From positions 153,606 to 217,605 of the IMG/VR virus record IMGVR_UViG_3300046543_000266: a DNA stretch of 64,000 nt. One strand, 5' to 3'. The notes under the pieces are model-generated. The model was not told the DNA's origin. It was given only the letters and a program-made list of their open reading frames with translations, and did not search any database. Shown one piece after another: positions 1-64,000 of the stretch (positions within the stretch are counted from its first letter, which is position 1; the number at the start of each line of letters is the position of its first letter). A program made the translations under genes and the position numbers.

Positions 1-1701
1 CGAGTTGGTGATGCTACCGGCATTGGCCTGATTGTTGACGGTCGAGCGGTTGCCTCCGACGTTAGCACTCGACGACGCGGTCACCGTAGTGTTGGCGTTG
101 ACGCTGGTAGTGTTGGAGTTGCCACCCTTGTTCGCATAGTAGCTCGGATTGCTCGTGGCGTTGGCTACGTCGCTCTTCACCACGTTCTCATCACCGAGCT
201 TGATGCCAAAGAAGTTGCCGATCTTCGACTGCCACGACTGATGCGCACCCGGATCTTTGGCTTCCGGTAGCTTGGCTCCAGGATGCTGGTCCTTCAAGCC
301 CGCGTCCATCTTTGCCAGTTCAGCCTGTACCTTCGGATCTTGTAAGCGCTGCGCGTTGGACTTGGTGAGCTTGGCACCACCGTGATCCTTGGCTGCGTCT
401 ACTTCAGGCTGCTCGATCTTCTTGTTGAGCCCGAGCTTCTCGAGAACCCAATCAATGATCGTCTTGCCCTGATCCTTCATGTACTCCCACGAAGAGACCG
501 CCATCTTCTTGATGTTATCCCATGTGAGGATCTTCTGAACCGTTTCCGCCAATCCAGTGAACAACTGCGGGTCCATGATCATGGCGGCCAACACACCACC
601 CAGACCCTTCAGCCATGAACTAGTGTCGTCCTTCTCCTTCTTGGACTTCTTGCCTGAAGACTTATCGCCGAACTCATTCTTCAGGGCGCGGGCGACGGCG
701 TTGGCATTCTCTTCAGCCTTATCCGACTCACCACTCTTGTGACCGTTCGGGTTAGCCAGGAAGTCCATCAGCTGTTTGTACAGCGACGTCTGGTCGTTAG
801 CCGCAGTGGTGATCGCAGCTTCCGTATTCGGAGACAGCGACACCACGTCTGCACCCTTGACGGTACTGCCCTGAGTAGCAGTGTTGCCCGTCGGCATATC
901 GATGACGTCGGCTGCCGGAGCACGATCACTTTCGCGATTGCCGCCAACCAACGACATCGCACGATTCAGCACCGAAGGCTGTTCTGCTAGGTGCCAGTCG
1001 TTGCTCTGATACGGGACCAGCGAGTTACCACCCGAAGGTCCCGACAGAAGCGGGGTATTGGCGTGATGTCCAATCTCGCCGTTCCCCATCGCAGTGCGTT
1101 CCCGCTTGATGGACGCCGCCAGATCGCGCAACGTGTGTTGAAACACGTCGGCAATGCTTTCCAGCAGATCCTTCTTGCGAGTAACCCATCGAGCGTCGTC
1201 GCGCGCCATCAGCTCGTCGACCATAATGTCCTGCGCAGTCAGAACATCATCCACACTTGCCGGATCTGCCTGTTTGCGCGGGGCCACCATGTTCTGGAAG
1301 TCCGTGAGCTTCGTGCCGATCACGCGCTCGATCTCTTCGGACTGTTCCAGGTTACTGAGCTCGACCACATCCTGGATCTGATGCAACAGATCAGGGAATG
1401 CGTCGGCAAGCGCCTTGTTCAGGGCTTGCTCGTAGGCCGTGAGTTGCGCGCCGCCACCGTCGTCAGCGCCGTGAAGCTTTTCATACTGTGCTTCGAACTT
1501 CTTGGCACTGACTTCGGCAGCGCTGATCGCCTGATCGAACACCTGCTTCGCCAGTCCACTCAACCCGTTGAGCGCGGTACTAACCGCCTTCACATCGGAT
1601 GCGCTGGCAACTCCCTTTGCGATGTTCTGCAACGAGAGGCCCGCCTTGTGTTCCAGCGAAGCCCACTTCTTTTTCTCTGCGTCACTACGAAAAGCGGCCA
1701 T
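1..1701 (-). CDS. Tape-measure-like / baseplate hub tail protein (5' part; runs off left edge)
   Basis: ATG at 1701 (MAAFRSDAEKKKW), open for 567 codons to base 1. Ala/Lys/Ser-rich helical composition. Lies directly after gp26/gp51-like genes. Absent from the ORF track because it is truncated. Confidence 0.55.
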   Translation of the reverse strand, partial: MAAFRSDAEKKKWASLEHKAGLSLQNIAKGVASASDVKAVSTALNGLSGLAKQVFDQAISAAEVSAKKFEAQYEKLHGADDGGGAQLTAYEQALNKALADAFPDLLHQIQDVVELSNLEQSEEIERVIGTKLTDFQNMVAPRKQADPASVDDVLTAQDIMVDELMARDDARWVTRKKDLLESIADVFQHTLRDLAASIKRERTAMGNGEIGHHANTPLLSGPSGGNSLVPYQSNDWHLAEQPSVLNRAMSLVGGNRESDRAPAADVIDMPTGNTATQGSTVKGADVVSLSPNTEAAITTAANDQTSLYKQLMDFLANPNGHKSGESDKAEENANAVARALKNEFGDKSSGKKSKKEKDDTSSWLKGLGGVLAAMIMDPQLFTGLAETVQKILTWDNIKKMAVSSWEYMKDQGKTIIDWVLEKLGLNKKIEQPEVDAAKDHGGAKLTKSNAQRLQDPKVQAELAKMDAGLKDQHPGAKLPEAKDPGAHQSWQSKIGNFFGIKLGDENVVKSDVANATSNPSYYANKGGNSNTTSVNANTTVTASSSANVGGNRSTVNNQANAGSITNS

Positions 1702-1706
1702 AGTAA

Positions 1707-1901
1707 TCAACCTGTGTAGATCATTCCATTGCGTGCAGCATCGATGCGCTCGTCACGACGTTTCTGAGCATACTCCGAATACTGCTGGAACCGATAAAGC
1801 GGCATTTCGTCAGATGGATCAAAACCGAATTCCGAAGCTATCAGAAAGTAGCGGTCCTTGACGTCAGCCGCGCTTGTCAGGGGAAAGAAACGAGAACGCA
1901 T
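1707..1901 (-). CDS. Small T4 gp51-like baseplate/tail assembly protein (64 aa)
   Basis: MRSRFFPLTSAADVKDRYFLIASEFGFDPSDEMPLYRFQQYSEYAQKRRDE. Size and position between a gp26-like gene and a TMP-like gene match gp51-type ORFs. The ORF-track extension to 2171 looks spurious. Confidence 0.45.
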   Translation of the reverse strand: MRSRFFPLTSAADVKDRYFLIASEFGFDPSDEMPLYRFQQYSEYAQKRRDERIDAARNGMIYTG

Positions 1902-3129
1902 CGAGGATGAGCTTACTCTTCCTCGATGCGCCACACCCCTTGCACGTAACAACGACTTCTTCATCAACACCGTAAGTGCCAATGGCCTGTTCATAGTCTT
2001 GCAGCAGCTGAACTTGGTCTGCGGTTGCTTCCCCGACGATATCCACGCGCACGGCCAGCGTGAGCAGGAGTTCCTGATGCTGGATATGCGACGCCATCTG
2101 AGCCAGATACGCAAACTCGGTACGGGTAGCCTTGTCCTGCATCTGCGGCGCATCCTGGAACTCGATGACATCGCGCATGGTAGGCGGGCGGAAGAACATC
2201 GCCGAGGTATCGCTGAAGTGGTAGTGTTCCGGATTCGGGATTTCTTCCAGCTCCTTAACTACCATCGTGGATTGACGAATGATCTCGGCAATCTGCAGCG
2301 AGTCTTCCGGCAGGACTTGCGACTGGATGAGGTCGAACTGCTCCTGGGACATTTCGCCAGCAGCGACCGCGGCAGCGTACTGTTCCAGCTTGTAGCCGTC
2401 CTCGACGCGCTTCATGTGCGCTTCGTTGTTACACGTCGTCTTGTGCGTGTAGTTCGACTTCGTGAAGCTATTCAGACGCAGCCAATACAGCACGAAGTAG
2501 AAGTCCGGCAGGGTCAGGTCGAATGCGACAGCCGAATGTCCAGGCGTGGTCGTCATCAGAATCGATGACACGGCTTCCACCAGCGGAAGCAGTGACTGTT
2601 CACGGTGCGCGCGTTGCAGCTTCGCCAGATGCTTGGCACGAAACGGCGAGGCGTACAGATCCTTGAAGTTGTAGAAGGCGAAGCGCGAAGGCAGTGCCAG
2701 CGACGTACCTTCCGGTTCAGCGATCGCGTTCGTGAATCCAGGCATTTCCACCGGAACCGTCGGCGCGCTCACTTGAGCTTGTCCAGCAGGGACGCCGTTG
2801 AACGACATTCCCATCGGATTGGGTTGCGGAGCCTGACGAGGAGCTTGCGGCTGATCGTCAAGCACCGGCTGCATCATCGGGCGACGTTGCAGCTGCGGCG
2901 CGTGTTGCGCTTGCGGGGCTGCCTGAGGTTGCGGCTGTGCCGTAGGTTGATGCGGCGTCTGACCTACCTTCGTCATCTGCTGAGGTGCCTGAGGATGTGC
3001 CTTGGGCGGCGTCATGAAGTGAGCAGTCGACGCAGAACGCGCATCGACCTTCTTCTGGATCGCTTCCTGCCGCTCACGTGGGAACTCCATCGTGGTGGTG
3101 GAATGGATCGTGGTGTTGTTACCACTCAT
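1864..3129 (-). CDS. T4 gp26-like baseplate hub / tail assembly chaperone
   Basis: Pro/Gln-rich N-terminus, FRPPTMRDVIEF motif, C-terminal CKGCG..LDAFSFL typical of gp26-like proteins. Confidence 0.55.
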   Translation of the reverse strand: MSGNNTTIHSTTTMEFPRERQEAIQKKVDARSASTAHFMTPPKAHPQAPQQMTKVGQTPHQPTAQPQPQAAPQAQHAPQLQRRPMMQPVLDDQPQAPRQAPQPNPMGMSFNGVPAGQAQVSAPTVPVEMPGFTNAIAEPEGTSLALPSRFAFYNFKDLYASPFRAKHLAKLQRAHREQSLLPLVEAVSSILMTTTPGHSAVAFDLTLPDFYFVLYWLRLNSFTKSNYTHKTTCNNEAHMKRVEDGYKLEQYAAAVAAGEMSQEQFDLIQSQVLPEDSLQIAEIIRQSTMVVKELEEIPNPEHYHFSDTSAMFFRPPTMRDVIEFQDAPQMQDKATRTEFAYLAQMASHIQHQELLLTLAVRVDIVGEATADQVQLLQDYEQAIGTYGVDEEVVVTCKGCGASRKSKLILDAFSFLSPDKRG

Positions 3130-3166
3130 CGTTTACTCCTAGGTTGGGAAGGGTATTGCTTTGTGT

Positions 3167-4366
3167 TTATATCGTCGGTTGATACAGCGACGACGAGCCG
3201 GGCAACGGCAGATTATTGGCAAGGAAGTCAGTAGCACTGGACAGCATATGCGAACCGCTGCTGATCAGATCACCGACGTTACCAACTCCACTACCGATTA
3301 GATTCGTCAGCGCGTTGCTACTAAGGTTGGACGCAATCGCCGAAGTGAGGTCCGGGTTGACATCCATGACATTGATGAACACGTCGCCAACACTGAACGT
3401 CACGTGGTTGACTAGGCGCTCGCTGCTGTTGCTACCCATCTGGTAGGTGTCTACCGAGATAGGCCAGCACTCGGTGTACTGCACGATGGCGATAACGCTC
3501 TTGGTGACATCCAGCAAGTAGATATAGATCGGCTTCTTGTAGTCAGACGGGCGACCCCATCCACCAGCGAGCTGTCCAGCAGTTGCCGCGCTGAATGGCG
3601 TGAGCACTGCGTTGTTCCAGGCTTGCAGGTACTTCAACGAAGTGTTGGAGCTGTCCGCGTAGACCGCCAGACGAAGCGTATCCACAGAATACTTATCCGG
3701 GTAGTTGCGGTCGCGACCTTCACGGAAGATGGCCTTCGACGCGAACTGGCGGAAAGGCATAGTAGCCTCTTCCACGAAGTACCACGGAAGTTGCGCTGCT
3801 TGGCTAGTGGACACAGCGCCGCCCATAGCCGAAGACAGAGCGCCACCGACACCGCTGAGTGCGCTGCTCGCAAGACTAGCCAGCACTCCAGCGCTCGCGC
3901 CAGATGCGGTCTGCGTCGTGCCGGGGCTGATGACTGGGAGCTGAGCGTACCATGTGAACGACATCAGCGGATCTGGACGTGCGGAGATACCAGCCAACGG
4001 ATTGCCGGGGTCTGCGCCACCGATGCTGCTCATAGCACTGAAAGTGCCAGGACTCTGCAGAGTTGCTGACGGGGCGAAGCCACCTAGGCCAGACAATGCT
4101 GAATCGAAAATCTTGGAGGGTGCGTTGAGTATGGAACCAACTGCACCGCTGACGTTGCCTGTGAGTAAGCTACCGACTGCACCTGTTACGGCGCCAATAC
4201 CGGTCTTAACCACATTATTTACTGTGCCGCTGACTGCGGAACTAGCGTTGTTCTTGACGTTGGTGACAGCGCCTTTGACGCCCTGCTTGAGCGCGTTGAC
4301 CTGCCCCTTCGTGTTCACGTGAATCTGTTGCTCGGCGTTGGATATTGCGTCGGAAAGAAAGCTCAT
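3167..4366 (-). CDS. Tail-tube-fold baseplate protein (gp54/gp48/gp19-like)
   Basis: VEEATMPFRQF...YLQAWNN...YKKPIYIYLLD...YTECWPISV...VTFSV pattern of tube-fold proteins. Start reassigned to ATG 4366 (MSFLSDAIS). Confidence 0.6.
   Translation of the reverse strand: MSFLSDAISNAEQQIHVNTKGQVNALKQGVKGAVTNVKNNASSAVSGTVNNVVKTGIGAVTGAVGSLLTGNVSGAVGSILNAPSKIFDSALSGLGGFAPSATLQSPGTFSAMSSIGGADPGNPLAGISARPDPLMSFTWYAQLPVISPGTTQTASGASAGVLASLASSALSGVGGALSSAMGGAVSTSQAAQLPWYFVEEATMPFRQFASKAIFREGRDRNYPDKYSVDTLRLAVYADSSNTSLKYLQAWNNAVLTPFSAATAGQLAGGWGRPSDYKKPIYIYLLDVTKSVIAIVQYTECWPISVDTYQMGSNSSERLVNHVTFSVGDVFINVMDVNPDLTSAIASNLSSNALTNLIGSGVGNVGDLISSGSHMLSSATDFLANNLPLPGSSSLYQPTI
4216..4223 (-). promoter_or_regulatory. 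AGTAAATA motif (intragenic copy)
   Basis: Exact copy of the recurrent motif, but inside a CDS. Confidence 0.3.
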
Positions 4367-4575
4367 GATTGGCACGCCCGTAAGGAGGCACCAAGAGTGG
4401 ATTAGCTGACGGTTGAACCTCAAGAGTCAGCTGAACTCTTGGGTAAAGAGGAAAAGAGGAAAAGAGGGGACGCGAGACTCGAACTCGTTTTGATCGTCCC
4501 CCAAACCACAATGCAGTGTGTCACCCTTCCCACAAGTTTGAACCCACTGCACGTCGTCGAGTATGCGATACTGAT
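4367..4575 (-). ncRNA. Structured leader / candidate small RNA with T-loop minihelix
   Basis: GGGGACG/CGTCCCC stem (4466-4501) enclosing CGAG-TTCGAGT-CTCG. Also TGCAGTG/CACTGCA and nested CCAAGAGT/ACTCTTGG + AGCTGAC/GTCAGCT stems. Lies downstream of an AATTTAA motif. Confidence 0.4.
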
Positions 4576-4579
4576 GCTA

Positions 4580-4586
4580 TTAAATT
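4580..4586 (-). promoter_or_regulatory. AATTTAA motif (class 2 putative promoter)
   Basis: Intergenic, upstream of baseplate/tail genes. Confidence 0.45.
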
Positions 4587-4605
4587 GGGGCTACTGGTGC
4601 CGTGC

Positions 4606-5301
4606 TTAGATCAGATGCACGTCATCGACAGTGAACGCCGGGAGGTCCGCAGTCTTCGTAGCGTTGCCAATCTGATCACGGAGCTTCTGGTATGCGGCAA
4701 GCAACGTCGCGTATTTGTCGTTGTACGCGTTCGACTTGGCGATGATCGAAGCCGCCAGATAGGAGACTTCGATACCGCGTGCGGTTGCCAGCGTGGACAA
4801 CAGATGCGAAGCGGGTTGTCCGTCGATGACTGCGTGTGCGTCGACGACTTGCTGCTTCCACGAGGCTTGCTCGGACTTCGTGTAACCTGACGACAGCGCG
4901 TAGACTGCTTCGTCGAAGTCCATGGCGGCACGCGCATACGCTGCAGACTGCTGACTGGCGATCGGTGCGTTGATCAGGTCAGCACCGACTTGCCACGCGT
5001 TGCCAGTCCAGTAAACTACCAGTCCGGTGCCGAGTACCATCGGCGGTTCCCACGGCGTGCTGTTGTCGGGTTGCGCTGCGTCGGCGTCGAGCTCGACACT
5101 GGTATCGTACACGGTCAGTGCGCCAACGCCCGAAGCCTTGAACAGATACCACGTTTTCTTGGCGGGCGCTGCCGGAGTTTCTTCGACAGTCGGAGCGGGT
5201 TCTTCAGCAGGAACGCCGGTCTGGATGTTGATGGTTGCATCCGGCTCGATCGTTTCAACCGTCGTCGGTTGTTCAGGAAGGGTGTCTTGAGTGTCGGACA
5301 T
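4606..5301 (-). CDS. Tail fibre assembly-like protein
   Basis: STPWEPP..VVYWTGNAWQV motif followed by YTKSEQASWKQQ..LLSTLATARGI helical domain seen in tail-fibre assembly proteins. Confidence 0.55.
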   Translation of the reverse strand: MSDTQDTLPEQPTTVETIEPDATINIQTGVPAEEPAPTVEETPAAPAKKTWYLFKASGVGALTVYDTSVELDADAAQPDNSTPWEPPMVLGTGLVVYWTGNAWQVGADLINAPIASQQSAAYARAAMDFDEAVYALSSGYTKSEQASWKQQVVDAHAVIDGQPASHLLSTLATARGIEVSYLAASIIAKSNAYNDKYATLLAAYQKLRDQIGNATKTADLPAFTVDDVHLI

Positions 5302-5305
5302 GTTG

Positions 5306-5794
5306 TTAAGACCAGATGAGTGTGAGTGCGGGGTCGACCGGGATGTAGCCGTTAGGAGCCGGCCGATCGAGCGAGATGGTATCCGGACACGGACGACCCT
5401 GCTCTGGCAGGTAATAGCCGTTGTCGTGAGCCTCGTCGGGAGCGATCATCTGCACGTTCTTCGTCGCAACGTACAGATCGCGCTGAACTTCCAGTGTCGT
5501 GCCTTCGGGAGCTACCGGCCAGTCCGCGTTCGTGCGGTACACCAACCATTCAGTGGTCAGCGTCGGGATCATCACACGACGCATACCAATGGCTTCCAGC
5601 AGTTGATCCGGTTTGTCGCTTTGACACACCAGAACAACCTCGTCGTACCGTTCCTTGCGCGCCACATCCATAAGCATGATGCAGTCACGCAGGAGTTGCG
5701 CTTCGACTTGCGGCGTGTACTCGTCGAAAAGCGCACCAAAATATTTACGCTTCGGTGCGGTCACTGGTTGATCGTTCGGGATATGCGTATCCAC
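5306..5794 (-). CDS. Hypothetical protein
   Basis: 162-aa ORF, tightly packed in operon. Confidence 0.7.
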   Translation of the reverse strand: MDTHIPNDQPVTAPKRKYFGALFDEYTPQVEAQLLRDCIMLMDVARKERYDEVVLVCQSDKPDQLLEAIGMRRVMIPTLTTEWLVYRTNADWPVAPEGTTLEVQRDLYVATKNVQMIAPDEAHDNGYYLPEQGRPCPDTISLDRPAPNGYIPVDPALTLIWS

Positions 5795-5795
5795 G

Positions 5796-6053
5796 TCAGA
5801 CTCCCTTAGCGAGCTTGTCGGCTTGCTGCTTGGTTAGGGTGTGAACCTTGGTAGGTTCACCCTTGAAGATAAGCCGGATGTCCGTGCCGTTGACGGAAGG
5901 GCGCACGCCGAAGCGCATACCCTTTTCAACGACTACCGTCTTGCCACGGAAATCCAACTTGACCGGACGAGCTCCCTTGTAAGAAAACCACTGATAGGCC
6001 GTTTCGGGCTTGATTGCGGCAGTAACAGGTTTGCTGATCAGGAATGAATACAT
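5796..6053 (-). CDS. Hypothetical protein
   Basis: 85-aa ORF between portal and next gene with 1-9 bp spacers. Confidence 0.65.
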   Translation of the reverse strand: MYSFLISKPVTAAIKPETAYQWFSYKGARPVKLDFRGKTVVVEKGMRFGVRPSVNGTDIRLIFKGEPTKVHTLTKQQADKLAKGV

Positions 6054-6062
6054 AGAGCATCC

Positions 6063-7967
6063 TTACATCGGGAGTGTTGTACGACCGAGCTTTTCTTTGT
6101 TGCGCTTCGCCAGTTCCAGGCGATAGTTCGGATCGCGGTCGGCTTTCGCTGCGATCTTGATGATCCGGCTGTTTGCTTCTGCCTTGGCACGCGGCTGGCT
6201 GATAGACGGGATGTGCTTGATCTTACCCGTCTTCGACAACGTCCAGCTGTCACCACTGTCGCCAAAGTCACGAGACAGCAACGGCTTCCGGTATCCACGT
6301 GAATGCGAAGCCGATTGTGTGGTCAGTTGACCAGCACTAGCACGTTCCAACAAGCGTGCGTGTTCCTGCTTGGCTTCTTCACGTGCGTCGACGCTACCAC
6401 CGAAGTCATCGTCGAACTCGTCAGTGCCGAAGTCGTCTTCACCTTCGTGGCTGGTGTCCTTGCCCGTGTACTTCTCGAGCTTCTTGCGGAGCTCGGCGTC
6501 TTCGTCCAAGTCACGCATCAGCGCATCCGGATCGATCTTCGCAGCAGCCATCCACATCTTCAGCGGGATAGGTACACCCTTGTCGGATGCTTGCTGAAGC
6601 AGTTCCGCCATGTTCTCTTCACCCTTCGCTTCCAACTCCTTATGCCAGTGAAGCTGCGGCATCTTCAGGTTGTTGCGATTGGTGCGGTTGAACAGGAAGT
6701 CAACAACACGGCCAGCCTCTGCGCGTTTGCTCGGATCCTTGTACAGATTGTTGGTAACGGCGACCAGCGGGAAGATCTTCGAGTAGAACACCCGTTCCGT
6801 CATGTCGGTACGGAAGCTGTTCATCGATTCCAGGAACGTGGAGTACGCCGACTCAGCCGAAGCGTAGCTGGCATCACCCGAAAGGAACGACTCCGAGATA
6901 CCGAGTGCCCGCAGCTTGTAGGCAACCAGAATGTCGGCCATGTCGGTCCACTTCCAGAAGTCACCACCAGGACGCAGATCGGTTGCTTGCACGGCGTTAC
7001 GTGTGGATACCCATCCGCCAAGCGGATCCATTTCCGCGCTCTGGAACTCCTGCACCAATGCGCCGAGCTCTTCGCCTGTCGGTGTCCACTGATCGTCACC
7101 TGCGGTCAAGTGGGTCATCGCGCGCTGACGACGTTGCGATTCAACCAACGTACCGCGGAACAGCGTCTTCTCGATGAGGTACATCGGGAGGATGCGGTGC
7201 AGGTACGAGGTGAAGGCCCGGTCCGTTGTCGAACGGCGCGGCACGAACAGCGTAGTCACCGGGTCTAGAGTGAATGCACCCGACTTCAGCATGTCAACGA
7301 ACTGCGACGGCATCTGCTGCAGATAGCGGCGTGCGTACTCCGAGGTATCGTTGAGGAACTGCTGCGTTGACTGTCCAACCCGCACGTTGATCGTGGGGTC
7401 GATGTTGAAGAACGGCGAAGGCATCACGCTGCAGGACAGTGCGTCGTGCAGCAGAGTGTCCATGAACACCTTAGCCTTCGGATCGAACACCAAGCTTCCG
7501 GCGAAGAAGCCGTCCACAAGGTGCGTTGTCGAGATCAACGGCATCATCTGCTGAACGTTGAGGCGCTCCAGCGTTTCATTGAACGGGCGCAGTTCCTTTT
7601 CTTCCAGACCCCGCAGTTCCCAGCTTGAGAACGGGAAGTGCGCCTGAATGTCCACTGCGCTACCTGCCGTGTTATCGAACAGGTAGATGTCCCGATACAT
7701 CAGGGCCAGCGTGGAGGTGTCGACCAGATGCGGATCCGCCGGGATCAGGCCAGTCATGTAATACTGGTAGTTCGATTGCCAGAAGCCGTTGACGGACATC
7801 GAGGCACCACCGGCACCGCTTCCACCACCGAACATCGACATGTTAGCGCTGACCTCTGACTTGCTGGCTTTACGCGAAGCGCGTGCGCTGATACCATTTC
7901 CCTGGGAAGGAGGGGCCATGTTGAAGTTCTTGCCGTTCACACCCAGAATCTTTTGTTTGGCGAACAT
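6063..7967 (-). CDS. Portal protein (T4 gp20-like, divergent)
   Basis: 634 aa. MYRDIY..DNTAGSAVD, FLSGDASYASAE and FYSKIFPLVA segments resemble large-phage portals. Near terminase. Confidence 0.7.
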   Translation of the reverse strand: MFAKQKILGVNGKNFNMAPPSQGNGISARASRKASKSEVSANMSMFGGGSGAGGASMSVNGFWQSNYQYYMTGLIPADPHLVDTSTLALMYRDIYLFDNTAGSAVDIQAHFPFSSWELRGLEEKELRPFNETLERLNVQQMMPLISTTHLVDGFFAGSLVFDPKAKVFMDTLLHDALSCSVMPSPFFNIDPTINVRVGQSTQQFLNDTSEYARRYLQQMPSQFVDMLKSGAFTLDPVTTLFVPRRSTTDRAFTSYLHRILPMYLIEKTLFRGTLVESQRRQRAMTHLTAGDDQWTPTGEELGALVQEFQSAEMDPLGGWVSTRNAVQATDLRPGGDFWKWTDMADILVAYKLRALGISESFLSGDASYASAESAYSTFLESMNSFRTDMTERVFYSKIFPLVAVTNNLYKDPSKRAEAGRVVDFLFNRTNRNNLKMPQLHWHKELEAKGEENMAELLQQASDKGVPIPLKMWMAAAKIDPDALMRDLDEDAELRKKLEKYTGKDTSHEGEDDFGTDEFDDDFGGSVDAREEAKQEHARLLERASAGQLTTQSASHSRGYRKPLLSRDFGDSGDSWTLSKTGKIKHIPSISQPRAKAEANSRIIKIAAKADRDPNYRLELAKRNKEKLGRTTLPM

Positions 7968-7976
7968 GTTGTTCCT

Positions 7977-8450
7977 TTATTTGGCCTTGCGATGTTTCGC
8001 AAACCGATTGAACTGCGCGTTGCGAAACGCCAGCCGGATTATCAGGTCGAGGTTGACTACGGCGTCGAGCTCACGGCGGAACGCGTACTTGGCAACCTTG
8101 GACTTCAGCAGATTACGACCCATTCGATCAGTAGCCCGGCTGACCAGCAACACACCGACTCCGCGTGGAATGTCGTCCTTCACCTTAGCGTACACGGCGG
8201 GCGACATGGCGAAGTAGAAGCGATTGCTCAACTCGACATAGTTGTGCCACTTCTTGTCTGCACGAAAATCGGCGACGCTCGACTTGACTTCTACGATAGT
8301 AACATCGCCGGAGAAGCTCAAGCACAGCAGGTCAGCACGGAAACGACCGCCTCGACACAAGCCCATCTCTTCGTTGACTGCCATGCGCTTCTTGACGAAG
8401 TATCGCGTGGCCGCAGTCTTGATCTCTGATGCAACCAGTGGTGTGCTCAT
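7977..8450 (-). CDS. MmcB-like PD-(D/E)xK nuclease
   Basis: RADLLCL...IVEVKSSVADFRADKKWHNY...FYFAM is the MmcB family signature. Confidence 0.75.
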   Translation of the reverse strand: MSTPLVASEIKTAATRYFVKKRMAVNEEMGLCRGGRFRADLLCLSFSGDVTIVEVKSSVADFRADKKWHNYVELSNRFYFAMSPAVYAKVKDDIPRGVGVLLVSRATDRMGRNLLKSKVAKYAFRRELDAVVNLDLIIRLAFRNAQFNRFAKHRKAK

Positions 8451-9292
8451 CGCTGCATCGCCTGAATGATTTCCGTCTTCATCTTGTCGTGCTGCTCTTG
8501 CATGACTGTACCAAGCCGAGTACGACTCTGCACCATGCGCTCCCGGAATTCCTTCATGTTGGATTCGGGCAGCCCCAAGGTCTTGGCGTCATCGGTGATA
8601 AGCGCTAGCTCCTTCATGATCGCCATACCGATGTCCAGCATACCCGGACGCAGCACCTTCTCGACCAGCATCATGCCGACGGCACCGCGGTCTTGCGTGG
8701 ACTGCAGGTCGATCATCAGCTCACGGATCGACTGGACCAAGCCGTTGAACGAGTGAACGCCGTAGCGGCCCTTCGACTCACGAATACCAGCTTCTACTTC
8801 CGAGATCAAGTCGATGGACGTTTGGATAAGCCGCTTGTTCAGCTGGGACAATGCGTTGTCCGCTTCACCAGCTTCCAGCATCTGTTGCAGTGCTTCTGCG
8901 TCATCACCGAGGATAGAGTTCAGACCCTTCTTGTTGAGGCGCGAAATACGACCCGGCTTCTGCGGTTCCAGCACCATGAGCTCAGTCCCCGGTTTATTCG
9001 GGGACGGGGCGGCTTTAGCTTTCTCAGCCTTGGGTGCCAGATGACGCTTGGCCTTCTTTGCTTTCGGAGGACGCGGCCGGAAGTCATTCTCGAAATCCGC
9101 GTCGTCCGGTTCATCTGTGTGGCGCGCCTTCTCAGGCTGTGCTGCCGACTTGTTCTTCCCCTTGCGCAACGGTTGCTCGTCGCCGTCTGCACCTTTCTTC
9201 TTGGATGGCTTTGGACTGGGGGACTGGGAAGGGTTGCTACCGGGACCCGAAATGTTGAACGAAAAGTCCCGTGTTTTAGTTTTCTTCAACAT
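8447..9292 (-). CDS. Hypothetical protein, possible terminase small subunit
   Basis: Basic disordered N-terminus plus helical core (SIRELMIDLQ). Position in the packaging module is the only functional clue. Confidence 0.35.
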   Translation of the reverse strand: MLKKTKTRDFSFNISGPGSNPSQSPSPKPSKKKGADGDEQPLRKGKNKSAAQPEKARHTDEPDDADFENDFRPRPPKAKKAKRHLAPKAEKAKAAPSPNKPGTELMVLEPQKPGRISRLNKKGLNSILGDDAEALQQMLEAGEADNALSQLNKRLIQTSIDLISEVEAGIRESKGRYGVHSFNGLVQSIRELMIDLQSTQDRGAVGMMLVEKVLRPGMLDIGMAIMKELALITDDAKTLGLPESNMKEFRERMVQSRTRLGTVMQEQHDKMKTEIIQAMQR

Positions 9293-9317
9293 CAGCTACT
9301 CCTTTCGTGCGTGCTGG

Positions 9318-9572
9318 TCACTCGCTGTCAGCAACCGGAAGGGCGATACGGTGGTCTTCGCACACGAGAACCGGAATGCCGTTGGCGTGGCTGGCAGTCA
9401 TCGGTTGACGGCATTCGGGACACAGACCCTTGCCTGCGACTTCGGCGCTCATGTCGATGCGCGCAGTCAGCTTCTTCTGGGTGGTAGCGGCAGCCGCGCC
9501 AATCTTCTTCGCGACCGCTTCGCTTTTGGTGGACGATGCTTCGAGATACGCTTTCGGGAATTGCATTGCCAT
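9318..9572 (-). CDS. Small Zn-ribbon protein
   Basis: CPECRQPM...VLVCEDH. Confidence 0.6.
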   Translation of the reverse strand: MAMQFPKAYLEASSTKSEAVAKKIGAAAATTQKKLTARIDMSAEVAGKGLCPECRQPMTASHANGIPVLVCEDHRIALPVADSE

Positions 9573-9574
9573 GA

Positions 9575-10189
9575 TTACACTCGCTTGTTGATTAAGGGCA
9601 TACGGCTACTGTCTTCGACCATCTTGACGATGCCCATCGGCTGGTAGTCAAGGTATTTACCAAGACCGGCTTCCAGACCATACAGACCGATGAAGCTGCA
9701 GTCCAGTTGGTGCGGAGGCGTCCGACAGACACGGTACAGCTGATCAAGAGTGTAGCCTTCGAACCGCCGATGGAACTCGTTCTTCCACGTTGCCGCGGTG
9801 ATGTACTTGACAGGAACGTTGTAGCGGCCAGCCAGCAGACCGTTCATCATCGAGACGCATTCAATGAGCGGACCCATCGAACTACCACCACGCGTCTGGA
9901 ACCGTTCGGCGATGATGCCGTTCGGTTGATAAAGATCGATCCACCTACCAACCTCAGTCAAGAACAGATCGCGCTGCGGGCCGAACTTCGTCAGATCGTA
10001 GATTGGATTGGTCAGGATGGCGTTAGCCAGAACCCCGACCTTTCCGTTCTCGTTCACGGCAACTACCGAGATTCCCATATTGCGACTTCCCGGGTCGAAT
10101 GCCAGCACCCGCTTCGTTGTGGGCTTCAGCTTCACATTGTCCGGCAAGTCATATTCCCGATTGGGCTTTCGTATTTTTCTGCGGGCCAT
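9575..10189 (-). CDS. ruvC: RuvC-like Holliday junction resolvase
   Basis: VLAFDPGSRNMG and IIAERFQ RNase H-fold catalytic motifs. Confidence 0.8.
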   Translation of the reverse strand: MARRKIRKPNREYDLPDNVKLKPTTKRVLAFDPGSRNMGISVVAVNENGKVGVLANAILTNPIYDLTKFGPQRDLFLTEVGRWIDLYQPNGIIAERFQTRGGSSMGPLIECVSMMNGLLAGRYNVPVKYITAATWKNEFHRRFEGYTLDQLYRVCRTPPHQLDCSFIGLYGLEAGLGKYLDYQPMGIVKMVEDSSRMPLINKRV

Positions 10190-10216
10190 CTCGTGTTACC
10201 TCGTATTCACATACGG

Positions 10217-10223
10217 TTAAATT
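10217..10223 (-). promoter_or_regulatory. AATTTAA motif
   Basis: Intergenic, upstream of the ruvC-portal run. Confidence 0.45.
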
Positions 10224-10237
10224 GCGACAATCCGCAA

Positions 10238-12517
10238 TTAACGTAAGCCCCTGAATCCTCGGAAGGCGCCACCACTGCGTCCGGCACTGGCGGGCATCGG
10301 CATGGTTGCACGACTCCCGTCGTACGTCCAGTCCTTGGCTTCGTTCAAGCGTTCCATGATTTTCGGATCGTGTAGCTTGGCACCCCACAGCACGAATGCA
10401 CGGAAGATGTCGTCTGTGAATCCGTCACCCTTCTCAGGGCAGCGCGCTTCGCCAACATCTTTCACGGTAACGATCTGGAGCATCAAGTGCGGGACAGGCT
10501 TGCCGAACATATCCGTCTTGTAGTTCTCGACACGTCCGTCCAATATCATACGTTTCTCGGCGTCGTTGATGGTTGGGGCGACGATGTTCTTCTGTCCAAG
10601 CATTGCCACCACTGCGTTGAAATCCTTCCGACGCGGACTGTACTGACGCGCCAAACAACGCGGCTTCTGCGACGGGTTGTTACCCATGTCATCCTTCGCA
10701 CGGTTCAGCAAGTCGATGGATTGCCACTGATCCGCCAGCAATGCCACAGCGTTGAGTTGCTTGAGCATCGGGAGGATCACGTGCTGATACATCATATTGT
10801 GATTGATGCGTCGGCCGTCATGTGGCATACACTCGATGACTGTAGTCAACACGCTCTTGCCTGAGTTGAAGTCGTAGTGACCGCCACACAGCGTGAACGA
10901 GTTATCTACTACTCCAGCGTCGATAGTTACCAGTGACGGCCAGCGGAAGCTACGAACACGATCCAGCTTGAGGTAGACCTCGTCGGCCTTGTCGTACTGG
11001 TAGGTTGCGTTGTGGCTGTTCTGACCGTTAACGAAGATCTCCTCTTCAACAACCTTGGGCTGAATGAACCGCGAGTGTACCGACGGCGGATTAGCCCCGA
11101 AGTCTCGCTCAGCCTTTTCCGGATTGGAGTTGTAGGCCATAGCGATGATCGGATCGTCCTTTTCCATTTCCGGGTGCATTTCCCATGTCGGGAGATTCAC
11201 GCCCAGAATGTACTTGGATCCCACTTCGGTGCGCGACTCAGCCAGCAATCGCATCACCTTATCGCGCTTCGAGATCGGCGACGACACGCACATCATCAGA
11301 GCAGATGGAGCACTGGAAAAGCCAGCGGCCAGCAACTTGCGGCTCACCTTCTGCACCGTAGTCAGACTGTTGGTCAGTGACTTGTGTGCTTCGTCAGCGT
11401 TGGCGCGCTCGGACTGTTCGTCCTCATCTTCGTTACCTTTCGGCAGCGGGAACAAACCCAATTCGTCAAGGGCAGCGCCGATGCGTGTGTCACCCCGGAG
11501 GGTAGTAGAGTTCGGCCCACTCGGGTAGAACTTCATGTTGCGGTGATGGAACGTCAGGTACATTGACGAGTCGCGATACAGTTCTGTGCCTGAACGGGCC
11601 TTGGTATCGTCCAACACTTCGAAGTATGATTGGAACCAGGAACTGTTGTCAATCAGCTTCTTGAACGGAGTCCACAACACGCCGACGGCCTTGTTGAAGT
11701 TCAAGCTGACCATCGTACAGGTCAACTGCGTCGAGGCTTGCATCATAGTAGGAGCGAGCTCCGCGATGTTCGGAAACATCAAATACTGATGGGCCATGTA
11801 CGCAAAGTAGCCAGCGGCCGACGATGATTTGCCGGATCGCTGGCCCAGAACGTTGACTAACTGCTGATAGTGATGCAGACCGTGGTTCTTTATCAGATCC
11901 CACTTGTGACGCTTGCACTTCGGACATACACCGTGCTCCAGCATCACCACGCTCTTCTTCAGGCGATCTGGTTCCAGTGCCTTCGGAATGTTGTAGATGT
12001 CGAATACGCGCTTGTCCGAACAGCACGGGCAGATCTCGGCGAACAACATCAGGCCGATCCACATCTGGCGCGCCCACGGAACGCTGTACTTCGGAGCATC
12101 ACGCGACAGCACATTCATAGTGAAGTCGTAGAAGTTCTTGGCATGAGTAAGCTGTCGTGTATCGATCTTCAGATCACGTAGCGTACCCGTTGCCGGATCC
12201 TCCGCGTCGTTCATGTAAGCCAGGATGTCGAAGTCATCGACGGCCATACCACCTTCTTCGAATCCACCATGCTTGATGATGTACTCGTCAGGCGAGATCT
12301 CCTTGAACTTGATCTTCTTGCCCTTCTTCTTGGCAAGTTTAGCCTTCAGCATCCGCTTCTCGTGGATGCGTTGCATGTCGTCGTCAGACAGCAAGCCCTT
12401 CAGGAAGACGTCGGCATCCGCGTCCATCAAGCTGTCGGTACGAGCCGTTGCCAAGCGATCACTCGCAGACTCCACGGCATTATAATCGATCTTCTGCATG
12501 GCAATCCTATTCTTCAA
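10238..12517 (-). CDS. terL: Terminase large subunit
   Basis: Walker A GQRSGKS, Walker B AALDELG, CVSSP coupling motif, nuclease TIDAG and TDDIFRA. Confidence 0.9.
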   Translation of the reverse strand: MKNRIAMQKIDYNAVESASDRLATARTDSLMDADADVFLKGLLSDDDMQRIHEKRMLKAKLAKKKGKKIKFKEISPDEYIIKHGGFEEGGMAVDDFDILAYMNDAEDPATGTLRDLKIDTRQLTHAKNFYDFTMNVLSRDAPKYSVPWARQMWIGLMLFAEICPCCSDKRVFDIYNIPKALEPDRLKKSVVMLEHGVCPKCKRHKWDLIKNHGLHHYQQLVNVLGQRSGKSSSAAGYFAYMAHQYLMFPNIAELAPTMMQASTQLTCTMVSLNFNKAVGVLWTPFKKLIDNSSWFQSYFEVLDDTKARSGTELYRDSSMYLTFHHRNMKFYPSGPNSTTLRGDTRIGAALDELGLFPLPKGNEDEDEQSERANADEAHKSLTNSLTTVQKVSRKLLAAGFSSAPSALMMCVSSPISKRDKVMRLLAESRTEVGSKYILGVNLPTWEMHPEMEKDDPIIAMAYNSNPEKAERDFGANPPSVHSRFIQPKVVEEEIFVNGQNSHNATYQYDKADEVYLKLDRVRSFRWPSLVTIDAGVVDNSFTLCGGHYDFNSGKSVLTTVIECMPHDGRRINHNMMYQHVILPMLKQLNAVALLADQWQSIDLLNRAKDDMGNNPSQKPRCLARQYSPRRKDFNAVVAMLGQKNIVAPTINDAEKRMILDGRVENYKTDMFGKPVPHLMLQIVTVKDVGEARCPEKGDGFTDDIFRAFVLWGAKLHDPKIMERLNEAKDWTYDGSRATMPMPASAGRSGGAFRGFRGLR

Positions 12518-13226
12518 TTACCGGCGAACGTTTAGGTGTGGGTGTCTTGGGCGTGTCGTCGGAAGACGCTGCTGATTGGGCTTTCTCTTTCGGCCTACGA
12601 CGTTCATCGTCGGAAAGCGCCGGGAAGATGATATTCGCTGGCTGCTTAGGCGTGATTGAGTTGATCAACGAGTCGACTGCAGACCGCGGCAATCCAAGAT
12701 ACTTTGCAATGTAGCGAGCCATCAACAATTGAGATCCGGTCGCTACCATGCGTTCAAATTGCGCGAATTGGGTATTGTCGACCTCAGCGTTCAAGGTACG
12801 CTGGACTACCTCACGTGCTTGCGAGGTGCCCGCCTGAACGGCCAGAGTAAGCGGTCCGAGGTCATTAAGGAAGAACTCTCGTACACGCTCGATGTTGGAT
12901 TGGAGGGCGACTGGAAGCTCGTCAGAGTAGGCACTCTTACGGATCTCCACCTCCTCGGTGATGAGGGATAGTGCGTGCGGGGCCACCACCTTCTTGGTAG
13001 CATTCAACGACTCGTCGAAGGACTGGGTCGGACGGTAGAAGAAGCGGGAACGCCTGGACTTGGTGGTCTTTTTCTTTTTCTTGGGTGCTTCGGGAGCTTC
13101 CACTTCGGGTTGCTGCTGTGACTTCGGTGTCGGGTGGGCCATCACAGTCAGCGCACTGAGAAGATCGTCTGCCACGTCCTCCTGCTTCTTGGTGGACAAA
13201 CTCAGGTGGGATAAACGACTTGCCAT
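12507..13226 (-). CDS. Hypothetical protein
   Basis: Start reassigned to ATG 13226 (MASRLSHL). The ORF-track extension overlaps recA out of frame. Confidence 0.7.
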   Translation of the reverse strand: MASRLSHLSLSTKKQEDVADDLLSALTVMAHPTPKSQQQPEVEAPEAPKKKKKTTKSRRSRFFYRPTQSFDESLNATKKVVAPHALSLITEEVEIRKSAYSDELPVALQSNIERVREFFLNDLGPLTLAVQAGTSQAREVVQRTLNAEVDNTQFAQFERMVATGSQLLMARYIAKYLGLPRSAVDSLINSITPKQPANIIFPALSDDERRRPKEKAQSAASSDDTPKTPTPKRSPVIEE

Positions 13227-13258
13227 TGCGGACCTCTGACTGTGATGGTTGATTACGA

Positions 13259-14812
13259 TTACTCTTCTGCGTCGTCGTCCATGGACTTCGACTTCTTCTG
13301 GTTGCGTTTCGCTACGTACAACTCTTCGCCAACGCCGGAAGCCAACTGGCGGAAGCACCACGAACGCAGATTCATAGGCTTGTAACCCATGCGGTTCGAA
13401 TGCTCGGTCATCTTGGCCTTGTCGCCGAGGACCCATTCCTTGAGTTGCGCCCAGCTGATGACCTTCTTACCAGCGCCCAGACCCTTGAGGTCGATATACA
13501 TATTTTTCCGATTCTTGCCGGTGAGCTGGCCCGTCTGGCGGAGATAGTACACCGTGTCGAAGAACGGGTCGAAACCGCGAGCTTCACCACTGCCGTCTTC
13601 TTCCCACAAGCGAACGAAGCCCATACGACCCGGCGTCCACAGCTTGTTCTTGATAGCCTTGAACCGGACGTAGCGATAACGGTCGGTGCCCTCTACTTCT
13701 ACCGACGGCTCGTGCTCGCGACGATCTTCCGCGTCGAACTTCGGATTGAACGGCAGGTTCGAGGCCAACGGCGTCCATTGGATACGCACGTCACTGTTGA
13801 AGCGCAGTGCCTGTCCACCCGGTTCTGCTTCCTTCGGACCGTACATCGCCATCGGAACAGCACGCAGCTGATTGATACCAATGACCGCGACCATCTTTGA
13901 TGCCAGACGACCCTTCACGCGCGGCAGATGCTTCGAGAACATACGCGCTTGCAACGCCAGCGAGTTGTCGCCGTCTTCCTTGTCGTTCGACGTCGGGTTC
14001 ATTGCCGGATACGAGTCGACCAAGATCAGAGCTTGCAGTGCTCCATCGGGTGCCGGGATCCAGATGCCCTTGCCGTACTTCTTGGACATCGTCTTGTCGG
14101 AATGGCTATCGAGCTTCGCCTTGTTTTCCTTCGTCTCGTCGAACACGAGCCACCACTTACCCGCGATGAACTTCTTGTCCGGCAGCTTCTGCAGCATGTC
14201 GTGCAACCAGTCGAAGAACTTCTCGCCGATGGTTTCCGCACGATAACGCACACGCGGAGCCACCGTCCACTTGCCGGTTTGCGCGTCCTTCTTGCCGAAC
14301 ACTTCCTTGATCGAGATCTTCGCGCCGCAGGTACGCAGAATGTTGGCGACGTAGGGCTTGGAGTTCTTGGTCGAACCTTCGTAGTCCGCCAGCCCGATGA
14401 TCGGGATGTTGGCGTTGATACCAGCGGCCATGATGTGCAGCGCGCCAGTAGTCTTACACGACTGTTCCGGGCCGAAGTGGGTGTACCATGCCGGGCGGAT
14501 ACCACCACCCTCGACGAGGTCCAGCGCCAGAATGCCGGTGGACATCGGCGGTACGTCTTCGAGCAAGTCGCTATCGAAGTCTTGACGGCGGCTGACGTCG
14601 TCGAGCGTATCCGAGTACAGACCAGCGACGTCGAAGGTTACTTCACCCTTCGCACCCTTCTTGCCACGAGGTGCCTTACCTACGACCGCTTCGATTGCTT
14701 CTTCGACTTCGTCTTGCTTGGCGCGGCGTGCTGGAGCTCGCTTGACTGCTGGCGCCTTCTTGGCTGCGACCTTACGGGCCGGAGCCTTAGCTACTGGCTT
14801 CTTTGTTGCCAT
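13259..14812 (-). CDS. recA: RecA/UvsX-like recombinase
   Basis: STGILALD, P-loop variant GPEQSCKT, LILVDSYPAM, INQLR, EPGGQALRFNSDVRI, KAIKNK. Start at ATG 14812. Confidence 0.92.
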   Translation of the reverse strand: MATKKPVAKAPARKVAAKKAPAVKRAPARRAKQDEVEEAIEAVVGKAPRGKKGAKGEVTFDVAGLYSDTLDDVSRRQDFDSDLLEDVPPMSTGILALDLVEGGGIRPAWYTHFGPEQSCKTTGALHIMAAGINANIPIIGLADYEGSTKNSKPYVANILRTCGAKISIKEVFGKKDAQTGKWTVAPRVRYRAETIGEKFFDWLHDMLQKLPDKKFIAGKWWLVFDETKENKAKLDSHSDKTMSKKYGKGIWIPAPDGALQALILVDSYPAMNPTSNDKEDGDNSLALQARMFSKHLPRVKGRLASKMVAVIGINQLRAVPMAMYGPKEAEPGGQALRFNSDVRIQWTPLASNLPFNPKFDAEDRREHEPSVEVEGTDRYRYVRFKAIKNKLWTPGRMGFVRLWEEDGSGEARGFDPFFDTVYYLRQTGQLTGKNRKNMYIDLKGLGAGKKVISWAQLKEWVLGDKAKMTEHSNRMGYKPMNLRSWCFRQLASGVGEELYVAKRNQKKSKSMDDDAEE

Positions 14813-14839
14813 GAGTTCTGTTCCTGGGAAGGGCAAATG

Positions 14840-14878
14840 AAAAGACCCGCCGCGAACGGTCATCTGTTCGGCGGCGGG
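14840..14878 (-). terminator. GC hairpin + U4 (terminator or 5' leader hairpin)
   Basis: CCCGCCGCCGAAC/GTTCGCGGCGGG stem followed by TCTTTTC on the minus strand. Confidence 0.55.
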
Positions 14879-14907
14879 CCCGAGGCTTCACGATGAGTTA
14901 CGTGAGC

Positions 14908-14915
14908 TATTTACT
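14908..14915 (-). promoter_or_regulatory. AGTAAATA motif (class 1 putative promoter)
   Basis: Intergenic, between SSB and recA. Confidence 0.6.
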
Positions 14916-14924
14916 ACTGACGCT

Positions 14925-16463
14925 TTAGCGACGTGCCTTCTTCACCGGAGCCTTCTTACGTGCGGGCGGCTCGTCGTCCTCGTCTTCATCTTCGTCGTCG
15001 AAGTCATCGTCATCTTCATCTTCTTCCTCGACGACCTTCTTGCTTTTGGCTGCCGTCTTCTTGGCGGGAGCCTTGGCTACCGGCTTCTTGGCACCCTTCT
15101 TGGGCGGCGGGGCTTCGTCTTCATCTTCGTCGTCGAAGTCATCTTCATCTTCGTCATCCGAATCTTCGTCCTCGTCCTCGTCTTCCTCGACGGCGGCCTT
15201 CTTGCCCTTGGCTACAGGCTTCTTCGCCGGGGCTTTCTTGGCACCCTTCTTCGGAGCCGGCTCGTCGTCTTCGTCTTCGTCTTCGTCCTCGTCGTCGAGA
15301 TCGTCGTCTTCGTCTTCCGAGTCTTGATCATCCTCGTCGTCCGAATCTTCGTCCTCGTCTTCATCATCGCCGAAGTCGTCCTCGTCTTCTTCGTCTTCCT
15401 CGACCTTCTTGCCCTTCTTGGCCGGTGCAGCCTTACCCTTCTTGGGCGGCGGTGCATCGTCCTCGTCTTCATCTTCGTCGTCGAAGTCATCGGACTCTTC
15501 GTCCTCGTCTTCTTCGTCTTCCTCAGCAGCCTTCTTGCCCTTGCCCTTTGCCGGAGCAGCCTTCTTGGCGGGAGCCGGTTTGCCCTTGCCCTTCTTCGGC
15601 GCCGGTTCGTCGTCCTCGTCCTCGTCTTCCTCGTCGAGGTCTTCGTCCTCTTCGTAGTCGTCTTCAGCAGCCTTCTTGCCCTTCGACTTCACCTTGATGC
15701 CCATGCGCTTTGCCCACGATTCGTAGTCACGCTTGGTTTCTTCTTCCGTCGATTCAGCAGCCAGATCCGACAGGTCCCACGTGAGGAATGCCAGTTCTTC
15801 TTCGGTCAGCGGCGAACGCTCGCCGATCTGCACGGAGTACTGCTCAGCCGGTGCCTTCGTGCTGTCGAACATGATACGCACGTCGCAACCGAACTTATCG
15901 TGGCTGACTGCGTAGGCCGTCGTGCTGCCAGTCTTCTTCGACGTTACCGTGTTGAGGGGCTTCAGTTCAGCCAGCTTGCGGATAGCGCCGCCCGGCAGTG
16001 CCAGAGCAACCCACGGTGTCCACGTTTCCGAGTCCTTGTCCTTGTGGCCCGACTTGCGTTCGGCAGCCGTCGGCTTCGGCAGACGCGACGGTTGCTGCTT
16101 CTGGGCAGCACGCGACAGAGCGTTGCAGTAGAACTTCTTTGCCACCTGAACCGTCTTCTTGTCGTTCTCGCGGATGTCTTCCTCTTCCTGCACGATTGCA
16201 TACCACGGATCGTACTTCGTGGTGTCGAACTGCTGCGTGTCCGGATCGTACGACGGGAAAGAGACCGGGAACTTCGTGGGCTTGCCGTCCTTCGTCTTCG
16301 TCTTGACCCAACCCGTTGCGTAGCTGAACGTCGGTCCGAAGAAGCGGAACGTCACCCACTTCTTTTCCGGGAACTTGAACAGGTTGATCTTGTCGGTGAT
16401 CTTCGGTTTGTCCGAACGGTTGCCAGTGCGGACGTTATCGAAATCTGTACCCTTTTGAGCCAT
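14925..16463 (-). CDS. gp32-like single-stranded DNA-binding protein with long charge-block tail
   Basis: N-terminal ~260-aa aromatic-rich domain (FRFFGP, KKFYCNAL, FGCDVRI, QYSVQ). Adjacent to recA. C-terminal ~250 aa of alternating D/E and K/P/A blocks. Confidence 0.6.
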   Translation of the reverse strand: MAQKGTDFDNVRTGNRSDKPKITDKINLFKFPEKKWVTFRFFGPTFSYATGWVKTKTKDGKPTKFPVSFPSYDPDTQQFDTTKYDPWYAIVQEEEDIRENDKKTVQVAKKFYCNALSRAAQKQQPSRLPKPTAAERKSGHKDKDSETWTPWVALALPGGAIRKLAELKPLNTVTSKKTGSTTAYAVSHDKFGCDVRIMFDSTKAPAEQYSVQIGERSPLTEEELAFLTWDLSDLAAESTEEETKRDYESWAKRMGIKVKSKGKKAAEDDYEEDEDLDEEDEDEDDEPAPKKGKGKPAPAKKAAPAKGKGKKAAEEDEEDEDEESDDFDDEDEDEDDAPPPKKGKAAPAKKGKKVEEDEEDEDDFGDDEDEDEDSDDEDDQDSEDEDDDLDDEDEDEDEDDEPAPKKGAKKAPAKKPVAKGKKAAVEEDEDEDEDSDDEDEDDFDDEDEDEAPPPKKGAKKPVAKAPAKKTAAKSKKVVEEEDEDDDDFDDEDEDEDDEPPARKKAPVKKARR

Positions 16464-16470
16464 GCTGGTG

Positions 16471-16863
16471 TTACTCCTGTGTGGGATGAGTTGGTCTCGA
16501 CGCGCGCCCTTGTGATTGGTTCATCTGGGCGAGCGACATGGTAAGTGCCTTCTGAATACTATTTACTGTGTGCCGCAGAGTTGCATCGTCGAGCGGCGCA
16601 GCGCTATTCAGGGCAACCAGAGTGGTTTGTAGCAATGCCTGTTGATGCACAGCCAGCTGATTGGCACGCGATTCCAAGTGAGCGGCGACGAGCGTAGCAA
16701 ACTTCTCAATGCCGTCAGCGTCCATCTTCTCGCGCATCATCAACGATACCGCTTGTTCTGCCTGTTGAGTGCGCTGCGAATACTCAGCAAGCAATCCCTT
16801 GTGGGCCTGAAGGGATAGTTCGAGACTGGCCTCCCGATTGGCGTTACGGCTAACGTGCGTCAT
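16471..16863 (-). CDS. Hypothetical coiled-coil protein
   Basis: 130-aa ORF coupled to the sigma gene. Confidence 0.7.
   Translation of the reverse strand: MTHVSRNANREASLELSLQAHKGLLAEYSQRTQQAEQAVSLMMREKMDADGIEKFATLVAAHLESRANQLAVHQQALLQTTLVALNSAAPLDDATLRHTVNSIQKALTMSLAQMNQSQGRASRPTHPTQE
16560..16567 (-). promoter_or_regulatory. AGTAAATA motif
   Basis: In the 3' end of the upstream gene, ~100 nt before the SSB start. Confidence 0.5.
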
Positions 16864-16869
16864 TAAATT
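16863..16869 (-). promoter_or_regulatory. AATTTAA motif
   Basis: Overlaps the stop codon of the sigma-like gene. Confidence 0.35.
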
Positions 16870-17834
16870 TCCAATGCGAACGAGCGCAGTAAGTCACGGT
16901 TCTTGCGGCTCACATGCTCGGGGATTCCGAGACTGGCTCGGATATATCCGTGCGTGTCCGCCTGTTTGGCTACGAAGGCGATGTGTTCTTCGAGCTCACC
17001 ACTGGTATCCGGCATTGTGAAGCCGAGGATATCAGAAGCCGCGTCGCCGTGCGCATCGGTCAGACTCTCGACAGACTGGTCCGATTGTCCACGCGCCATG
17101 TTGGCTACTTCAGAGCGCGCACTCTTGAACCAGTTCTGTATGAATGTGGTAAGAACACCTTGCCGCGCGTCACACCGATCAATCGCCCGCGACACCACGA
17201 TCATGTACGTCTGAGCGACGTCGTCCAATGGAACGTAGTGGTTGAAGTCCTTGTAGGTAGCTTGCGCTTGCATGATCGCCATCCGGGTGTACTTCTGGAC
17301 AATCATCTCCTTGAACTCGCGAGCCTTGTCATACCAGTAACGCACCTGCTGGATTGCGCTATACAGACTACCACCCGGACGCAGTCCCATCTCGCGCTCG
17401 ACCTGATGCATCCGTGAGTTGCGCACCACGTTGTCCACACGGGCAAACGGTGAATGCAACCACTCGTAGTGACGCAACTTCTTCAGGAACATCGACAGGA
17501 AGCCGAACAGCAAGCCTCGGTTGATGTACATGGACTTGGCGTGCTCGTGCGCCTTGGTTATGTCCGGGGCGGTGATTACATTGAACAAGTGGATAGCCAG
17601 TTTGGCCCGGTCATCCGACGTGAACTTGGTACTAGCCTTCAGCGACTGGTGCGCCGTGATCTTCGCCAGATAGTTGTTGAACAGCGACGGGCACTCCGCG
17701 TGAATCGGTTCGAGGGCTTTCCAGAGAAACAGGTCGAGCGTCTGCAGATACTGGAGGCTCGTCAGATTGCCCGTGATACTTTCGGTGATACCCTTCAGCG
17801 AGTCGAAGGCGCGGCTGTGCTCGTAGCTTTTCAT
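16863..17834 (-). CDS. Phage sigma-70-like transcription factor
   Basis: Region-2-like MIVQKYTRMAIMQA..Y..DDVAQ..AIDRCDARQGVLTTFIQNW. Confidence 0.7.
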   Translation of the reverse strand: MKSYEHSRAFDSLKGITESITGNLTSLQYLQTLDLFLWKALEPIHAECPSLFNNYLAKITAHQSLKASTKFTSDDRAKLAIHLFNVITAPDITKAHEHAKSMYINRGLLFGFLSMFLKKLRHYEWLHSPFARVDNVVRNSRMHQVEREMGLRPGGSLYSAIQQVRYWYDKAREFKEMIVQKYTRMAIMQAQATYKDFNHYVPLDDVAQTYMIVVSRAIDRCDARQGVLTTFIQNWFKSARSEVANMARGQSDQSVESLTDAHGDAASDILGFTMPDTSGELEEHIAFVAKQADTHGYIRASLGIPEHVSRKNRDLLRSFALEI

Positions 17835-17836
17835 GA

Positions 17837-18289
17837 TTACTTCTTACGTTGAGATACCGGCGAGGGTTTCTGAGGCGGCGGGAGTTTGGACTCGATCTTG
17901 TTGAAGAGGGATACGACATGCTTGCACATCCCTGTGCGAAGCTCGGGATTGGTTTGGATCGGATACTCGCCGTTGGAGTACTCGATATCAGCGGCACCCT
18001 TCTCGTGTAAGGCCGTTTCCCAACGGTACGTGAAGTCGGCGCAACTGCAAGACAGCTTGACGTGCAGTTGCTTGTCCAAGAACACAATCACAGTCACGTA
18101 CTTCTGTGGGTCTGGGTTCTTGACCGGACGGCCCTCGTTGTTGATGACGTGAGTGCTGTAGCTGGCACTCGCCACGTATCCTCGACCTTTAGAGTCGAAG
18201 CCCTTCTTCATATCGGTGATCCGCACGTACTTCGCACCCTCGTGGCGGAGGCGAGTGGTACGGCGGATGATTTGCGGCAATGTCAGCAT
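17837..18289 (-). CDS. SWIM-type zinc finger protein
   Basis: LSCSCADF...CKHV. Confidence 0.7.
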   Translation of the reverse strand: MLTLPQIIRRTTRLRHEGAKYVRITDMKKGFDSKGRGYVASASYSTHVINNEGRPVKNPDPQKYVTVIVFLDKQLHVKLSCSCADFTYRWETALHEKGAADIEYSNGEYPIQTNPELRTGMCKHVVSLFNKIESKLPPPQKPSPVSQRKK

Positions 18290-18319
18290 GATGGATCCTC
18301 GGTGAGCCGAGTAATCAAA

Positions 18320-18448
18320 TTACGTGAAGCTGATGTGCAGGTGTTGGAACAGGTGGATTAGCCAGCCGAACTCCGTGTAGACGCCGATCACCAGCAGAGT
18401 TGCCACCCATAATAACAGTAGGCCAATCCAGAATTCACTCTTGTTCAT
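18320..18448 (-). CDS. Small membrane protein (42 aa)
   Basis: MNKSEFWIGLLLLWVATLLVIGVY hydrophobic helix, ATGA overlap with the upstream gene. Confidence 0.5.
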   Translation of the reverse strand: MNKSEFWIGLLLLWVATLLVIGVYTEFGWLIHLFQHLHISFT

Positions 18449-18720
18449 GGGTATGCAACTCCGGCACGCTCTTGCCATGCAATCACTTCGGGATTGCGCG
18501 TCTTCCAGCGGCCAGCCGGATTTACCTTAGTGCCAGCGCGCGGACGCATGGTTATCACGTTCAGCAGCGTGAGTCGGCTGAGCGCTTCACGCAGAACGGT
18601 ACGGCTCACCCCCAACTGCACAGCCAGATCCAGCTGATCCGGAAGCATACCGCCGGGGCCGACTTTGACTACGAGGTCAACCAACGATTCGAGCGTCTTA
18701 TCTACTTTGCTGACTGCCAT
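18445..18720 (-). CDS. Stand-alone FadR/GntR-family winged HTH
   Basis: LPDQLDLAVQLGVSRTVLREAL...RPRAGTKV GntR signature. No effector domain. Confidence 0.85.
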   Translation of the reverse strand: MAVSKVDKTLESLVDLVVKVGPGGMLPDQLDLAVQLGVSRTVLREALSRLTLLNVITMRPRAGTKVNPAGRWKTRNPEVIAWQERAGVAYP

Positions 18721-18744
18721 GATGCACCTCTTAAGATGGGTGGT

Positions 18745-19218
18745 TTAATAGTCGGCTACTGCGGTGTGATAGCAAACGATGCCGCGTGCGCGCCACATAT
18801 CGACTACGCATTGACGATCGTCGAACGCCATGAACACGTCGGCCAAGTCGAAGCCCGCTTGCTGCACGATCCACGGCTTGTAGTCTTCGTCCGACATCTT
18901 CGCAAGACCGTGGAGGCCGGGCGGACGCATCAGCAGTTGATCGTTGGTGATCTTCGGGCCAACGTACTCGTGAATCTGGTGGAGCGTCATACCCCGATAC
19001 TCAGGACCGTCGCCACGGCTGGTAACGAACAGCATGTGGAACGCCGGATTGTCGTAGAAGGCGCGGTAGACGTGTGCTCCTTGTGGGATCACCGTGTCAT
19101 TGACCGTTGCCTTGATGTAGGCTTCACGATCACCCTTGAAGTAGTGGGCCGTGCGATGGCTGGAGTTGATGAGGCAGCCGTCCAGATCACAGATGACCAG
19201 CTTGATTGGTGCTTGCAT
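18745..19218 (-). CDS. HAD-family phosphatase (T4 PNK phosphatase-like)
   Basis: DLDGCL motif I, FVTSR, LLMRP, FDDRQCVVDMWRARG. Confidence 0.85.
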   Translation of the reverse strand: MQAPIKLVICDLDGCLINSSHRTAHYFKGDREAYIKATVNDTVIPQGAHVYRAFYDNPAFHMLFVTSRGDGPEYRGMTLHQIHEYVGPKITNDQLLMRPPGLHGLAKMSDEDYKPWIVQQAGFDLADVFMAFDDRQCVVDMWRARGIVCYHTAVADY

Positions 19219-19251
19219 GAGGGAACCTCGTTGGGTTGGTTGTGGAGATGA

Positions 19252-19704
19252 TCAGTTGGCGGCTGCGGTTTCCGGCGACGCGAGCAGCAGTGCGCGCTCA
19301 GCGATCATGCGTTGCTTGGTGCGACGCTTCTCCAACAGCAGCGCGAAGTAGAAGATCGCGTCGAGAAGCGTTTCGTCCAGCGACTCGGTGGCATTCGCAT
19401 CACCTTCAACGTTGAACACGTCGTAGTTCAGCAGTTCGCACTGCGTCTCGAGGCGGTCGATCTTGCGCCAGATCGTGAAGAAGGCACCCGGTCCCACACG
19501 CTTGCACCACGACGCGCCGTACTCGCTGTCCTTCTTGATGCCGAGGTCGACCAGTTCGTTCATCATCTGGCGGATGTTCTCGAAGTTGGTATGCGGCAGG
19601 TCACGGTCTTGAATCAGCGAGTTGGGGAAAAAGGACACGCCGAAGTCCGGATGCAGCATCGACTGTTGTTTGGGTTGTTGGGGTTGTTTGGGTTGGTTGC
19701 TCAT
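19252..19704 (-). CDS. Nucleotide-modification-associated domain 1 (DUF1599, MazG-like) protein
   Basis: KKDSEYGASW...RKIDRLE...ETLLDAIFY. Confidence 0.7.
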   Translation of the reverse strand: MSNQPKQPQQPKQQSMLHPDFGVSFFPNSLIQDRDLPHTNFENIRQMMNELVDLGIKKDSEYGASWCKRVGPGAFFTIWRKIDRLETQCELLNYDVFNVEGDANATESLDETLLDAIFYFALLLEKRRTKQRMIAERALLLASPETAAAN

Positions 19705-19925
19705 GTTGGTTCCTTGGGTTGGAAGCGGTTCAATACTACGGCGGTTCCGTCAGCGCTAATACGTTGCCACACTAGCGCTTTCTCTTCGACGCTGAGGAAT
19801 ACCCAATTGTCTACTTCGAATTGGGTACGACCGCAGCCTTTGCATTTGGCGTCGAAGAGCGTGGAACACACGCCGATACATGGGGTGTCGAGTCCGTGCA
19901 TTACTTCATCCGGCGGCCGAGCCAC
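19701..19925 (-). CDS. DUF1289 family Cys-rich protein
   Basis: PCIGVCS...CKGCGRT..EV.NW. Confidence 0.8.
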   Translation of the reverse strand: MARPPDEVMHGLDTPCIGVCSTLFDAKCKGCGRTQFEVDNWVFLSVEEKALVWQRISADGTAVVLNRFQPKEPT

Positions 19926-21001
19926 ATGATACCGGCGGTCAGCCAGTCGTTGCCGAGCTTGGTGTCGAGGTCAAGCTGGAGGCACTGCTTGTTGTACGTG
20001 AGCAGAGCCAGACCGCTCGCCGTGTCGCCGGCCTTGTGCATGTTGTAAGCCCGAGCCATCGGCATTGCCACGTAGTCCAGGAACTGGTTCTCGTAGTCAC
20101 GGGGGTTCACCTGCTCGGTACACACCGTGACGAAGTCGCGCAGTTCGTCTTCGAATTCATCGCTGTCAGCTTGCAGCGGCAGCGGTGCCACGTCTTCGTC
20201 ATACCGACCTGGATAGGCCAGACCACCCTCGACCCCACGGAAGCCGTTGCCCGCGCGCTCGATGAACCGCTTTGTTACGTCGAACTCCGTGTAGATGTGC
20301 AGGTTGTTGGACACCTGATAGTAGTTGCCAACTTCGACGCCGATCTTGTTCGCCAGATATTCATGGAGGAACGCGAAGTGAACGGCGTTGGCGCCGTAGG
20401 CACCCCAGATCATGTCGTTGCTACGGTTCGTCACCGTGATATTGAGCTTGCCCTGACAGATGTCGACGTAGACCGCGGTATTGCACGGCAGGTCCTTCGA
20501 CGTCTGGTTCAGCAGATCCGACGGCTTATACTCGTTGTACATGCCGATGCCGCTTTCGTGCTCGACATCTTCGCCCTTGCCGTCCCACATGCTGATCACA
20601 CAGCGACGGCTGCCCGGATTCTTGCGCAGTTCGGCGATCACGGCGTCCAGCTGATCGTAGCCGAAGTGGTTGCGCCAGCGGAAGCCATACGCGCCGTTGA
20701 GCGTCTCACCGTCGTCGGTGTACTGGAGCATCTGCTTGGCATAGTAGCCGATGGTCGCCACGTCGTTGTTGCCATTCAGCATCCACATGCTTTCGATCAG
20801 GTGGAGGAACGGGTTGGCGTCGCGAGCCTTGCTGAACGACACACGGTGCATCGGGCTCGACCACATGGTCGTCACCGGACGGGGGAAGCGCAGGACCGGA
20901 CCGTTGCGGCTGTCGGTGACAACACCGTTGGCGAGGATCTGGGGGATGCCAATGCTGAGGGCATGGTCCGGGTTAGCTGCATGAATCACAAACATGAACA
21001 A
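19901..21001 (-). CDS. Thymidylate-synthase-fold dUMP hydroxymethylase (putative)
   Basis: DLPCN catalytic Cys, NRSNDMIWGAYGAN with Asn at the uracil-specifying position, SNNLHIY. Confidence 0.75.
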   Translation of the reverse strand: MFMFVIHAANPDHALSIGIPQILANGVVTDSRNGPVLRFPRPVTTMWSSPMHRVSFSKARDANPFLHLIESMWMLNGNNDVATIGYYAKQMLQYTDDGETLNGAYGFRWRNHFGYDQLDAVIAELRKNPGSRRCVISMWDGKGEDVEHESGIGMYNEYKPSDLLNQTSKDLPCNTAVYVDICQGKLNITVTNRSNDMIWGAYGANAVHFAFLHEYLANKIGVEVGNYYQVSNNLHIYTEFDVTKRFIERAGNGFRGVEGGLAYPGRYDEDVAPLPLQADSDEFEDELRDFVTVCTEQVNPRDYENQFLDYVAMPMARAYNMHKAGDTASGLALLTYNKQCLQLDLDTKLGNDWLTAGIMWLGRRMK

Positions 21002-21040
21002 CTCCTATGAGAAGGGTTTGATTGGTTGCATACACCAGCT

Positions 21041-21048
21041 TATTTACG
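21041..21048 (-). promoter_or_regulatory. CGTAAATA motif variant
   Basis: Intergenic, upstream of the TS-fold gene. Confidence 0.5.
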
Positions 21049-21066
21049 CGCTGGCTTAGAGTTGGA

Positions 21067-22071
21067 TTAGGAGCCTTTGTAGCCGCTGCGAGGCTCGCCT
21101 TCACCGCTGATGACGCGGCAGTATTTGTCGTACTCGCACAGACAGTTGCTGAGGTTCGCTGCGCTCAGGTCGACGAAGCCCGTCTCGAAGCTACCGGACC
21201 ACCACTTCGGAGGCACGATCGTCTTCGCCAACTTGTTCATGTCGCGGCGCAGCTTGACCATCGGCTCGTTGAGAGCATTGCCGCGGACGTCGGCTTTACG
21301 ACCGCCGCTCATCACTCGGTTCATACCCCGCGTAGTGCCCGGTCCAGGACTAGTGAACGTCTCGATGTCCGTGGCATTCATCAGCCACTTCTGGCTGTAC
21401 GTCAGGTCGACGATAACCTGATATGCCATGAACGGTCCCCAACCTTGATACTCACGAAGGGTGGATACGGCCTCTTCCTGGGACTCCTTGAACTTACTGC
21501 GCAATTCCTTGCGATCCTTCCACAGCGGATCCAGCCCAAAGTACGGGATGTAGTAAGCCTTGCTGTTGTCCGGCGGGTTCGTGCCCTTCGGGAACACGCT
21601 GTTGACGATGTAGGCACCGGTGATCAGCTTCTGCTTCTCGTTCTTGATAGCGTTGAACGTGGCGTAGGCTTTCTTGGCACTCCAGCCGTCGACTGGGAAG
21701 CTACCTTCGTCCATCATGCGTTGCAGCGTATCCGGCCAGTTGATGATACGAGCCAGCGCCAGCATGAACCACAGGTCCGGATGGTTCTGGTACGGCGTGA
21801 TGATGTTGTCGATTATCCACTTGCTGACCGTGTCGAGCTCACGGTAGATGTTGCAGAAGCGGTAAGCGCGCAGCACTGGATCGTTGGTCCACGGCTTGGC
21901 CTTGCCTACGTGATAGCGCTTCAGGTAGATAGAGTGGCGCTCGATCCAGAACTTCGTGATCGACTCTACCTTGTTTTGATCTTCGGGCTGGAACAGATAG
22001 GGCAGCTTCTTCGGAGCCGCCGCTGGCTGATCAAACAGACTGCCTTGACTGGCGTTTGTTTTGCGCTTCAT
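21067..22071 (-). CDS. 5-hmdU DNA kinase (aGPT-Pplase1 family)
   Basis: ERHSIYLKR..G...PWTNDPVLRAYRFCNIYRELD signature, GWGPFMAYQ, LSNCLCEYDKY. Start at ATG 22071 with ATGA overlap. Confidence 0.8.
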   Translation of the reverse strand: MKRKTNASQGSLFDQPAAAPKKLPYLFQPEDQNKVESITKFWIERHSIYLKRYHVGKAKPWTNDPVLRAYRFCNIYRELDTVSKWIIDNIITPYQNHPDLWFMLALARIINWPDTLQRMMDEGSFPVDGWSAKKAYATFNAIKNEKQKLITGAYIVNSVFPKGTNPPDNSKAYYIPYFGLDPLWKDRKELRSKFKESQEEAVSTLREYQGWGPFMAYQVIVDLTYSQKWLMNATDIETFTSPGPGTTRGMNRVMSGGRKADVRGNALNEPMVKLRRDMNKLAKTIVPPKWWSGSFETGFVDLSAANLSNCLCEYDKYCRVISGEGEPRSGYKGS

Positions 22072-22376
22072 TTGAATAAGCCTCGTGTTCTTTGATTGGC
22101 AATCGTTGCCAGATACGTACCGTGACAGCGCTTGGGATTGCACCAACATCCGAGACGCTGTCCTTTTAAATCACGGCGGATCTCGTCTCGGGTTGGTGGC
22201 GTTTCTCCGTTAGGTGCTTCGAGCAATCCGTCTAGCCACTTCATGTGCTTGTCGCAGCATTCGGTACGCGTGCCGTGAACGCCGACCACAAAGGGATTGC
22301 CGTACTTCTGAGGCCTCCCGATGTAGACGTCGTATTCGGATCGCTCGCAGTGGACAACCAACGGATGGTTCGTCAT
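22068..22376 (-). CDS. DUF4326 family protein
   Basis: VVHC...DVYIGRP.KYGNPF...LGCWCNP..CHG. ATGA overlaps at both ends. Confidence 0.8.
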   Translation of the reverse strand: MTNHPLVVHCERSEYDVYIGRPQKYGNPFVVGVHGTRTECCDKHMKWLDGLLEAPNGETPPTRDEIRRDLKGQRLGCWCNPKRCHGTYLATIANQRTRGLFK

Positions 22377-23167
22377 AGCAGGAAGTGTTCGGCTTCGATT
22401 GCACGAGTGCGCCAGTACATGCACTGGTCACCGAGCGACATGTTGCGAATGTCGTCTTCGGAATAGTACCCGAGCACCTTGCGCGCCAGCGTGTCCACGG
22501 TATGTGCGTGGGTTGTACCCCTATTTACGCTGCCGACCATTTCGTAGCCGAAGAGCTTGAAATCGCGCTCGTACAGACGGTTGATCAGGCCCAGAACATC
22601 TTCGTCCAGTTCTTCGATTTTCAGCTTCGGACCAGTCGGATACTTCGTCTGATCCTTCGAGTGGCCGAACTCTTCGGTTTCCACGCCGATCATTTCACGC
22701 ACCGTTTTCCAGTCGGCATCAAGGCGCTCGTAGCGGCCGATGAAGTCAGCGTAGCACTTGTTGCCTTGATAGAAGAAGTAATGCTGCGGGCAGAAGTGCG
22801 TGTACTTCCAGTCGAAGCGCACACTTACTTCGTTCAGATTGCGGCGCGCGAATTCGTTGAAGTCGGCATCGGCCGGCAGATTGTGTTGGCGCTTGTGCTC
22901 GGCCCACGAACTGATGAGACGAGTGTACGGATCACGCACGAAGCCGAACTTGAAGTACTCCTCGAAGTAGTGATGGGGCCACACTGCCGGGATGTCGGCA
23001 ACGCACACGTGGAACACTTCGATCACACGTTCGAGCTTGGGAATGAACGACTGGTAGTCCAGCTTCAGCGGGTTGCTGTCATACTGGAAGAGGGTGCGGC
23101 GAATCGACGTTCCTGCAACCTTTGGGTTGTGCAAAAACATGAACTTGTTTTGGTCACTGATGATCAT
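22373..23167 (-). CDS. PAPS-dependent sulfotransferase (Sulfotransfer_2 / carbohydrate sulfotransferase-like)
   Basis: 5'-PSB loop FLHNPKVAGTS, 3'-PB motif FVRDPYTRLIS, DFIGRYERLDADW. Confidence 0.85.
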   Translation of the reverse strand: MIISDQNKFMFLHNPKVAGTSIRRTLFQYDSNPLKLDYQSFIPKLERVIEVFHVCVADIPAVWPHHYFEEYFKFGFVRDPYTRLISSWAEHKRQHNLPADADFNEFARRNLNEVSVRFDWKYTHFCPQHYFFYQGNKCYADFIGRYERLDADWKTVREMIGVETEEFGHSKDQTKYPTGPKLKIEELDEDVLGLINRLYERDFKLFGYEMVGSVNRGTTHAHTVDTLARKVLGYYSEDDIRNMSLGDQCMYWRTRAIEAEHFLL

Positions 23168-24077
23168 TGAGCAGTCTCTTGAGGTATTCGCGGTCTTTGT
23201 TTTGAAACGCCAGTTCGGCCTTCAGTAGTAATTTACCCTTCTCGCGGAACTTGGCGCGCTTTTCTTTGTCTTTGAACAGGCCCGGTGCGTTCATGAAGTC
23301 GACGCGCAGGAAGGACGCAACGTGCTGAGCTTGCTTGCCGCGCTTGATCAAACCTGGGAACATCACCATCTGGCGCAGGAACGAGTCGTGGACATGCTGG
23401 ACCTTGCGCTCGCTGCCTGCACCACCTTGATCTTTCGGGTCGAAGGTGGTGTTCCACAGCATGTGATAGTCGACGACCGAACGATAGCCGTTGCACAGCA
23501 CCGCCAGATTGTGAACTGTGTCGATGCCCCACAGATCGCGCGTTTCCTTCTTGTCGATGCAGTGCAGCAGGATGTTCACATCGTAGCCCGCGACGTTGGT
23601 ACACTTGTGATTCTTGCGCTCCAGTCCCCAACGTTCGATGATGTTCTTGTGCATGAAGTAAGCGCCAGCGCCGACCAGCGCGTTACCCTTGCGGAACAGT
23701 TGCGGAGCCCTCTTCAGGAACCACTCGTCCGCAGCGCTGATGTCTTTGGTTGCGCCCACGTACTTGTCACCACGACGACCGTAGAACAGCATGTCGTCCT
23801 CTATCACCATTGCGAACTTGGCCCCCTGCTTGCGATGATGATCGAACACCGAGTAGCGCTTGTTCGGCAGCAGGATGTCGTCCTTGGTGCGCAAGAAGTC
23901 CACGTGCTTGGCGTAGGCTTCCTTCTTGTGGGCCGCATGCTCTGAGGCCGGGCACACCACTGTGATGTGCTTCTGCACTTCAGGGGACAGGTAGGACAGC
24001 GTCTTCTGCCGTCCTACTCGCCCCTTGGTCAGCAGGTAGATGTGGTAGTCTTTATCCATATGATACGTAGGTTCCAA
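23154..24077 (-). CDS. GT-A glycosyltransferase (TET-associated/GREB1/base-J GT-like), paralog 3
   Basis: LLTKGR..Q.TL...VVCPASE, KR..V, VIEDDMLF. Confidence 0.65.
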   Translation of the reverse strand: MEPTYHMDKDYHIYLLTKGRVGRQKTLSYLSPEVQKHITVVCPASEHAAHKKEAYAKHVDFLRTKDDILLPNKRYSVFDHHRKQGAKFAMVIEDDMLFYGRRGDKYVGATKDISAADEWFLKRAPQLFRKGNALVGAGAYFMHKNIIERWGLERKNHKCTNVAGYDVNILLHCIDKKETRDLWGIDTVHNLAVLCNGYRSVVDYHMLWNTTFDPKDQGGAGSERKVQHVHDSFLRQMVMFPGLIKRGKQAQHVASFLRVDFMNAPGLFKDKEKRAKFREKGKLLLKAELAFQNKDREYLKRLLNDHQ

Positions 24078-24570
24078 CCCACCCTTTATGGTGTTCTTTT
24101 ATACCGCCGCAGACGGCCTTCATGCAAGAGTAGTCTAGACCGTGAATGCGGCATAGACCCCTGAGATTGTTTCCAATGTAGCTCACCCAACGTGGAGAAG
24201 TCACGTGGTAGCCGCGCGCCAGCTTGTTGCCAATCTCCACATCACCGCCGTTGAGGGCGCGCTCCGACAAGTTCTGAGCGGTTGTGATGAACCGGCAGTT
24301 ACCCCAGACGTAATCACCGACGTCACCGAGGCGACCCATCTGGAATTCGGATACTGCCTTTCCGATCTGATCGGGGTGTTTTATACCGGCACGTTTCGCG
24401 AGCTTCATGTACTGGCGGAAGGTCAGCAAACAGACGCAACCACGACGACTAGCATTTCCGCGTAGATCGCGCCATTTCCTTCGCCATTGAAACCAGTAGC
24501 TCTGATCGAAGCTGAGCTTCTGCAGCACACCACAAGCTTCCTCTTCAGTTAGAACACGATCCCGAGTCAT
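24052..24570 (-). CDS. Free-standing HNH-like homing endonuclease
   Basis: MGRLGDVGDYVWGNCRFITTAQN beta-beta-alpha-like motif. Paralog of 39780..40397. Confidence 0.6.
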   Translation of the reverse strand: MTRDRVLTEEEACGVLQKLSFDQSYWFQWRRKWRDLRGNASRRGCVCLLTFRQYMKLAKRAGIKHPDQIGKAVSEFQMGRLGDVGDYVWGNCRFITTAQNLSERALNGGDVEIGNKLARGYHVTSPRWVSYIGNNLRGLCRIHGLDYSCMKAVCGGIKEHHKGWVGTYVSYG

Positions 24571-25337
24571 TAGACCAGCCCTCCGATTTTAGCAGCACCC
24601 CTCCAACTGATGCGAGTGTTGGAATCCGGGTGTTGGGCCGATGGCGGCTTTTCCTTCACGACATCGGGGTGCAGCTTGAGCAGCTTCTGCAGCGCAGCCT
24701 TCGCCATATCACGGGTACGTTCACCTTCTAGCCCACCTGGAGCGTCGGCCTTACGCTGCGCCACCGCCATGTCGTACGTGAGGGCGATTCGCGTTCCACC
24801 CTTGAGTAGTTGGAGCGTGTAGTCTATGTCCTCGTACGGAAATAAACGATCCCACACGATCTTCTTTACGGTGCCGCGGGACATGCCGAAGGCGAATCCT
24901 AGATGGCTGTTCTCTTTGATACCACCCTTCGGCGCGAAAGCCTTGGTCCCGAGCCCGACGCACTTGTAGCGCGAGCACAGGTCCGGAAGCACCTTGGTCC
25001 AGAAGCCCTTGGTCACTTCGGGAACCGTCGACGCCACGACGTGCTTGTCCTGCTCCTTATCGAAGGCATACAGGTACAGATCGTCGTCGAACATGAACGC
25101 GTACTTGTGCGGGCTGTTCTCCATGATCCACTGGCGCTTGGCACTCAGCGTCTGGATGGACTTCGGCTGCGCCAGCACGTTGACCTTCGGGTAGTTGGCC
25201 TTGAGGATAACGACTTCATCCTTGGGGCATACCAGAGTGACGTGACCGTGCATTCCCTTAGGCAACCGCTCGACCGTCAGCTGGTTGGCAGTACGGCCCC
25301 GCGTTGGGATGTAGATATGATAGTTGATCTTGGACAT
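24570..25337 (-). CDS. GT-A glycosyltransferase (TET-associated/GREB1/base-J GT-like), paralog 2
   Basis: YIPTRGR..QLT, LVCPKDE, KRQWI, MFDDDL, YEDIDYTLQLL. Confidence 0.7.
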   Translation of the reverse strand: MSKINYHIYIPTRGRTANQLTVERLPKGMHGHVTLVCPKDEVVILKANYPKVNVLAQPKSIQTLSAKRQWIMENSPHKYAFMFDDDLYLYAFDKEQDKHVVASTVPEVTKGFWTKVLPDLCSRYKCVGLGTKAFAPKGGIKENSHLGFAFGMSRGTVKKIVWDRLFPYEDIDYTLQLLKGGTRIALTYDMAVAQRKADAPGGLEGERTRDMAKAALQKLLKLHPDVVKEKPPSAQHPDSNTRISWRGAAKIGGLV

Positions 25338-26071
25338 CAGAAGCGAGCCTCGTTTCTGCGTTGGAATTCCGCCAGATGCTCAGGCGTACCCAGATTGGTG
25401 AACTGACGGGTCTCGAAGTACCGCAGCGGCAGTCGTGTGATCCCGTTGATGACGGCGCTCAGTGGCAGTTCGGCATAAGGCTTTCTGTTGCGCTCGGCTT
25501 CAAGGAACGCATCCGCCATGTCGTCCACGTTACGGAACCAGTAGCAGCCAGTGTTGATGTAGTCGGAGATCCGCAGCTTCTCGGACAGACCATGGAACAC
25601 GGCAGTCTTACGCCACGCCGAATGATACTTGGCTGGATTGTTCAGGAAAGAGTACTCTTCCGACCCGCTCTTGTCTTCGTAGGCAATGACGCCGGAGCTG
25701 CCCTCGATGACTGCTTCGGTCATGGTGTACTTGAGGTCGACGTGTGCCGAGCAGTCACAGTCGAAGATGATGACCGGTCCTTCACGCGGTGGATCGCACA
25801 TCAACGCCAGAGCCATCGCGCTGAATGCCGGACCCGGCGAAACGTCTTCGAGATAGTGGACGGCCTTGAAGGTATCCCCGTACTGTGCGAGCAGCTCCTC
25901 GTCCTTGCGCAGGATCAGGATCTCGACGTCCGACGGTTCCAGCCCATACGAGTCGATAACCCATCGGTACATCGGGACGCCCGGAAGTACTTCGATGAAC
26001 GGCTTGCTGACCGGGAATCCCTGCTCCCGGAAGCGTGAGCCCATTCCGGCGGCGGACATTAGATAGCGCAT
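25337..26071 (-). CDS. Sugar-phosphate nucleotidyltransferase-like protein
   Basis: AAGMGSRF.....SKPFI, GPAFSA, FDCD, INTGCYWF, LGTPE. Confidence 0.75.
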   Translation of the reverse strand: MRYLMSAAGMGSRFREQGFPVSKPFIEVLPGVPMYRWVIDSYGLEPSDVEILILRKDEELLAQYGDTFKAVHYLEDVSPGPAFSAMALALMCDPPREGPVIIFDCDCSAHVDLKYTMTEAVIEGSSGVIAYEDKSGSEEYSFLNNPAKYHSAWRKTAVFHGLSEKLRISDYINTGCYWFRNVDDMADAFLEAERNRKPYAELPLSAVINGITRLPLRYFETRQFTNLGTPEHLAEFQRRNEARF

Positions 26072-27597
26072 GATTGCTGTTCCATGAGTTGGTATATTTC
26101 TTGGCCCTTCTTGAACAGAGCCAGTTGTCGTTGCAGCGAATCGCTGTGTAGCGGCAGCATTGAGAAGAACAGCAGCGCAGTCATCGCCAGCACTTCTTGG
26201 AAGTCGATACCGAAGCGCTCCCGAACTACGACGCTGAAGTAACTAATGACCTCACGGTTCAGCGGAGGCGGGTTGATTGCCGAGACACTGTAGTGCCCGG
26301 CGATAATCGAGTCGTAGCCAACCATCGAGTGCAGCAGCTTTGCCAACTCGTAGCGGACGTCGCCGTATATGGAGCGCTCGTCGAATCCGTTGAGGCCGCG
26401 CGGGTCAAACACCTTGATGCTATTAGTGCGATGGTCATACGCGATGTTGCTGAAGCACAGGTCACCATGAACTACCGAGATACGGTCAGGGCGATCGGGT
26501 ATCTGTGCGATGCAGTGCTCGGACAATGCCGTAAGCTCAGGCACAATCTCCGAGAAGGTGTCGGACTGGCCGCTGGACTGACCACTGAGTTGTAGCTGCT
26601 GGATGCGCTGGCGAGTCTTACCTTCGATGAGCTCACGGAACGCCGCCGCTTCATGCAGGACGGTCTCTGAGTCGATATGGTGTCCCGGGTCACCACCAAT
26701 GAAGTCGAGGCACTTGTCGATGATGGTGTGCCACACACCAAACTCTTGATTGCCGAACACGTACAGTTCAGCCAGCGTCGGCAGCGGCAGGTACTCGATC
26801 TCGTAGGATCCGTAGCAGTCGTACGACAGCAGGGCCGGAGTGTACTTACGCAGCTTGACTGGGAGGTTGCTGTACCAATCGAACTCAGCGTGGATCTTGG
26901 CTGGAGTACCACTCTTACTCACCACGTTGTCTTCGATGCGAAGTTGGTTGAAATGCCGCGACGTCAGGAAGTTCTGCTTGGACAGGAAGTAGGTAGCAGC
27001 GTGTCCGAAGTCAAACCAGTCGACGCCGTCCGTATAGTCCTGATAGGTTACGGCGACTTCGTCGTGAATCCAATCCAGGGCTTCACTGATATCGTCGTCA
27101 GGTGCTATCACACGCGCTACCGTGTTGAGCGGAGCCATGAAGTATCCGATGAACACAGCATTGCGGCCGTTATCCAAGCGTATATCCAACCAGTTGAAGT
27201 TACCCGGACGGGTCGCAGCCACCCCGATGCACGGAGTGGTCGCCCACTTGCTGATCAGTGTATCGCCCCACAGAACGTGTAGTTCCACACCCTCACAGTT
27301 TCGAGCACCGTTCAAGTGGTTCACTATCCTGGTCACCGCATAGTACAGAACGTGCGACAACGGACGTGGGTGCTTGGACGAGTACTCACTTAACATGGTC
27401 ACGCGATCATCGCACGGCGGCATCGGGAAATCTTCCGGATGTGTGACAAATACCTTGTCGAAGTCTGCACCCATCTTCAGCTGATGTTGGATCAACGACT
27501 TGCCAGCTACCGGAATGCGTGAGGCGGGCAGCTTACCGAACATGAACTGAAGCTCGGGGTTGCACAGCGCTGAAGACAGGATAAGCAGGACCTTCAT
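26059..27597 (-). CDS. Nucleotidyltransferase-like + APH/choline-kinase-like fusion (capsule-biosynthesis-type)
   Basis: N-terminal FGKLPASRIPVAG, WFDFGH, C-terminal VVHGDLCFSNI and KVFDPRG kinase motifs. Start at ATG 27597. Confidence 0.75.
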   Translation of the reverse strand: MKVLLILSSALCNPELQFMFGKLPASRIPVAGKSLIQHQLKMGADFDKVFVTHPEDFPMPPCDDRVTMLSEYSSKHPRPLSHVLYYAVTRIVNHLNGARNCEGVELHVLWGDTLISKWATTPCIGVAATRPGNFNWLDIRLDNGRNAVFIGYFMAPLNTVARVIAPDDDISEALDWIHDEVAVTYQDYTDGVDWFDFGHAATYFLSKQNFLTSRHFNQLRIEDNVVSKSGTPAKIHAEFDWYSNLPVKLRKYTPALLSYDCYGSYEIEYLPLPTLAELYVFGNQEFGVWHTIIDKCLDFIGGDPGHHIDSETVLHEAAAFRELIEGKTRQRIQQLQLSGQSSGQSDTFSEIVPELTALSEHCIAQIPDRPDRISVVHGDLCFSNIAYDHRTNSIKVFDPRGLNGFDERSIYGDVRYELAKLLHSMVGYDSIIAGHYSVSAINPPPLNREVISYFSVVVRERFGIDFQEVLAMTALLFFSMLPLHSDSLQRQLALFKKGQEIYQLMEQQSCAI

Positions 27598-27629
27598 TAT
27601 GACCTCGGATTGTTGTGGGCGTACTACCC

Positions 27630-27637
27630 TATTTACT
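27630..27637 (-). promoter_or_regulatory. AGTAAATA motif
   Basis: Overlaps the TAA of the upstream GT gene. Confidence 0.55.
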
Positions 27638-28511
27638 TCTGGCTGGCAGCATAGCATTTCTGCCAGTAGATGATGACTTCCTTGCGGGAGATGCTCTCTT
27701 TGTACTTACGGTCCACCACCTTGACGAACGGCTCGTGCGCACGCGCCAGCTTGACCGCAGCGATGTCCGAGCGCTTGATCGTCCGCTCTTCGAATGCCCC
27801 ACCCTTTGCCCCGTAGGACAGCGGGTTGACTACGAAGTTGTTCATGATTAGATTGGGGATGCCGCGCTTGAGCAGATGCAAGGTCACGTTGAAGTCTTCG
27901 CGGAACTTGATCTCGTCGAAGCGGATGTCGTTGTCGAGTAGCGTGCGGCGGTGATGACCCATCGCGTGCATGGCGCGACCGGCTTCCATGGTTTCCTTGC
28001 GCTGCCGATTGTTGTTCTGCCGTGAAGCAATGCAGGTATGCCGATACTCACGTTCGAGCATGGCATCACGGATGAAGTCGAAGCGGCGGATCTTCTGCTC
28101 GTCGGTGAAGCCGTCCTTGAACAGGAACAGCACACCCTTCTTCTTGTACTCAGGCAGCACATCCCACTGCACCTTCTTGGGGTCGAAGGCTCGATACTTC
28201 TTGTTGCAGCGCCGGAAGAAGTACATGTCGTCGTCCATCTGGAAGATGTTGTCCGACTTGACGTTCTCGATGATCCACTGGCGCTTCTTGGCGATGCCGT
28301 CCACCGTCGGATCGTCGATAGCGTACACCAGATCGTGTTTATACTTCTTCTTTAAGGCCCGCGCATCTTCGAGGGTCGAAGTAATGAGCAGTACCTTGGC
28401 ACGCAGTTCTTCGGGGATGCCCAAGAACGTCACTTGGCGATCCACCCGTTGATGCGTTGGTATGACCAGCTGAAAGTCTTTATCAGCCACGAGGAGTCTG
28501 TTCTTGAACAT
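27633..28511 (-). CDS. GT-A glycosyltransferase (TET-associated/GREB1/base-J GT-like), paralog 1
   Basis: VIPTHQR..Q.T, KRQWI, QMDDDMYF, REDFNVTLHLLKRG, GAKGG. Confidence 0.7.
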   Translation of the reverse strand: MFKNRLLVADKDFQLVIPTHQRVDRQVTFLGIPEELRAKVLLITSTLEDARALKKKYKHDLVYAIDDPTVDGIAKKRQWIIENVKSDNIFQMDDDMYFFRRCNKKYRAFDPKKVQWDVLPEYKKKGVLFLFKDGFTDEQKIRRFDFIRDAMLEREYRHTCIASRQNNNRQRKETMEAGRAMHAMGHHRRTLLDNDIRFDEIKFREDFNVTLHLLKRGIPNLIMNNFVVNPLSYGAKGGAFEERTIKRSDIAAVKLARAHEPFVKVVDRKYKESISRKEVIIYWQKCYAASQK

Positions 28512-28522
28512 GCCCGAGCCTG

Positions 28523-29227
28523 TTAGTAGGTGAGAACGAACTTGCGGAATCCGTCAGGTGTGTTCTCGATGGAAGGGTAGCCAGTGGCCTCGACGTTGTA
28601 CTTGGTGACGCCGTGCTCGACCGTGGTGGCGGGAACCATCAGACCACGCAGTTCGAAGTCGTCGAACAGATACTCTTCCATCGTGGCTGCGTTGATAACG
28701 CGCCACTGATTGGTGTGGCCGTCCGAATGCGTGTTGTACCGGATGTAGTACTTCTTGTGACCGGTCGTCACCACCTTGGCGATCTGACGTGCTTCCTTGT
28801 CGAACTCTTCGGCGCTCTCCAGATAGTTGCCGATCTGATAGTCCACCTCATCGTACTTGGGCGGCACGTACATCTTGTTCGTGTCCTCGAAGCGGCCCTT
28901 GTCGATGGTGTTCATCCACACCTTGAACACGTCGTCTGTGTGATCGAGGAACTGTTCTTGGAACGCGTTGCGCGTGGTTGCCAGCGGACACACGAAGTCG
29001 ACGATAACCCAATGGCCTTGGAAGTGCAGCATCCGAGCCAACTGACCGAGAGTGGTTGCTTGCTTGACGCGGTCCAGGTTGGAGAAGCCCAGATGCGACG
29101 TGATGGTGCTACGCGCCCAGTCAGCGTTGACGTGGATGGCGTTCAGCTTCTGTTGGAGAACCTTTGCCAACGTGGTCTTGCCGCTGCCGGGCAAACCCTG
29201 AATGAAGATGACTTTGTTTTGGCTCAT
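28523..29227 (-). CDS. cysC: Adenylylsulfate (APS) kinase-like protein with C-terminal extension
   Basis: GLPGSGKTTLA, NADWAR...LGFSNLDR, VDFVCPL, VWMNTI...FEDT...Y..P. Confidence 0.75.
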   Translation of the reverse strand: MSQNKVIFIQGLPGSGKTTLAKVLQQKLNAIHVNADWARSTITSHLGFSNLDRVKQATTLGQLARMLHFQGHWVIVDFVCPLATTRNAFQEQFLDHTDDVFKVWMNTIDKGRFEDTNKMYVPPKYDEVDYQIGNYLESAEEFDKEARQIAKVVTTGHKKYYIRYNTHSDGHTNQWRVINAATMEEYLFDDFELRGLMVPATTVEHGVTKYNVEATGYPSIENTPDGFRKFVLTY

Positions 29228-29282
29228 GATGGTTTGTTGTGTGTAGAGAGGGAAGAGCAGTAAAACTAGGAAGAGCGATTTT

Positions 29283-29675
29283 TCAGGCGGTGCGAGCCGA
29301 GGCTTGGTACGGCTTCATGCGCGTGTGGTGGACGATGATGTACTGCGACCGGCCGCCACGCGACATGTGATCAGCGTTGACCCATTGCCGTTCGCGCGGA
29401 AGGAACGCATCGGTGAACACGTAAATGTTGCTGTCGATACGGCACAGGAACCCTTCTGCCTTCTGAGCCGCAGTTGCCAGCAACGTCCGGTCCTGGATCT
29501 CCTCGTAGTTACGGCCGAGATGCTCGTACGTCGAGGGGTCCACGATGACGTGGGTGGTGAGCCGCGGATCGATGGTCACCAAGAAGTCCGGGATGGTCGT
29601 GAACTCCTGACGGGCCAGACCCATCGGGAAGTCCTTGTTCTTGTACACCTGGACAGGCTTGATCGGATTAGTCAC
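29283..29675 (-). CDS. Hypothetical protein
   Basis: Probable GTG start at 29675 overlapping the upstream stop. Confidence 0.6.
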   Translation of the reverse strand: MTNPIKPVQVYKNKDFPMGLARQEFTTIPDFLVTIDPRLTTHVIVDPSTYEHLGRNYEEIQDRTLLATAAQKAEGFLCRIDSNIYVFTDAFLPRERQWVNADHMSRGGRSQYIIVHHTRMKPYQASARTA

Positions 29676-29808
29676 GAGTGTTCTCCAGTGCTTTACGGCG
29701 ACGCATTGCACGCACGTCATGAGCAACCTGACGTAACGTGTGAATGATGACTGCTAATGCCACGACGCCGAGCGCCAACATTATAGCGGATTGCAGCCGG
29801 GGTTCCAT
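29668..29808 (-). CDS. Small membrane protein (46 aa)
   Basis: MEPRLQSAIMLALGVVALAVIIH, read manually. Confidence 0.5.
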   Translation of the reverse strand: MEPRLQSAIMLALGVVALAVIIHTLRQVAHDVRAMRRRKALENTRD

Positions 29809-29832
29809 AGTGAAGATCCTTCAAATTGACTA

Positions 29833-29985
29833 TTACAGATTGGCCTTCTCTTTCGGGTCGCAGCACGTTGCTTCGATTGGGATAACGAAGCAGCACCACC
29901 AACAGCGTTTGGTATCCGGACCAACTACAAACGGGAAGGGGTGCGGCGACGGCGGTTCGGTGTTCTCCCCCACGTCGTTTTCCAT
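29833..29985 (-). CDS. Small Cys-rich protein (50 aa)
   Basis: MENDVGENTE...RCWWCC...TCCDP, read manually, 1 nt after the upstream stop. Confidence 0.45.
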   Translation of the reverse strand: MENDVGENTEPPSPHPFPFVVGPDTKRCWWCCFVIPIEATCCDPKEKANL

Positions 29986-29986
29986 G

Positions 29987-30271
29987 TTAGCGGCGACCCT
30001 TCGTATTGAACTTGGCCTGTTGCCGCTGCTGGAAACGCTTCTGGTCTTGACGCTGGATCTTCAGTTCGTGACGCTTGTTCGCTTCGTCGTGGTTGAAGTC
30101 GGATGCAGGTGCCTGACACGGCGTATCGTCATAGTCATGTAGCTCGCGACGTTTACGCTGTTCGATGCTCGGTGTGCTCTCGTGAACGGCGCCCTGACTG
30201 GCGAGCATAGCCATTGCTGCGACTGCCGAAATGCTGGAGCGACCACCAAGTCCAATGCGACGCTGTGTCAT
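29987..30271 (-). CDS. Hypothetical protein
   Basis: 94-aa ORF in operon. Confidence 0.6.
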   Translation of the reverse strand: MTQRRIGLGGRSSISAVAAMAMLASQGAVHESTPSIEQRKRRELHDYDDTPCQAPASDFNHDEANKRHELKIQRQDQKRFQQRQQAKFNTKGRR

Positions 30272-30537
30272 TTGCGACGTCTCCCTGTTCTAGCGCGGCG
30301 CTGTGCCTTGCGTTTGTGGTGTAGCTTGCGTAGCGCCCGGACGCGGTTGACTTCATACGCCATAAGACGTAGCTGTGAGTCAGTCAGAATACGATAGTCA
30401 ACCGCCCCCGGAACCTCGACCCATGTGAACTTCAATGGTTGTGGAAAGTAGAGGCCCATCAACGCCTTCCGGTGCGTGCGCGCTTCTGGCGCTTGCGCTT
30501 GTTGAGCTTGAGTCTGTGTTGGCGATACAAAGCCCAC
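30268..30537 (-). CDS. Hypothetical basic protein
   Basis: 89-aa ORF, ATGA overlap with next gene. Confidence 0.55.
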   Translation of the reverse strand: MGFVSPTQTQAQQAQAPEARTHRKALMGLYFPQPLKFTWVEVPGAVDYRILTDSQLRLMAYEVNRVRALRKLHHKRKAQRRARTGRRRK

Positions 30538-30634
30538 AGAGTACCGAAGATCCGCCGGTTCTCAATTTCCTCGATCTGGTTAGCAAACTCTACGGCCAGT
30601 GGATCATCCAAATCGTTCATTGTCAAAGTAGGCA

Positions 30635-31654
30635 TCAACGTTTCTCCGAATTGGCCTTCGCATACGAGAACGTCTTGTCCACCAGCGACTCGACGTTCTT
30701 GGGCAGTTGCTTGCCGACCAACCGGAAGGCGATGGCCTCGGCGATCAGTTCGTTGACGTGCTTGGTGGCATACTCGGTGACGATGGGTTCAAGGTCACGC
30801 TTGGATACACCACGCGTAGGCCACAGCGCCCGGATGTCGTCCTTGAAGTCAGCCTCGAACAGCAGGTCCAGTTCCTTCACCGACAGGGAGTGGCGCTGGC
30901 TGATACTGCGCAGTATCCACTTGTAGGTGATGGTGTCCTCTTCCGACAGGATGGACCGGAAGTCTGACGGCATGTCTTCTTGACTCAGCAGCATGTCCAG
31001 CAGCTCCTGGGACTTGTCGCGCTTGATGTCCTCGACCTTGATGCTGGTATTGTACGCCCGGATCCACGCGGCATTGAGCTTCTTGCCGGTAGCGTATTCC
31101 TTGTGGAGGTGATGGCCGAGCTCGTGGTAGATCACGTACGGATACTCCGAGAACGGCATGATCTCCGGGCGGATCTGGAACGTATGCGGCCGCACTTCGG
31201 GCTTCTTACTGCGCTTGTAGAGGCCCGCGTACTTCTCGCCGTTGAACGGGATGACTTCCCACACGCAGGTGGAGGGGTCGATGATGAAGTCGAGGCCGTG
31301 TTGCTTCAGCACCTTGGCACACTTGTCGAACGCCGCGAACAGCTTCTTGCCGAGTTCAGCTTCGGGCTTGTAGAAGAAGTGGATGGTGCCGAAGTTGTCG
31401 TGTACCTTGCGGCCCGTATGCAGGATCGACGTATCGCAGCCGTACACCTTACCCGGAACCGGCGTCGGCCCCAGATTGACGACGATGTCCTTTGTGGACA
31501 CTTCGACTGTGGACCGCAGGTTCGCGAAGTGGCAGTCCTTCTCTACTACACCAGTCACTTGATTGTTGGTCTTGCCAGTGACCTTGAACAGGAAGAGCTT
31601 GGCCTTCGTGTTGTTGGATTGGGTTCGTCCTACAGCGTAATCGCCTTTCTGCAT
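30635..31654 (-). CDS. Zincin-like metallopeptidase
   Basis: YHELGHHLH (HExxH) plus downstream EYATKHVNELIAE. RBS GGAAGG before ATG 31654. Confidence 0.7.
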   Translation of the reverse strand: MQKGDYAVGRTQSNNTKAKLFLFKVTGKTNNQVTGVVEKDCHFANLRSTVEVSTKDIVVNLGPTPVPGKVYGCDTSILHTGRKVHDNFGTIHFFYKPEAELGKKLFAAFDKCAKVLKQHGLDFIIDPSTCVWEVIPFNGEKYAGLYKRSKKPEVRPHTFQIRPEIMPFSEYPYVIYHELGHHLHKEYATGKKLNAAWIRAYNTSIKVEDIKRDKSQELLDMLLSQEDMPSDFRSILSEEDTITYKWILRSISQRHSLSVKELDLLFEADFKDDIRALWPTRGVSKRDLEPIVTEYATKHVNELIAEAIAFRLVGKQLPKNVESLVDKTFSYAKANSEKR

Positions 31655-31695
31655 GGTGCCTTCCTGTTCGTGGATAGAGATATGGTCTGGAAACG

Positions 31696-31730
31696 AAAAA
31701 TGCCCGACCCTGAGTAACAAGGCCGGGCAT
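31696..31730 (-). terminator. Hairpin + U5
   Basis: ATGCCCG/CGGGCAT stem followed by TTTTT on the minus strand. Confidence 0.6.
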
Positions 31731-31746
31731 CCGTTACTGTACAGCT

Positions 31747-31754
31747 TATTTACT
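31747..31754 (-). promoter_or_regulatory. AGTAAATA motif
   Basis: Overlaps the TAA of the upstream gene. Confidence 0.55.
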
Positions 31755-32832
31755 GCGGATCGGCAGGTTGCACCGGGGCGACCACAACGGGTTCAGCCGG
31801 AGCCGGCGTCACAGTCAGCGTGACTGCGGGTTGCTCGGCGGGCACTTGCTGGATGGCTTCTTCGAACACAGCAGCCGGAGTAGGCGATGCCGTAACCTCT
31901 TGCGCGTTGAGGTCGGGCGGCAAGCCAGCGCTCGTGGTGGTGACCGAGCCGTCTTCGTGCTGCACGCTGGCGACGTCTTGATGTTCAGACACGTCCGACT
32001 CTTCGACGCGGAAGTCCGACTCGTCAGTGCTCGGGTTGTCTTCGGTGCCGACCAAGACGCTGGCGTACAGGCCGTTGGTGCTGAACTCCGGGTACACACC
32101 GATGAAGTGCGTCCAGTACACGAGATCCGTGCCGAGCTTGGTGCGAACTTCGAAGGCGTCGACCGTGGAGTTGGTTTCCGACGGGGCGAATGCTGTGCGC
32201 AGGTTGTCGATCGTGACCTTTTCCGACAGTTCGAACAGCAGACGGTGTTGCGTGAGGTTGAACGTGCCGTTCGGATCTTGGCTGTACACCACCAGAGAAT
32301 CCGTGAGTTCGCGCGCCGACAGCGGCGAATCGACCAGACCTTCTTCGACTGCGAATGCGAAGCCGACGTGCACGCCGTCGTTGCTGTTGCTGGCTGCGAC
32401 AACCGGCTCGTTGTCACCGGAGAGCTCCGCCATGAGCTGTTCTGCGAGCGTGCCTTCGTTTGCGCTTTGCGGAACTTCGTCCGTGACCAGCAGATCGACA
32501 GCGGCTTGCTCGACGGCTTCGGAGGCTTCTGCCGTTTCGGCTTCGTCGTCCGACGCGTAATCCGCCTCGTTGAATACGAACAGATTGTTGAGCTTGAGTT
32601 CGAGTTCGCCGTCGACGTTGTAGAACTTGTACATTTCGAGGAAACCGTCGATGTCGCGGTTGTACACCTTGCCGTCGTTGTCCGCGTACACGACTTGCGG
32701 CGGATGTTGCAACTGCGTCTTGGCTTTCAGCGCAGTGTTCGTGATGAACAGGAACTTCGCGGTGCGCCCGTCTTTGCGCATCCACACAGAACCGGGCGAC
32801 AGGAATTCGAGTTGGGAAGCAGGAGTTGCCAT
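31750..32832 (-). CDS. Acidic hypothetical protein with DUF1653-like N-terminus
   Basis: VVYADNDGKVYNRDIDGF resembles the DUF1653 pattern; acidic low-complexity linkers. Confidence 0.55.
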   Translation of the reverse strand: MATPASQLEFLSPGSVWMRKDGRTAKFLFITNTALKAKTQLQHPPQVVYADNDGKVYNRDIDGFLEMYKFYNVDGELELKLNNLFVFNEADYASDDEAETAEASEAVEQAAVDLLVTDEVPQSANEGTLAEQLMAELSGDNEPVVAASNSNDGVHVGFAFAVEEGLVDSPLSARELTDSLVVYSQDPNGTFNLTQHRLLFELSEKVTIDNLRTAFAPSETNSTVDAFEVRTKLGTDLVYWTHFIGVYPEFSTNGLYASVLVGTEDNPSTDESDFRVEESDVSEHQDVASVQHEDGSVTTTSAGLPPDLNAQEVTASPTPAAVFEEAIQQVPAEQPAVTLTVTPAPAEPVVVAPVQPADPQ

Positions 32833-32905
32833 TTGAATGGGATCCTTTGTAGGAAGGGTTATAGGTCGGCCGACCTTGGCGTCTATTGGGTTGCTTTACG
32901 CAGTT

Positions 32906-32913
32906 TATTTACT
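32906..32913 (-). promoter_or_regulatory. AGTAAATA motif
   Basis: Intergenic. Confidence 0.6.
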
Positions 32914-32940
32914 ATGGTCGGCCGAGTTGCTTTTTGGCGC

Positions 32941-33261
32941 TTATTTCACGGGTTTTGCCGCTGGGACCGGCGTCTTCGTGATGTCGAATGCTTCCGCAGT
33001 CAGGTCCGAGAGTTTGGCTTGCTTGTTCGCACAGGCAGTGTACATGTCTTGCCACGTCTGCGCGGTAACGAGCGTTTCGCCCTGCGCGTATTTCCGCACC
33101 GGAAGTGTTTTCATGGGCGGACATTTCTCCAGAAGTTCTGGCGGAATATTGACCTCCTCCTTCGGTGCTACGATCGGCAGCGGCGTTGCAGTGATCGTGG
33201 GCTGACTTCCACATCCGTACAGGAGTGTGAAGACATACGACATCGCGAGATATCTTTTCAT
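32941..33261 (-). CDS. o-spanin (Rz1-like lipoprotein)
   Basis: Lipobox LLYGC, Pro-rich PPELLEKCPP..YTAC. 4-bp overlap with i-spanin. Confidence 0.75.
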   Translation of the reverse strand: MKRYLAMSYVFTLLYGCGSQPTITATPLPIVAPKEEVNIPPELLEKCPPMKTLPVRKYAQGETLVTAQTWQDMYTACANKQAKLSDLTAEAFDITKTPVPAAKPVK

Positions 33262-33707
33262 TTCGTAACTCCGGTTGGTGCCGACGCTTCGTCGGGATGT
33301 GCGGCCTCGTAAGCGTTTGCTGCGGCGTTGACAGGATCCGCGTCGATGATCTCGTTAATCGCAGACACGGTTGCTTCATCCCACCCGCACGACTTGGTTA
33401 CGACGTCGGGAACCAGCAGCTGATACTTGGTAACTACGGAGGCGCGCGTTGACGCCGCTTTGGCGTTAGCCGTAAAAATGTCACCAGCCGCCTTCATGGC
33501 CTTCTGCTCCAAGTCGCTGATCCGAGCGTTCTGCGCAGTGGTTTGCGCATTCTGCTGATCGACCATCTTTTGAATGGTCTTCTGCTGCTCGTTCCAGCCA
33601 GCGGTGTGTCCGCTGTCGTAGCCATTGCTGTGTCCGTAGCTGTACACTCCGAACAACGCGCCGAGTATTGCAACGGTCATGAGACCGTACTTCACCAACG
33701 TTGACAT
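33258..33707 (-). CDS. i-spanin (Rz-like)
   Basis: N-terminal TM helix, coiled coil, C-terminal CGWD. Confidence 0.7.
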   Translation of the reverse strand: MSTLVKYGLMTVAILGALFGVYSYGHSNGYDSGHTAGWNEQQKTIQKMVDQQNAQTTAQNARISDLEQKAMKAAGDIFTANAKAASTRASVVTKYQLLVPDVVTKSCGWDEATVSAINEIIDADPVNAAANAYEAAHPDEASAPTGVTK

Positions 33708-33718
33708 GGTCTAACCTC

Positions 33719-34759
33719 TTAGTAGAATTTCTTTTTGATCTTTTCGAGGATCTGTTGCGGAAGATTGCCCGGATCCCAGAGCGTTACTCCTGCGGCCTTT
33801 GCTGCTTTGGACGGCTCTTCCTCGTCCTTGAAGGGAATATACGGCGACCCCTTTACCGCCCACAACCGGATGACCGACAGCTTGAACATCCGCTTGATCA
33901 GTGGCCGCAATCTCTCAGTGGCATCGATACCTGCATCGTCACCATCCATGAGCAGCACTACTTGATCGACCCCTGCGATCTCAAGTAGCTTGGCCTTGTT
34001 ATCCGTCCACGACTGTGTACCGAAGATACACATAGCCGGGATGCCGTTCATGAGCAAGCGGAGTGCATCCCGCTGCCCCTCCACCAGAACAATAGTGCGA
34101 CTCTTCTTCTGCACCATCATGTCGATAGCGTAGTCGAAGGGCCAGAGTCCGTGGGTAAGCGCCCATTTGCTGCCACCTTCCGCAGCCGCCAGCAGATAGG
34201 AGGGTGCCTCCCCTGTAGGGTCTTTCTTCAAGCGCGCACGGAAGAAGCCCTGCTGCTCGCCGTTTATAATAACCGGCATGTAGATATGCTTCGTGGTTCC
34301 CCACTTCTCCCACTCGTCATTCCACTTCAGACACATACGTCCACCCAACTCGATCAGCATGTCGGTTGGGATAGTACGCCACTTCTTTCCCTTCGGCAGG
34401 TCCCAGAACTTGAACTTGTCCTTACGGTACTTCTCGGTCTGGGTAAGTGCCGCCATGCCCTTTGCCATGAACAAGTCCATAGCGAACTCTTCTTTGGGTG
34501 GACCTTGGTAGAAAGGCTCTAGTCCGATGGCTGGAGCCAGATCATCCCATTTCTTCTTGACGCCACAGCCGTAACACACGAGGTATCCGGGCGAACGCGT
34601 GCTATCACCGTGGAAGATGCGCGCTGAAGGTGTCCGCTCTGAGTGATACGGGCAACAGATGAACGTGGTGTCCCCCATCTTGCGAGTCTCACCACTATAC
34701 ATGCTGAGCTGTTGCCGCACATGCTGCAAGCGATTGCCATTCTTTACCTGATCGATCAT
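33719..34759 (-). CDS. dnaG: DnaG-type DNA primase
   Basis: Zn finger CPYH...CYGC, TOPRIM VLVEGQRDAL and MDGDDAG. Confidence 0.9.
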   Translation of the reverse strand: MIDQVKNGNRLQHVRQQLSMYSGETRKMGDTTFICCPYHSERTPSARIFHGDSTRSPGYLVCYGCGVKKKWDDLAPAIGLEPFYQGPPKEEFAMDLFMAKGMAALTQTEKYRKDKFKFWDLPKGKKWRTIPTDMLIELGGRMCLKWNDEWEKWGTTKHIYMPVIINGEQQGFFRARLKKDPTGEAPSYLLAAAEGGSKWALTHGLWPFDYAIDMMVQKKSRTIVLVEGQRDALRLLMNGIPAMCIFGTQSWTDNKAKLLEIAGVDQVVLLMDGDDAGIDATERLRPLIKRMFKLSVIRLWAVKGSPYIPFKDEEEPSKAAKAAGVTLWDPGNLPQQILEKIKKKFY

Positions 34760-34768
34760 GATGAATGC

Positions 34769-35479
34769 TCAGAGGGAGTCGATAGACGGGTCCTTGTACA
34801 GTAACACTTCTAACGCATTCATCGCTTTGCTGAGCCCGTCGGTGCCCGTGAATGCCTTGGTCCAGGAGTACCACTTGGAGCACACGAGTTGCGTGTAGAT
34901 GAACACAGGGCGATCAACAATCGGCGGGAACCTGTAGAACACGTAGCGCGTCGGATCTGCGCGTCGGATCTCTTCGATGAAACCATCTTCGGTAGTCCAC
35001 GCCAGCCTGACACTGCTATTTACCGCGTCGAAGATACCAGTCAGGTGGATGACTTTGCCTGACGACATCAAGGTGAACGTGGCGTGCTCACTCAGATTGT
35101 TGATGACCGCAGCATAGCCTCCATGGTCAGCGGCAATAACCAACTCATCGTCGACCTCCAGCAGCAGCCGATGCAGCTTATACAGCTGACGGGCACCGTC
35201 GAACCGCGAGTCCAGATCGGCGAGCTTCTCTTTGAGGAGCAGTGCCGTATGCTCGGACTGCGGCTTCTTATCAGCCAGTACCGTTACCGTCATGTACTTG
35301 TTGCGCTGTGGAAGCGCCACGGTTTCAGCGGCCCACCTGTCACCAAGCTCTAATGTCGAGAACAGGCCACGAGTGCGGCTCTGGGTGTGGTTGCCGTGCT
35401 GCGGCTTCGACCCCTCCAACTGCGGGAACTGTCTGATAGGGGTAGTTGCTGCGATTGTCAGCGATCCGTAGATTGCCAT
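34769..35479 (-). CDS. Hypothetical protein
   Basis: 236-aa ORF in the replication module. Confidence 0.65.
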   Translation of the reverse strand: MAIYGSLTIAATTPIRQFPQLEGSKPQHGNHTQSRTRGLFSTLELGDRWAAETVALPQRNKYMTVTVLADKKPQSEHTALLLKEKLADLDSRFDGARQLYKLHRLLLEVDDELVIAADHGGYAAVINNLSEHATFTLMSSGKVIHLTGIFDAVNSSVRLAWTTEDGFIEEIRRADPTRYVFYRFPPIVDRPVFIYTQLVCSKWYSWTKAFTGTDGLSKAMNALEVLLYKDPSIDSL

Positions 35480-35499
35480 AAGAACCTCTGTGGGTATGG

Positions 35500-35877
35500 T
35501 TAGTGAGCGGACGAATGCGTGGCCTGAACAACCGGCTCTGAGCGTATCGTCCCACCGAAAGCGTGAGCAAGCTCAACAGGATTCTCGATATCAGTGTCCA
35601 ACAGCACTTCGATGATATTGTGAATCATGGTCTCCACGCCTTCGGGGATAGAGTAGAAGAACGCCGAGTATAGTTCGACATCCCAGATTGGAACCATCAC
35701 CGCGGCGCTTACCACTGCGTCGTACGAGGTGAGGATCACCTGATGGTTAAGCATCCCTGCGACCTTGATAACGTACAGCATGTAGACCACAGGGGTGCCC
35801 TTCTTCTCTTCATCAAATATTGCCCATTCTTCGTCACCCACACGGTCCACGCTGTACCGAATGGTTGTCGTGGTCAT
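35500..35877 (-). CDS. Hypothetical protein
   Basis: 125-aa ORF, ATGA overlap with the polymerase stop. Confidence 0.65.
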   Translation of the reverse strand: MTTTTIRYSVDRVGDEEWAIFDEEKKGTPVVYMLYVIKVAGMLNHQVILTSYDAVVSAAVMVPIWDVELYSAFFYSIPEGVETMIHNIIEVLLDTDIENPVELAHAFGGTIRSEPVVQATHSSAH

Positions 35878-38800
35878 GCGGCTTCTTTCTCCTTCTTGGG
35901 TAGCGGGCTGATGTCCTTAACCGCGCTACGGATTTGTGTATCGAGGTCCTTGACGCCGAGTAATGGATACTGGTCTTGCAACCAAGTACGCATCGACTTG
36001 CTGCGCCACGGCTTGAAGATAGTTTGCAGCACGTCTTCCTGAGTACCTTCCAGCACCCCTAGCTCATCAGCATCGGCAACCGCTTGCTTGATGGCTTGGA
36101 TGCAGTTTGGCATGGACCAATCCCACTTGTAGGACTGGTCGTCGCGCGCTGCAAACTCAAGCTCGATTTCAGGCTCGACCGTGAACGTCACGTTGAACTC
36201 ATCCTTGTAGGCTTTGGTGATGCCGTAGGTAGCTTGGTACTGCATGATGTGGATCATCGGCACCACCATCTCGTACGGAACCATCAGATAGTTCGCATCG
36301 TGAACCATACGGCTGAAGAAGGCTCGTAGATCCCAGTCGCTCTTTTCAACACCGAGCTTCTGCTTGAAGAACCGCAGATGCTTGTAGTAAGCCTCCAGCG
36401 TAATGCGCGATGCCTTCACGCCGATCTCCGAAGCAAAGCCCTGCACAGGAGCGTTGGAACCACGGCGTACTTGACGGCTAACGATCTTGCGGTCCTGCGT
36501 CATGGCAGCGTACAAGTGACGGACACGACCGATGGGGCTGTACACGTAATACTCGTTTTCAGCCATCGACTGCATCTTCTCAGTCCAACGCGCACCGGCC
36601 TTAAATTCGGTGAACATCTTGTCGACGATGCCTTGAGCATATTCGGTACGGTCTTCAGCAATAAGAGCGCCCAACTGCACATCGAGTGCTTCCAGTTGCT
36701 TGTTGATCTCGATGAGGCGCTTGTTGTCCTTCGTGACCAACGATTCTTCATAGAGCGCACTGATCTTGCCCTTGAGGTTGCCCATGTCGCCTTCCTTGGT
36801 ATCGATACCCAAGGTTTCCGCACCCTTGCCGTACAGCACCCCGAACACGACCTTCTTAACGGCGTCCCGCAGCGGATGGTCCTTGTCCACCAGCTTGCCG
36901 AAGAAGCGCAGCACGTTCAGAATGTGAATGTCACCCTTCTCCTTGATGGCCTTCTTGTTGGCATCGGAAGGATCCTGAATGAACGCCTGACGCAGTGCTT
37001 GACCAGCCTGGAACGCCTCGGCCAGCACCTTGTCACCACTGGCAATCGACCAGATGCGGACTTCGTGAGCGCTATAGTCATACCGGATCATGAGGTAGCC
37101 CTTGGAGGCTACGAACATGCGCTTGATGAGCTTCGACAGCTTACCGCGCGCCGGAATCTGCTGGAGGCTTGGCCCACGTGAAGCCAGACGACCAGTGTCG
37201 ATCACATAATAGTCAGGGCTCAAGTGATCGTTGGTTGCCGCGTCAATGCTGGTATTCAGCTTCTTGTACCAACCCTTGACGTAGGTTCCCATCAGCTTGG
37301 TGAGGCCTTGCAGCTCGCCGTACAGGCTGACGATCTTGTTCTTGTCCTTGTAGTGGGCGATGAACTTCTTATCGATCTGCGGCGCACCCGTCTTAGTCTG
37401 CGTCAACGCATCCAGCCCGAGGATGTTGATGAACAGCTTCTGCTTGTGCTCGGACTTGCTGAACTTGAACATCCACGTGGCAGCCTTCGAGCCAAACAAG
37501 CTTCCGGCCTTGAAGCCCGACTCGCGGACCAGTTCGGCATTGGCTTGCTTCACTTCCTTGTGGACGCGCAGCTCGCCGGACGAACGCTTCAGCTCCTTCC
37601 GCAAGGGGCTGTCTGCTCCCAGCATATGCTTCAGATATTTGCGTTCCACCTTCGAACCATCCTGCCGCAGATGGGACAGCTGATGCGCTGTGTCCGACAT
37701 CTGGTTGAGCATGTGCCGCTCGAAGTAACGCTTGAAGTTCTTGCCAGCGATCTCCTGTGCAGCCGATCGCGCCAACTGCTGATGGTAGATGCCGACGATA
37801 GACACAACGTCAGTAGCCGCATACTCCAGGAAGCCCTTGTCCGTGGGAGGCGTGGTGCCAGTGGTTTCCCGTTCCTTCTTACTGAAGATCGCCTTGTAGT
37901 AGTGATCGTTGCCGTACTCGGAGTACGTTGGAGCCAAGCCACCGAACGTTGAACTCTTGCCGGTGTGCGGGTCGATCATGAAGGTGATGCCGTTCAGTGC
38001 GTTCTTGTTCTCATCCAGATCGTGCTCGCCGAACATGATCTCCCACACCTTGAGCCAGATGATTGGGATGCGCAAGCACTGACGGATCAGGCGCAGGTCG
38101 AACATGCCGTTGAACGTGATGAGCAACGGGCCAGTCGTAGCACTGAAGCGCCTACGGAGCTGTTGCTTGATGTACTTGCGCTCTTCTGCCGTCCAGTGGC
38201 ACAACGGATGATCGACGGACAACACATAGCCGATGTTCTCGTTGTGGTTGGTACAGAACTGGATGGTGTAGATCTTGTTATGCAACACGGACAGGTTACG
38301 TGTTTCCGTGTCGACGCCGACGTGGGTAGCTGTATCGAACCGGCGCATCAGCGCGTCGAACTTCTCGATCGTATCGATATAGCGCGGCTGTGCCTTGAGC
38401 TGAGACAGGTCGTGCGGATTGCGTCCGAGTTGCAGGTAAGCGAAGTGGCGACACCAGAAGCCCAGCAGATTGGCCTGTGCCCCATCCTTTTCGAGCAAGC
38501 GCATGAAGTCGATGGTGGACGTGACCTTGACCGGCATGTCGCCGACCTTCAGCTGATGAACCCATCCCCGCTTGTACTGCGGATACTTGATCTCGGGAAA
38601 GCAGCCGTGCATGATCTCGTCGCCACTGAACAAGATGTGCGTGGGCTTCAGCTTCTTGATGAGCTTGATGATACGGTCAGCGAAAACGCCTTCTGCCTCC
38701 CGACGCTGTAGCGGCGGAAGGTGCAGATGCTTGAACGCGTTTCCGTTGACGACGGCATAGGCCGCCTCGGGCAGCGACCCACCCTTCAGATACGGGCGTG

Positions 38801-39026
38801 CCACCTGACGACTGTACTTGATGGCGTTGCGCACCGACGAGTTGACGGTACGGTCCGACATCAGTTCACCATTGGCTAAGTCCCGACCGTCAACAGTTTG
38901 CATGACGATCAGGATACGACGCTTGGTGTTGCTCCACGTGCTGCACTTCTTCAGCACGAGGTTGTACGGCGACCTCTTCTCGAAGGCGTCCGTACCGAGG
39001 TCGAAGGAAAAGTCTTGGTCTAACAT
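35874..39026 (-). CDS. polA: Family A DNA polymerase with 3'-5' exonuclease and N-terminal UDG-like domain
   Basis: Exo I DTETRN, Exo II FNGMFDL, Exo III YAATDV, motif A DYSAHEVRI, motif B RDAVKKVVFGVLYG, motif C VHDA. Confidence 0.93.
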   Translation of the reverse strand: MLDQDFSFDLGTDAFEKRSPYNLVLKKCSTWSNTKRRILIVMQTVDGRDLANGELMSDRTVNSSVRNAIKYSRQVARPYLKGGSLPEAAYAVVNGNAFKHLHLPPLQRREAEGVFADRIIKLIKKLKPTHILFSGDEIMHGCFPEIKYPQYKRGWVHQLKVGDMPVKVTSTIDFMRLLEKDGAQANLLGFWCRHFAYLQLGRNPHDLSQLKAQPRYIDTIEKFDALMRRFDTATHVGVDTETRNLSVLHNKIYTIQFCTNHNENIGYVLSVDHPLCHWTAEERKYIKQQLRRRFSATTGPLLITFNGMFDLRLIRQCLRIPIIWLKVWEIMFGEHDLDENKNALNGITFMIDPHTGKSSTFGGLAPTYSEYGNDHYYKAIFSKKERETTGTTPPTDKGFLEYAATDVVSIVGIYHQQLARSAAQEIAGKNFKRYFERHMLNQMSDTAHQLSHLRQDGSKVERKYLKHMLGADSPLRKELKRSSGELRVHKEVKQANAELVRESGFKAGSLFGSKAATWMFKFSKSEHKQKLFINILGLDALTQTKTGAPQIDKKFIAHYKDKNKIVSLYGELQGLTKLMGTYVKGWYKKLNTSIDAATNDHLSPDYYVIDTGRLASRGPSLQQIPARGKLSKLIKRMFVASKGYLMIRYDYSAHEVRIWSIASGDKVLAEAFQAGQALRQAFIQDPSDANKKAIKEKGDIHILNVLRFFGKLVDKDHPLRDAVKKVVFGVLYGKGAETLGIDTKEGDMGNLKGKISALYEESLVTKDNKRLIEINKQLEALDVQLGALIAEDRTEYAQGIVDKMFTEFKAGARWTEKMQSMAENEYYVYSPIGRVRHLYAAMTQDRKIVSRQVRRGSNAPVQGFASEIGVKASRITLEAYYKHLRFFKQKLGVEKSDWDLRAFFSRMVHDANYLMVPYEMVVPMIHIMQYQATYGITKAYKDEFNVTFTVEPEIELEFAARDDQSYKWDWSMPNCIQAIKQAVADADELGVLEGTQEDVLQTIFKPWRSKSMRTWLQDQYPLLGVKDLDTQIRSAVKDISPLPKKEKEAA

Positions 39027-39053
39027 GGGAACCTTATAGGTTGGTAACTACCT

Positions 39054-39061
39054 TATTTACT
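39054..39061 (-). promoter_or_regulatory. AGTAAATA motif
   Basis: Overlaps the TAA of the HD gene, upstream of the polymerase. Confidence 0.6.
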
Positions 39062-39755
39062 GGTGGAACCGACCTTCTTCGAGCTCACGGCGGAAATCTT
39101 CGAGCGCTCGTTCGAGATGGAACTCCTGCATCTGACGGCCGAACTTGGTGAACATCGTCGCTTCGCGCAGGAAGGTGGCATTCTTTTCCAGTGCCGACCA
39201 ACGCGCACCGGCATCGAGTGCCAGCATGTTGATTCCGAGTTCCGTGTACAGGCCGACCAGAAGTGCGCGACCTTCGAAAGTGTAGATGGACATCAGGTCC
39301 GCGTCACGGATACTCTTCTGAACCAGATTGGCCGGGCTGAACGGGAACGCGCCGTCCTTGAACATGGTGACGCGGATGATATCCGACACGCTGTTGGCGC
39401 GACGCTTGTCCCATCCAAGCAGGGCGTTCCGCGAGAAGATCGGGCCACGCACAAATTCGATGGCGCGCTGGACGTTGACGTTGTCCGGGTTCTTGCCGCC
39501 ACTGTGGCCGTGGTCATGGAACAGCGCGGCCATCAGCAGGTCTTCCACTTCCGAGTAGTGACGAAGGGTCGTCTCGTCGGCCTCCGGCTCGTTCACGTAG
39601 GCTGTGAACGCGTAGTAGGCGACGGCCAGTTCGTGTTCCAAGTTGTGATACGGGTTCTGCATGTGCGAACCGCAGGCAGCCAGCTGAAGCAGGTTCGGGG
39701 CGGTGACATAACGTTCGAAGATTTCACGGCCGAGTTGGGAAGGGCTGATGTTCAT
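39057..39755 (-). CDS. HD-domain phosphohydrolase
   Basis: PYHNLEH...AALFHDHGH...RDADL. Confidence 0.85.
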   Translation of the reverse strand: MNISPSQLGREIFERYVTAPNLLQLAACGSHMQNPYHNLEHELAVAYYAFTAYVNEPEADETTLRHYSEVEDLLMAALFHDHGHSGGKNPDNVNVQRAIEFVRGPIFSRNALLGWDKRRANSVSDIIRVTMFKDGAFPFSPANLVQKSIRDADLMSIYTFEGRALLVGLYTELGINMLALDAGARWSALEKNATFLREATMFTKFGRQMQEFHLERALEDFRRELEEGRFHQ

Positions 39756-39779
39756 GGAAACTCCTTTTGATTTATAAAG

Positions 39780-40397
39780 TTAGTCGGTGTAGTAACCGGT
39801 CCAGCCTTTGTGGTGAGCAACCGCGCCGCGAAAGACTTTTGATAGTTCACTCTGGTTAAGACCGTGCTTCGCTGCGAACTCTTTCACATTCCGCCCGACG
39901 TATTTCTTTCCGCGTGGACTTAATACCGCGAAGGGTTTAGAGCGAGCTTCGGATACTATCTGATATCCGACGTGAGTGCTTTTTGTCCGACCTCGTAACT
40001 TTTCTGCGCTGCGCGCGACGCTTGGGTCGTTCTCTTTTGTCCGACCTCGCAACTTTTCTGCTGCGACGTAACTTCCACCGTTGACAGTCTTCTCCCACGT
40101 ATTCTGTTCAACCGTGATGAATCTACAGTTACCGACTTCGTAGTCACCGGCATCACCTTTCCGCGCCATTGCATAATGATGTGGTGCTTTGCCAATATCG
40201 TCCGGCCGGGTGAGCTTGGCGCGCTTCGCCAACTTCATATACTGGACAAAGGTTAGGTGACACTCAGCATCTCGTAGCTTGGCATTGCTACGAAGATTAG
40301 TATACTTCCGACGCCACTGCCGCCAGTCGTTGCCGTCGAATCCCGCGGCCCACACAGTAGCTTCTATCAGAAGACGTTCCGCGTTTGATATGCCCAT
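39780..40397 (-). CDS. Free-standing HNH-like homing endonuclease with NUMOD-like repeats
   Basis: MARKGDAGDYEVGNCRFITVEQN, AEKLRGRTK twice, C-terminal HHKGW. Confidence 0.65.
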   Translation of the reverse strand: MGISNAERLLIEATVWAAGFDGNDWRQWRRKYTNLRSNAKLRDAECHLTFVQYMKLAKRAKLTRPDDIGKAPHHYAMARKGDAGDYEVGNCRFITVEQNTWEKTVNGGSYVAAEKLRGRTKENDPSVARSAEKLRGRTKSTHVGYQIVSEARSKPFAVLSPRGKKYVGRNVKEFAAKHGLNQSELSKVFRGAVAHHKGWTGYYTD

Positions 40398-40426
40398 GAT
40401 AAAGCCCACTTAACTAATGTGTGACC

Positions 40427-40434
40427 TATTTACT
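40427..40434 (-). promoter_or_regulatory. AGTAAATA motif
   Basis: Intergenic. Confidence 0.6.
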
Positions 40435-40435
40435 C

Positions 40436-42313
40436 TCAGAGGAAGACTTTGACGCTTTTGGCAGCTCTAGTGATTGCCGTGTACAGATGCTCTTGGATCT
40501 GGTCCTGAAAGACGTCGGACTGATCGACGACGAGGACGTGGTCCCACTGCGAACCTTGAGCTTTGTGAACTGTACAGGCATAGGCAAATCCCCACTGATC
40601 TGTTCCGGCGATGTCGCGCCAGTTCGGTTCCGGCAGGTTCGTGTCGAAGTGATGGGTAGAACATACCGTGTTGACGATCAGCGGCCGTCCATCAGCGTCG
40701 AACATATCATAGGACCGCACCTTGAAGTGAAGCCCTTCGATGTTGGTGTCCTCGAATCCAGACTTCGGATTGCGGAAGTCCTTCAACTTACGTATCACCT
40801 TGATCTGCGGCTGCGTACACTGCCAGATCGTACCATTCATCAAGCCGTTCTGCTTGTTGTTCTTCAGACACATCAAGCGGTCACCCTTGACCGGGAACTG
40901 CGAGTCGATGTCGAATCGACCGTTGACGATACGTACCCGACGATTGATAGCATCCCTAGTGTTGCGCATACCGACGAGGACTTGGTCAGCCTTCATCAAT
41001 GCCTTGTCAGTCATCAATGATCCCGGTGCGTACACACGGGACTCACCGTAGCGTCCAGGCTTGAGTCGCTTCCCCTCTCGGACAAGGGTGGCTAGATACG
41101 TGATTGGATCGTCCTTGGCAGTACGCTCCACGCTTGTCAGCATGATGTCTTCCCGCGACTGGGTGAAGTAACCCTCACCCTTGATTGGCTTCAACTGTCC
41201 AGGGTCACCCAGAACCAGAATGGCTACACCGTAGCTCATCAGGTCCATAGCCATCTCTTCGTTGACCATGGATACTTCGTCGACGATGAGCAGTGCGCAG
41301 TCACGCAACGGGCTTTCGCCGTTGCGGGTGAATCCGGTTACCTGACCAGTATCCCGATCGATCTGGGGCTTGTAGATAAGACTGTGGATGGTGGTGGCGC
41401 TCGTACAACCCTTCGAACGCAGGACTGCAGCGGCCTTACCACTGTAAGCAGCGAACAACACGAGTCCGCGAGGGACGCCTTCACCATTCTCAACAACCCA
41501 CGCGATCTCCTTCGCCATGCTCGTTTTGCCTGTACCAGCAAATCCGAACATCCGGAAGATGGGCTTCTTGCGTGGATCGTTTAACCATCGCCAGACACTC
41601 TTGAATGCTTTGTTCTGATCGTCGTTCCACGGGATGGTCGGACGGGCCACCGGGTCATACTTGCGCTCTGGTGCTTCACCACCGAACTCAATGTCCTGCC
41701 GACGCCGATCCTGTTCTTTCACAATGTCGGATGCAGCGATCACGCCGGACACATCTTCAGAGTTGGTTTCCCTACGGACTGGTCCGGGGTCAGCGTGACG
41801 CAGCATCGCTTCCAGATCCAGTTCCCAAGTCTTTGGGTTCAACGGATCTTCAGCACCGCCGTGTCCGTTGTCACACACCCATCCACTAGTGGTGTTGAAC
41901 ATCGACTGTCCACATACGGTGCACTTCACTTCTGAGACTCCGTCAGCCGTAGGCACACCGCGAGACAGCACCATCAAAGGCGGTGCCTCGAATCGGGCGG
42001 CACGAACGAAGAACGAGGTGGGGGAATTGGTGTAGAAGGCGGTGACCATGTCGTACAAGAGCGAGTAGCAATTGTCGTCAGTGGAGCCAATGGCAAAGCT
42101 GAACTTCTCGGGGGATTGGAGTAGGGTCCGGAGCTTCGAATCAGTAGGATTCTTTTCCAGGTGGAGGCAGCACGAAGCGAAGGTGAGGGCCGGTTGTTCC
42201 CGACCACTCACCTGTTCGTACAGTCTCATGAACTCGATAGGTTCGAGGCGGAGGCGTAGACAAGCCTCCTTGATAAGCGCGATAACGCCGTTCTTGATTT
42301 TGTTTGCATTCAT
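40436..42313 (-). CDS. Dda/RecD-like SF1B helicase with N-terminal extension
   Basis: GFAGTGKT, AAYSGKAA, TIHSLIY, VDEVSMV, LGDPGQLKP, YACTVHKAQGSQW, LYTAITRA. Confidence 0.92.
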   Translation of the reverse strand: MNANKIKNGVIALIKEACLRLRLEPIEFMRLYEQVSGREQPALTFASCCLHLEKNPTDSKLRTLLQSPEKFSFAIGSTDDNCYSLLYDMVTAFYTNSPTSFFVRAARFEAPPLMVLSRGVPTADGVSEVKCTVCGQSMFNTTSGWVCDNGHGGAEDPLNPKTWELDLEAMLRHADPGPVRRETNSEDVSGVIAASDIVKEQDRRRQDIEFGGEAPERKYDPVARPTIPWNDDQNKAFKSVWRWLNDPRKKPIFRMFGFAGTGKTSMAKEIAWVVENGEGVPRGLVLFAAYSGKAAAVLRSKGCTSATTIHSLIYKPQIDRDTGQVTGFTRNGESPLRDCALLIVDEVSMVNEEMAMDLMSYGVAILVLGDPGQLKPIKGEGYFTQSREDIMLTSVERTAKDDPITYLATLVREGKRLKPGRYGESRVYAPGSLMTDKALMKADQVLVGMRNTRDAINRRVRIVNGRFDIDSQFPVKGDRLMCLKNNKQNGLMNGTIWQCTQPQIKVIRKLKDFRNPKSGFEDTNIEGLHFKVRSYDMFDADGRPLIVNTVCSTHHFDTNLPEPNWRDIAGTDQWGFAYACTVHKAQGSQWDHVLVVDQSDVFQDQIQEHLYTAITRAAKSVKVFL

Positions 42314-42350
42314 GGGAAGGGTTGCGCAGGATATCCCTTACGCAGTTGGA

Positions 42351-42932
42351 TTAATGAACGGTCCCCGAAGCTGGTAGGAACAACGACGAGTGGTTGTCCA
42401 TGTCGCGTGCGATTTCTTCGTCTTCCGCGTCGGACTCACCTGATACTTCAGAACCTTGCATACTGTCGGATGACACTTCCTCGTCGTCTAGATCTTCGTC
42501 TTCAGACCCATCGAAGTTGGTGTCCAGACGCAGCATATGCTTGCGCAGCGTCTTCAACTCGTAGTAATGCACGAGCTCCGTGTACTCTTCGAGTTCGTCT
42601 TCGCTGATGCCTTCCATAACATCTGGAGGCGGCTGGATGTACTCGATACGTTGGAAGATCAAGCAACGCTGCCACATGTCGCTGACCACACAGGAATTAA
42701 CAAAGTCTGATAACCGATCCGTGTAAACCTCGATGAAGAATTTGTTGTCAGCCACCGGATCGTTTCCTGCTTGGCGCCGAACCTGCGCACGATTCTCCTC
42801 GGTGAATGCGGAAGCCTTCCGGGCGAAGTTGCCGTACTGAACACGGTTCTGAAACTCGGTATCCTTCGTCGCCGGATCATCAATGTTGATTAGAACAATG
42901 ATCCGGCTTATCTCGTTCACGGTCGCCGTCAT
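42351..42932 (-). CDS. Hypothetical protein with acidic tail
   Basis: 193-aa ORF. Confidence 0.65.
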   Translation of the reverse strand: MTATVNEISRIIVLINIDDPATKDTEFQNRVQYGNFARKASAFTEENRAQVRRQAGNDPVADNKFFIEVYTDRLSDFVNSCVVSDMWQRCLIFQRIEYIQPPPDVMEGISEDELEEYTELVHYYELKTLRKHMLRLDTNFDGSEDEDLDDEEVSSDSMQGSEVSGESDAEDEEIARDMDNHSSLFLPASGTVH

Positions 42933-42953
42933 AAAGCCCCTGCAGAAGTTGTG

Positions 42954-43985
42954 TTAATGATGCCCACCGCCACCACCTTCGTGTCCTCCACCCAAGTGAC
43001 CGCTGTAGAACGCATGTTCCAACCCCTCGCCAATCGATTCCACGAAGTGGTGGACGATCGACTTGGGATTGTCACCGCGCGCCTTTGCCGCACGCATCTT
43101 CTTGATGCCGTACGAAATCACAGAGGCAGAAACGCCAGCCGTCAAGTGCGCGGCCAGACCACCTGGAATGGCTGCAATCGAAAGCATCAATGCCTGTTTA
43201 CCCAGACTCTTGACGGCCTTCTTTTGCTCATCATCCAGCGGCTTCTTCTGCGTGAGACCAACCAAACCCTGAGTTGCGGGCTTGATGTTCGGGAAGCTTC
43301 GATTCAACACTTCCGTCACGTGACCAGCACTCTTCTTCAGATTCTCGCCGAGTGCCTTACGATACGGGGAGCCCGCCTTTGCGTGCTCTTCCGGAACAGG
43401 TGCGTGCTGCGACTTGGCTGCGCCTTCGCCAACTGCTTCGACGAACGCTTCCACCGAATCCTTGTCCTTGTTGGCTGCCTGTCGTTCCTTGTACTTCTCG
43501 ATACCGTACTTCACTGCCGTGATACCGATGTCGGCCACGTAGTGAACGGCGTTACCGCCGATGAATTTGGAGGCAGCGTTATGCAGTGCCAGCTCGCCCA
43601 ACTCGTGCAGGACTTCCTTCTGATGGTGGTCCAGCTTCTTGCCTGTCGCCAAACTCTTCAGGGCGCCGACGGCATGGTTCATCTTCGGGAACGTCTTCTT
43701 CAGATGCTCAGCGATCTTCGGCGCATTCTTGGTAACTGCATCGGCTACCTTCGTGCGGCCTTCGCTGTCTTGCTTCAGGTGTTCGGGTGCTTCGTGACCT
43801 TTGTCCTGTCCTTCCTTGATAGCCTGTTCCGCGTACTTGGAAGCCGGGTGTTGTTCGATGTAGTCCTTCTTCTGATCGGCCGGCAGATTGGTCCACCACT
43901 CGGAAGGTTGTGCTGCGCTCGCGTCGTCCGCGTGGACTGGCGTGAAGTTGGCGGTCGCCATCAGGCGGTACAGTGCTTGCGTCAT
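42954..43985 (-). CDS. Hypothetical protein with internal duplication (possible virion internal protein)
   Basis: WWTNLPADQKKDYIEQHPASKY motif and two related helical modules. RBS GAGG. Confidence 0.6.
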   Translation of the reverse strand: MTQALYRLMATANFTPVHADDASAAQPSEWWTNLPADQKKDYIEQHPASKYAEQAIKEGQDKGHEAPEHLKQDSEGRTKVADAVTKNAPKIAEHLKKTFPKMNHAVGALKSLATGKKLDHHQKEVLHELGELALHNAASKFIGGNAVHYVADIGITAVKYGIEKYKERQAANKDKDSVEAFVEAVGEGAAKSQHAPVPEEHAKAGSPYRKALGENLKKSAGHVTEVLNRSFPNIKPATQGLVGLTQKKPLDDEQKKAVKSLGKQALMLSIAAIPGGLAAHLTAGVSASVISYGIKKMRAAKARGDNPKSIVHHFVESIGEGLEHAFYSGHLGGGHEGGGGGHH

Positions 43986-44000
43986 AATATCCTCGTTGTG

Positions 44001-44029
44001 AAAAGGGCCTCCGGTTAAGGAGGCAGCCC
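44001..44029 (-). terminator. Hairpin + U4 between motif and RBS
   Basis: GGGCTGCCTCC/GGAGGCCC followed by TTTTCAC. Confidence 0.45.
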
Positions 44030-44039
44030 GATGTTTGCA

Positions 44040-44046
44040 TTAAATT
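44040..44046 (-). promoter_or_regulatory. AATTTAA motif
   Basis: Intergenic. Confidence 0.45.
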
Positions 44047-44070
44047 TGCCGACATGGGCTGCCTATCGGG

Positions 44071-44268
44071 TTAGAACTTCCCGAGTAGTACCAGAACGAG
44101 TACCACAGTCAACGCCGTTGTGAAGATGTAGAACGCAGAGTAGCCCCAGGACTTTGAGTACTTCCAACCCGGAAAGCTGACCACACTGCACAGCAGCAAC
44201 AGCAGGATGACGATCATATTAACTGACATGTGAAACCTCCTGTGAGATACTGCACAGTTAAATTCCAC
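44071..44268 (-). CDS. DUF3309-like small membrane protein
   Basis: ILLLLL...FPGWKYSKSWGY...VLVLVLLGKF. Real start probably the ATG near 44229. Confidence 0.65.
   Translation of the reverse strand: MEFNCAVSHRRFHMSVNMIVILLLLLCSVVSFPGWKYSKSWGYSAFYIFTTALTVVLVLVLLGKF
44258..44264 (-). promoter_or_regulatory. AATTTAA motif
   Basis: Upstream of the DUF3309-like gene. Confidence 0.4.
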
Positions 44269-44470
44269 ACGACCAGCTTGGGTGTTACTGGATGTTACAA
44301 CAGACAGACTGCGGTGTGCATACGCTGGAAATACTCAGCGTACGACTGTACGTCACCACGATCAGCCTCACGCCCAGCCTCACGTGCGTCCCGGCGACGA
44401 TCGTTCTTGACTTCGATATACGCCAAGAAGACGAGAGTGGGGTCGACATAACTGGATCTAAGCACGTTCA

Positions 44471-44881
44471 TTACTGTTCTCTGAAGTCAACGTCGTCTAC
44501 ATCGGCGTAGGTCAGACGCTTCGGTGGCTGGGATTGGCGGGTTGGTGGCAGAGCCGGTTGAACAACGCGTTCTACAGTGGGCTTCGCTTGCAGCACTTCC
44601 AGCCCCTGTAGACTGAACGACGGGTCGCTATCCGACGATCGGGAGCTGCTGAAACTGCTAGACCGCTTGATTGGCGTTAGACACTTGAGCCACAGCGACG
44701 GCCGCTCCTTGGTGCAGAAGCAGTCGCCGGGCAACACTTCGTGAAGCAGACGGTCGTCGAAGAACTGCCCGTTGCGGAAAATCTCCACGTCCTTGTCGTA
44801 TCGTCCCTGCCGCGCATCAGGTAGGGCGGGTAATTGCTCCACCGCGCCAGTCGAAGGCTGCAGAACTATGGACGTTGACAT
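44471..44881 (-). CDS. Hypothetical protein
   Basis: Start probably MSTSIVLQ at 44881. Confidence 0.55.
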   Translation of the reverse strand: MSTSIVLQPSTGAVEQLPALPDARQGRYDKDVEIFRNGQFFDDRLLHEVLPGDCFCTKERPSLWLKCLTPIKRSSSFSSSRSSDSDPSFSLQGLEVLQAKPTVERVVQPALPPTRQSQPPKRLTYADVDDVDFREQ

Positions 44882-45188
44882 TGGATGCTCCCATTGGTTG
44901 GGCGTGCCCCGGTTCCCTGTAGCCATTGTGCGGGAACCGGCGACGCATGTCAGTGAAGAAGGCGTCGATGAAGAACAGCAGTGGACTCAGATGCATGTCC
45001 GGTACATCGGGGAAGTTTACAGACACCCACTGACGATCGAGCTCCGCGGCTCGCAACTCGTCGTACGTGAATGTCTTCGACTCACCACGGCGCGGATTGA
45101 TGAACAGCGACGACTTGCCGATATGCGATGCACCGCTGATCTTCTCCGCAGTGTACCAGAAGCTCGAATTCCAACTGCTGTACGCCAT
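44817..45188 (-). CDS. Hypothetical protein
   Basis: RBS GGAG before MAYSSWN. Confidence 0.55.
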   Translation of the reverse strand: MAYSSWNSSFWYTAEKISGASHIGKSSLFINPRRGESKTFTYDELRAAELDRQWVSVNFPDVPDMHLSPLLFFIDAFFTDMRRRFPHNGYREPGHAQPMGASNVNVHSSAAFDWRGGAITRPT

Positions 45189-45219
45189 GATTATCTCCAC
45201 TTGATTTAGTTTGTGTTTA

Positions 45220-45501
45220 TTACAGGACAACGTTGTCCGGGTCGGTGTGCTCGTCGGCCCGCTGCTTCAGCTCCGGCCAGCGATGCGACATGTAGGTGCG
45301 CAGCCAGTTCGCGGCTTTGCGGTAGCCCGGATTGTGCGGCTCGCGGGCTGCTCCGTATCCGTCGGTGACTCCGTTGAGATACGCGTTTCGGATTGCCGAA
45401 ACACCGATGATTCCCAGCGTCAGAATTACGACTACCCCGCACAGCAGTTGCACATTCATGGTCTCACCTATTGATGGTTGGATTGTTTGTTTTGATACCA
45501 C
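45220..45501 (-). CDS. Small membrane protein
   Basis: Hydrophobic LLCGVVVILTLGIIGV segment. Confidence 0.6.
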   Translation of the reverse strand: MVSKQTIQPSIGETMNVQLLCGVVVILTLGIIGVSAIRNAYLNGVTDGYGAAREPHNPGYRKAANWLRTYMSHRWPELKQRADEHTDPDNVVL

Positions 45502-45505
45502 TGTT

Positions 45506-45513
45506 TATTTACT
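45506..45513 (-). promoter_or_regulatory. AGTAAATA motif
   Basis: Intergenic. Confidence 0.6.
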
Positions 45514-45592
45514 GTGACGGAGCAGGTCCAGAAAAGTCAAAAGGCACGCGACCCTTTCGAGTGGCGTGCCATTGTTCAGCTAGTTACGTCAA

Positions 45593-46693
45593 TCAGGACA
45601 ACGTGTTTGCGTCGTCGTTGCGTTGCGCGAAGTAGTCGCGAATCCCGTCACGCAACCCATGATTGTCACCGGTCAGTTGAAGCAACCCGTGTTCGTCATA
45701 GTAGACGTCGGTGTTAGGATCGTACTTGTTGTCCACCAGGATGGACCACCGCTCGACATATTTACGGCTTGATTTACGACCGTGCCAGTGATGCAGGATT
45801 GTGCCTTCCACAAATCCCAAGTCTCCGTTCACCACATGCTTCATTCGGTACAGCCGCGCAAGGGCTGCTTTCTGGTATGCTTTGGTGGTCCTGCCGTGGA
45901 TTCCCATATGAGCATGACCTACGAAGGCCCACGCCATGTGATGATCACCAGCACCTAGGATGGAAATGTCAAACAATCCACCACCTTGTTCCCACGTGTC
46001 TCGACGGATAGCCCATGCGTAGCCCGGATGCCACAGAGTAGCGTATCCACCGGCTTTACGCGCTTCGAGTCCGTACGTCTGATAGCAGTAGCCGAACGAC
46101 TCGACGACTGCATTCTTCGACTCACCGAACACGATGGGGCGACCCTGCGGATCCATGTCCAGCGCACGCGCCCACATCTGCACTACTTGGTGACGGTGCA
46201 GCTGAGTGATGGTGTCTTGAACGATGTTGCTGTTGAAGAAGTGAATGTCAGCGTCGATCCATGCCAGATACTTCACTTGGTCACCGTACAGCTTCACTGC
46301 GTTTGCGAAGGCAATGTTGGTGAGGTTCTCTTTGTGGAACAGTTCGTACTTGGTCCGCAGCTGGACGTGATGCGGATTGTCCGGGCTGGTGACTTCGAAT
46401 TCAGATTCGTTGAGCACCACTTCCACGACATGAAGTGTCACACCGAGATCTTCCATGTGCTTGACAAAGCGCTGGAAATTGGTGAGCAGGTTCTTGAAGT
46501 GTCGGTGGTTGAAATAGACGGCCGCAACGTGAAGGCGGGCGTTACCTTCTAACTTCTTGTGATGATGGTGACCGTGACTGCTGCGCGCGTGATGCGGGTG
46601 CGACGGTTTCTGTTGAACCGGTCGCGGCGCGTAGTAGCCTTGGGCGATGTGGTCTTTGATGAGTCTGGCGATTTTGGTGAGCCCGGAAAACAT
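45593..46693 (-). CDS. GT-A-fold glycosyltransferase-like protein
   Basis: FHKENLTN, LAWIDAD (DxD), HPGYAWA, ILGAGDHHMA, HHWHG. Confidence 0.65.
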   Translation of the reverse strand: MFSGLTKIARLIKDHIAQGYYAPRPVQQKPSHPHHARSSHGHHHHKKLEGNARLHVAAVYFNHRHFKNLLTNFQRFVKHMEDLGVTLHVVEVVLNESEFEVTSPDNPHHVQLRTKYELFHKENLTNIAFANAVKLYGDQVKYLAWIDADIHFFNSNIVQDTITQLHRHQVVQMWARALDMDPQGRPIVFGESKNAVVESFGYCYQTYGLEARKAGGYATLWHPGYAWAIRRDTWEQGGGLFDISILGAGDHHMAWAFVGHAHMGIHGRTTKAYQKAALARLYRMKHVVNGDLGFVEGTILHHWHGRKSSRKYVERWSILVDNKYDPNTDVYYDEHGLLQLTGDNHGLRDGIRDYFAQRNDDANTLS

Positions 46694-46783
46694 GCTGATC
46701 TCTGCGAGTTGGAGGTTAAGGTCTCATGACGAGGTATGTCCTAATAAGTGCAATGGAATTGTAAGCTTCCATTCCCAGATGTG

Positions 46784-46818
46784 AAAAGGGAGCAGCGACT
46801 GGTCCGTTCGCTGCTCCC
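46784..46818 (-). terminator. Hairpin + U4
   Basis: Perfect 11-bp GGGAGCAGCGA/TCGCTGCTCCC stem followed by TTTTCAC. Confidence 0.6.
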
Positions 46819-46850
46819 CCATGTTGTTATTCGTTATGTGAATTGTGGTA

Positions 46851-46857
46851 TTAAATT
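46851..46857 (-). promoter_or_regulatory. AATTTAA motif
   Basis: Intergenic. Confidence 0.45.
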
Positions 46858-46890
46858 GCGTAGCCTACCGCCTTCACACCAAACCCCAGT

Positions 46891-47175
46891 TCACAGCTGA
46901 CTATTGACGTCGCGTCGCAGCGCTTCCAGCTGGTTTGACACGCGACTGAGAACTTCGTAGCGAGCTAGTGCTTGCTTGGCTTTGATAAGTGCATCCAGTC
47001 GCTGGAAGTCGGCGAAGCTGTCCACACGCACTTCGTATCGCTCGCCGTTGACCTTCCACCACGCGATGCCGCGGCGATCGGCGATGTCTCCACTGCCGTC
47101 GAAACCGCTGGTGCTGATGTCGACTCGCTGAACTGGCGAGCTCGTCGGATACGGTGCGTAATGATCGCTGCTCAT
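46891..47175 (-). CDS. Hypothetical protein
   Basis: 94-aa ORF with RBS GAGG. Confidence 0.65.
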   Translation of the reverse strand: MSSDHYAPYPTSSPVQRVDISTSGFDGSGDIADRRGIAWWKVNGERYEVRVDSFADFQRLDALIKAKQALARYEVLSRVSNQLEALRRDVNSQL

Positions 47176-47194
47176 TTGTTCACCTCAATTGGTT

Positions 47195-47416
47195 TTATTG
47201 CCATGATCTATCCTTGAAACAGGCTGTGTACACTGCTCCGGCTATACGTAGGTCTTTGCTTTCAGTAGCCGAAGCCCATGCCATGACGCTGCATCCGGTC
47301 TCGACTGCTCGATTGTGGAAGTGCCGGTAAACGCGGTATCCCAAGTACGACACGACTATCGCGAGGGTGGCGATCATGAGCCAGTCAACGATACCGCGAT
47401 TAGGTCGACGACTCAC
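47195..47416 (-). CDS. Small membrane protein
   Basis: TM segment WLMIATLAIVVSYLGY. Confidence 0.6.
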   Translation of the reverse strand: MSRRPNRGIVDWLMIATLAIVVSYLGYRVYRHFHNRAVETGCSVMAWASATESKDLRIAGAVYTACFKDRSWQ

Positions 47417-47919
47417 TCAGGCACCCCGTACTTGGCGATCAGGTTCTTGAGGCGCGTGATGTCCTTACGCCGCTGCATAGCCTTGACCGGATCTTCCACC
47501 GGCGTCCGCGCCGTCTTGGGGCGCTCGTGCGCTTCGATTATCTGGCGAGGAACAACGCGAGCCTCGACGTTGTTGAATCCAGCGTCAGTGTATAGCACGG
47601 CATCGAAACCGTACTTGACGATGAGCTGGGCCAAGATTGTGCTGAGATCTTTCAGGGTGCCCTGGAAGTCGGACAGTTCCTGAATGCCCTCTGAAGGCAG
47701 ATCACGGATTTGGGTTGCTGACAGCTTCGTCGTGAGGTCCCCAGCTTCCGCGTGGCCTGACATCGAGACCCCAAGGTGGGGTACAACGTTGTAACCCGCG
47801 TCGAAGTATATAACTGACTGGGAACCGTGCTGTTCCTCGACACGACGCAGGGCAGCGATCATTTCACCGATCGTGAGGCTAGTAATCTGCGGTGGTAACA
47901 GTGTACGATTGGCGTTCAT
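47413..47919 (-). CDS. Hypothetical protein with internal repeat
   Basis: Two related YFDAGYNV / YTDAGFNNV segments; ATGA overlaps. Confidence 0.65.
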   Translation of the reverse strand: MNANRTLLPPQITSLTIGEMIAALRRVEEQHGSQSVIYFDAGYNVVPHLGVSMSGHAEAGDLTTKLSATQIRDLPSEGIQELSDFQGTLKDLSTILAQLIVKYGFDAVLYTDAGFNNVEARVVPRQIIEAHERPKTARTPVEDPVKAMQRRKDITRLKNLIAKYGVPE

Positions 47920-48290
47920 GCAAGCACCTTCTCGTCCTGATGCAGTGGAGGCCACTGATGCGACAAGACGGCGATGGCCGCAGCCTCGTTACAGAACACG
48001 CCGATCATGTCGTCTGTCAGCACGTACACATGGCCGTTCCACACATGCAGCGTCAGCATGACGTCACACGTGGACGGATCTTCAACCGTCTCGGGAACCG
48101 GCGTTGCCAAGATTGGTGTGGTGAACACTTTGTTGAACAGACTGGCTAGTTCCAGCGTGTTGTGACTGTTGCCAGCCAGCACGTTCGCCACGTCGGTTTG
48201 CAGCAGTCCGGCAGCGGCGCGCGCCGTATCCTGTTCGAACTCTTCCAGCATGTGGATGCCAACGAAGTGGCACTTTATATCTACAGACAT
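47916..48290 (-). CDS. Hypothetical protein
   Basis: 124-aa ORF in operon. Confidence 0.65.
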   Translation of the reverse strand: MSVDIKCHFVGIHMLEEFEQDTARAAAGLLQTDVANVLAGNSHNTLELASLFNKVFTTPILATPVPETVEDPSTCDVMLTLHVWNGHVYVLTDDMIGVFCNEAAAIAVLSHQWPPLHQDEKVLA

Positions 48291-48320
48291 TAGAACCTCG
48301 TGGGTTGATGGGTGTGTTGT

Positions 48321-48515
48321 TCACAAATCCAGGAACCGCTTGTAGAAAGCCTCGAACTCGCGTTCAAGATTCAGTATTAAACGGTCATAGGCGTCGGGCT
48401 TACCCTTTTGGAGCTTGCGCCGACGCCTGATATCTTCGAAGTCCCGGAGCATGGAGTTGTAGAACTCCGGGTCGAAGAACTCCTTGTTAGACAAGGTTTG
48501 TATTGGAGATTTCAT
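48321..48515 (-). CDS. Hypothetical protein
   Basis: 64-aa ORF. Confidence 0.55.
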   Translation of the reverse strand: MKSPIQTLSNKEFFDPEFYNSMLRDFEDIRRRRKLQKGKPDAYDRLILNLEREFEAFYKRFLDL

Positions 48516-48852
48516 GAAGCTTCGCTAGTGAGCCGAACTTATCGAAGTCCGGTTCGTCAGTCAAGGCACGCTGGCTATGAAGGTTGAAGCAGTGCCGGTC
48601 ACCGTGCATCTTGACGACGATGTTGAATGACTGAACCAGCACGTGAGGCTGATGGCCGGTGTAATACGGCGAATGAGTTGCACCCATTTGGATGATCTCG
48701 AACGCCGGATCCGACAGCAGATGTGAATCGCATAACTCACTGAGCTTCGTGAAGGCCTCGGCAGCCGCTTTCCGAGTAGTTACCTTTGCGATGACCTCAG
48801 ACACCTTCTGTCCAAGCGGGAAGGTGTGCTCGCGATACTTCAACATGCCCAT
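48487..48852 (-). CDS. Hypothetical protein
   Basis: 121-aa ORF. Confidence 0.6.
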   Translation of the reverse strand: MGMLKYREHTFPLGQKVSEVIAKVTTRKAAAEAFTKLSELCDSHLLSDPAFEIIQMGATHSPYYTGHQPHVLVQSFNIVVKMHGDRHCFNLHSQRALTDEPDFDKFGSLAKLHEISNTNLV

Positions 48853-48869
48853 GATGGTTAGTCTCGATA

Positions 48870-49458
48870 TGTTATGGTTTGATCAAACACATACTCCATT
48901 GCGATTAAGCAATGGGCTAGGTGCTTGTAATGCCGATCCGGAGGCGCGGTCGCGCGACAAGGCGCAGCGCCCCCGTAATCAGCGATTGGTCATAAGGAAG
49001 ATCGCGCGCACGCACAAGGAAGGAATTCGCGCGCAACCCAAGTCATAACAACCAATCTAGACAGCTAACTTCCGCTGGATCTGGACATCTAGCAACGACG
49101 CATAGCGATGACTCACAGTGCGACGATACGCCTAGAGACCGGACCAAGGCAGCGGCAACCTTCTCGTCGCGCAAAGGGCAGCAATTGCGACGGCCAAGTG
49201 GGGGTAACGACAGAGTCCCTTTCCCCATCCAACCTAGTCCTCGAACGGCGACGCGCACAAAGGCTAGGCTGGCTGAGGGCTGACGTTGGGCGCGGCACAT
49301 AGGCTGCGCGAATCAGCTTCAACTGCAAACGCGCGTTGCTCGCAGCGGCGCGAATGCTTTCTTGCAACTGATTGAGACCAGTTGCCAGTCCTCACCACTG
49401 CCGTTCATGAAGCAGCACGGCTGGACAGTGGTGGCCGAGTGGAGCCAGCCGTGCCCCC
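48870..49458 (-). ncRNA. Candidate ~600-nt structured non-coding RNA beginning with an H-type pseudoknot
   Basis: No protein-like ORF. Stem1 GCACGGCTGG/CCAGCCGTGC, stem2 CACCACTG/CAGTGGTG, further hairpins with G-U pairs consistent with the minus strand. Confidence 0.45.
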
Positions 49459-49466
49459 AACTCTTT

Positions 49467-49619
49467 TCACTTAGGTTCGTTCCAGAGCTTTTCTATAAGC
49501 CGAGTTTCTCGACGACGGATAATCCGTAGCAGAGTTTTCCGCCAGGATTTGGGACAGTCGTTGAGGTATTCGTTGCATCTGTTGCGAACCTTCATGTGAT
49601 GCTTGGATTTCGATTGCAT
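49467..49619 (-). CDS. Small basic protein (50 aa)
   Basis: RBS GGAG, MQSKSKHHMKVRNRCNEYL, read manually. Confidence 0.55.
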   Translation of the reverse strand: MQSKSKHHMKVRNRCNEYLNDCPKSWRKTLLRIIRRRETRLIEKLWNEPK

Positions 49620-49667
49620 GAGATATCTCCGTAGTGTACTAACACGGCATGATAACCTCCTATGCTT

Positions 49668-49675
49668 TATTTACT
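49668..49675 (-). promoter_or_regulatory. AGTAAATA motif
   Basis: Intergenic. Confidence 0.6.
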
Positions 49676-49689
49676 ATGCGGCGCTGACT

Positions 49690-49944
49690 TCACATGCGGG
49701 CGTAGGCTACGCTGTGAACGTATCGTGTATCGGGATTGCCCGCTACTTCGTAGTAGATCTCGTACCAGATGCGGCTGGCATCTTCGGTGACGTGGCACTT
49801 GATCACGTCCAGCACTTTGTGATGTGCCAGACCGTCTTGCGTCAGACAGGCACTGGATTTGGCCCAGCGACTATCGTCCGACGAAATCCTCTCCTTGGTG
49901 ATGAAGGGTGCCAGCGGCGACATTTCAGCTGCGTAGTGTCCCAT
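49690..49944 (-). CDS. Hypothetical protein
   Basis: 84-aa ORF. Confidence 0.55.
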   Translation of the reverse strand: MGHYAAEMSPLAPFITKERISSDDSRWAKSSACLTQDGLAHHKVLDVIKCHVTEDASRIWYEIYYEVAGNPDTRYVHSVAYARM

Positions 49945-49950
49945 GCGTGC

Positions 49951-50169
49951 TCACTTCGGAATCGTGCGGTTGACGGCTTCGCGGATGTCCACGCATTGCT
50001 TGCGGCCGACTTCGCGAATATCGAACTCGAGAGTTTCCGAGTGGTCGAGTTGCAGATTGCGATCCGACGTCACCAGGAAGCCTTTCTGCTTGAGGAAGTC
50101 TTCGAGCGCTTGGACAACCACCGACTTACCGACGCCGACAGGGCCTTCGACTGTGATCTTGATTGCCAT
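49951..50169 (-). CDS. Short P-loop (dTMP-kinase-like N-terminus) protein, 72 aa
   Basis: ITVEGPVGVGKS..VQALEDFLKQKG; no lid or NMP-binding region. Confidence 0.5.
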   Translation of the reverse strand: MAIKITVEGPVGVGKSVVVQALEDFLKQKGFLVTSDRNLQLDHSETLEFDIREVGRKQCVDIREAVNRTIPK

Positions 50170-50183
50170 GATTTCTCTGTTAG

Positions 50184-50268
50184 GGTGGGGCCATGCTACT
50201 CGATGACGGTTCAAACGCGGGACTCTTATTAGGAAAACCACACGTCATCGAATGCGTAGCACAGCCCC
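50184..50268 (-). ncRNA. Rod-shaped acceptor-stem RNA (array element D)
   Basis: 13-bp GGGGCTGTGCTAC/GTAGCATGGCCCC stem + ACC end, inner TCGATGAC/GTCATCGA and GGTT/AACC stems. Confidence 0.55.
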
Positions 50269-50274
50269 GGTGGA

Positions 50275-50357
50275 GGGTGGGACAGGTTGGAGTCGAACCA
50301 ACGACAGCGCAGATACTATTTCAACCCGCTGCTCTACCGGCTTGAGCTATCTGTCCC
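50275..50357 (-). tRNA. Atypical tRNA-Phe(GAA)-like RNA with 11-nt anticodon loop (array element C)
   Basis: Acceptor GGGACAG/CTGTCCC, D arm GCTC/GAGC, T arm GTTGG-TTCGACT-CCAAC, anticodon loop TTGAAATAGTA. Confidence 0.55.
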
Positions 50358-50364
50358 GATTGAT

Positions 50365-50493
50365 TGGAGGGAAGGCGAGGATTCGAACCCCGCTTCGCGC
50401 ATTAACCCGTAAGGGTGAGTTTGCACTTTCCGTTGCCCTACTACCAGACCGTCGCTATCGCTAGCATCGCGCACGGCCCAGATTCGGCTTCCC
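50365..50493 (-). ncRNA. tRNA-like RNA with encoded CCA and non-tRNA core (array element B)
   Basis: GGGAAG/CTTCCC-T-CCA, T arm GCGGGG-TTCGAAT-CCTCGC, ~90-nt core with GCTA-GCGA-TAGC and ACCC-TTAC-GGGT hairpins. Confidence 0.6.
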
Positions 50494-50501
50494 GTTGATT
50501 A

Positions 50502-50620
50502 AGGTGGGTGGTGGAGGGGATTGAACCCTCGACCTCGGACGTACCAAGAACCACCGCGAGACGCATCCGAAGATGTACGGGTTCAGGATTCCTTGCTCTA
50601 CCACCTGAGCTACACCACCC
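50502..50620 (-). ncRNA. tRNA-like RNA with ~40-nt structured insertion replacing the anticodon arm (array element A)
   Basis: 8-bp GGGTGGTG/CACCACCC, D arm GCTC-AGGTGGTA-GAGC, T arm GAGGG-TTCAATC-CCCTC, insertion with CATC-TTCG-GATG. Confidence 0.6.
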
Positions 50621-50627
50621 ATGTACT

Positions 50628-50834
50628 TTATTTACTGTCCGACATGATAAACGACACGCCAGTGAAACTACCGATCTCGCCACTGAGTAAGTGCTTGGCG
50701 TCCTCGGGAGTGATTTCCACACGCTTACCCATCTGCTCGAACCACGAGTTGTCGTCGGCAAAGAAGTACGTGTAGGTGTAGCGCCCGAGCCGCCGCTTCA
50801 ATCCTGCGTACAGCCGACGCCGGTGCTTACGCAT
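50628..50834 (-). CDS. Hypothetical protein
   Basis: Start MRKHRRRLY overlapping the upstream stop. Confidence 0.55.
   Translation of the reverse strand: MRKHRRRLYAGLKRRLGRYTYTYFFADDNSWFEQMGKRVEITPEDAKHLLSGEIGSFTGVSFIMSDSK
50629..50636 (-). promoter_or_regulatory. AGTAAATA motif driving the RNA array
   Basis: 8 nt upstream of the 5' G of element A; overlaps the upstream stop. Confidence 0.65.
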
Positions 50835-51157
50835 TCGGCGTGCCCTCTTGCGGTTCCGCACGCTTGATGGCGTCGTTAAGTTCGTCGCGCAATCCAGCAA
50901 GACCTTTCACATCAAGTCCTGCCGATGCCTGCCCATTCCATAGCATCAACGTCTCGATGAGGTCTTTGACAACGGTAGCGATTTGCTCGACACGATTCGT
51001 ATCCGTCGACGCACGCTTAGGAGCGTACACGAGCAGGTGTTGCCATGCTCGTGGGTCGACTTCAGGGGCGCCGTGACCGAGCCGGTCAACCAAGTCCATC
51101 ATTTCATCGCTGATCGATTTGGCGCGTTGCTCTTTAGTCGGCGCATTGAAGGTCATA
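50827..51157 (-). CDS. Hypothetical protein
   Basis: RBS GGAG before MTFNAPTKEQ; start position approximate. Confidence 0.55.
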
Positions 51158-51845
51158 GCTGCTCCTTCTTGCGACGCGCTGTCAGGATTTCCTTGGCGAT
51201 GGCGCCGCGCAGGATGCCGTAGTTGGGAACCGACTGCGAACCCCAATGGCCAGGACCGAGATTGTTGAAGTCCGGGTAAGCCAACGCTAGTGCGCGATCA
51301 GCAGCATCGAACGCATCGCGATGATCGCCGGCCTTTGAGACAACCGGGTTCAGATAGAAGGGCACTTCTTCGGCCGTCTGGCGGAACACGTTGGCGAGCA
51401 CCGGCTTATGTGCAGCAACGAACTCGGCGTCGTTCATACCCAACGATGCCGGATTCGCGTACAGATCAGCTTCCTGCGGTTCGGTCGGCGTCGAGCTTTC
51501 ACGCGCCAGCAGTTCGCGCAGGGGACAATCGGCTTCACGCAGGGGACCGCTGTAGCCATACTCGGCCAGCACACTGCGGATCCACGTGAGTTCTTCGAGG
51601 ACCGTGTTGACGTTCGGGTCGTTCTTGCCCGACAGTTTCTCGGCTTCCACCCGGTCATCACGACCACGGATGTTGGTGCCGTCACGCACGCCCTTGTCGT
51701 AGGCGGCTGCTTGACTGCCGTTCTCGGTGAACGGATTCGGGAACACACGGCGCTCGTACGACTTGCTGAAGCCGTCGTTGTACGCGAAGATGATCGCTTC
51801 CAGGTGAAGATCCTCAAGCGTGGGCCACTCTTTGTTGCTGCTCAT
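51153..51845 (-). CDS. Hypothetical protein
   Basis: 230-aa ORF. Confidence 0.7.
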   Translation of the reverse strand: MSSNKEWPTLEDLHLEAIIFAYNDGFSKSYERRVFPNPFTENGSQAAAYDKGVRDGTNIRGRDDRVEAEKLSGKNDPNVNTVLEELTWIRSVLAEYGYSGPLREADCPLRELLARESSTPTEPQEADLYANPASLGMNDAEFVAAHKPVLANVFRQTAEEVPFYLNPVVSKAGDHRDAFDAADRALALAYPDFNNLGPGHWGSQSVPNYGILRGAIAKEILTARRKKEQL

Positions 51846-52139
51846 TTAACACCCCGGAATGTTGGGAATAACGCGAATACCACCGAGACCGTGGTCTGGG
51901 TAGCGTAAGAAGATTGTCGGGTCAGCTTCGACTACGATCGTCCAGTAGGCGACTCGCTGTGCTCTATAGAGCTTGACCCAGAACGTGAATAGGTACATGG
52001 TGCTCCTCCAGTGGCCTATCGTTATCTTGCGGTAACTTCTGCGAGTTACTGGAAGTAGTGGGCGGCGATTGCAGCCAGCCCAACGACAATCACAAACTTG
52101 ATCTTGGTGCGCTGAACCCGTGCGTAGAACGCGGGTTCT

Positions 52140-52475
52140 TCAATCATACGTTCGAACACGTTGGCATAGAGATGATGTAGCATGGTCTTCCTCGGCCTCG
52201 TCCAGTTGTTCGCGGTACTGAACCAACCATCGCTTCTCTTGGATGGTCGGCGTCCAGCCCGCAGTGTTGTGTCGCTGATTGCCGCATCCCAAACAGGAAC
52301 ACAGCTGAGTAGTGTTTACTACTTGCCCCAGAATACGCGGCGGCATCTCCACAGGAGTTCGGGGCAGATCATCGAATGCTTGTTTGTAGCGGTTCGGCCA
52401 GCCCCAATAATGCTTGCGCTTATGCTTGAGTCGGGCGACGTGATGTCGGCGTACTGCACGGTTGAACTTGTCCAT
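52140..52475 (-). CDS. Hypothetical protein with CSCxxCGNxR motif
   Basis: LCSCLGCGNQRH. Confidence 0.65.
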   Translation of the reverse strand: MDKFNRAVRRHHVARLKHKRKHYWGWPNRYKQAFDDLPRTPVEMPPRILGQVVNTTQLCSCLGCGNQRHNTAGWTPTIQEKRWLVQYREQLDEAEEDHATSSLCQRVRTYD

Positions 52476-52583
52476 CTGTATTCCCCGGCCGTGCGCTGAC
52501 TGGTGGTCCAGTCATACCAACGCACGGCGTCTTAGGGTGATACAGCTTGGCGTACTGCGCAGACAACTCCATGGAGCGACGCA

Positions 52584-53102
52584 TCAAACGGTCGGCACCG
52601 TGGTTGTATCGCGCGTAGATTGCGGCGATGTTGATTGACATGGGCTTTGTTGAATTTTGTTGAACTGGAGGCCGAACTGATTTGCCACTTGCGACAGCCG
52701 ATCTTCCCATTCCCACGTACCGAAGATATCGTGTACGTTCTGCAGCACTGACAGGAGTTCGATTGTGCGGTCATCGTCAACGTTCACGTGTGCTGCCAGC
52801 AGACCATCCCGAAGTTGTTTGAGTCCCACAGTGTTGCCACTGTTCAGCGTCTGCGAGTGTTGCTTGCCATCTTTCAGGAAGGCCCGCAGATATCGGACAG
52901 GCAAGCCTTCCATGCGTGTGACGTGGAAGCGCGCCGGGATCAGGGCGCCGACCGGACAGCCTCCACCACCGAAGGAACGATACGCTCCACCGCCGGTTGG
53001 TAGGAGCTTGGCTTTCTGCTGGCTACGAAGATGAAGGACTGCACTGTCGAAGATCTGTTGGTGCGTCAGGAATGGCTTGCTGGATTTCACGGCGGTCTCC
53101 AA
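52584..53102 (-). CDS. Hypothetical phage protein
   Basis: AYR..GGGCPVGALIP and LQNVHD motifs. Confidence 0.65.
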   Translation of the reverse strand: METAVKSSKPFLTHQQIFDSAVLHLRSQQKAKLLPTGGGAYRSFGGGGCPVGALIPARFHVTRMEGLPVRYLRAFLKDGKQHSQTLNSGNTVGLKQLRDGLLAAHVNVDDDRTIELLSVLQNVHDIFGTWEWEDRLSQVANQFGLQFNKIQQSPCQSTSPQSTRDTTTVPTV

Positions 53103-53120
53103 CTGTCTAGTTAGAATTGT

Positions 53121-53330
53121 TTAACTGGCCTCGCGCTCGTCTACTTGACGCAGCGCTTCTTGCAGATCTGTCAGAAGTTGGTCCGCGTTCTCGCGGGTCA
53201 TAACGTACAGCATGGACCGGCCGTCTTGCGTCGGACACACAAGACGGATCATCGGGTTCTGGCCTATCGGCACGTTTGGTTGCACTTGAACTGCGACGCG
53301 CATCAGTTTGTCGTTTATCATCGGTGACAC
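53121..53330 (-). CDS. Hypothetical protein
   Basis: 69-aa ORF. Confidence 0.55.
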   Translation of the reverse strand: MSPMINDKLMRVAVQVQPNVPIGQNPMIRLVCPTQDGRSMLYVMTRENADQLLTDLQEALRQVDEREAS

Positions 53331-53406
53331 GGATTCCTCAGAGGGAAGTGATAACGGGTACTACCGCGATACAGCATCAAACTGTGGTGCGCTTAATCAG
53401 ACGCAA

Positions 53407-53721
53407 TTAGCTGTGGACTTCCCAGAGTTCCTTGCCGATTTCACCGGCCAGCCCGTAGTACGAATCCATGATAACGTAGTGCGCGACCTTGCCGATGTTC
53501 ATGGGGTCGTCGATAACGCAGTCATCAGGCTCGAAGCAGCGCAGCCGGTTCAGGAAGTCGTGGTAGAACTCGTGAACCGCAGGATCGATGACGCCCAGAT
53601 GTTCCATCAAGAACTCGTTTGGCTTGCCATCCTTGATGTGACCAACGAGGAATGCTTTGTACTTACCGAGCTCGAATGCTTCGTTGCGTTTATGGTTGAG
53701 TGCGTAAGTCAGAGTTGCCAT
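53407..53721 (-). CDS. Hypothetical protein
   Basis: Probable start MATLTYALN. Confidence 0.55.
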   Translation of the reverse strand: MATLTYALNHKRNEAFELGKYKAFLVGHIKDGKPNEFLMEHLGVIDPAVHEFYHDFLNRLRCFEPDDCVIDDPMNIGKVAHYVIMDSYYGLAGEIGKELWEVHS

Positions 53722-53909
53722 GCGATCACCACCGGAACAGGCTGCGATTGTTGTAGGGCTTGTCCAGCTGGACGTATCCGGCGTCACGCGTTTCGAACGT
53801 GCGATAACGGTAGCCTTCCGGGACATAGATAACGCTCCACACCGAAACACCACCGCGCGGAGCGTCTTTCCATTCAGAGAACTTGAGTGCCACGTGAACC
53901 TCAGGTTTG

Positions 53910-54425
53910 TTAGGCCATCACATCGTCGGGATCGAAGCCTTCGTCCATGCGCTTACGGCCGAAGGTCACCGGTTCTTGTGTGCGGCCCGTGTAGACCGGC
54001 GCTTGATGTTCGTGATCCGCGTTGCTCTGTGCCTCGACAGCTTCACGCACAGGCAACGACAGCACATTCTTGCCTACCACACCGTAGCGCAGGTGGAGCG
54101 GCTCGGCCACAGCCTTGTTGAGTGTGATGTCGGCTTCGATGGTGGACAGCCATGCCGGGTCGATTTGTCCCACCAGCTTCTGAATGTCGAATGCGAAGTG
54201 CTGCAAGATGGGGAGCGTCGTCGAGAACACCTGAACACGGCTGGACGTCGAGATACCCATGTTGGAGTTCGTGATCTCCAGGAACAGGCGCGTGGTGTTG
54301 GGCTTGACCTCGCCGTCGACCATCTGATCGATGCGGATCAGCGCGTAGCTGATGCTGCCGTTGTTGAAGTTTTGATGCGCGTCAGCTATGATGGTTTCCA
54401 GCTGCGAAGTGGCCTTGAGTTCCAT
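53910..54425 (-). CDS. Hypothetical protein
   Basis: RBS GGAG, 171 aa. Confidence 0.65.
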   Translation of the reverse strand: MELKATSQLETIIADAHQNFNNGSISYALIRIDQMVDGEVKPNTTRLFLEITNSNMGISTSSRVQVFSTTLPILQHFAFDIQKLVGQIDPAWLSTIEADITLNKAVAEPLHLRYGVVGKNVLSLPVREAVEAQSNADHEHQAPVYTGRTQEPVTFGRKRMDEGFDPDDVMA

Positions 54426-54569
54426 GATGTTCTCCAGTGTTTTGTTTGAATTCGAGTTGAAGCTGAAACTGATCGTCAGGTCAGAGGTCGCGGCACGGTT
54501 TCCAGTTGTCCCAGTTGTCCTGCTCGTTGCTTTCTACGATATAGGTCATGGCGATTCTCGGTTGGTCAG

Positions 54570-55277
54570 TCAATACTGCATGGTTGACGTGGTGTACATG
54601 GTGGTGAACATCGTCGGCTGCGGCTCGGCAGGGCATACGTACTCGGAGGCCATGCTGACAGCGTGTTCATGCACCGCTAGGTCCAGGGAGCTCAAGCTCA
54701 TGCGCTTGCGGCAAGTATCCAGCCGCTCTACCAGCATGATACCCAACGGCGATTCGGCAAACTCACCAGTCTTGCGGCTGAACTTACGTTGCAGGTACTC
54801 GTAGCGGCTGACTGCCCGCTGCAAGTTTGTCCGTGCCTCGTGGATCTGTTGGATCGTCTGGCGAAGCATGTCCTGCACGATAGCCACCGGTTCTTGCAGC
54901 CGGATGTCGAAGCGTGCGTCACCTTCGTTAGCCATCTGGTCGATGAGGTTGGTGAACGTTTGATTAACCAGATCGAGCGCCTTCGATTTCATCTGCTCGT
55001 CGGTGGGGCGGCGATATCCGACCGTATCGTAGAATTCCCGCATGGACACATCGCTGAGAACTTCATACGCTTCCTTGATTGCCTGGAAGCGCTTCTTGGC
55101 CTCGTCGGTGCCACCGTTGCGATCCGGGTGGAAGGCCATCGAAGCCTTGCGATACGCCCGGCGAATCTCGGTAGGCGTCGCCCCCTTATCCAGACCCAAG
55201 ACATCGTACAGGTCCGGAGCCTCGGGATCGAACAGGTCGTCTATGTCGAGCTCGGTTGTTACCATGGAGTTTGTCAT
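54570..55277 (-). CDS. J-domain (DnaJ-like) co-chaperone
   Basis: LYDVLGL...EIRRAYRK...FHPDRN...FQAIKEAYEVLSD, intact HPD. Confidence 0.9.
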   Translation of the reverse strand: MTNSMVTTELDIDDLFDPEAPDLYDVLGLDKGATPTEIRRAYRKASMAFHPDRNGGTDEAKKRFQAIKEAYEVLSDVSMREFYDTVGYRRPTDEQMKSKALDLVNQTFTNLIDQMANEGDARFDIRLQEPVAIVQDMLRQTIQQIHEARTNLQRAVSRYEYLQRKFSRKTGEFAESPLGIMLVERLDTCRKRMSLSSLDLAVHEHAVSMASEYVCPAEPQPTMFTTMYTTSTMQY

Positions 55278-55291
55278 TTATGAATTCGGTT

Positions 55292-55478
55292 TGTTGAAGT
55301 CGGCAGGAATCGAACCTGCTTCGCGGGGATCAATCCGCATCTATGCCAATCTAATACGACCCAAGCAATCCAGACCTGCGAGTCGGTTCACTGCATTTCC
55401 GTGGCGTTGTACGGACGACCCGATTCCTGTTGCATAGGTCAAACACATAGGTTCCGCACGCAGTGGTTATGTCTGGCA
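55292..55478 (-). ncRNA. Candidate ~185-nt RNA: multistem 5' domain + tRNA-like 3' domain
   Basis: Follows the AGTAAATA motif. CCAGAC/GTCTGG, CACTGC/GCAGTG and CCGT/ACGG stems, then GGGTCG/CGACTT acceptor and GCAGG-TTCGATT-CCTGC T arm. Confidence 0.55.
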
Positions 55479-55483
55479 CTTGG

Positions 55484-55491
55484 TATTTACT
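55484..55491 (-). promoter_or_regulatory. AGTAAATA motif
   Basis: Intergenic, directly upstream of the structured RNA. Confidence 0.6.
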
Positions 55492-55521
55492 GTGGTTGCC
55501 ATCGTCCGGTATTTGGTCCTT

Positions 55522-55881
55522 TTAGACGTCGGTATCCACAATAAACGGTTTGCACAAATGCGGTCCGCGTTTTCCGCACGCGTGACAAACTGGACCGCGG
55601 CGATTTGGCGAATCGGGACGTGTCGGAATCTTGGTGTAGTTGCCGGGTTTCAGACCAGCCGCAGGATTTATCGGCATCGCGTTTTCGATACCGCGCATCT
55701 GTTCACGAATCACGTTCGTCGTGTGTTCGCGCTCGGCAGCCAACGCTTCCTCGATTGCCGACACGAAGTGCTGGATGTACGGTCGAGTGCCTTCAGTGAG
55801 CGCCCTCGTCGCATGTTTGTTGGCAATCTGCAGTATCACTTCCTGCGGCAGGTGAAGATTCTTCGCGAATAGCATGCTCAT
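55522..55881 (-). CDS. Hypothetical protein with C-terminal Zn knuckle
   Basis: CHACGKRGPHLC. Confidence 0.6.
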   Translation of the reverse strand: MSMLFAKNLHLPQEVILQIANKHATRALTEGTRPYIQHFVSAIEEALAAEREHTTNVIREQMRGIENAMPINPAAGLKPGNYTKIPTRPDSPNRRGPVCHACGKRGPHLCKPFIVDTDV

Positions 55882-56419
55882 GGCGTTGGAATGTGTGTTG
55901 AGGTTCGTCTTGCGGGTCGCGACCTTGTTTCACAGGGTCGAGAACAACGTCGCTGTCTTCGTCAGCGTTGAGCCAGCCGCGTATCTCGATGTCCTGCCAC
56001 GCCTGACGCATGGTCACCAGTTCGGACTTGTCCATGAGTTTCAACGACATGCGACAGAACTCTTCCAGCTTGTCGATCAGCTCTTCGTCGATGATCCGGT
56101 CGTGGCGCACGGTGCGGAGCACGCTGAGGATGCTGTCGTTGTGGATGTCGGGATTGCTCGGATCGTCGAGTACATCTTGGCCGCGCCACACCTTCTTGAT
56201 GATTTCGGGCTTGCTGATAAGGCGCAGGTGCAACACGAACTGCGAGAAGTTCTGTAGCTTGTCGAGATCAGTCTCGTTGAGCTCACCGTTGCGAAGGTTC
56301 GTGATTGTTTCGACAACTCGGCGACGATACGTCTGCACGTAGTTGTAGTGTTGATGGAACAGTTGCGGGTCTCGATGCACACGCTTCTTCGTCGGGATCT
56401 TGGATCGATTCTTTGCCAT
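55793..56419 (-). CDS. Hypothetical protein with internal helical repeat
   Basis: LDKLQNFSQFVL / IDKLEEFCRMSL repeat. Confidence 0.6.
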   Translation of the reverse strand: MAKNRSKIPTKKRVHRDPQLFHQHYNYVQTYRRRVVETITNLRNGELNETDLDKLQNFSQFVLHLRLISKPEIIKKVWRGQDVLDDPSNPDIHNDSILSVLRTVRHDRIIDEELIDKLEEFCRMSLKLMDKSELVTMRQAWQDIEIRGWLNADEDSDVVLDPVKQGRDPQDEPQHTFQRHEHAIREESSPAAGSDTADCQQTCDEGAH

Positions 56420-56448
56420 GTCGGGTGTTCTTGAATGCTCCGTTGTGG

Positions 56449-56472
56449 AAAGGGGGAACCCGAAGGCTCCCC
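56449..56472 (-). terminator. UUCG-tetraloop hairpin + U3
   Basis: GGGGAGCC-TTCG-GGTTCCCC followed by CTTTCCAC. Confidence 0.5.
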
Positions 56473-56484
56473 GTGTGAACTACT

Positions 56485-57462
56485 TTACTCGGCGTCACCC
56501 CAGTCCGGATCGCGCTCGACGACGGCCGTCGGTTGTTTGATCACACCGTCTTCGGCGACCCACGGCTTGAGGTTGGCTTCGGCTTCCTCTTCGGCGATGC
56601 GCACGTCCAGCGGTTCGGCCGGTTCTTCGGTGAACTCCACGTCGGTAACGGCTTCGGCCGGCGATTCGTTGGCGAGCTCGACGGGCACCGCTTCGATCGA
56701 CCACGAGGCGCGCGTGCCGTTGTTGTCCGTGTAGTTGACATACGGTATGGACTGCGCTTGGTTGAGCTCGTCCTTCCCAACGAAGCGGAACACGTCGCCG
56801 ATCTTGAGTGCCAGGAATTCACCGGGCACGAAGTCCAGGTTGTTACCAGTCCAGATCTCGATCGGCTGCAGATTCGGCGACGGGTGCGGCAGCTTTTCAA
56901 ACAGCGACATGACGACGCCATGGAACAGGAAATCCTTCACGCGCTGTTCTTGCGGAAGGGCTTCGTAGGGAAGCATCGCCGGGTTGGTCTTGGCTTCCTC
57001 GTCCTTGACCTTGCCATATGTCCAGCCTTCCGCTTGCTTGGCTGCCATCCACGCTGCGTGTTGCTGTTCGGCAGTGGACGTCGGATTGCGCAGCTTGAAG
57101 ATCACGCCGTTGGTCATTGACTGCTTCTGCGCGTCGGACGCTTCGGCCCACGCGACGACGTCGTGACCGAGTGCCTTCAGGTACGACTGGTTGACTTCGT
57201 GCGCAACCTTCGCGATCGTCTCGATGTTGATGGTGCCCTGCACGTTGATGAAGCTGATCGGGTCGTCGTTCGTAACGATGATGTTGTAGCACTGGACATG
57301 ATCGCCGGTTGCCACGCTGACCGTCGGGTCGTTGTTGCGCAGAGCCGCGGCAAATCCTTCGGCGATGCGCGTGAGACTTTCGGTGTTGGGTTCGTTCGCC
57401 ACCTGAATGTGGAGAATGCGTTTTGCGTTGTGGATGGGTGTGCTGACTTGGACGTCGCTCAT
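56485..57462 (-). CDS. RyR-domain-containing protein
   Basis: IAKVAHEVN..Y...QHAAWMAAKQAEGWTYG.VKDEEAKTNPAMLPYEALPQEQRVKD. Confidence 0.8.
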   Translation of the reverse strand: MSDVQVSTPIHNAKRILHIQVANEPNTESLTRIAEGFAAALRNNDPTVSVATGDHVQCYNIIVTNDDPISFINVQGTINIETIAKVAHEVNQSYLKALGHDVVAWAEASDAQKQSMTNGVIFKLRNPTSTAEQQHAAWMAAKQAEGWTYGKVKDEEAKTNPAMLPYEALPQEQRVKDFLFHGVVMSLFEKLPHPSPNLQPIEIWTGNNLDFVPGEFLALKIGDVFRFVGKDELNQAQSIPYVNYTDNNGTRASWSIEAVPVELANESPAEAVTDVEFTEEPAEPLDVRIAEEEAEANLKPWVAEDGVIKQPTAVVERDPDWGDAE

Positions 57463-57926
57463 TGTTGGACTGCTCCTGTGTAAGATTATGGGACTGCGTT
57501 TGTGTACGCGTTGTTATTTACGGTAGGTGGGTGAGGCCGGAGTTAGCATCATTTGCGCACGTACATGAAGGAGATGAAGTGAAGATGACTGGTAGGGATA
57601 CGGATGACGTCTCTTTTCAAGTTTCCAGTAAAGCGAGCGAAGCGAGATTTACCACCAGCGAGCGCAGCGAGTCTGGTGAACCATCCTATACCACATGGGG
57701 GTGTGGGGGTGTGGGAATATGGTTCTCAAGTTTCATGCAATGACAACTACGGGCTTCGCCCTCCGTTGTCTAGGCATGGTACAGAACCTCCGAAGGAGGT
57801 AGAAAAGAGGAATCCTCAGCCTCAAAAACCTAGGTGTTAGGTGCAGAAATTTGCCTTAATAATATGTAATAATGGTATATACCTAACAGTAGTAAATAAG
57901 CCTCATGAGATGCTCGTGCGCAAACT
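57463..57926. other. Divergent intergenic region, candidate replication origin / control region
   Basis: Strand switch, GCGAGCG(A/C)AGCGAG direct repeat, G-tracts, several hairpins, AT-rich stretch. Confidence 0.4.
57891..57898 (+). promoter_or_regulatory. AGTAAATA motif
   Basis: Orientation flips with the strand switch. Confidence 0.65.
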
Positions 57927-60023
57927 GTGCTCGATCATGTTCGTTCGCAAATTTACCGGAGCACATTCTTGAACGTCGTTCACACTGTAAGTAGTCTGCC
58001 CGGCATGGGCAAAACCGAAGGGGCCGTGCGGTTGATGGCGAAACACCTGCTGTCCGACGCCGATGGTGTCGTGCTCTACGTGGCTCCTACAGTCATGCTT
58101 CTGAAGAAGGTGGAAGAGCGTCTGAAGGTCATGCTGCAATCAATGGGTGGCAAGCCGCGCCACGAAGCCAACATCCTCACGTACAACGAACTGCCGGGCG
58201 ACGGTGAAGGTGGCACCCCTCGCGGTGTGGTGCATAGCATTCTCGAAGACCTGAGCGGCAGTGCCCGAGCAGGTGGCAATCTGTTGATGAGCGCTCGGAA
58301 CAATGCTGTGGCATTCGTCACACACTCCGCGTTCTTCCTGCTGCCGTTCGAGTTCAAGAACAAAGAGCGCGTCAGTGTTGTCTTCGACGAGGCTCGGAAA
58401 TGCGTGTTCGAACCTACCGAGGTCGCACTCACTGAAAAGGAACTCGACCTGTTCAACACCTACATGCAGGACGATGCGTCGCCGCGTCCGTCTGAGTATC
58501 GGCAGGTCAGCTTCAACACTAAGAAGCTGCGCGATCTCGAGAAGCTGATGATCGATCTGCGTGCCAACAAAAGTATGAAGGCGTTCGAGGTCAACCGCTT
58601 TCTCGATATGGTGAAGGCGCTCAAGCGCGGCACTACTGAGGTCTACTATCTCAAGAAGCGATCTTCAAAGAAATATAAGGATGCCACTACCGGAGAACTG
58701 AAGTACCGCACGGCCCTCAAGTTCTACGAGGTCCACATTCCCGGCAAGGTGTTCTTCGGTTGGAAGCGAGTGGTGCTCATGTCAGCGTTTCTCGAACACA
58801 CTCAGCTATACGCCCTTCTGTGTCGTGGCGTGTTCAAGAGTGGCGCGGGCGTCTACACTATGGCGATAGTCAACGGCGTGTGGAAACCGAAGCCCGCCCG
58901 TCGCAACGTTGCGCACGACGTCGAACTCGTCGACGTGACTGAACGGGTTATCAAGGACTACAAGAAGCGGCACGCACAGATCATGCGGCGCTACTCCAAC
59001 GTCACGATCGTATCGTTGACCGGCAACAAAGATACGCCAGTAACAACTCGCAACCTTATCTCGTCGGAGAAGCTGAACGGTGTGGTAGTCAAGACCAAGG
59101 CGATGGCCGAGAAGGGTAAGAAGCAACTTGAAGAACTGTGGGAACGATCCGGCAGTGCCAACGGCATGGGTATCAAATCAATTCGCGAGATCCTGTACGC
59201 GACAGCCGAGTCCCGTCAGCGGCAAGTTCTCACGTCATTCGCCAAGGACTTGCGCGCATGGCATGACAAACTGAACAAGGCCGCCGAAGCTCCGTATCTG
59301 TGGTATCTAGAACAAGGCATCCACGTGGCCGGTCAGTGGTTCGACCGTAACAGTAACAGCAGTCCGGTTCCTCTGTTCCTCGCCAACAAGAACCACATGG
59401 CGGCGCTTCGGAGGCAGCGCCCTGACTTGCGTCGAATGGTCAAGAAACTCCCGTCTGCGTGCCACGGCCGCGACGACTTCAAGGACCACTGCATGTTGCT
59501 GTTCCAGGCAGCTATCAATCCGAAGCCGGAGGCGCGTGCCTTCTACGAAGGTCACATGCCGTGGTATGACTATAATCAAGATCACGTAGTAGACGTGGCA
59601 GTACAGGCCGCGACTCGCACGTCGATGCGGGATACATCAAAGACCGAACCAGTCTTGATCGTAGTGCCTGACCCACATCTAATGGGCTTGCTTGCCGAGC
59701 GCCTCGGTAACGTCACAACCAGTTTCGCGCAAGACGACTACGGTGTCCCGGGGGTCTACTCGATTTCACTGCGTCGGCCGAAGCAAGCTGTGGTCAAGCG
59801 GTATCAAACGTCGGACAAGGGCAAGGAAGCCATACGCCGTGCGCGGGCGAACGCCAAGAAGAGCCCACACTTCGCACGCATCAATAGCCTGACCACTCAG
59901 ATCGCACGCATCAACAAGAAGGGTGTGGACTCTCGCGAAACGAAGGCGCGTCTCGATGCATTGGTAGCTGAGCGTCTAGCAAAACGCGCACTCCATTCTC
60001 AGTGGATGAAAGACAACAAGTAA
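57927..60023 (+). CDS. Divergent SF2-like helicase / origin-binding-like ATPase
   Basis: SLPGMGKT, LYVAPT, VTHSAF, VVFDEARK, late QAATRTSMR motif VI-like. Confidence 0.65.
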   Translation: MLDHVRSQIYRSTFLNVVHTVSSLPGMGKTEGAVRLMAKHLLSDADGVVLYVAPTVMLLKKVEERLKVMLQSMGGKPRHEANILTYNELPGDGEGGTPRGVVHSILEDLSGSARAGGNLLMSARNNAVAFVTHSAFFLLPFEFKNKERVSVVFDEARKCVFEPTEVALTEKELDLFNTYMQDDASPRPSEYRQVSFNTKKLRDLEKLMIDLRANKSMKAFEVNRFLDMVKALKRGTTEVYYLKKRSSKKYKDATTGELKYRTALKFYEVHIPGKVFFGWKRVVLMSAFLEHTQLYALLCRGVFKSGAGVYTMAIVNGVWKPKPARRNVAHDVELVDVTERVIKDYKKRHAQIMRRYSNVTIVSLTGNKDTPVTTRNLISSEKLNGVVVKTKAMAEKGKKQLEELWERSGSANGMGIKSIREILYATAESRQRQVLTSFAKDLRAWHDKLNKAAEAPYLWYLEQGIHVAGQWFDRNSNSSPVPLFLANKNHMAALRRQRPDLRRMVKKLPSACHGRDDFKDHCMLLFQAAINPKPEARAFYEGHMPWYDYNQDHVVDVAVQAATRTSMRDTSKTEPVLIVVPDPHLMGLLAERLGNVTTSFAQDDYGVPGVYSISLRRPKQAVVKRYQTSDKGKEAIRRARANAKKSPHFARINSLTTQIARINKKGVDSRETKARLDALVAERLAKRALHSQWMKDNK

Positions 60024-60034
60024 CGAGGAATCAA

Positions 60035-60175
60035 ATGAAAGCAGTCAAGAAGGTGCACACATCGCCCGACGAGTTTAACTCTGAGGGCTTCGACAAGGAC
60101 GGATTCCGACCTACCTACAGTGACGAGCGAACCAAAATCCGTGAGCGGGTACTACGTGAGCTGGCTAGTAAATAA
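60035..60175 (+). CDS. Small protein (46 aa)
   Basis: RBS GAGG, MKAVKKVHTSPDEF, read manually. Confidence 0.55.
   Translation: MKAVKKVHTSPDEFNSEGFDKDGFRPTYSDERTKIRERVLRELASK
60167..60174 (+). promoter_or_regulatory. AGTAAATA motif
   Basis: Overlaps a stop codon, upstream of DUF1653/Mre11 genes. Confidence 0.6.
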
Positions 60176-60209
60176 CACGGTCAACATACCTACACACCAA
60201 GGAGCCATC

Positions 60210-60512
60210 ATGCCCTACCAAATCGACACATCCACCAACGTCAAGACTGGCGAGTTCTTCCAACACTACAAGGGCGGCGTCTACGAGATTGTAACGCTGG
60301 CAATGAACGAGGGCGACGGCAAGACTATGGTCGTCTACAAGAACTGGGATGACGAGACCTTCGTCCGCCCGCTCGAAGAATTCGTCGCGGTGATGCCCGG
60401 TCTGCTAATGCCACCGGATACTCCGGTCCACCGCTTCAACCTCATCTGCGACAAGGCAGCACTGCGCGATCTGCAAGCGCACGAAGCAGCCAAGCGCTTG
60501 CGGGGCGTCTGA
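60210..60512 (+). CDS. DUF1653 family protein
   Basis: FQHYKGGVYEIV..A...MVVY...FVRPLEEF; RBS GGAG. Confidence 0.8.
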   Translation: MPYQIDTSTNVKTGEFFQHYKGGVYEIVTLAMNEGDGKTMVVYKNWDDETFVRPLEEFVAVMPGLLMPPDTPVHRFNLICDKAALRDLQAHEAAKRLRGV

Positions 60513-61549
60513 TGGCTGAGTTCATCGGGATAGGGGATTTGCATCTTACCAGCGCAGACGGTTCTGGTGGACTGGCGAAGTACATTCAGAACCCCAACGA
60601 AATGGTGATGGAGGAACTACTGACGGTCCTCCAGTGGGCGCGCAAGAAGGGCATCTCGAAGGCGATCTTCTACGGCGACGTGTGCGACAGCCCGCGCATG
60701 AGCTACGAAGCGTTGATCGCCTTCACGAAGTTCCTGTCCGAGAACGACGACTTCATGTTCTACATCATCTTGGGCAACCACGATATGTATGGTGAGACGC
60801 CGGAGACCGGGCACAGCCTCGAAGTGCTCCAGCTGCTGTACTCGAAGAAGAACGTGCGCTTCATCACCAAGCCCCGGACGCTCGACATCGACGGGGCTAA
60901 GGTGCGGTTCCTGCCGTACCCGTTCGAGAACTTCGACAAGAATGCCCTCAACGTTTTCCACAAGGAAGTGTACGGATCGAAGGGTGACAGCGGCCGGGTC
61001 ATGGAAGGCGACGATATGTCGAAGAGCAAGGCTGTGGTTGTGGCCGGTCACTTGCATACCGCACATCGGGTTCGCAACACGTTCTACAGTGGAACGCTGT
61101 ATCAGACCAACTTCGGCGAGTCACAAGATAAGTTCTTCCATCACATCGACTTCCACAGCCCGTCCGAGTACAGTATTGAGTTGGTGCCTCACAAGCCGAA
61201 GTACGTGTTGCATAACGTGGTGCTCCAGTCCCGCGCTGATCTAGCAACTATCCCGACTGGCGAGACCAATCTGGTGAAGCTGGTAGTGCAAGACGGTGCC
61301 GACGTAACGGCTGCCGACTATGCCAACCGTCCGAACATCGCAGTCGTCAAGAACTTCAAATCGAAGGACGATCTGCACGCGGTGCTGACCGAGGATCTGA
61401 CTGAGGGCAAGCAACTGGTGGTACGCACCGAGGACTTCTTCAGGGCGTGGATCGATAGTCTCGACGTAGAAAGCGCCATGCGCAAGCGCGTCCGTCAAGT
61501 ACGCCGTCGTGTTTTAGAAGCAGTCCCATCAAAGATGGAGCGTGTATGA
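60512..61549 (+). CDS. Mre11/SbcD-like metallophosphoesterase nuclease (gp47-like)
   Basis: GDLHL, YGDVCD, LGNHD, AGHLHT, YSGTLYQTNFGE. Confidence 0.88.
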   Translation: MAEFIGIGDLHLTSADGSGGLAKYIQNPNEMVMEELLTVLQWARKKGISKAIFYGDVCDSPRMSYEALIAFTKFLSENDDFMFYIILGNHDMYGETPETGHSLEVLQLLYSKKNVRFITKPRTLDIDGAKVRFLPYPFENFDKNALNVFHKEVYGSKGDSGRVMEGDDMSKSKAVVVAGHLHTAHRVRNTFYSGTLYQTNFGESQDKFFHHIDFHSPSEYSIELVPHKPKYVLHNVVLQSRADLATIPTGETNLVKLVVQDGADVTAADYANRPNIAVVKNFKSKDDLHAVLTEDLTEGKQLVVRTEDFFRAWIDSLDVESAMRKRVRQVRRRVLEAVPSKMERV

Positions 61550-61998
61550 CCCCTACCGTTACTCAAGTCAAAGTCGTTGCCATCGAACTCGACAGGCGTG
61601 CGTGCGCCAATCAACTGTCCGACATGTCGTTCCCACCCTCGTTCTCACGGATGGTACTCGAGACGGTTCGCAACTACGAGAACCCCAATCAGCTGATGAC
61701 TGCGCATGTGCTGTACGCGGAAAGCGCCGATCTGATCCTGCCGTTGGGTATCGTCTCGCGCTACTATCCGTATCAGTACGACGCGCGGATTGCGGTTGTC
61801 AAGAATCAGAATCTGCCCTATTACGCACACGCGTACCTGCCGAGCGCCGATCGCTACCCTGATGCCGCCATGTGCATCTTCCAAGGTTCCCACGACACAC
61901 TCGAAGCGGCTACCCTCAGTATCCAGGAACGCTGGCTGCTGATTCAGCAATCCATGTCGATGGTCACCATTCAACCTCTCGAGACACCCCATGTTTAA
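61546..61998 (+). CDS. Hypothetical protein
   Basis: 150-aa ORF, ATGA overlap. Confidence 0.7.
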   Translation: MTPTVTQVKVVAIELDRRACANQLSDMSFPPSFSRMVLETVRNYENPNQLMTAHVLYAESADLILPLGIVSRYYPYQYDARIAVVKNQNLPYYAHAYLPSADRYPDAAMCIFQGSHDTLEAATLSIQERWLLIQQSMSMVTIQPLETPHV

Positions 61999-62194
61999 GA
62001 TTCTCATCACCACCATCTCGTACATCGTCGGCGGCCCCGGCATGAATAGCCAGACGGCGCTGCACACCATCGTCACGCAGTTCGGCAATCGCGAAGAAGC
62101 ACTGACCGCCGTCCGCATGATCAACGCGCAGAAGGAAGATACCCAGCTCCTCATTCAACGGGCGGTCCCGATGTTCGACCCGAAGAAACCATGA
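61991..62194 (+). CDS. Hypothetical protein
   Basis: 67-aa ORF in operon. Confidence 0.6.
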   Translation: MFKILITTISYIVGGPGMNSQTALHTIVTQFGNREEALTAVRMINAQKEDTQLLIQRAVPMFDPKKP

Positions 62195-62385
62195 TAATCC
62201 GCCGCCACGCCCGCAACGACTTCGTGGCCTTGCGCATATGCGAGACCATCGACGATTACAACGGCACCGTTTTCAGTGTGACGCACGACGGCGTGAAGTA
62301 CATCGTGTGGGCCAACATACATGACTCCAGGCTGTCGCAACTCGATGCTCAGCTGGACCACGTCTACATGGAGCCCGACAAATGA
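62191..62385 (+). CDS. Hypothetical protein
   Basis: 64-aa ORF, ATGA overlaps. Confidence 0.6.
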   Translation: MIIRRHARNDFVALRICETIDDYNGTVFSVTHDGVKYIVWANIHDSRLSQLDAQLDHVYMEPDK

Positions 62386-62756
62386 ACGGCAATCTTGAAG
62401 AACACGACGCCCGGCAGCAGACCATTCAGAATACGCTGTCTGCGTGCGCTGGCCTAATCCACCTTCTGATCGAAGCGCAGCGCAGCACTGACGCGCTGTC
62501 CGAGCCTGTTGCCCGTCCGGAGTACGGTGGGGAAAATCCGAAGCTGTTCGGTCACGGCAGTCAGGTGTCCCGCCTTGATGCCCTGCGCTTTCAGATGGAC
62601 CTGCTGAACAACTCCATGCACGCGCTCGACACTGATCTGCGTGCGCGTGCGGCTGACGTGGACGAAGCATTCCGCTACAAGGTCCAGTCACGTCAGACTG
62701 CGCTGGATGATGCGTTGCGCAATATGACCACGCTTACGGGAGTGCCAAAGCTGTGA
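62382..62756 (+). CDS. Hypothetical coiled-coil protein
   Basis: 124-aa ORF. Confidence 0.65.
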   Translation: MNGNLEEHDARQQTIQNTLSACAGLIHLLIEAQRSTDALSEPVARPEYGGENPKLFGHGSQVSRLDALRFQMDLLNNSMHALDTDLRARAADVDEAFRYKVQSRQTALDDALRNMTTLTGVPKL

Positions 62757-63016
62757 ACACTCAACCTGAACGTGGAACGTACTGCGTGGTGATCCACGAT
62801 CAACTCGCGGTGTCTTACTGTCCGCTGCCCGACGGTGAATGTATGTGGAAGCACCGATCAACCGGAAGGTGCATGTACAGCGAGGAATTCGCAGCCACGA
62901 GTTTTACGCCCAATGAATTCGCACAGCGAGTTGGGTTGCCCGCAATTCCTGCGGACGTAGTAAATATAATCAAACGGGTTCTGGTAACCCGCATCCGAGA
63001 CGAGCTCGCCACGTAG
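62753..63016 (+). CDS. Cys-containing hypothetical protein
   Basis: CPLPDGECMWKH...C. Confidence 0.6.
   Translation: MNTQPERGTYCVVIHDQLAVSYCPLPDGECMWKHRSTGRCMYSEEFAATSFTPNEFAQRVGLPAIPADVVNIIKRVLVTRIRDELAT
62959..62966 (+). promoter_or_regulatory. AGTAAATA motif
   Basis: ~110 nt upstream of the 63079 gene. Confidence 0.5.
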
Positions 63017-63078
63017 CAATCCCGCTCGGATACAAACCCATCCCACGTCTCGTTCCCAATCCTATCGGAGAAATCCAC

Positions 63079-63801
63079 ATGAGTATCAAAAGCATCAGCA
63101 TCAGCGACCTCGAAGCACAGGGACCCCGTGGTTCGGTGTGGGTTCTGAACAGCGCAGCAACCTCGCAGTACGCACTCGTCGGCGAAATCGTCATCAACAT
63201 CCCGAAGACCAACGGCGCCGGTGCCGACCCGCTCAAGATCCCGCAGACGTGGCTCCCGGTCGACGCTGCTGCCCGCTTCCCGCGTGAACGTCTGCTCGAC
63301 GCAGCCGAATTCCGTAGCGCCGTCGTCAACGGTCTGGTCACGATCGTCGACGAAGAAACCGCCGCCAAGATCCTGCGCAAGGACGGGGCCACCGACGAAC
63401 TGAAGCGTCTGCGTGCTACCGACCAACACGTCCGTCAAGCCGGTGCCGCTCGTACCATCGCTGACTCGAACGTCGAGATCTCGCGTGCTGACGGCGTCAA
63501 GGACGACGAAGACGAAGGCGACAAGGTCGAGATCTACGGCAGCAACGACGAAGACGACAACCTCGCACGCAAGGCGAAGAACGGCGTCGAACTCAACGAC
63601 GGCCACAAGCCCTCGTTCCTCATGTTCGTCGACAAGCTCAAGACCGAGTCGGACATCGGCGCGCTGAACGCAATCCGCAGCCGCGCGAAGTTCACCCGCA
63701 AGGAAATGCGCTTCATGCGTGACAACCTCACGCGCGGCGAATTCCCGAAGACGATCAAGGCACTCAAGTCGCGCATCGCCGAGTTCAAGACTACCGCGTA
63801 A
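63079..63801 (+). CDS. Hypothetical protein (strongly biased codons)
   Basis: RBS GGAG, 240 aa, almost all C/G-ending codons. Confidence 0.8.
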   Translation: MSIKSISISDLEAQGPRGSVWVLNSAATSQYALVGEIVINIPKTNGAGADPLKIPQTWLPVDAAARFPRERLLDAAEFRSAVVNGLVTIVDEETAAKILRKDGATDELKRLRATDQHVRQAGAARTIADSNVEISRADGVKDDEDEGDKVEIYGSNDEDDNLARKAKNGVELNDGHKPSFLMFVDKLKTESDIGALNAIRSRAKFTRKEMRFMRDNLTRGEFPKTIKALKSRIAEFKTTA

Positions 63802-63890
63802 TTCAGAAGTTCCCGTAGCGCCGTCGTATCTGTCAGGTTCACAACACCAACAGTCATAACTACCAACCGACTTACAAGGAGTATCACACA

Positions 63891-64000
63891 ATGCCCCGTA
63901 AATCCACCGCAATTCCCGCTGCGAAACCGGCTGCAATTCCCGCCAAGCCTGTGACCAAAGTCGCGCGCAAGCTGACGCCGGAGCATTCGGCAGGTTCGCT
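63891..64000 (+). CDS. Start of next gene (partial)
   Basis: RBS AAGGAG, MPRKSTAIPAAKPAAIPAK. Confidence 0.7.
   Translation, partial: MPRKSTAIPAAKPAAIPAKPVTKVARKLTPEHSAGS

What the first reader, a model, noticed from the sequence alone, without database searches (positions are those of the whole stretch)
50184..50636. Promoter-driven tandem array of four acceptor-stem RNAs, none a canonical tRNA
Seen: AGTAAATA, then after 8 nt four elements separated by only ~6-8 nt. Each starts with GGG and ends in a paired stem plus NCC(N). A has D and T arms, but ~64 nt lie between them (about 23 in a normal tRNA), including a C(UUCG)G hairpin. B has a T arm and encoded CCA but a ~90-nt unrelated core. 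C is Phe-like with an 11-nt anticodon loop. D is a 13-bp + 8-bp rod with no T arm. Inference: the shared retention of the acceptor/T-arm face, which RNase P, CCA-adding enzyme, synthetases and EF-Tu read, together with a remodelled anticodon face, suggests selection rather than decay. They could be decoys for anticodon nucleases or tRNA-sensing defences, stringent-response modulators, or scaffolds for cargo RNA domains.
Basis: partly seen in the sequence, partly recalled or inferred. Interest (0 to 1): 0.82.

Follow-up and report, generated by a model that had tools for sequence, protein, structure and literature searches.

The report
Operon of tRNA-derived, non-decoding phage RNAs
A soil jumbo phage carries a small operon of four RNAs that keep the top half of a tRNA but have lost a normal anticodon loop; evolution has preserved their folds, so they are probably working tRNA look-alikes, though their job is untested.

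Summary
On the minus strand (50620 to 50183), a recurring phage promoter-like motif precedes four closely spaced elements, each starting GGG and ending stem-N-CC. The window is a phiRSL1/BcepSauron-like jumbo phage from rhizosphere. Default ARAGORN finds no tRNA in 64 kb. Rfam scores A and C as tRNA only by skipping large or odd anticodon arms. I recovered three diverged relatives' arrays from public assemblies. Covariation supports A's acceptor, D and T stems and D's rod, so these are not decaying pseudogenes. The anticodon side is swapped between lineages: A's hairpin tip is replaced, C is Phe-like here and Pro-like elsewhere, and B is absent from one lineage. Best reading (about 0.4): a precursor cut by tRNA-maturation enzymes into non-decoding tRNA mimics. 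A decoy role against tRNA-directed defences is plausible but untested. The main rival is that A is an intron-bearing tRNA like the "enigmatic intron" tRNAs of Lak megaphages; at least 115 viral contigs carry similarly oversized tRNA genes. phiRSL1 itself has a tRNA-like gene with a 4-nt "anticodon" loop. No RNA data could be obtained.

The parts
50627..50636 (-). Promoter-like motif AGTAAATAAA, overlapping the last codons and stop of the upstream gene, 8 nt before element A
   Evidence: GTAAATAAA with up to 1 mismatch occurs 14 times against 3.9 expected. The copies follow gene orientation and mostly sit upstream of an RBS and start codon. The motif is conserved upstream of A in L003, L009, L011 and L012. 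The window has an orthologue, 58% identical, of the phiRSL1 protein annotated as a sigma factor.
50503..50620 (-). Element A: tRNA-like, with an 8-bp acceptor stem, D arm, T arm, tail ACC, and a long arm in place of the anticodon stem-loop
   Evidence: Rfam tRNA scores 43.2 bits here and 49.1 bits in L003. Covariation is seen in the acceptor (2 pairs), D stem (1) and T stem (1). The elbow and core nucleotides (U8, A14, GG of the D loop, TTC.A of the T loop) are invariant.
50536..50593 (-). Extended arm or insert of A: stem (A/C)GGA/UCCG, internal loops, helix GAAC../..GUUC, and a lineage-specific apical hairpin (here C(UUCG)G)
   Evidence: The flanks AAUCCUGAAC and GGUUCUUGGUACGUCCGAGG are invariant in 4 lineages. 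The tip is replaced by an unrelated hairpin of about 40 nt in L003 and L009.
50365..50493 (-). Element B: acceptor stem, T arm and encoded CCA around a core of about 93 nt with two predicted hairpins
   Evidence: It is 95% identical in L003 and absent from the L009/L008/L010 lineage. It shows no covariation and matches no Rfam or tmRNA model.
50275..50357 (-). Element C: tRNA-Phe-derived body with an 11-nt anticodon loop and tail ACCC
   Evidence: Rfam scores 32.1 bits. blastn gives 74-79% identity to tRNA-Phe genes. The acceptor, D and T stems are 100% paired in 3 lineages, with one compensatory D-stem pair. The anticodon arm is replaced by a Pro(UGG)-like arm in L009.
50183..50268 (-). Element D: rod of 13 bp plus 9-10 bp with a conserved apical hairpin, a 3' bulge GUUUGAA and tail N-CC, 13 nt upstream of the next start codon
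   Evidence: Fold z-score -6.4. Upper-stem pair 7 appears as G-C, C-G and U-A; lower-stem pairs 11 and 12 appear as UA/UG/CG and AU/GU/GC. RNAalifold finds 5 compensatory pairs.
49951..50169 (-). Downstream gene: 72-aa P-loop protein, probably co-transcribed
   Evidence: It is conserved next to D in all relatives. No terminator-like site lies on this strand between the array and the gene.
50628..50834 (-). Upstream gene: 68-aa protein whose stop codon lies inside the promoter-like motif
   Evidence: Orthologues P0006 and P0007 flank the array in L003, L009, L011 and L012.

Best explanation
The array is a transcription unit of four tRNA-derived structured RNAs that no longer decode. SHOWN: a recurring phage promoter-like motif precedes it; the acceptor, D and T stems of A, the same stems of C, and the rod of D are kept by purifying selection with compensatory changes; every element ends stem-N-CC; and the anticodon side is non-canonical in every lineage seen and is exchanged modularly between lineages. 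INFERRED: the precursor is cut by host RNase P at each GGG 5' end; the 3' ends are trimmed and completed to CCA, as happens for phage T4 tRNAs that lack a full encoded CCA (my own knowledge); and this releases stable RNAs of about 83-130 nt that show the acceptor/T-arm/elbow/CCA face but cannot pair with codons. MOST SPECULATIVE: they act in trans as mimics that occupy proteins reading that face. The most attractive targets are host tRNA-directed defence effectors such as tail- or acceptor-directed nucleases and nucleotidyltransferase toxins, or anticodon-arm nucleases that dock on the tRNA body. D may additionally serve as a 5' cap-like hairpin for the downstream mRNA.
For: The relatives L003, L009/L008/L010 and L012/L011 carry the same array between the same genes. 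For A, 98.4% of pair cells are standard pairs against 44-54% when slid, with 4 double-sided changes, and only 1 of 500 shuffles reached the observed percentage paired or covariation score. D shows three Watson-Crick pair types at one position and G-U intermediates at two others, and has 5 compensatory pairs in the RNAalifold consensus. C's three stems are 100% paired, with a C-G to U-A switch in the D stem. The array core is about 94% identical between W and L003, against 82-93% for the flanking genes. The tertiary-core nucleotides of A are invariant. The promoter motif is enriched and conserved. No gene caller placed an ORF in the array in any relative. The cultured relative phiRSL1 also has a full cloverleaf with a 4-nt 'anticodon' loop between two normal tRNAs. 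[quoted passage not shown]
Against: There are no expression, processing or aminoacylation data, since no RNA run was listed. Only four closely related lineages are available, so the covariation counts are small and rest on related sequences. B has no covariation and is dispensable in one lineage. A keeps invariant 7-nt anticodon-loop-like strings at both borders of its insert (AUCCUGA or UCCUGAA, and UUGGUAC), a pattern that also fits conserved splice junctions. Other viral contigs have inserts placed directly after intact anticodon loops. phiRSL1 encodes an RtcB-type 'tRNA splicing ligase'. C in the L009 lineage is callable as tRNA-Pro(UGG). No defence system or host is identified.
Confidence: 0.4

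Rival explanations
1. A, and perhaps C, are real decoding tRNAs. A's 28-43-nt insert would be an intervening sequence removed by an unknown protein-dependent cut-and-ligate pathway, giving an Arg(CCU)-, Gln(CUG)- or Thr(GGU)-type tRNA. C would decode Phe here and Pro in the L009 lineage, despite an altered loop that might evade anticodon nucleases.
For: With introns allowed, ARAGORN models A as tRNA-Arg(CCU) with a 32-nt intron and C as tRNA-Phe(GAA) with 4 extra nt. The insert borders are invariant while the interior is replaced. L045 and L031 show complete U33-containing loops directly followed by 41-45-nt inserts. At least 115 viral contigs hold oversized tRNA-like genes. Lak megaphages have 'enigmatic' tRNA introns (PMC6784885). 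phiRSL1 encodes an RtcB-type ligase. Phage tRNAs are reported to carry anticodon-loop changes that evade nucleases (van den Berg 2023, cited).
Against: No junction choice gives a canonical tRNA. The acceptor stem has 8 bp, position 31-39 is A-G, canonical numbering gives C33, and in this window the first anticodon-stem pair is also A-G. By inspection there is no bulge-helix-bulge motif. The insert is far too short for a group I intron, and no intron family matched. No insert-free allele exists in 4 lineages. A 4-nt 'intron' in C has no known splicing route. B and D cannot be tRNAs at all.
Confidence: 0.22
2. The array is mainly a cis-acting processing and stability module ('tRNA punctuation'). 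RNase P and 3'-end processing at the tRNA-like units would separate the upstream and downstream messages, leaving the D rod as a protective 5' hairpin or regulatory leader for the P-loop gene. The released RNAs would be by-products.
For: The array lies between two same-strand genes, and no terminator-like site was found on that strand. D ends 13-18 nt before the start codon in every lineage. Only the faces read by processing enzymes are conserved. B is dispensable.
Against: A dedicated promoter-like motif sits directly before A, so no upstream message needs separating. One unit would suffice for punctuation, yet three or four different ones are kept. The base of A's arm and the apical motif of D are sequence-invariant beyond what processing needs. 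No comparable rods precede other genes in the window.
Confidence: 0.2
3. The elements are decaying tRNA pseudogenes left from an ancestral phage tRNA cluster and have no function.
For: A and C are clearly tRNA-derived. phiRSL1 has a small tRNA cluster on the same strand in a similar genome region, including a defective member. The array sits in a variable ORFan region.
Against: Compensatory changes keep the stems paired in A, C and D. The array is at least as conserved as the flanking genes. The non-canonical state is shared by all lineages, and the promoter motif and N-CC tails are retained.
Confidence: 0.05

Closest known systems
RNA species I and II (rnaC, rnaD) in the phage T4 tRNA gene region
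   Same: They are non-tRNA stable RNAs encoded within a phage tRNA cluster. Their presence in the T4 tRNA region map is stated in PMC2330249. From my own knowledge, they are co-processed with the tRNAs, have paired termini and have no known function.
   Different: In T4 they accompany eight working tRNAs, whereas here no canonical tRNA is present. No sequence relationship was tested. Here two members keep full D and T arms.
'Enigmatic' introns in Lak megaphage tRNA genes (Devoto et al. 2019, PMC6784885)
   Same: These are oversized phage tRNA genes recognised only when introns are allowed, with inserts conserved across genomes and an unknown splicing mechanism. Element A is the same size class as other oversized viral tRNA genes.
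   Different: The Lak cases resolve to identifiable tRNAs, and alleles with and without the insert exist. A has no insert-free allele, its tip is swapped between lineages, and removing the insert does not give a canonical tRNA.
phiRSL1 'RNA2' tRNA-like pseudogene (L131:36389-36460, minus strand)
   Same: It belongs to the same phage lineage. It has intact acceptor, D and T arms, with the anticodon loop replaced by a 4-nt loop, and it sits in a same-strand RNA cluster.
   Different: It is flanked by two canonical tRNAs (Pro-UGG and Gly-UCC), has no detectable sequence homology to A-D, lies at a different genomic position, and its conservation was not tested.
tmRNA tRNA-like domain
   Same: B has an acceptor stem, a T arm and CCA, with no anticodon arm and a large inserted core.
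   Different: B has G3-C70 rather than G3-U70, shows no pseudoknots, has no credible tag reading frame, and is not found by ARAGORN in tmRNA mode or by Rfam.
Murine gammaherpesvirus 68 tRNA-like (vtRNA/TMER) array (my own knowledge; not checked in a paper here)
   Same: It is a viral cluster of tRNA-like RNAs processed by host tRNA enzymes, given CCA but not aminoacylated, with attached hairpins.
   Different: It is a eukaryotic Pol III system, the hairpins are pre-miRNAs 3' of the tRNA-like unit, and the sequences are unrelated.

Membership tests
Canonical tRNA (Rfam RF00005 / ARAGORN) | Score above the family threshold | tested here: met
   A scores 43.2 bits and C 32.1 bits against a gathering score of 29. 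B and D have no match.
Canonical tRNA (Rfam RF00005 / ARAGORN) | 5-bp anticodon stem closing a 7-nt loop with U33 | tested here: not met
   A has 50 nt skipped in the arm and C has an 11-nt loop. Default ARAGORN finds 0 genes in the window. In L009, C has a 7-nt loop but with C33 and a U-C mismatch at positions 31-39.
Canonical tRNA (Rfam RF00005 / ARAGORN) | 7-bp acceptor stem followed by two nucleotides before the D stem | tested here: not met
   A has 8 continuous acceptor pairs, and C has 7 pairs plus a 3-nt connector.
Intron-bearing tRNA (archaeal bulge-helix-bulge type or bacterial group I type) | Bulge-helix-bulge at the junctions, or a group I intron fold | tested here: not met
   Reading the invariant flanks by eye gives a 2x4 or 3-nt-bulge arrangement with 2-3 bp, not two 3-nt bulges around 4 bp. 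The insert is only 28-43 nt, and no intron family matched at E<=10.
Intron-bearing tRNA (Lak-phage 'enigmatic' type) | Removing the insert yields a normal tRNA, and insert-free alleles exist | tested here: inconclusive
   ARAGORN can force an Arg(CCU) model, but every junction leaves non-canonical features. No insert-free allele was found in 4 lineages. Splicing itself is not testable here.
tmRNA | G3-U70 alanine identity pair, tag reading frame, pseudoknots | tested here: not met
   B has G3-C70. ARAGORN in tmRNA mode finds nothing. The Rfam permuted-tmRNA match scores 12.4 bits against 47 and spans several elements.
YrlA / bacterial Y RNA-like | Rfam RF02553 score and the permuted T-arm/D-arm module closed by a Ro-binding helix | tested here: not met
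   The match scores 16.2 bits against a gathering score of 69. It simply joins B's T arm to C's D arm.
mascRNA-like tRNA mimic | Rfam RF01684 score | tested here: not met
   The matches score 23.6 and 13.9 bits against a gathering score of 42.5.
T4-type stable RNAs of a phage tRNA operon | Co-transcription with tRNA-type units and release by RNase P and 3' processing | not testable with these tools
   No RNA run was listed. Only the gene arrangement and the stem-N-CC ends are consistent.

The most novel reading that the evidence does not exclude
The four RNAs are a dedicated RNA-based counter-defence. They would be non-decoding tRNA top-half mimics, matured by host tRNA enzymes, that titrate or misdirect host immune effectors recognising the acceptor stem, T arm and CCA tail (Cas12a3-like tail nucleases, AbiEii/MenT-type nucleotidyltransferases) or docking on the tRNA body before cutting the anticodon arm. 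The fast, modular replacement of the anticodon side would then record an arms race.
Probability: 0.13. Interest if true: 0.85.

Novelty: new variant of a known kind. Interest (0 to 1): 0.6.

Why it matters
Phage tRNA genes are usually explained by codon supply or by replacing tRNAs cut by host defences. Here a phage lineage keeps a promoter-driven set of tRNA-shaped RNAs that apparently cannot decode, and selection acts on exactly the surfaces read by tRNA-processing enzymes and by some defence nucleases. If they are mimics, they would be an RNA answer to defences that attack the universal end of tRNAs, for which the authors of the Cas12a3 study state that viral means of resistance are yet unknown. 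If instead A is spliced, it would help explain the unexplained short inserts seen in many large-phage tRNA genes. Either way, the phiRSL1 group includes cultured phages, so the question can be tested at the bench.

Tried and rejected
- RNA evidence: no RNA run was listed for the array, so processing could not be tested.
- Close relatives in deposited phages: none by megablast or blastn, and the flanking proteins have no tblastn hit.
- IMG/VR and JGI contig scans with conserved 20-30-nt blocks returned only the window's own contig or nothing. The relatives came only through protein look-ups in Logan, ENA and JGI assemblies.
- tmRNA reading of B: rejected (G3-C70).
- YrlA, mascRNA and permuted-tmRNA weak hits: rejected, because they score far below threshold or span neighbouring elements.
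- Stop-codon readthrough linking the array to the 72-aa and 84-aa ORFs: they are in frame only in W and L012, not in L003 or L008, so rejected.
- A T4-like Pnkp as RNA-repair context: the kinase-type Pfam hits belong to the APS kinase ORF. The HAD_PNKP hit was not located, so this is not used.
- D as a generic 5'-UTR hairpin: no similar rods were found elsewhere in the window.
- Protein-coding reading of the array: no gene was called there in any relative, and the indels are not multiples of three.
- The script machine was lost, so the 115 oversized viral tRNA loci were only sampled.

Full report
WHAT THE WINDOW IS. The window is the last 64 kb of IMG/VR contig UViG_3300046543_000266 (217.6 kb). 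It is a tailed jumbo phage with terminase, portal, a family A DNA polymerase and a Dda-like helicase. Its portal is 64-66% identical to those of Ralstonia phage phiRSL1 and Burkholderia phages BcepSauron and BcepSaruman. Gene order matches phiRSL1 from the portal to the DNA polymerase. The DNA is present in many rhizosphere and soil metagenome runs.

CHECK OF THE OBSERVATION. AGTAAATA is followed by 8 nt and then four elements (A 50620-50503, B 50493-50365, C 50357-50275, D 50268-50183) separated by 9, 7 and 6 nt. Each starts GGG and ends stem-N-CC(N). Default ARAGORN finds no tRNA in the whole window. The Rfam tRNA model passes its threshold for A (43.2 bits) and C (32.1 bits) only by skipping 50 and 17 nt in the anticodon arm. 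B and D match nothing. With introns allowed, ARAGORN forces A into tRNA-Arg(CCU) with a 32-nt intron and a long variable arm, and C into tRNA-Phe(GAA) with 4 extra nt. D is an exceptionally stable rod (z = -6.4).

PROMOTER. GTAAATAAA with up to one mismatch occurs 14 times in the window against 3.9 expected, and none of 100 shuffles reached 14. The copies follow gene orientation, and most lie upstream of an RBS and start codon, including the copy before the DNA polymerase gene. The motif is conserved directly upstream of A in all relatives, although it overlaps the stop codon of the upstream gene. The window has an orthologue, 58% identical, of the phiRSL1 protein annotated as an RNA polymerase sigma factor. 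The sigma-70 scan finds nothing here. The core TAAATA resembles the T4 late-promoter box; that comparison is from my own knowledge and was not tested. No terminator-like site lies between the array and the downstream 72-aa P-loop gene.

RELATIVES. No deposited phage or IMG/VR contig other than the source holds the array. Laying contigs from soil runs on the region revealed a diverged relative. The array core aligned at about 94% and the flanks at 82-93%. The 5' half of A and the 3' side of D aligned as 'replaced'. Protein look-ups of three flanking genes then gave the DNA itself. L003 carries A-B-C-D. L009, L008 and L010 carry A-C-D with no B. L012 and L011 are near the window but have a different D arm in A. 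No gene caller placed an ORF in the array in any of them.

SELECTION ON STRUCTURE.
- Element A. On the four-lineage alignment, 98.4% of pair cells are standard pairs, against 44-54% when the partners are slid. Four pairs changed on both sides: acceptor positions 4 and 7, one D-stem pair and one T-stem pair. U8, A14, the GG of the D loop and TTC.A of the T loop are invariant, so an L-shaped tRNA core is likely.
- Element D. One upper-stem pair appears as G-C, C-G and U-A. Two lower-stem pairs run UA/UG/CG and AU/GU/GC. An independent RNAalifold consensus has 5 compensatory pairs.
- Element C. The acceptor, D and T stems are 100% paired, with one C-G to U-A switch.
- Element B. There is too little variation to judge: no double-sided changes, and 3 of 4 in-helix substitutions keep the pairing.
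These counts rest on few and related sequences, but they argue clearly against decay.

THE ANTICODON SIDE IS MODULAR.
- In A, the arm base is sequence-invariant: (A/C)GGA/UCCG, then AAUCCUGAAC opposite GGUUCUUGGUACG. The tip is a UUCG hairpin in W and L012, and an unrelated hairpin of about 40 nt closed by GCGAG/CUCGC in L003 and L009.
- C keeps one body, but its arm is Phe-like with an 11-nt loop in W and L003. In L009 it is Pro(UGG)-like with C33, a 31-39 mismatch and a 9-nt variable region, and default ARAGORN calls that version tRNA-Pro.
- B is missing from one lineage.
- C's nearest matches are genuine tRNA-Phe genes. A's 3' block weakly resembles the anticodon-loop-to-T-arm stretch of phage tRNA-Thr and tRNA-His genes. 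Both elements are therefore tRNA-derived.

CONTEXT FROM OTHER PHAGES.
- phiRSL1 has, on the same strand just past its DNA polymerase gene, tRNA-Pro(UGG), an unannotated full cloverleaf whose anticodon stem is capped by 4 nt (ARAGORN: 'tRNA-???', 2-nt anticodon), and tRNA-Gly(UCC). It also encodes an RtcB-type 'tRNA splicing ligase'.
In a sample of ten, seven held elements of 96-122 nt that Rfam scores as tRNA. Default ARAGORN missed six of these and called the seventh only as 'tRNA-???'.
- Their inserts are unrelated to A's. In at least L045 and L031, the insert follows a complete U33-containing loop.
- Devoto et al. described such 'enigmatic introns' in Lak megaphage tRNAs.

MECHANISM. I favour, at about 0.4, a precursor matured by RNase P and 3' trimming plus CCA completion into non-decoding tRNA mimics. 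The structural conservation is shown; the processing and the trans-acting role are inferred. [quoted passage not shown] Its authors note that viral tRNAs cannot readily evade it. [quoted passage not shown]

RIVALS.
- A, and perhaps C, is a spliced or otherwise decoding tRNA (0.22).
- The array is a cis-acting processing and stability module for the downstream message (0.2).
- The elements are decaying pseudogenes (0.05).

LIMITS. There are no RNA data. Only four lineages are available. The script machine was lost. The other 153 kb of the contig were not examined.

Noticed in passing
window, 14 sites (e.g. 39052-39060 -, 21039-21047 -, 57892-57900 +, 60168-60176 +): GTAAATAA(R) is an over-represented motif that follows gene strand and mostly lies upstream of an RBS and start codon. 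It is probably a phage-specific promoter element; the window has an orthologue of the phiRSL1 protein annotated as a sigma factor at 16863-17834 (-).
   Followed up: partly
window 31680-31753 (-): One copy of the promoter-like motif is followed within about 20 nt by a GC-rich hairpin (GCCCGGCC...GGGTCGGGC) and a T run. This could be a short standalone RNA or an attenuator upstream of ORF 30635-31720.
   Followed up: no
window 19901-29227 (-): A DNA hypermodification gene cluster: a thymidylate-synthase-like gene, a 5-hmdU DNA kinase (21067-22149), three TET-associated glycosyltransferases, a sulfotransferase and an APS kinase (28523-29227). It is syntenic with phiRSL1 ORF230-238 and hints at glycosylated and possibly sulfated thymidine derivatives.
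   Followed up: partly
window 49690-50169 (-): The 72-aa P-loop ORF and the next 84-aa ORF are in the same frame, separated by UGA plus two codons. This holds in the window and L012 but not in L003 or L008, so conserved readthrough is unlikely.
   Followed up: yes
L131:36389-36528 (-) (phiRSL1 186389-186528): Between phiRSL1 tRNA-Pro and tRNA-Gly lie an unannotated cloverleaf with a 4-nt 'anticodon' loop and, 5' of it, a stable hairpin (z = -3.15). Neither is annotated in the record.
   Followed up: partly
L013:4857-4977 and L021:11580-11700 (IMG/VR contigs): Two oversized tRNA-like genes carry a second T-arm-like string (GGTTCGAGTCC) inside their insert, recalling the Lak-phage report of an intron that may itself encode a tRNA.
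   Followed up: no
Whether the window's own phage has one could not be determined.
   Followed up: partly
L003:465-491: The A-B spacer is 27 nt in L003 against 9 nt in the window. The extra 18 nt repeat the AUCAA(U)C-like spacer motif that precedes most elements, which may be a processing-site signal.
   Followed up: no
window 42351-57462: The array lies in a stretch of about 15 kb made mostly of ORFans with no PHROG family. The stretch also holds DnaJ-, RyR-, DUF3309- and DUF1653-domain proteins and appears to be a variable accessory region of the genome.
   Followed up: partly
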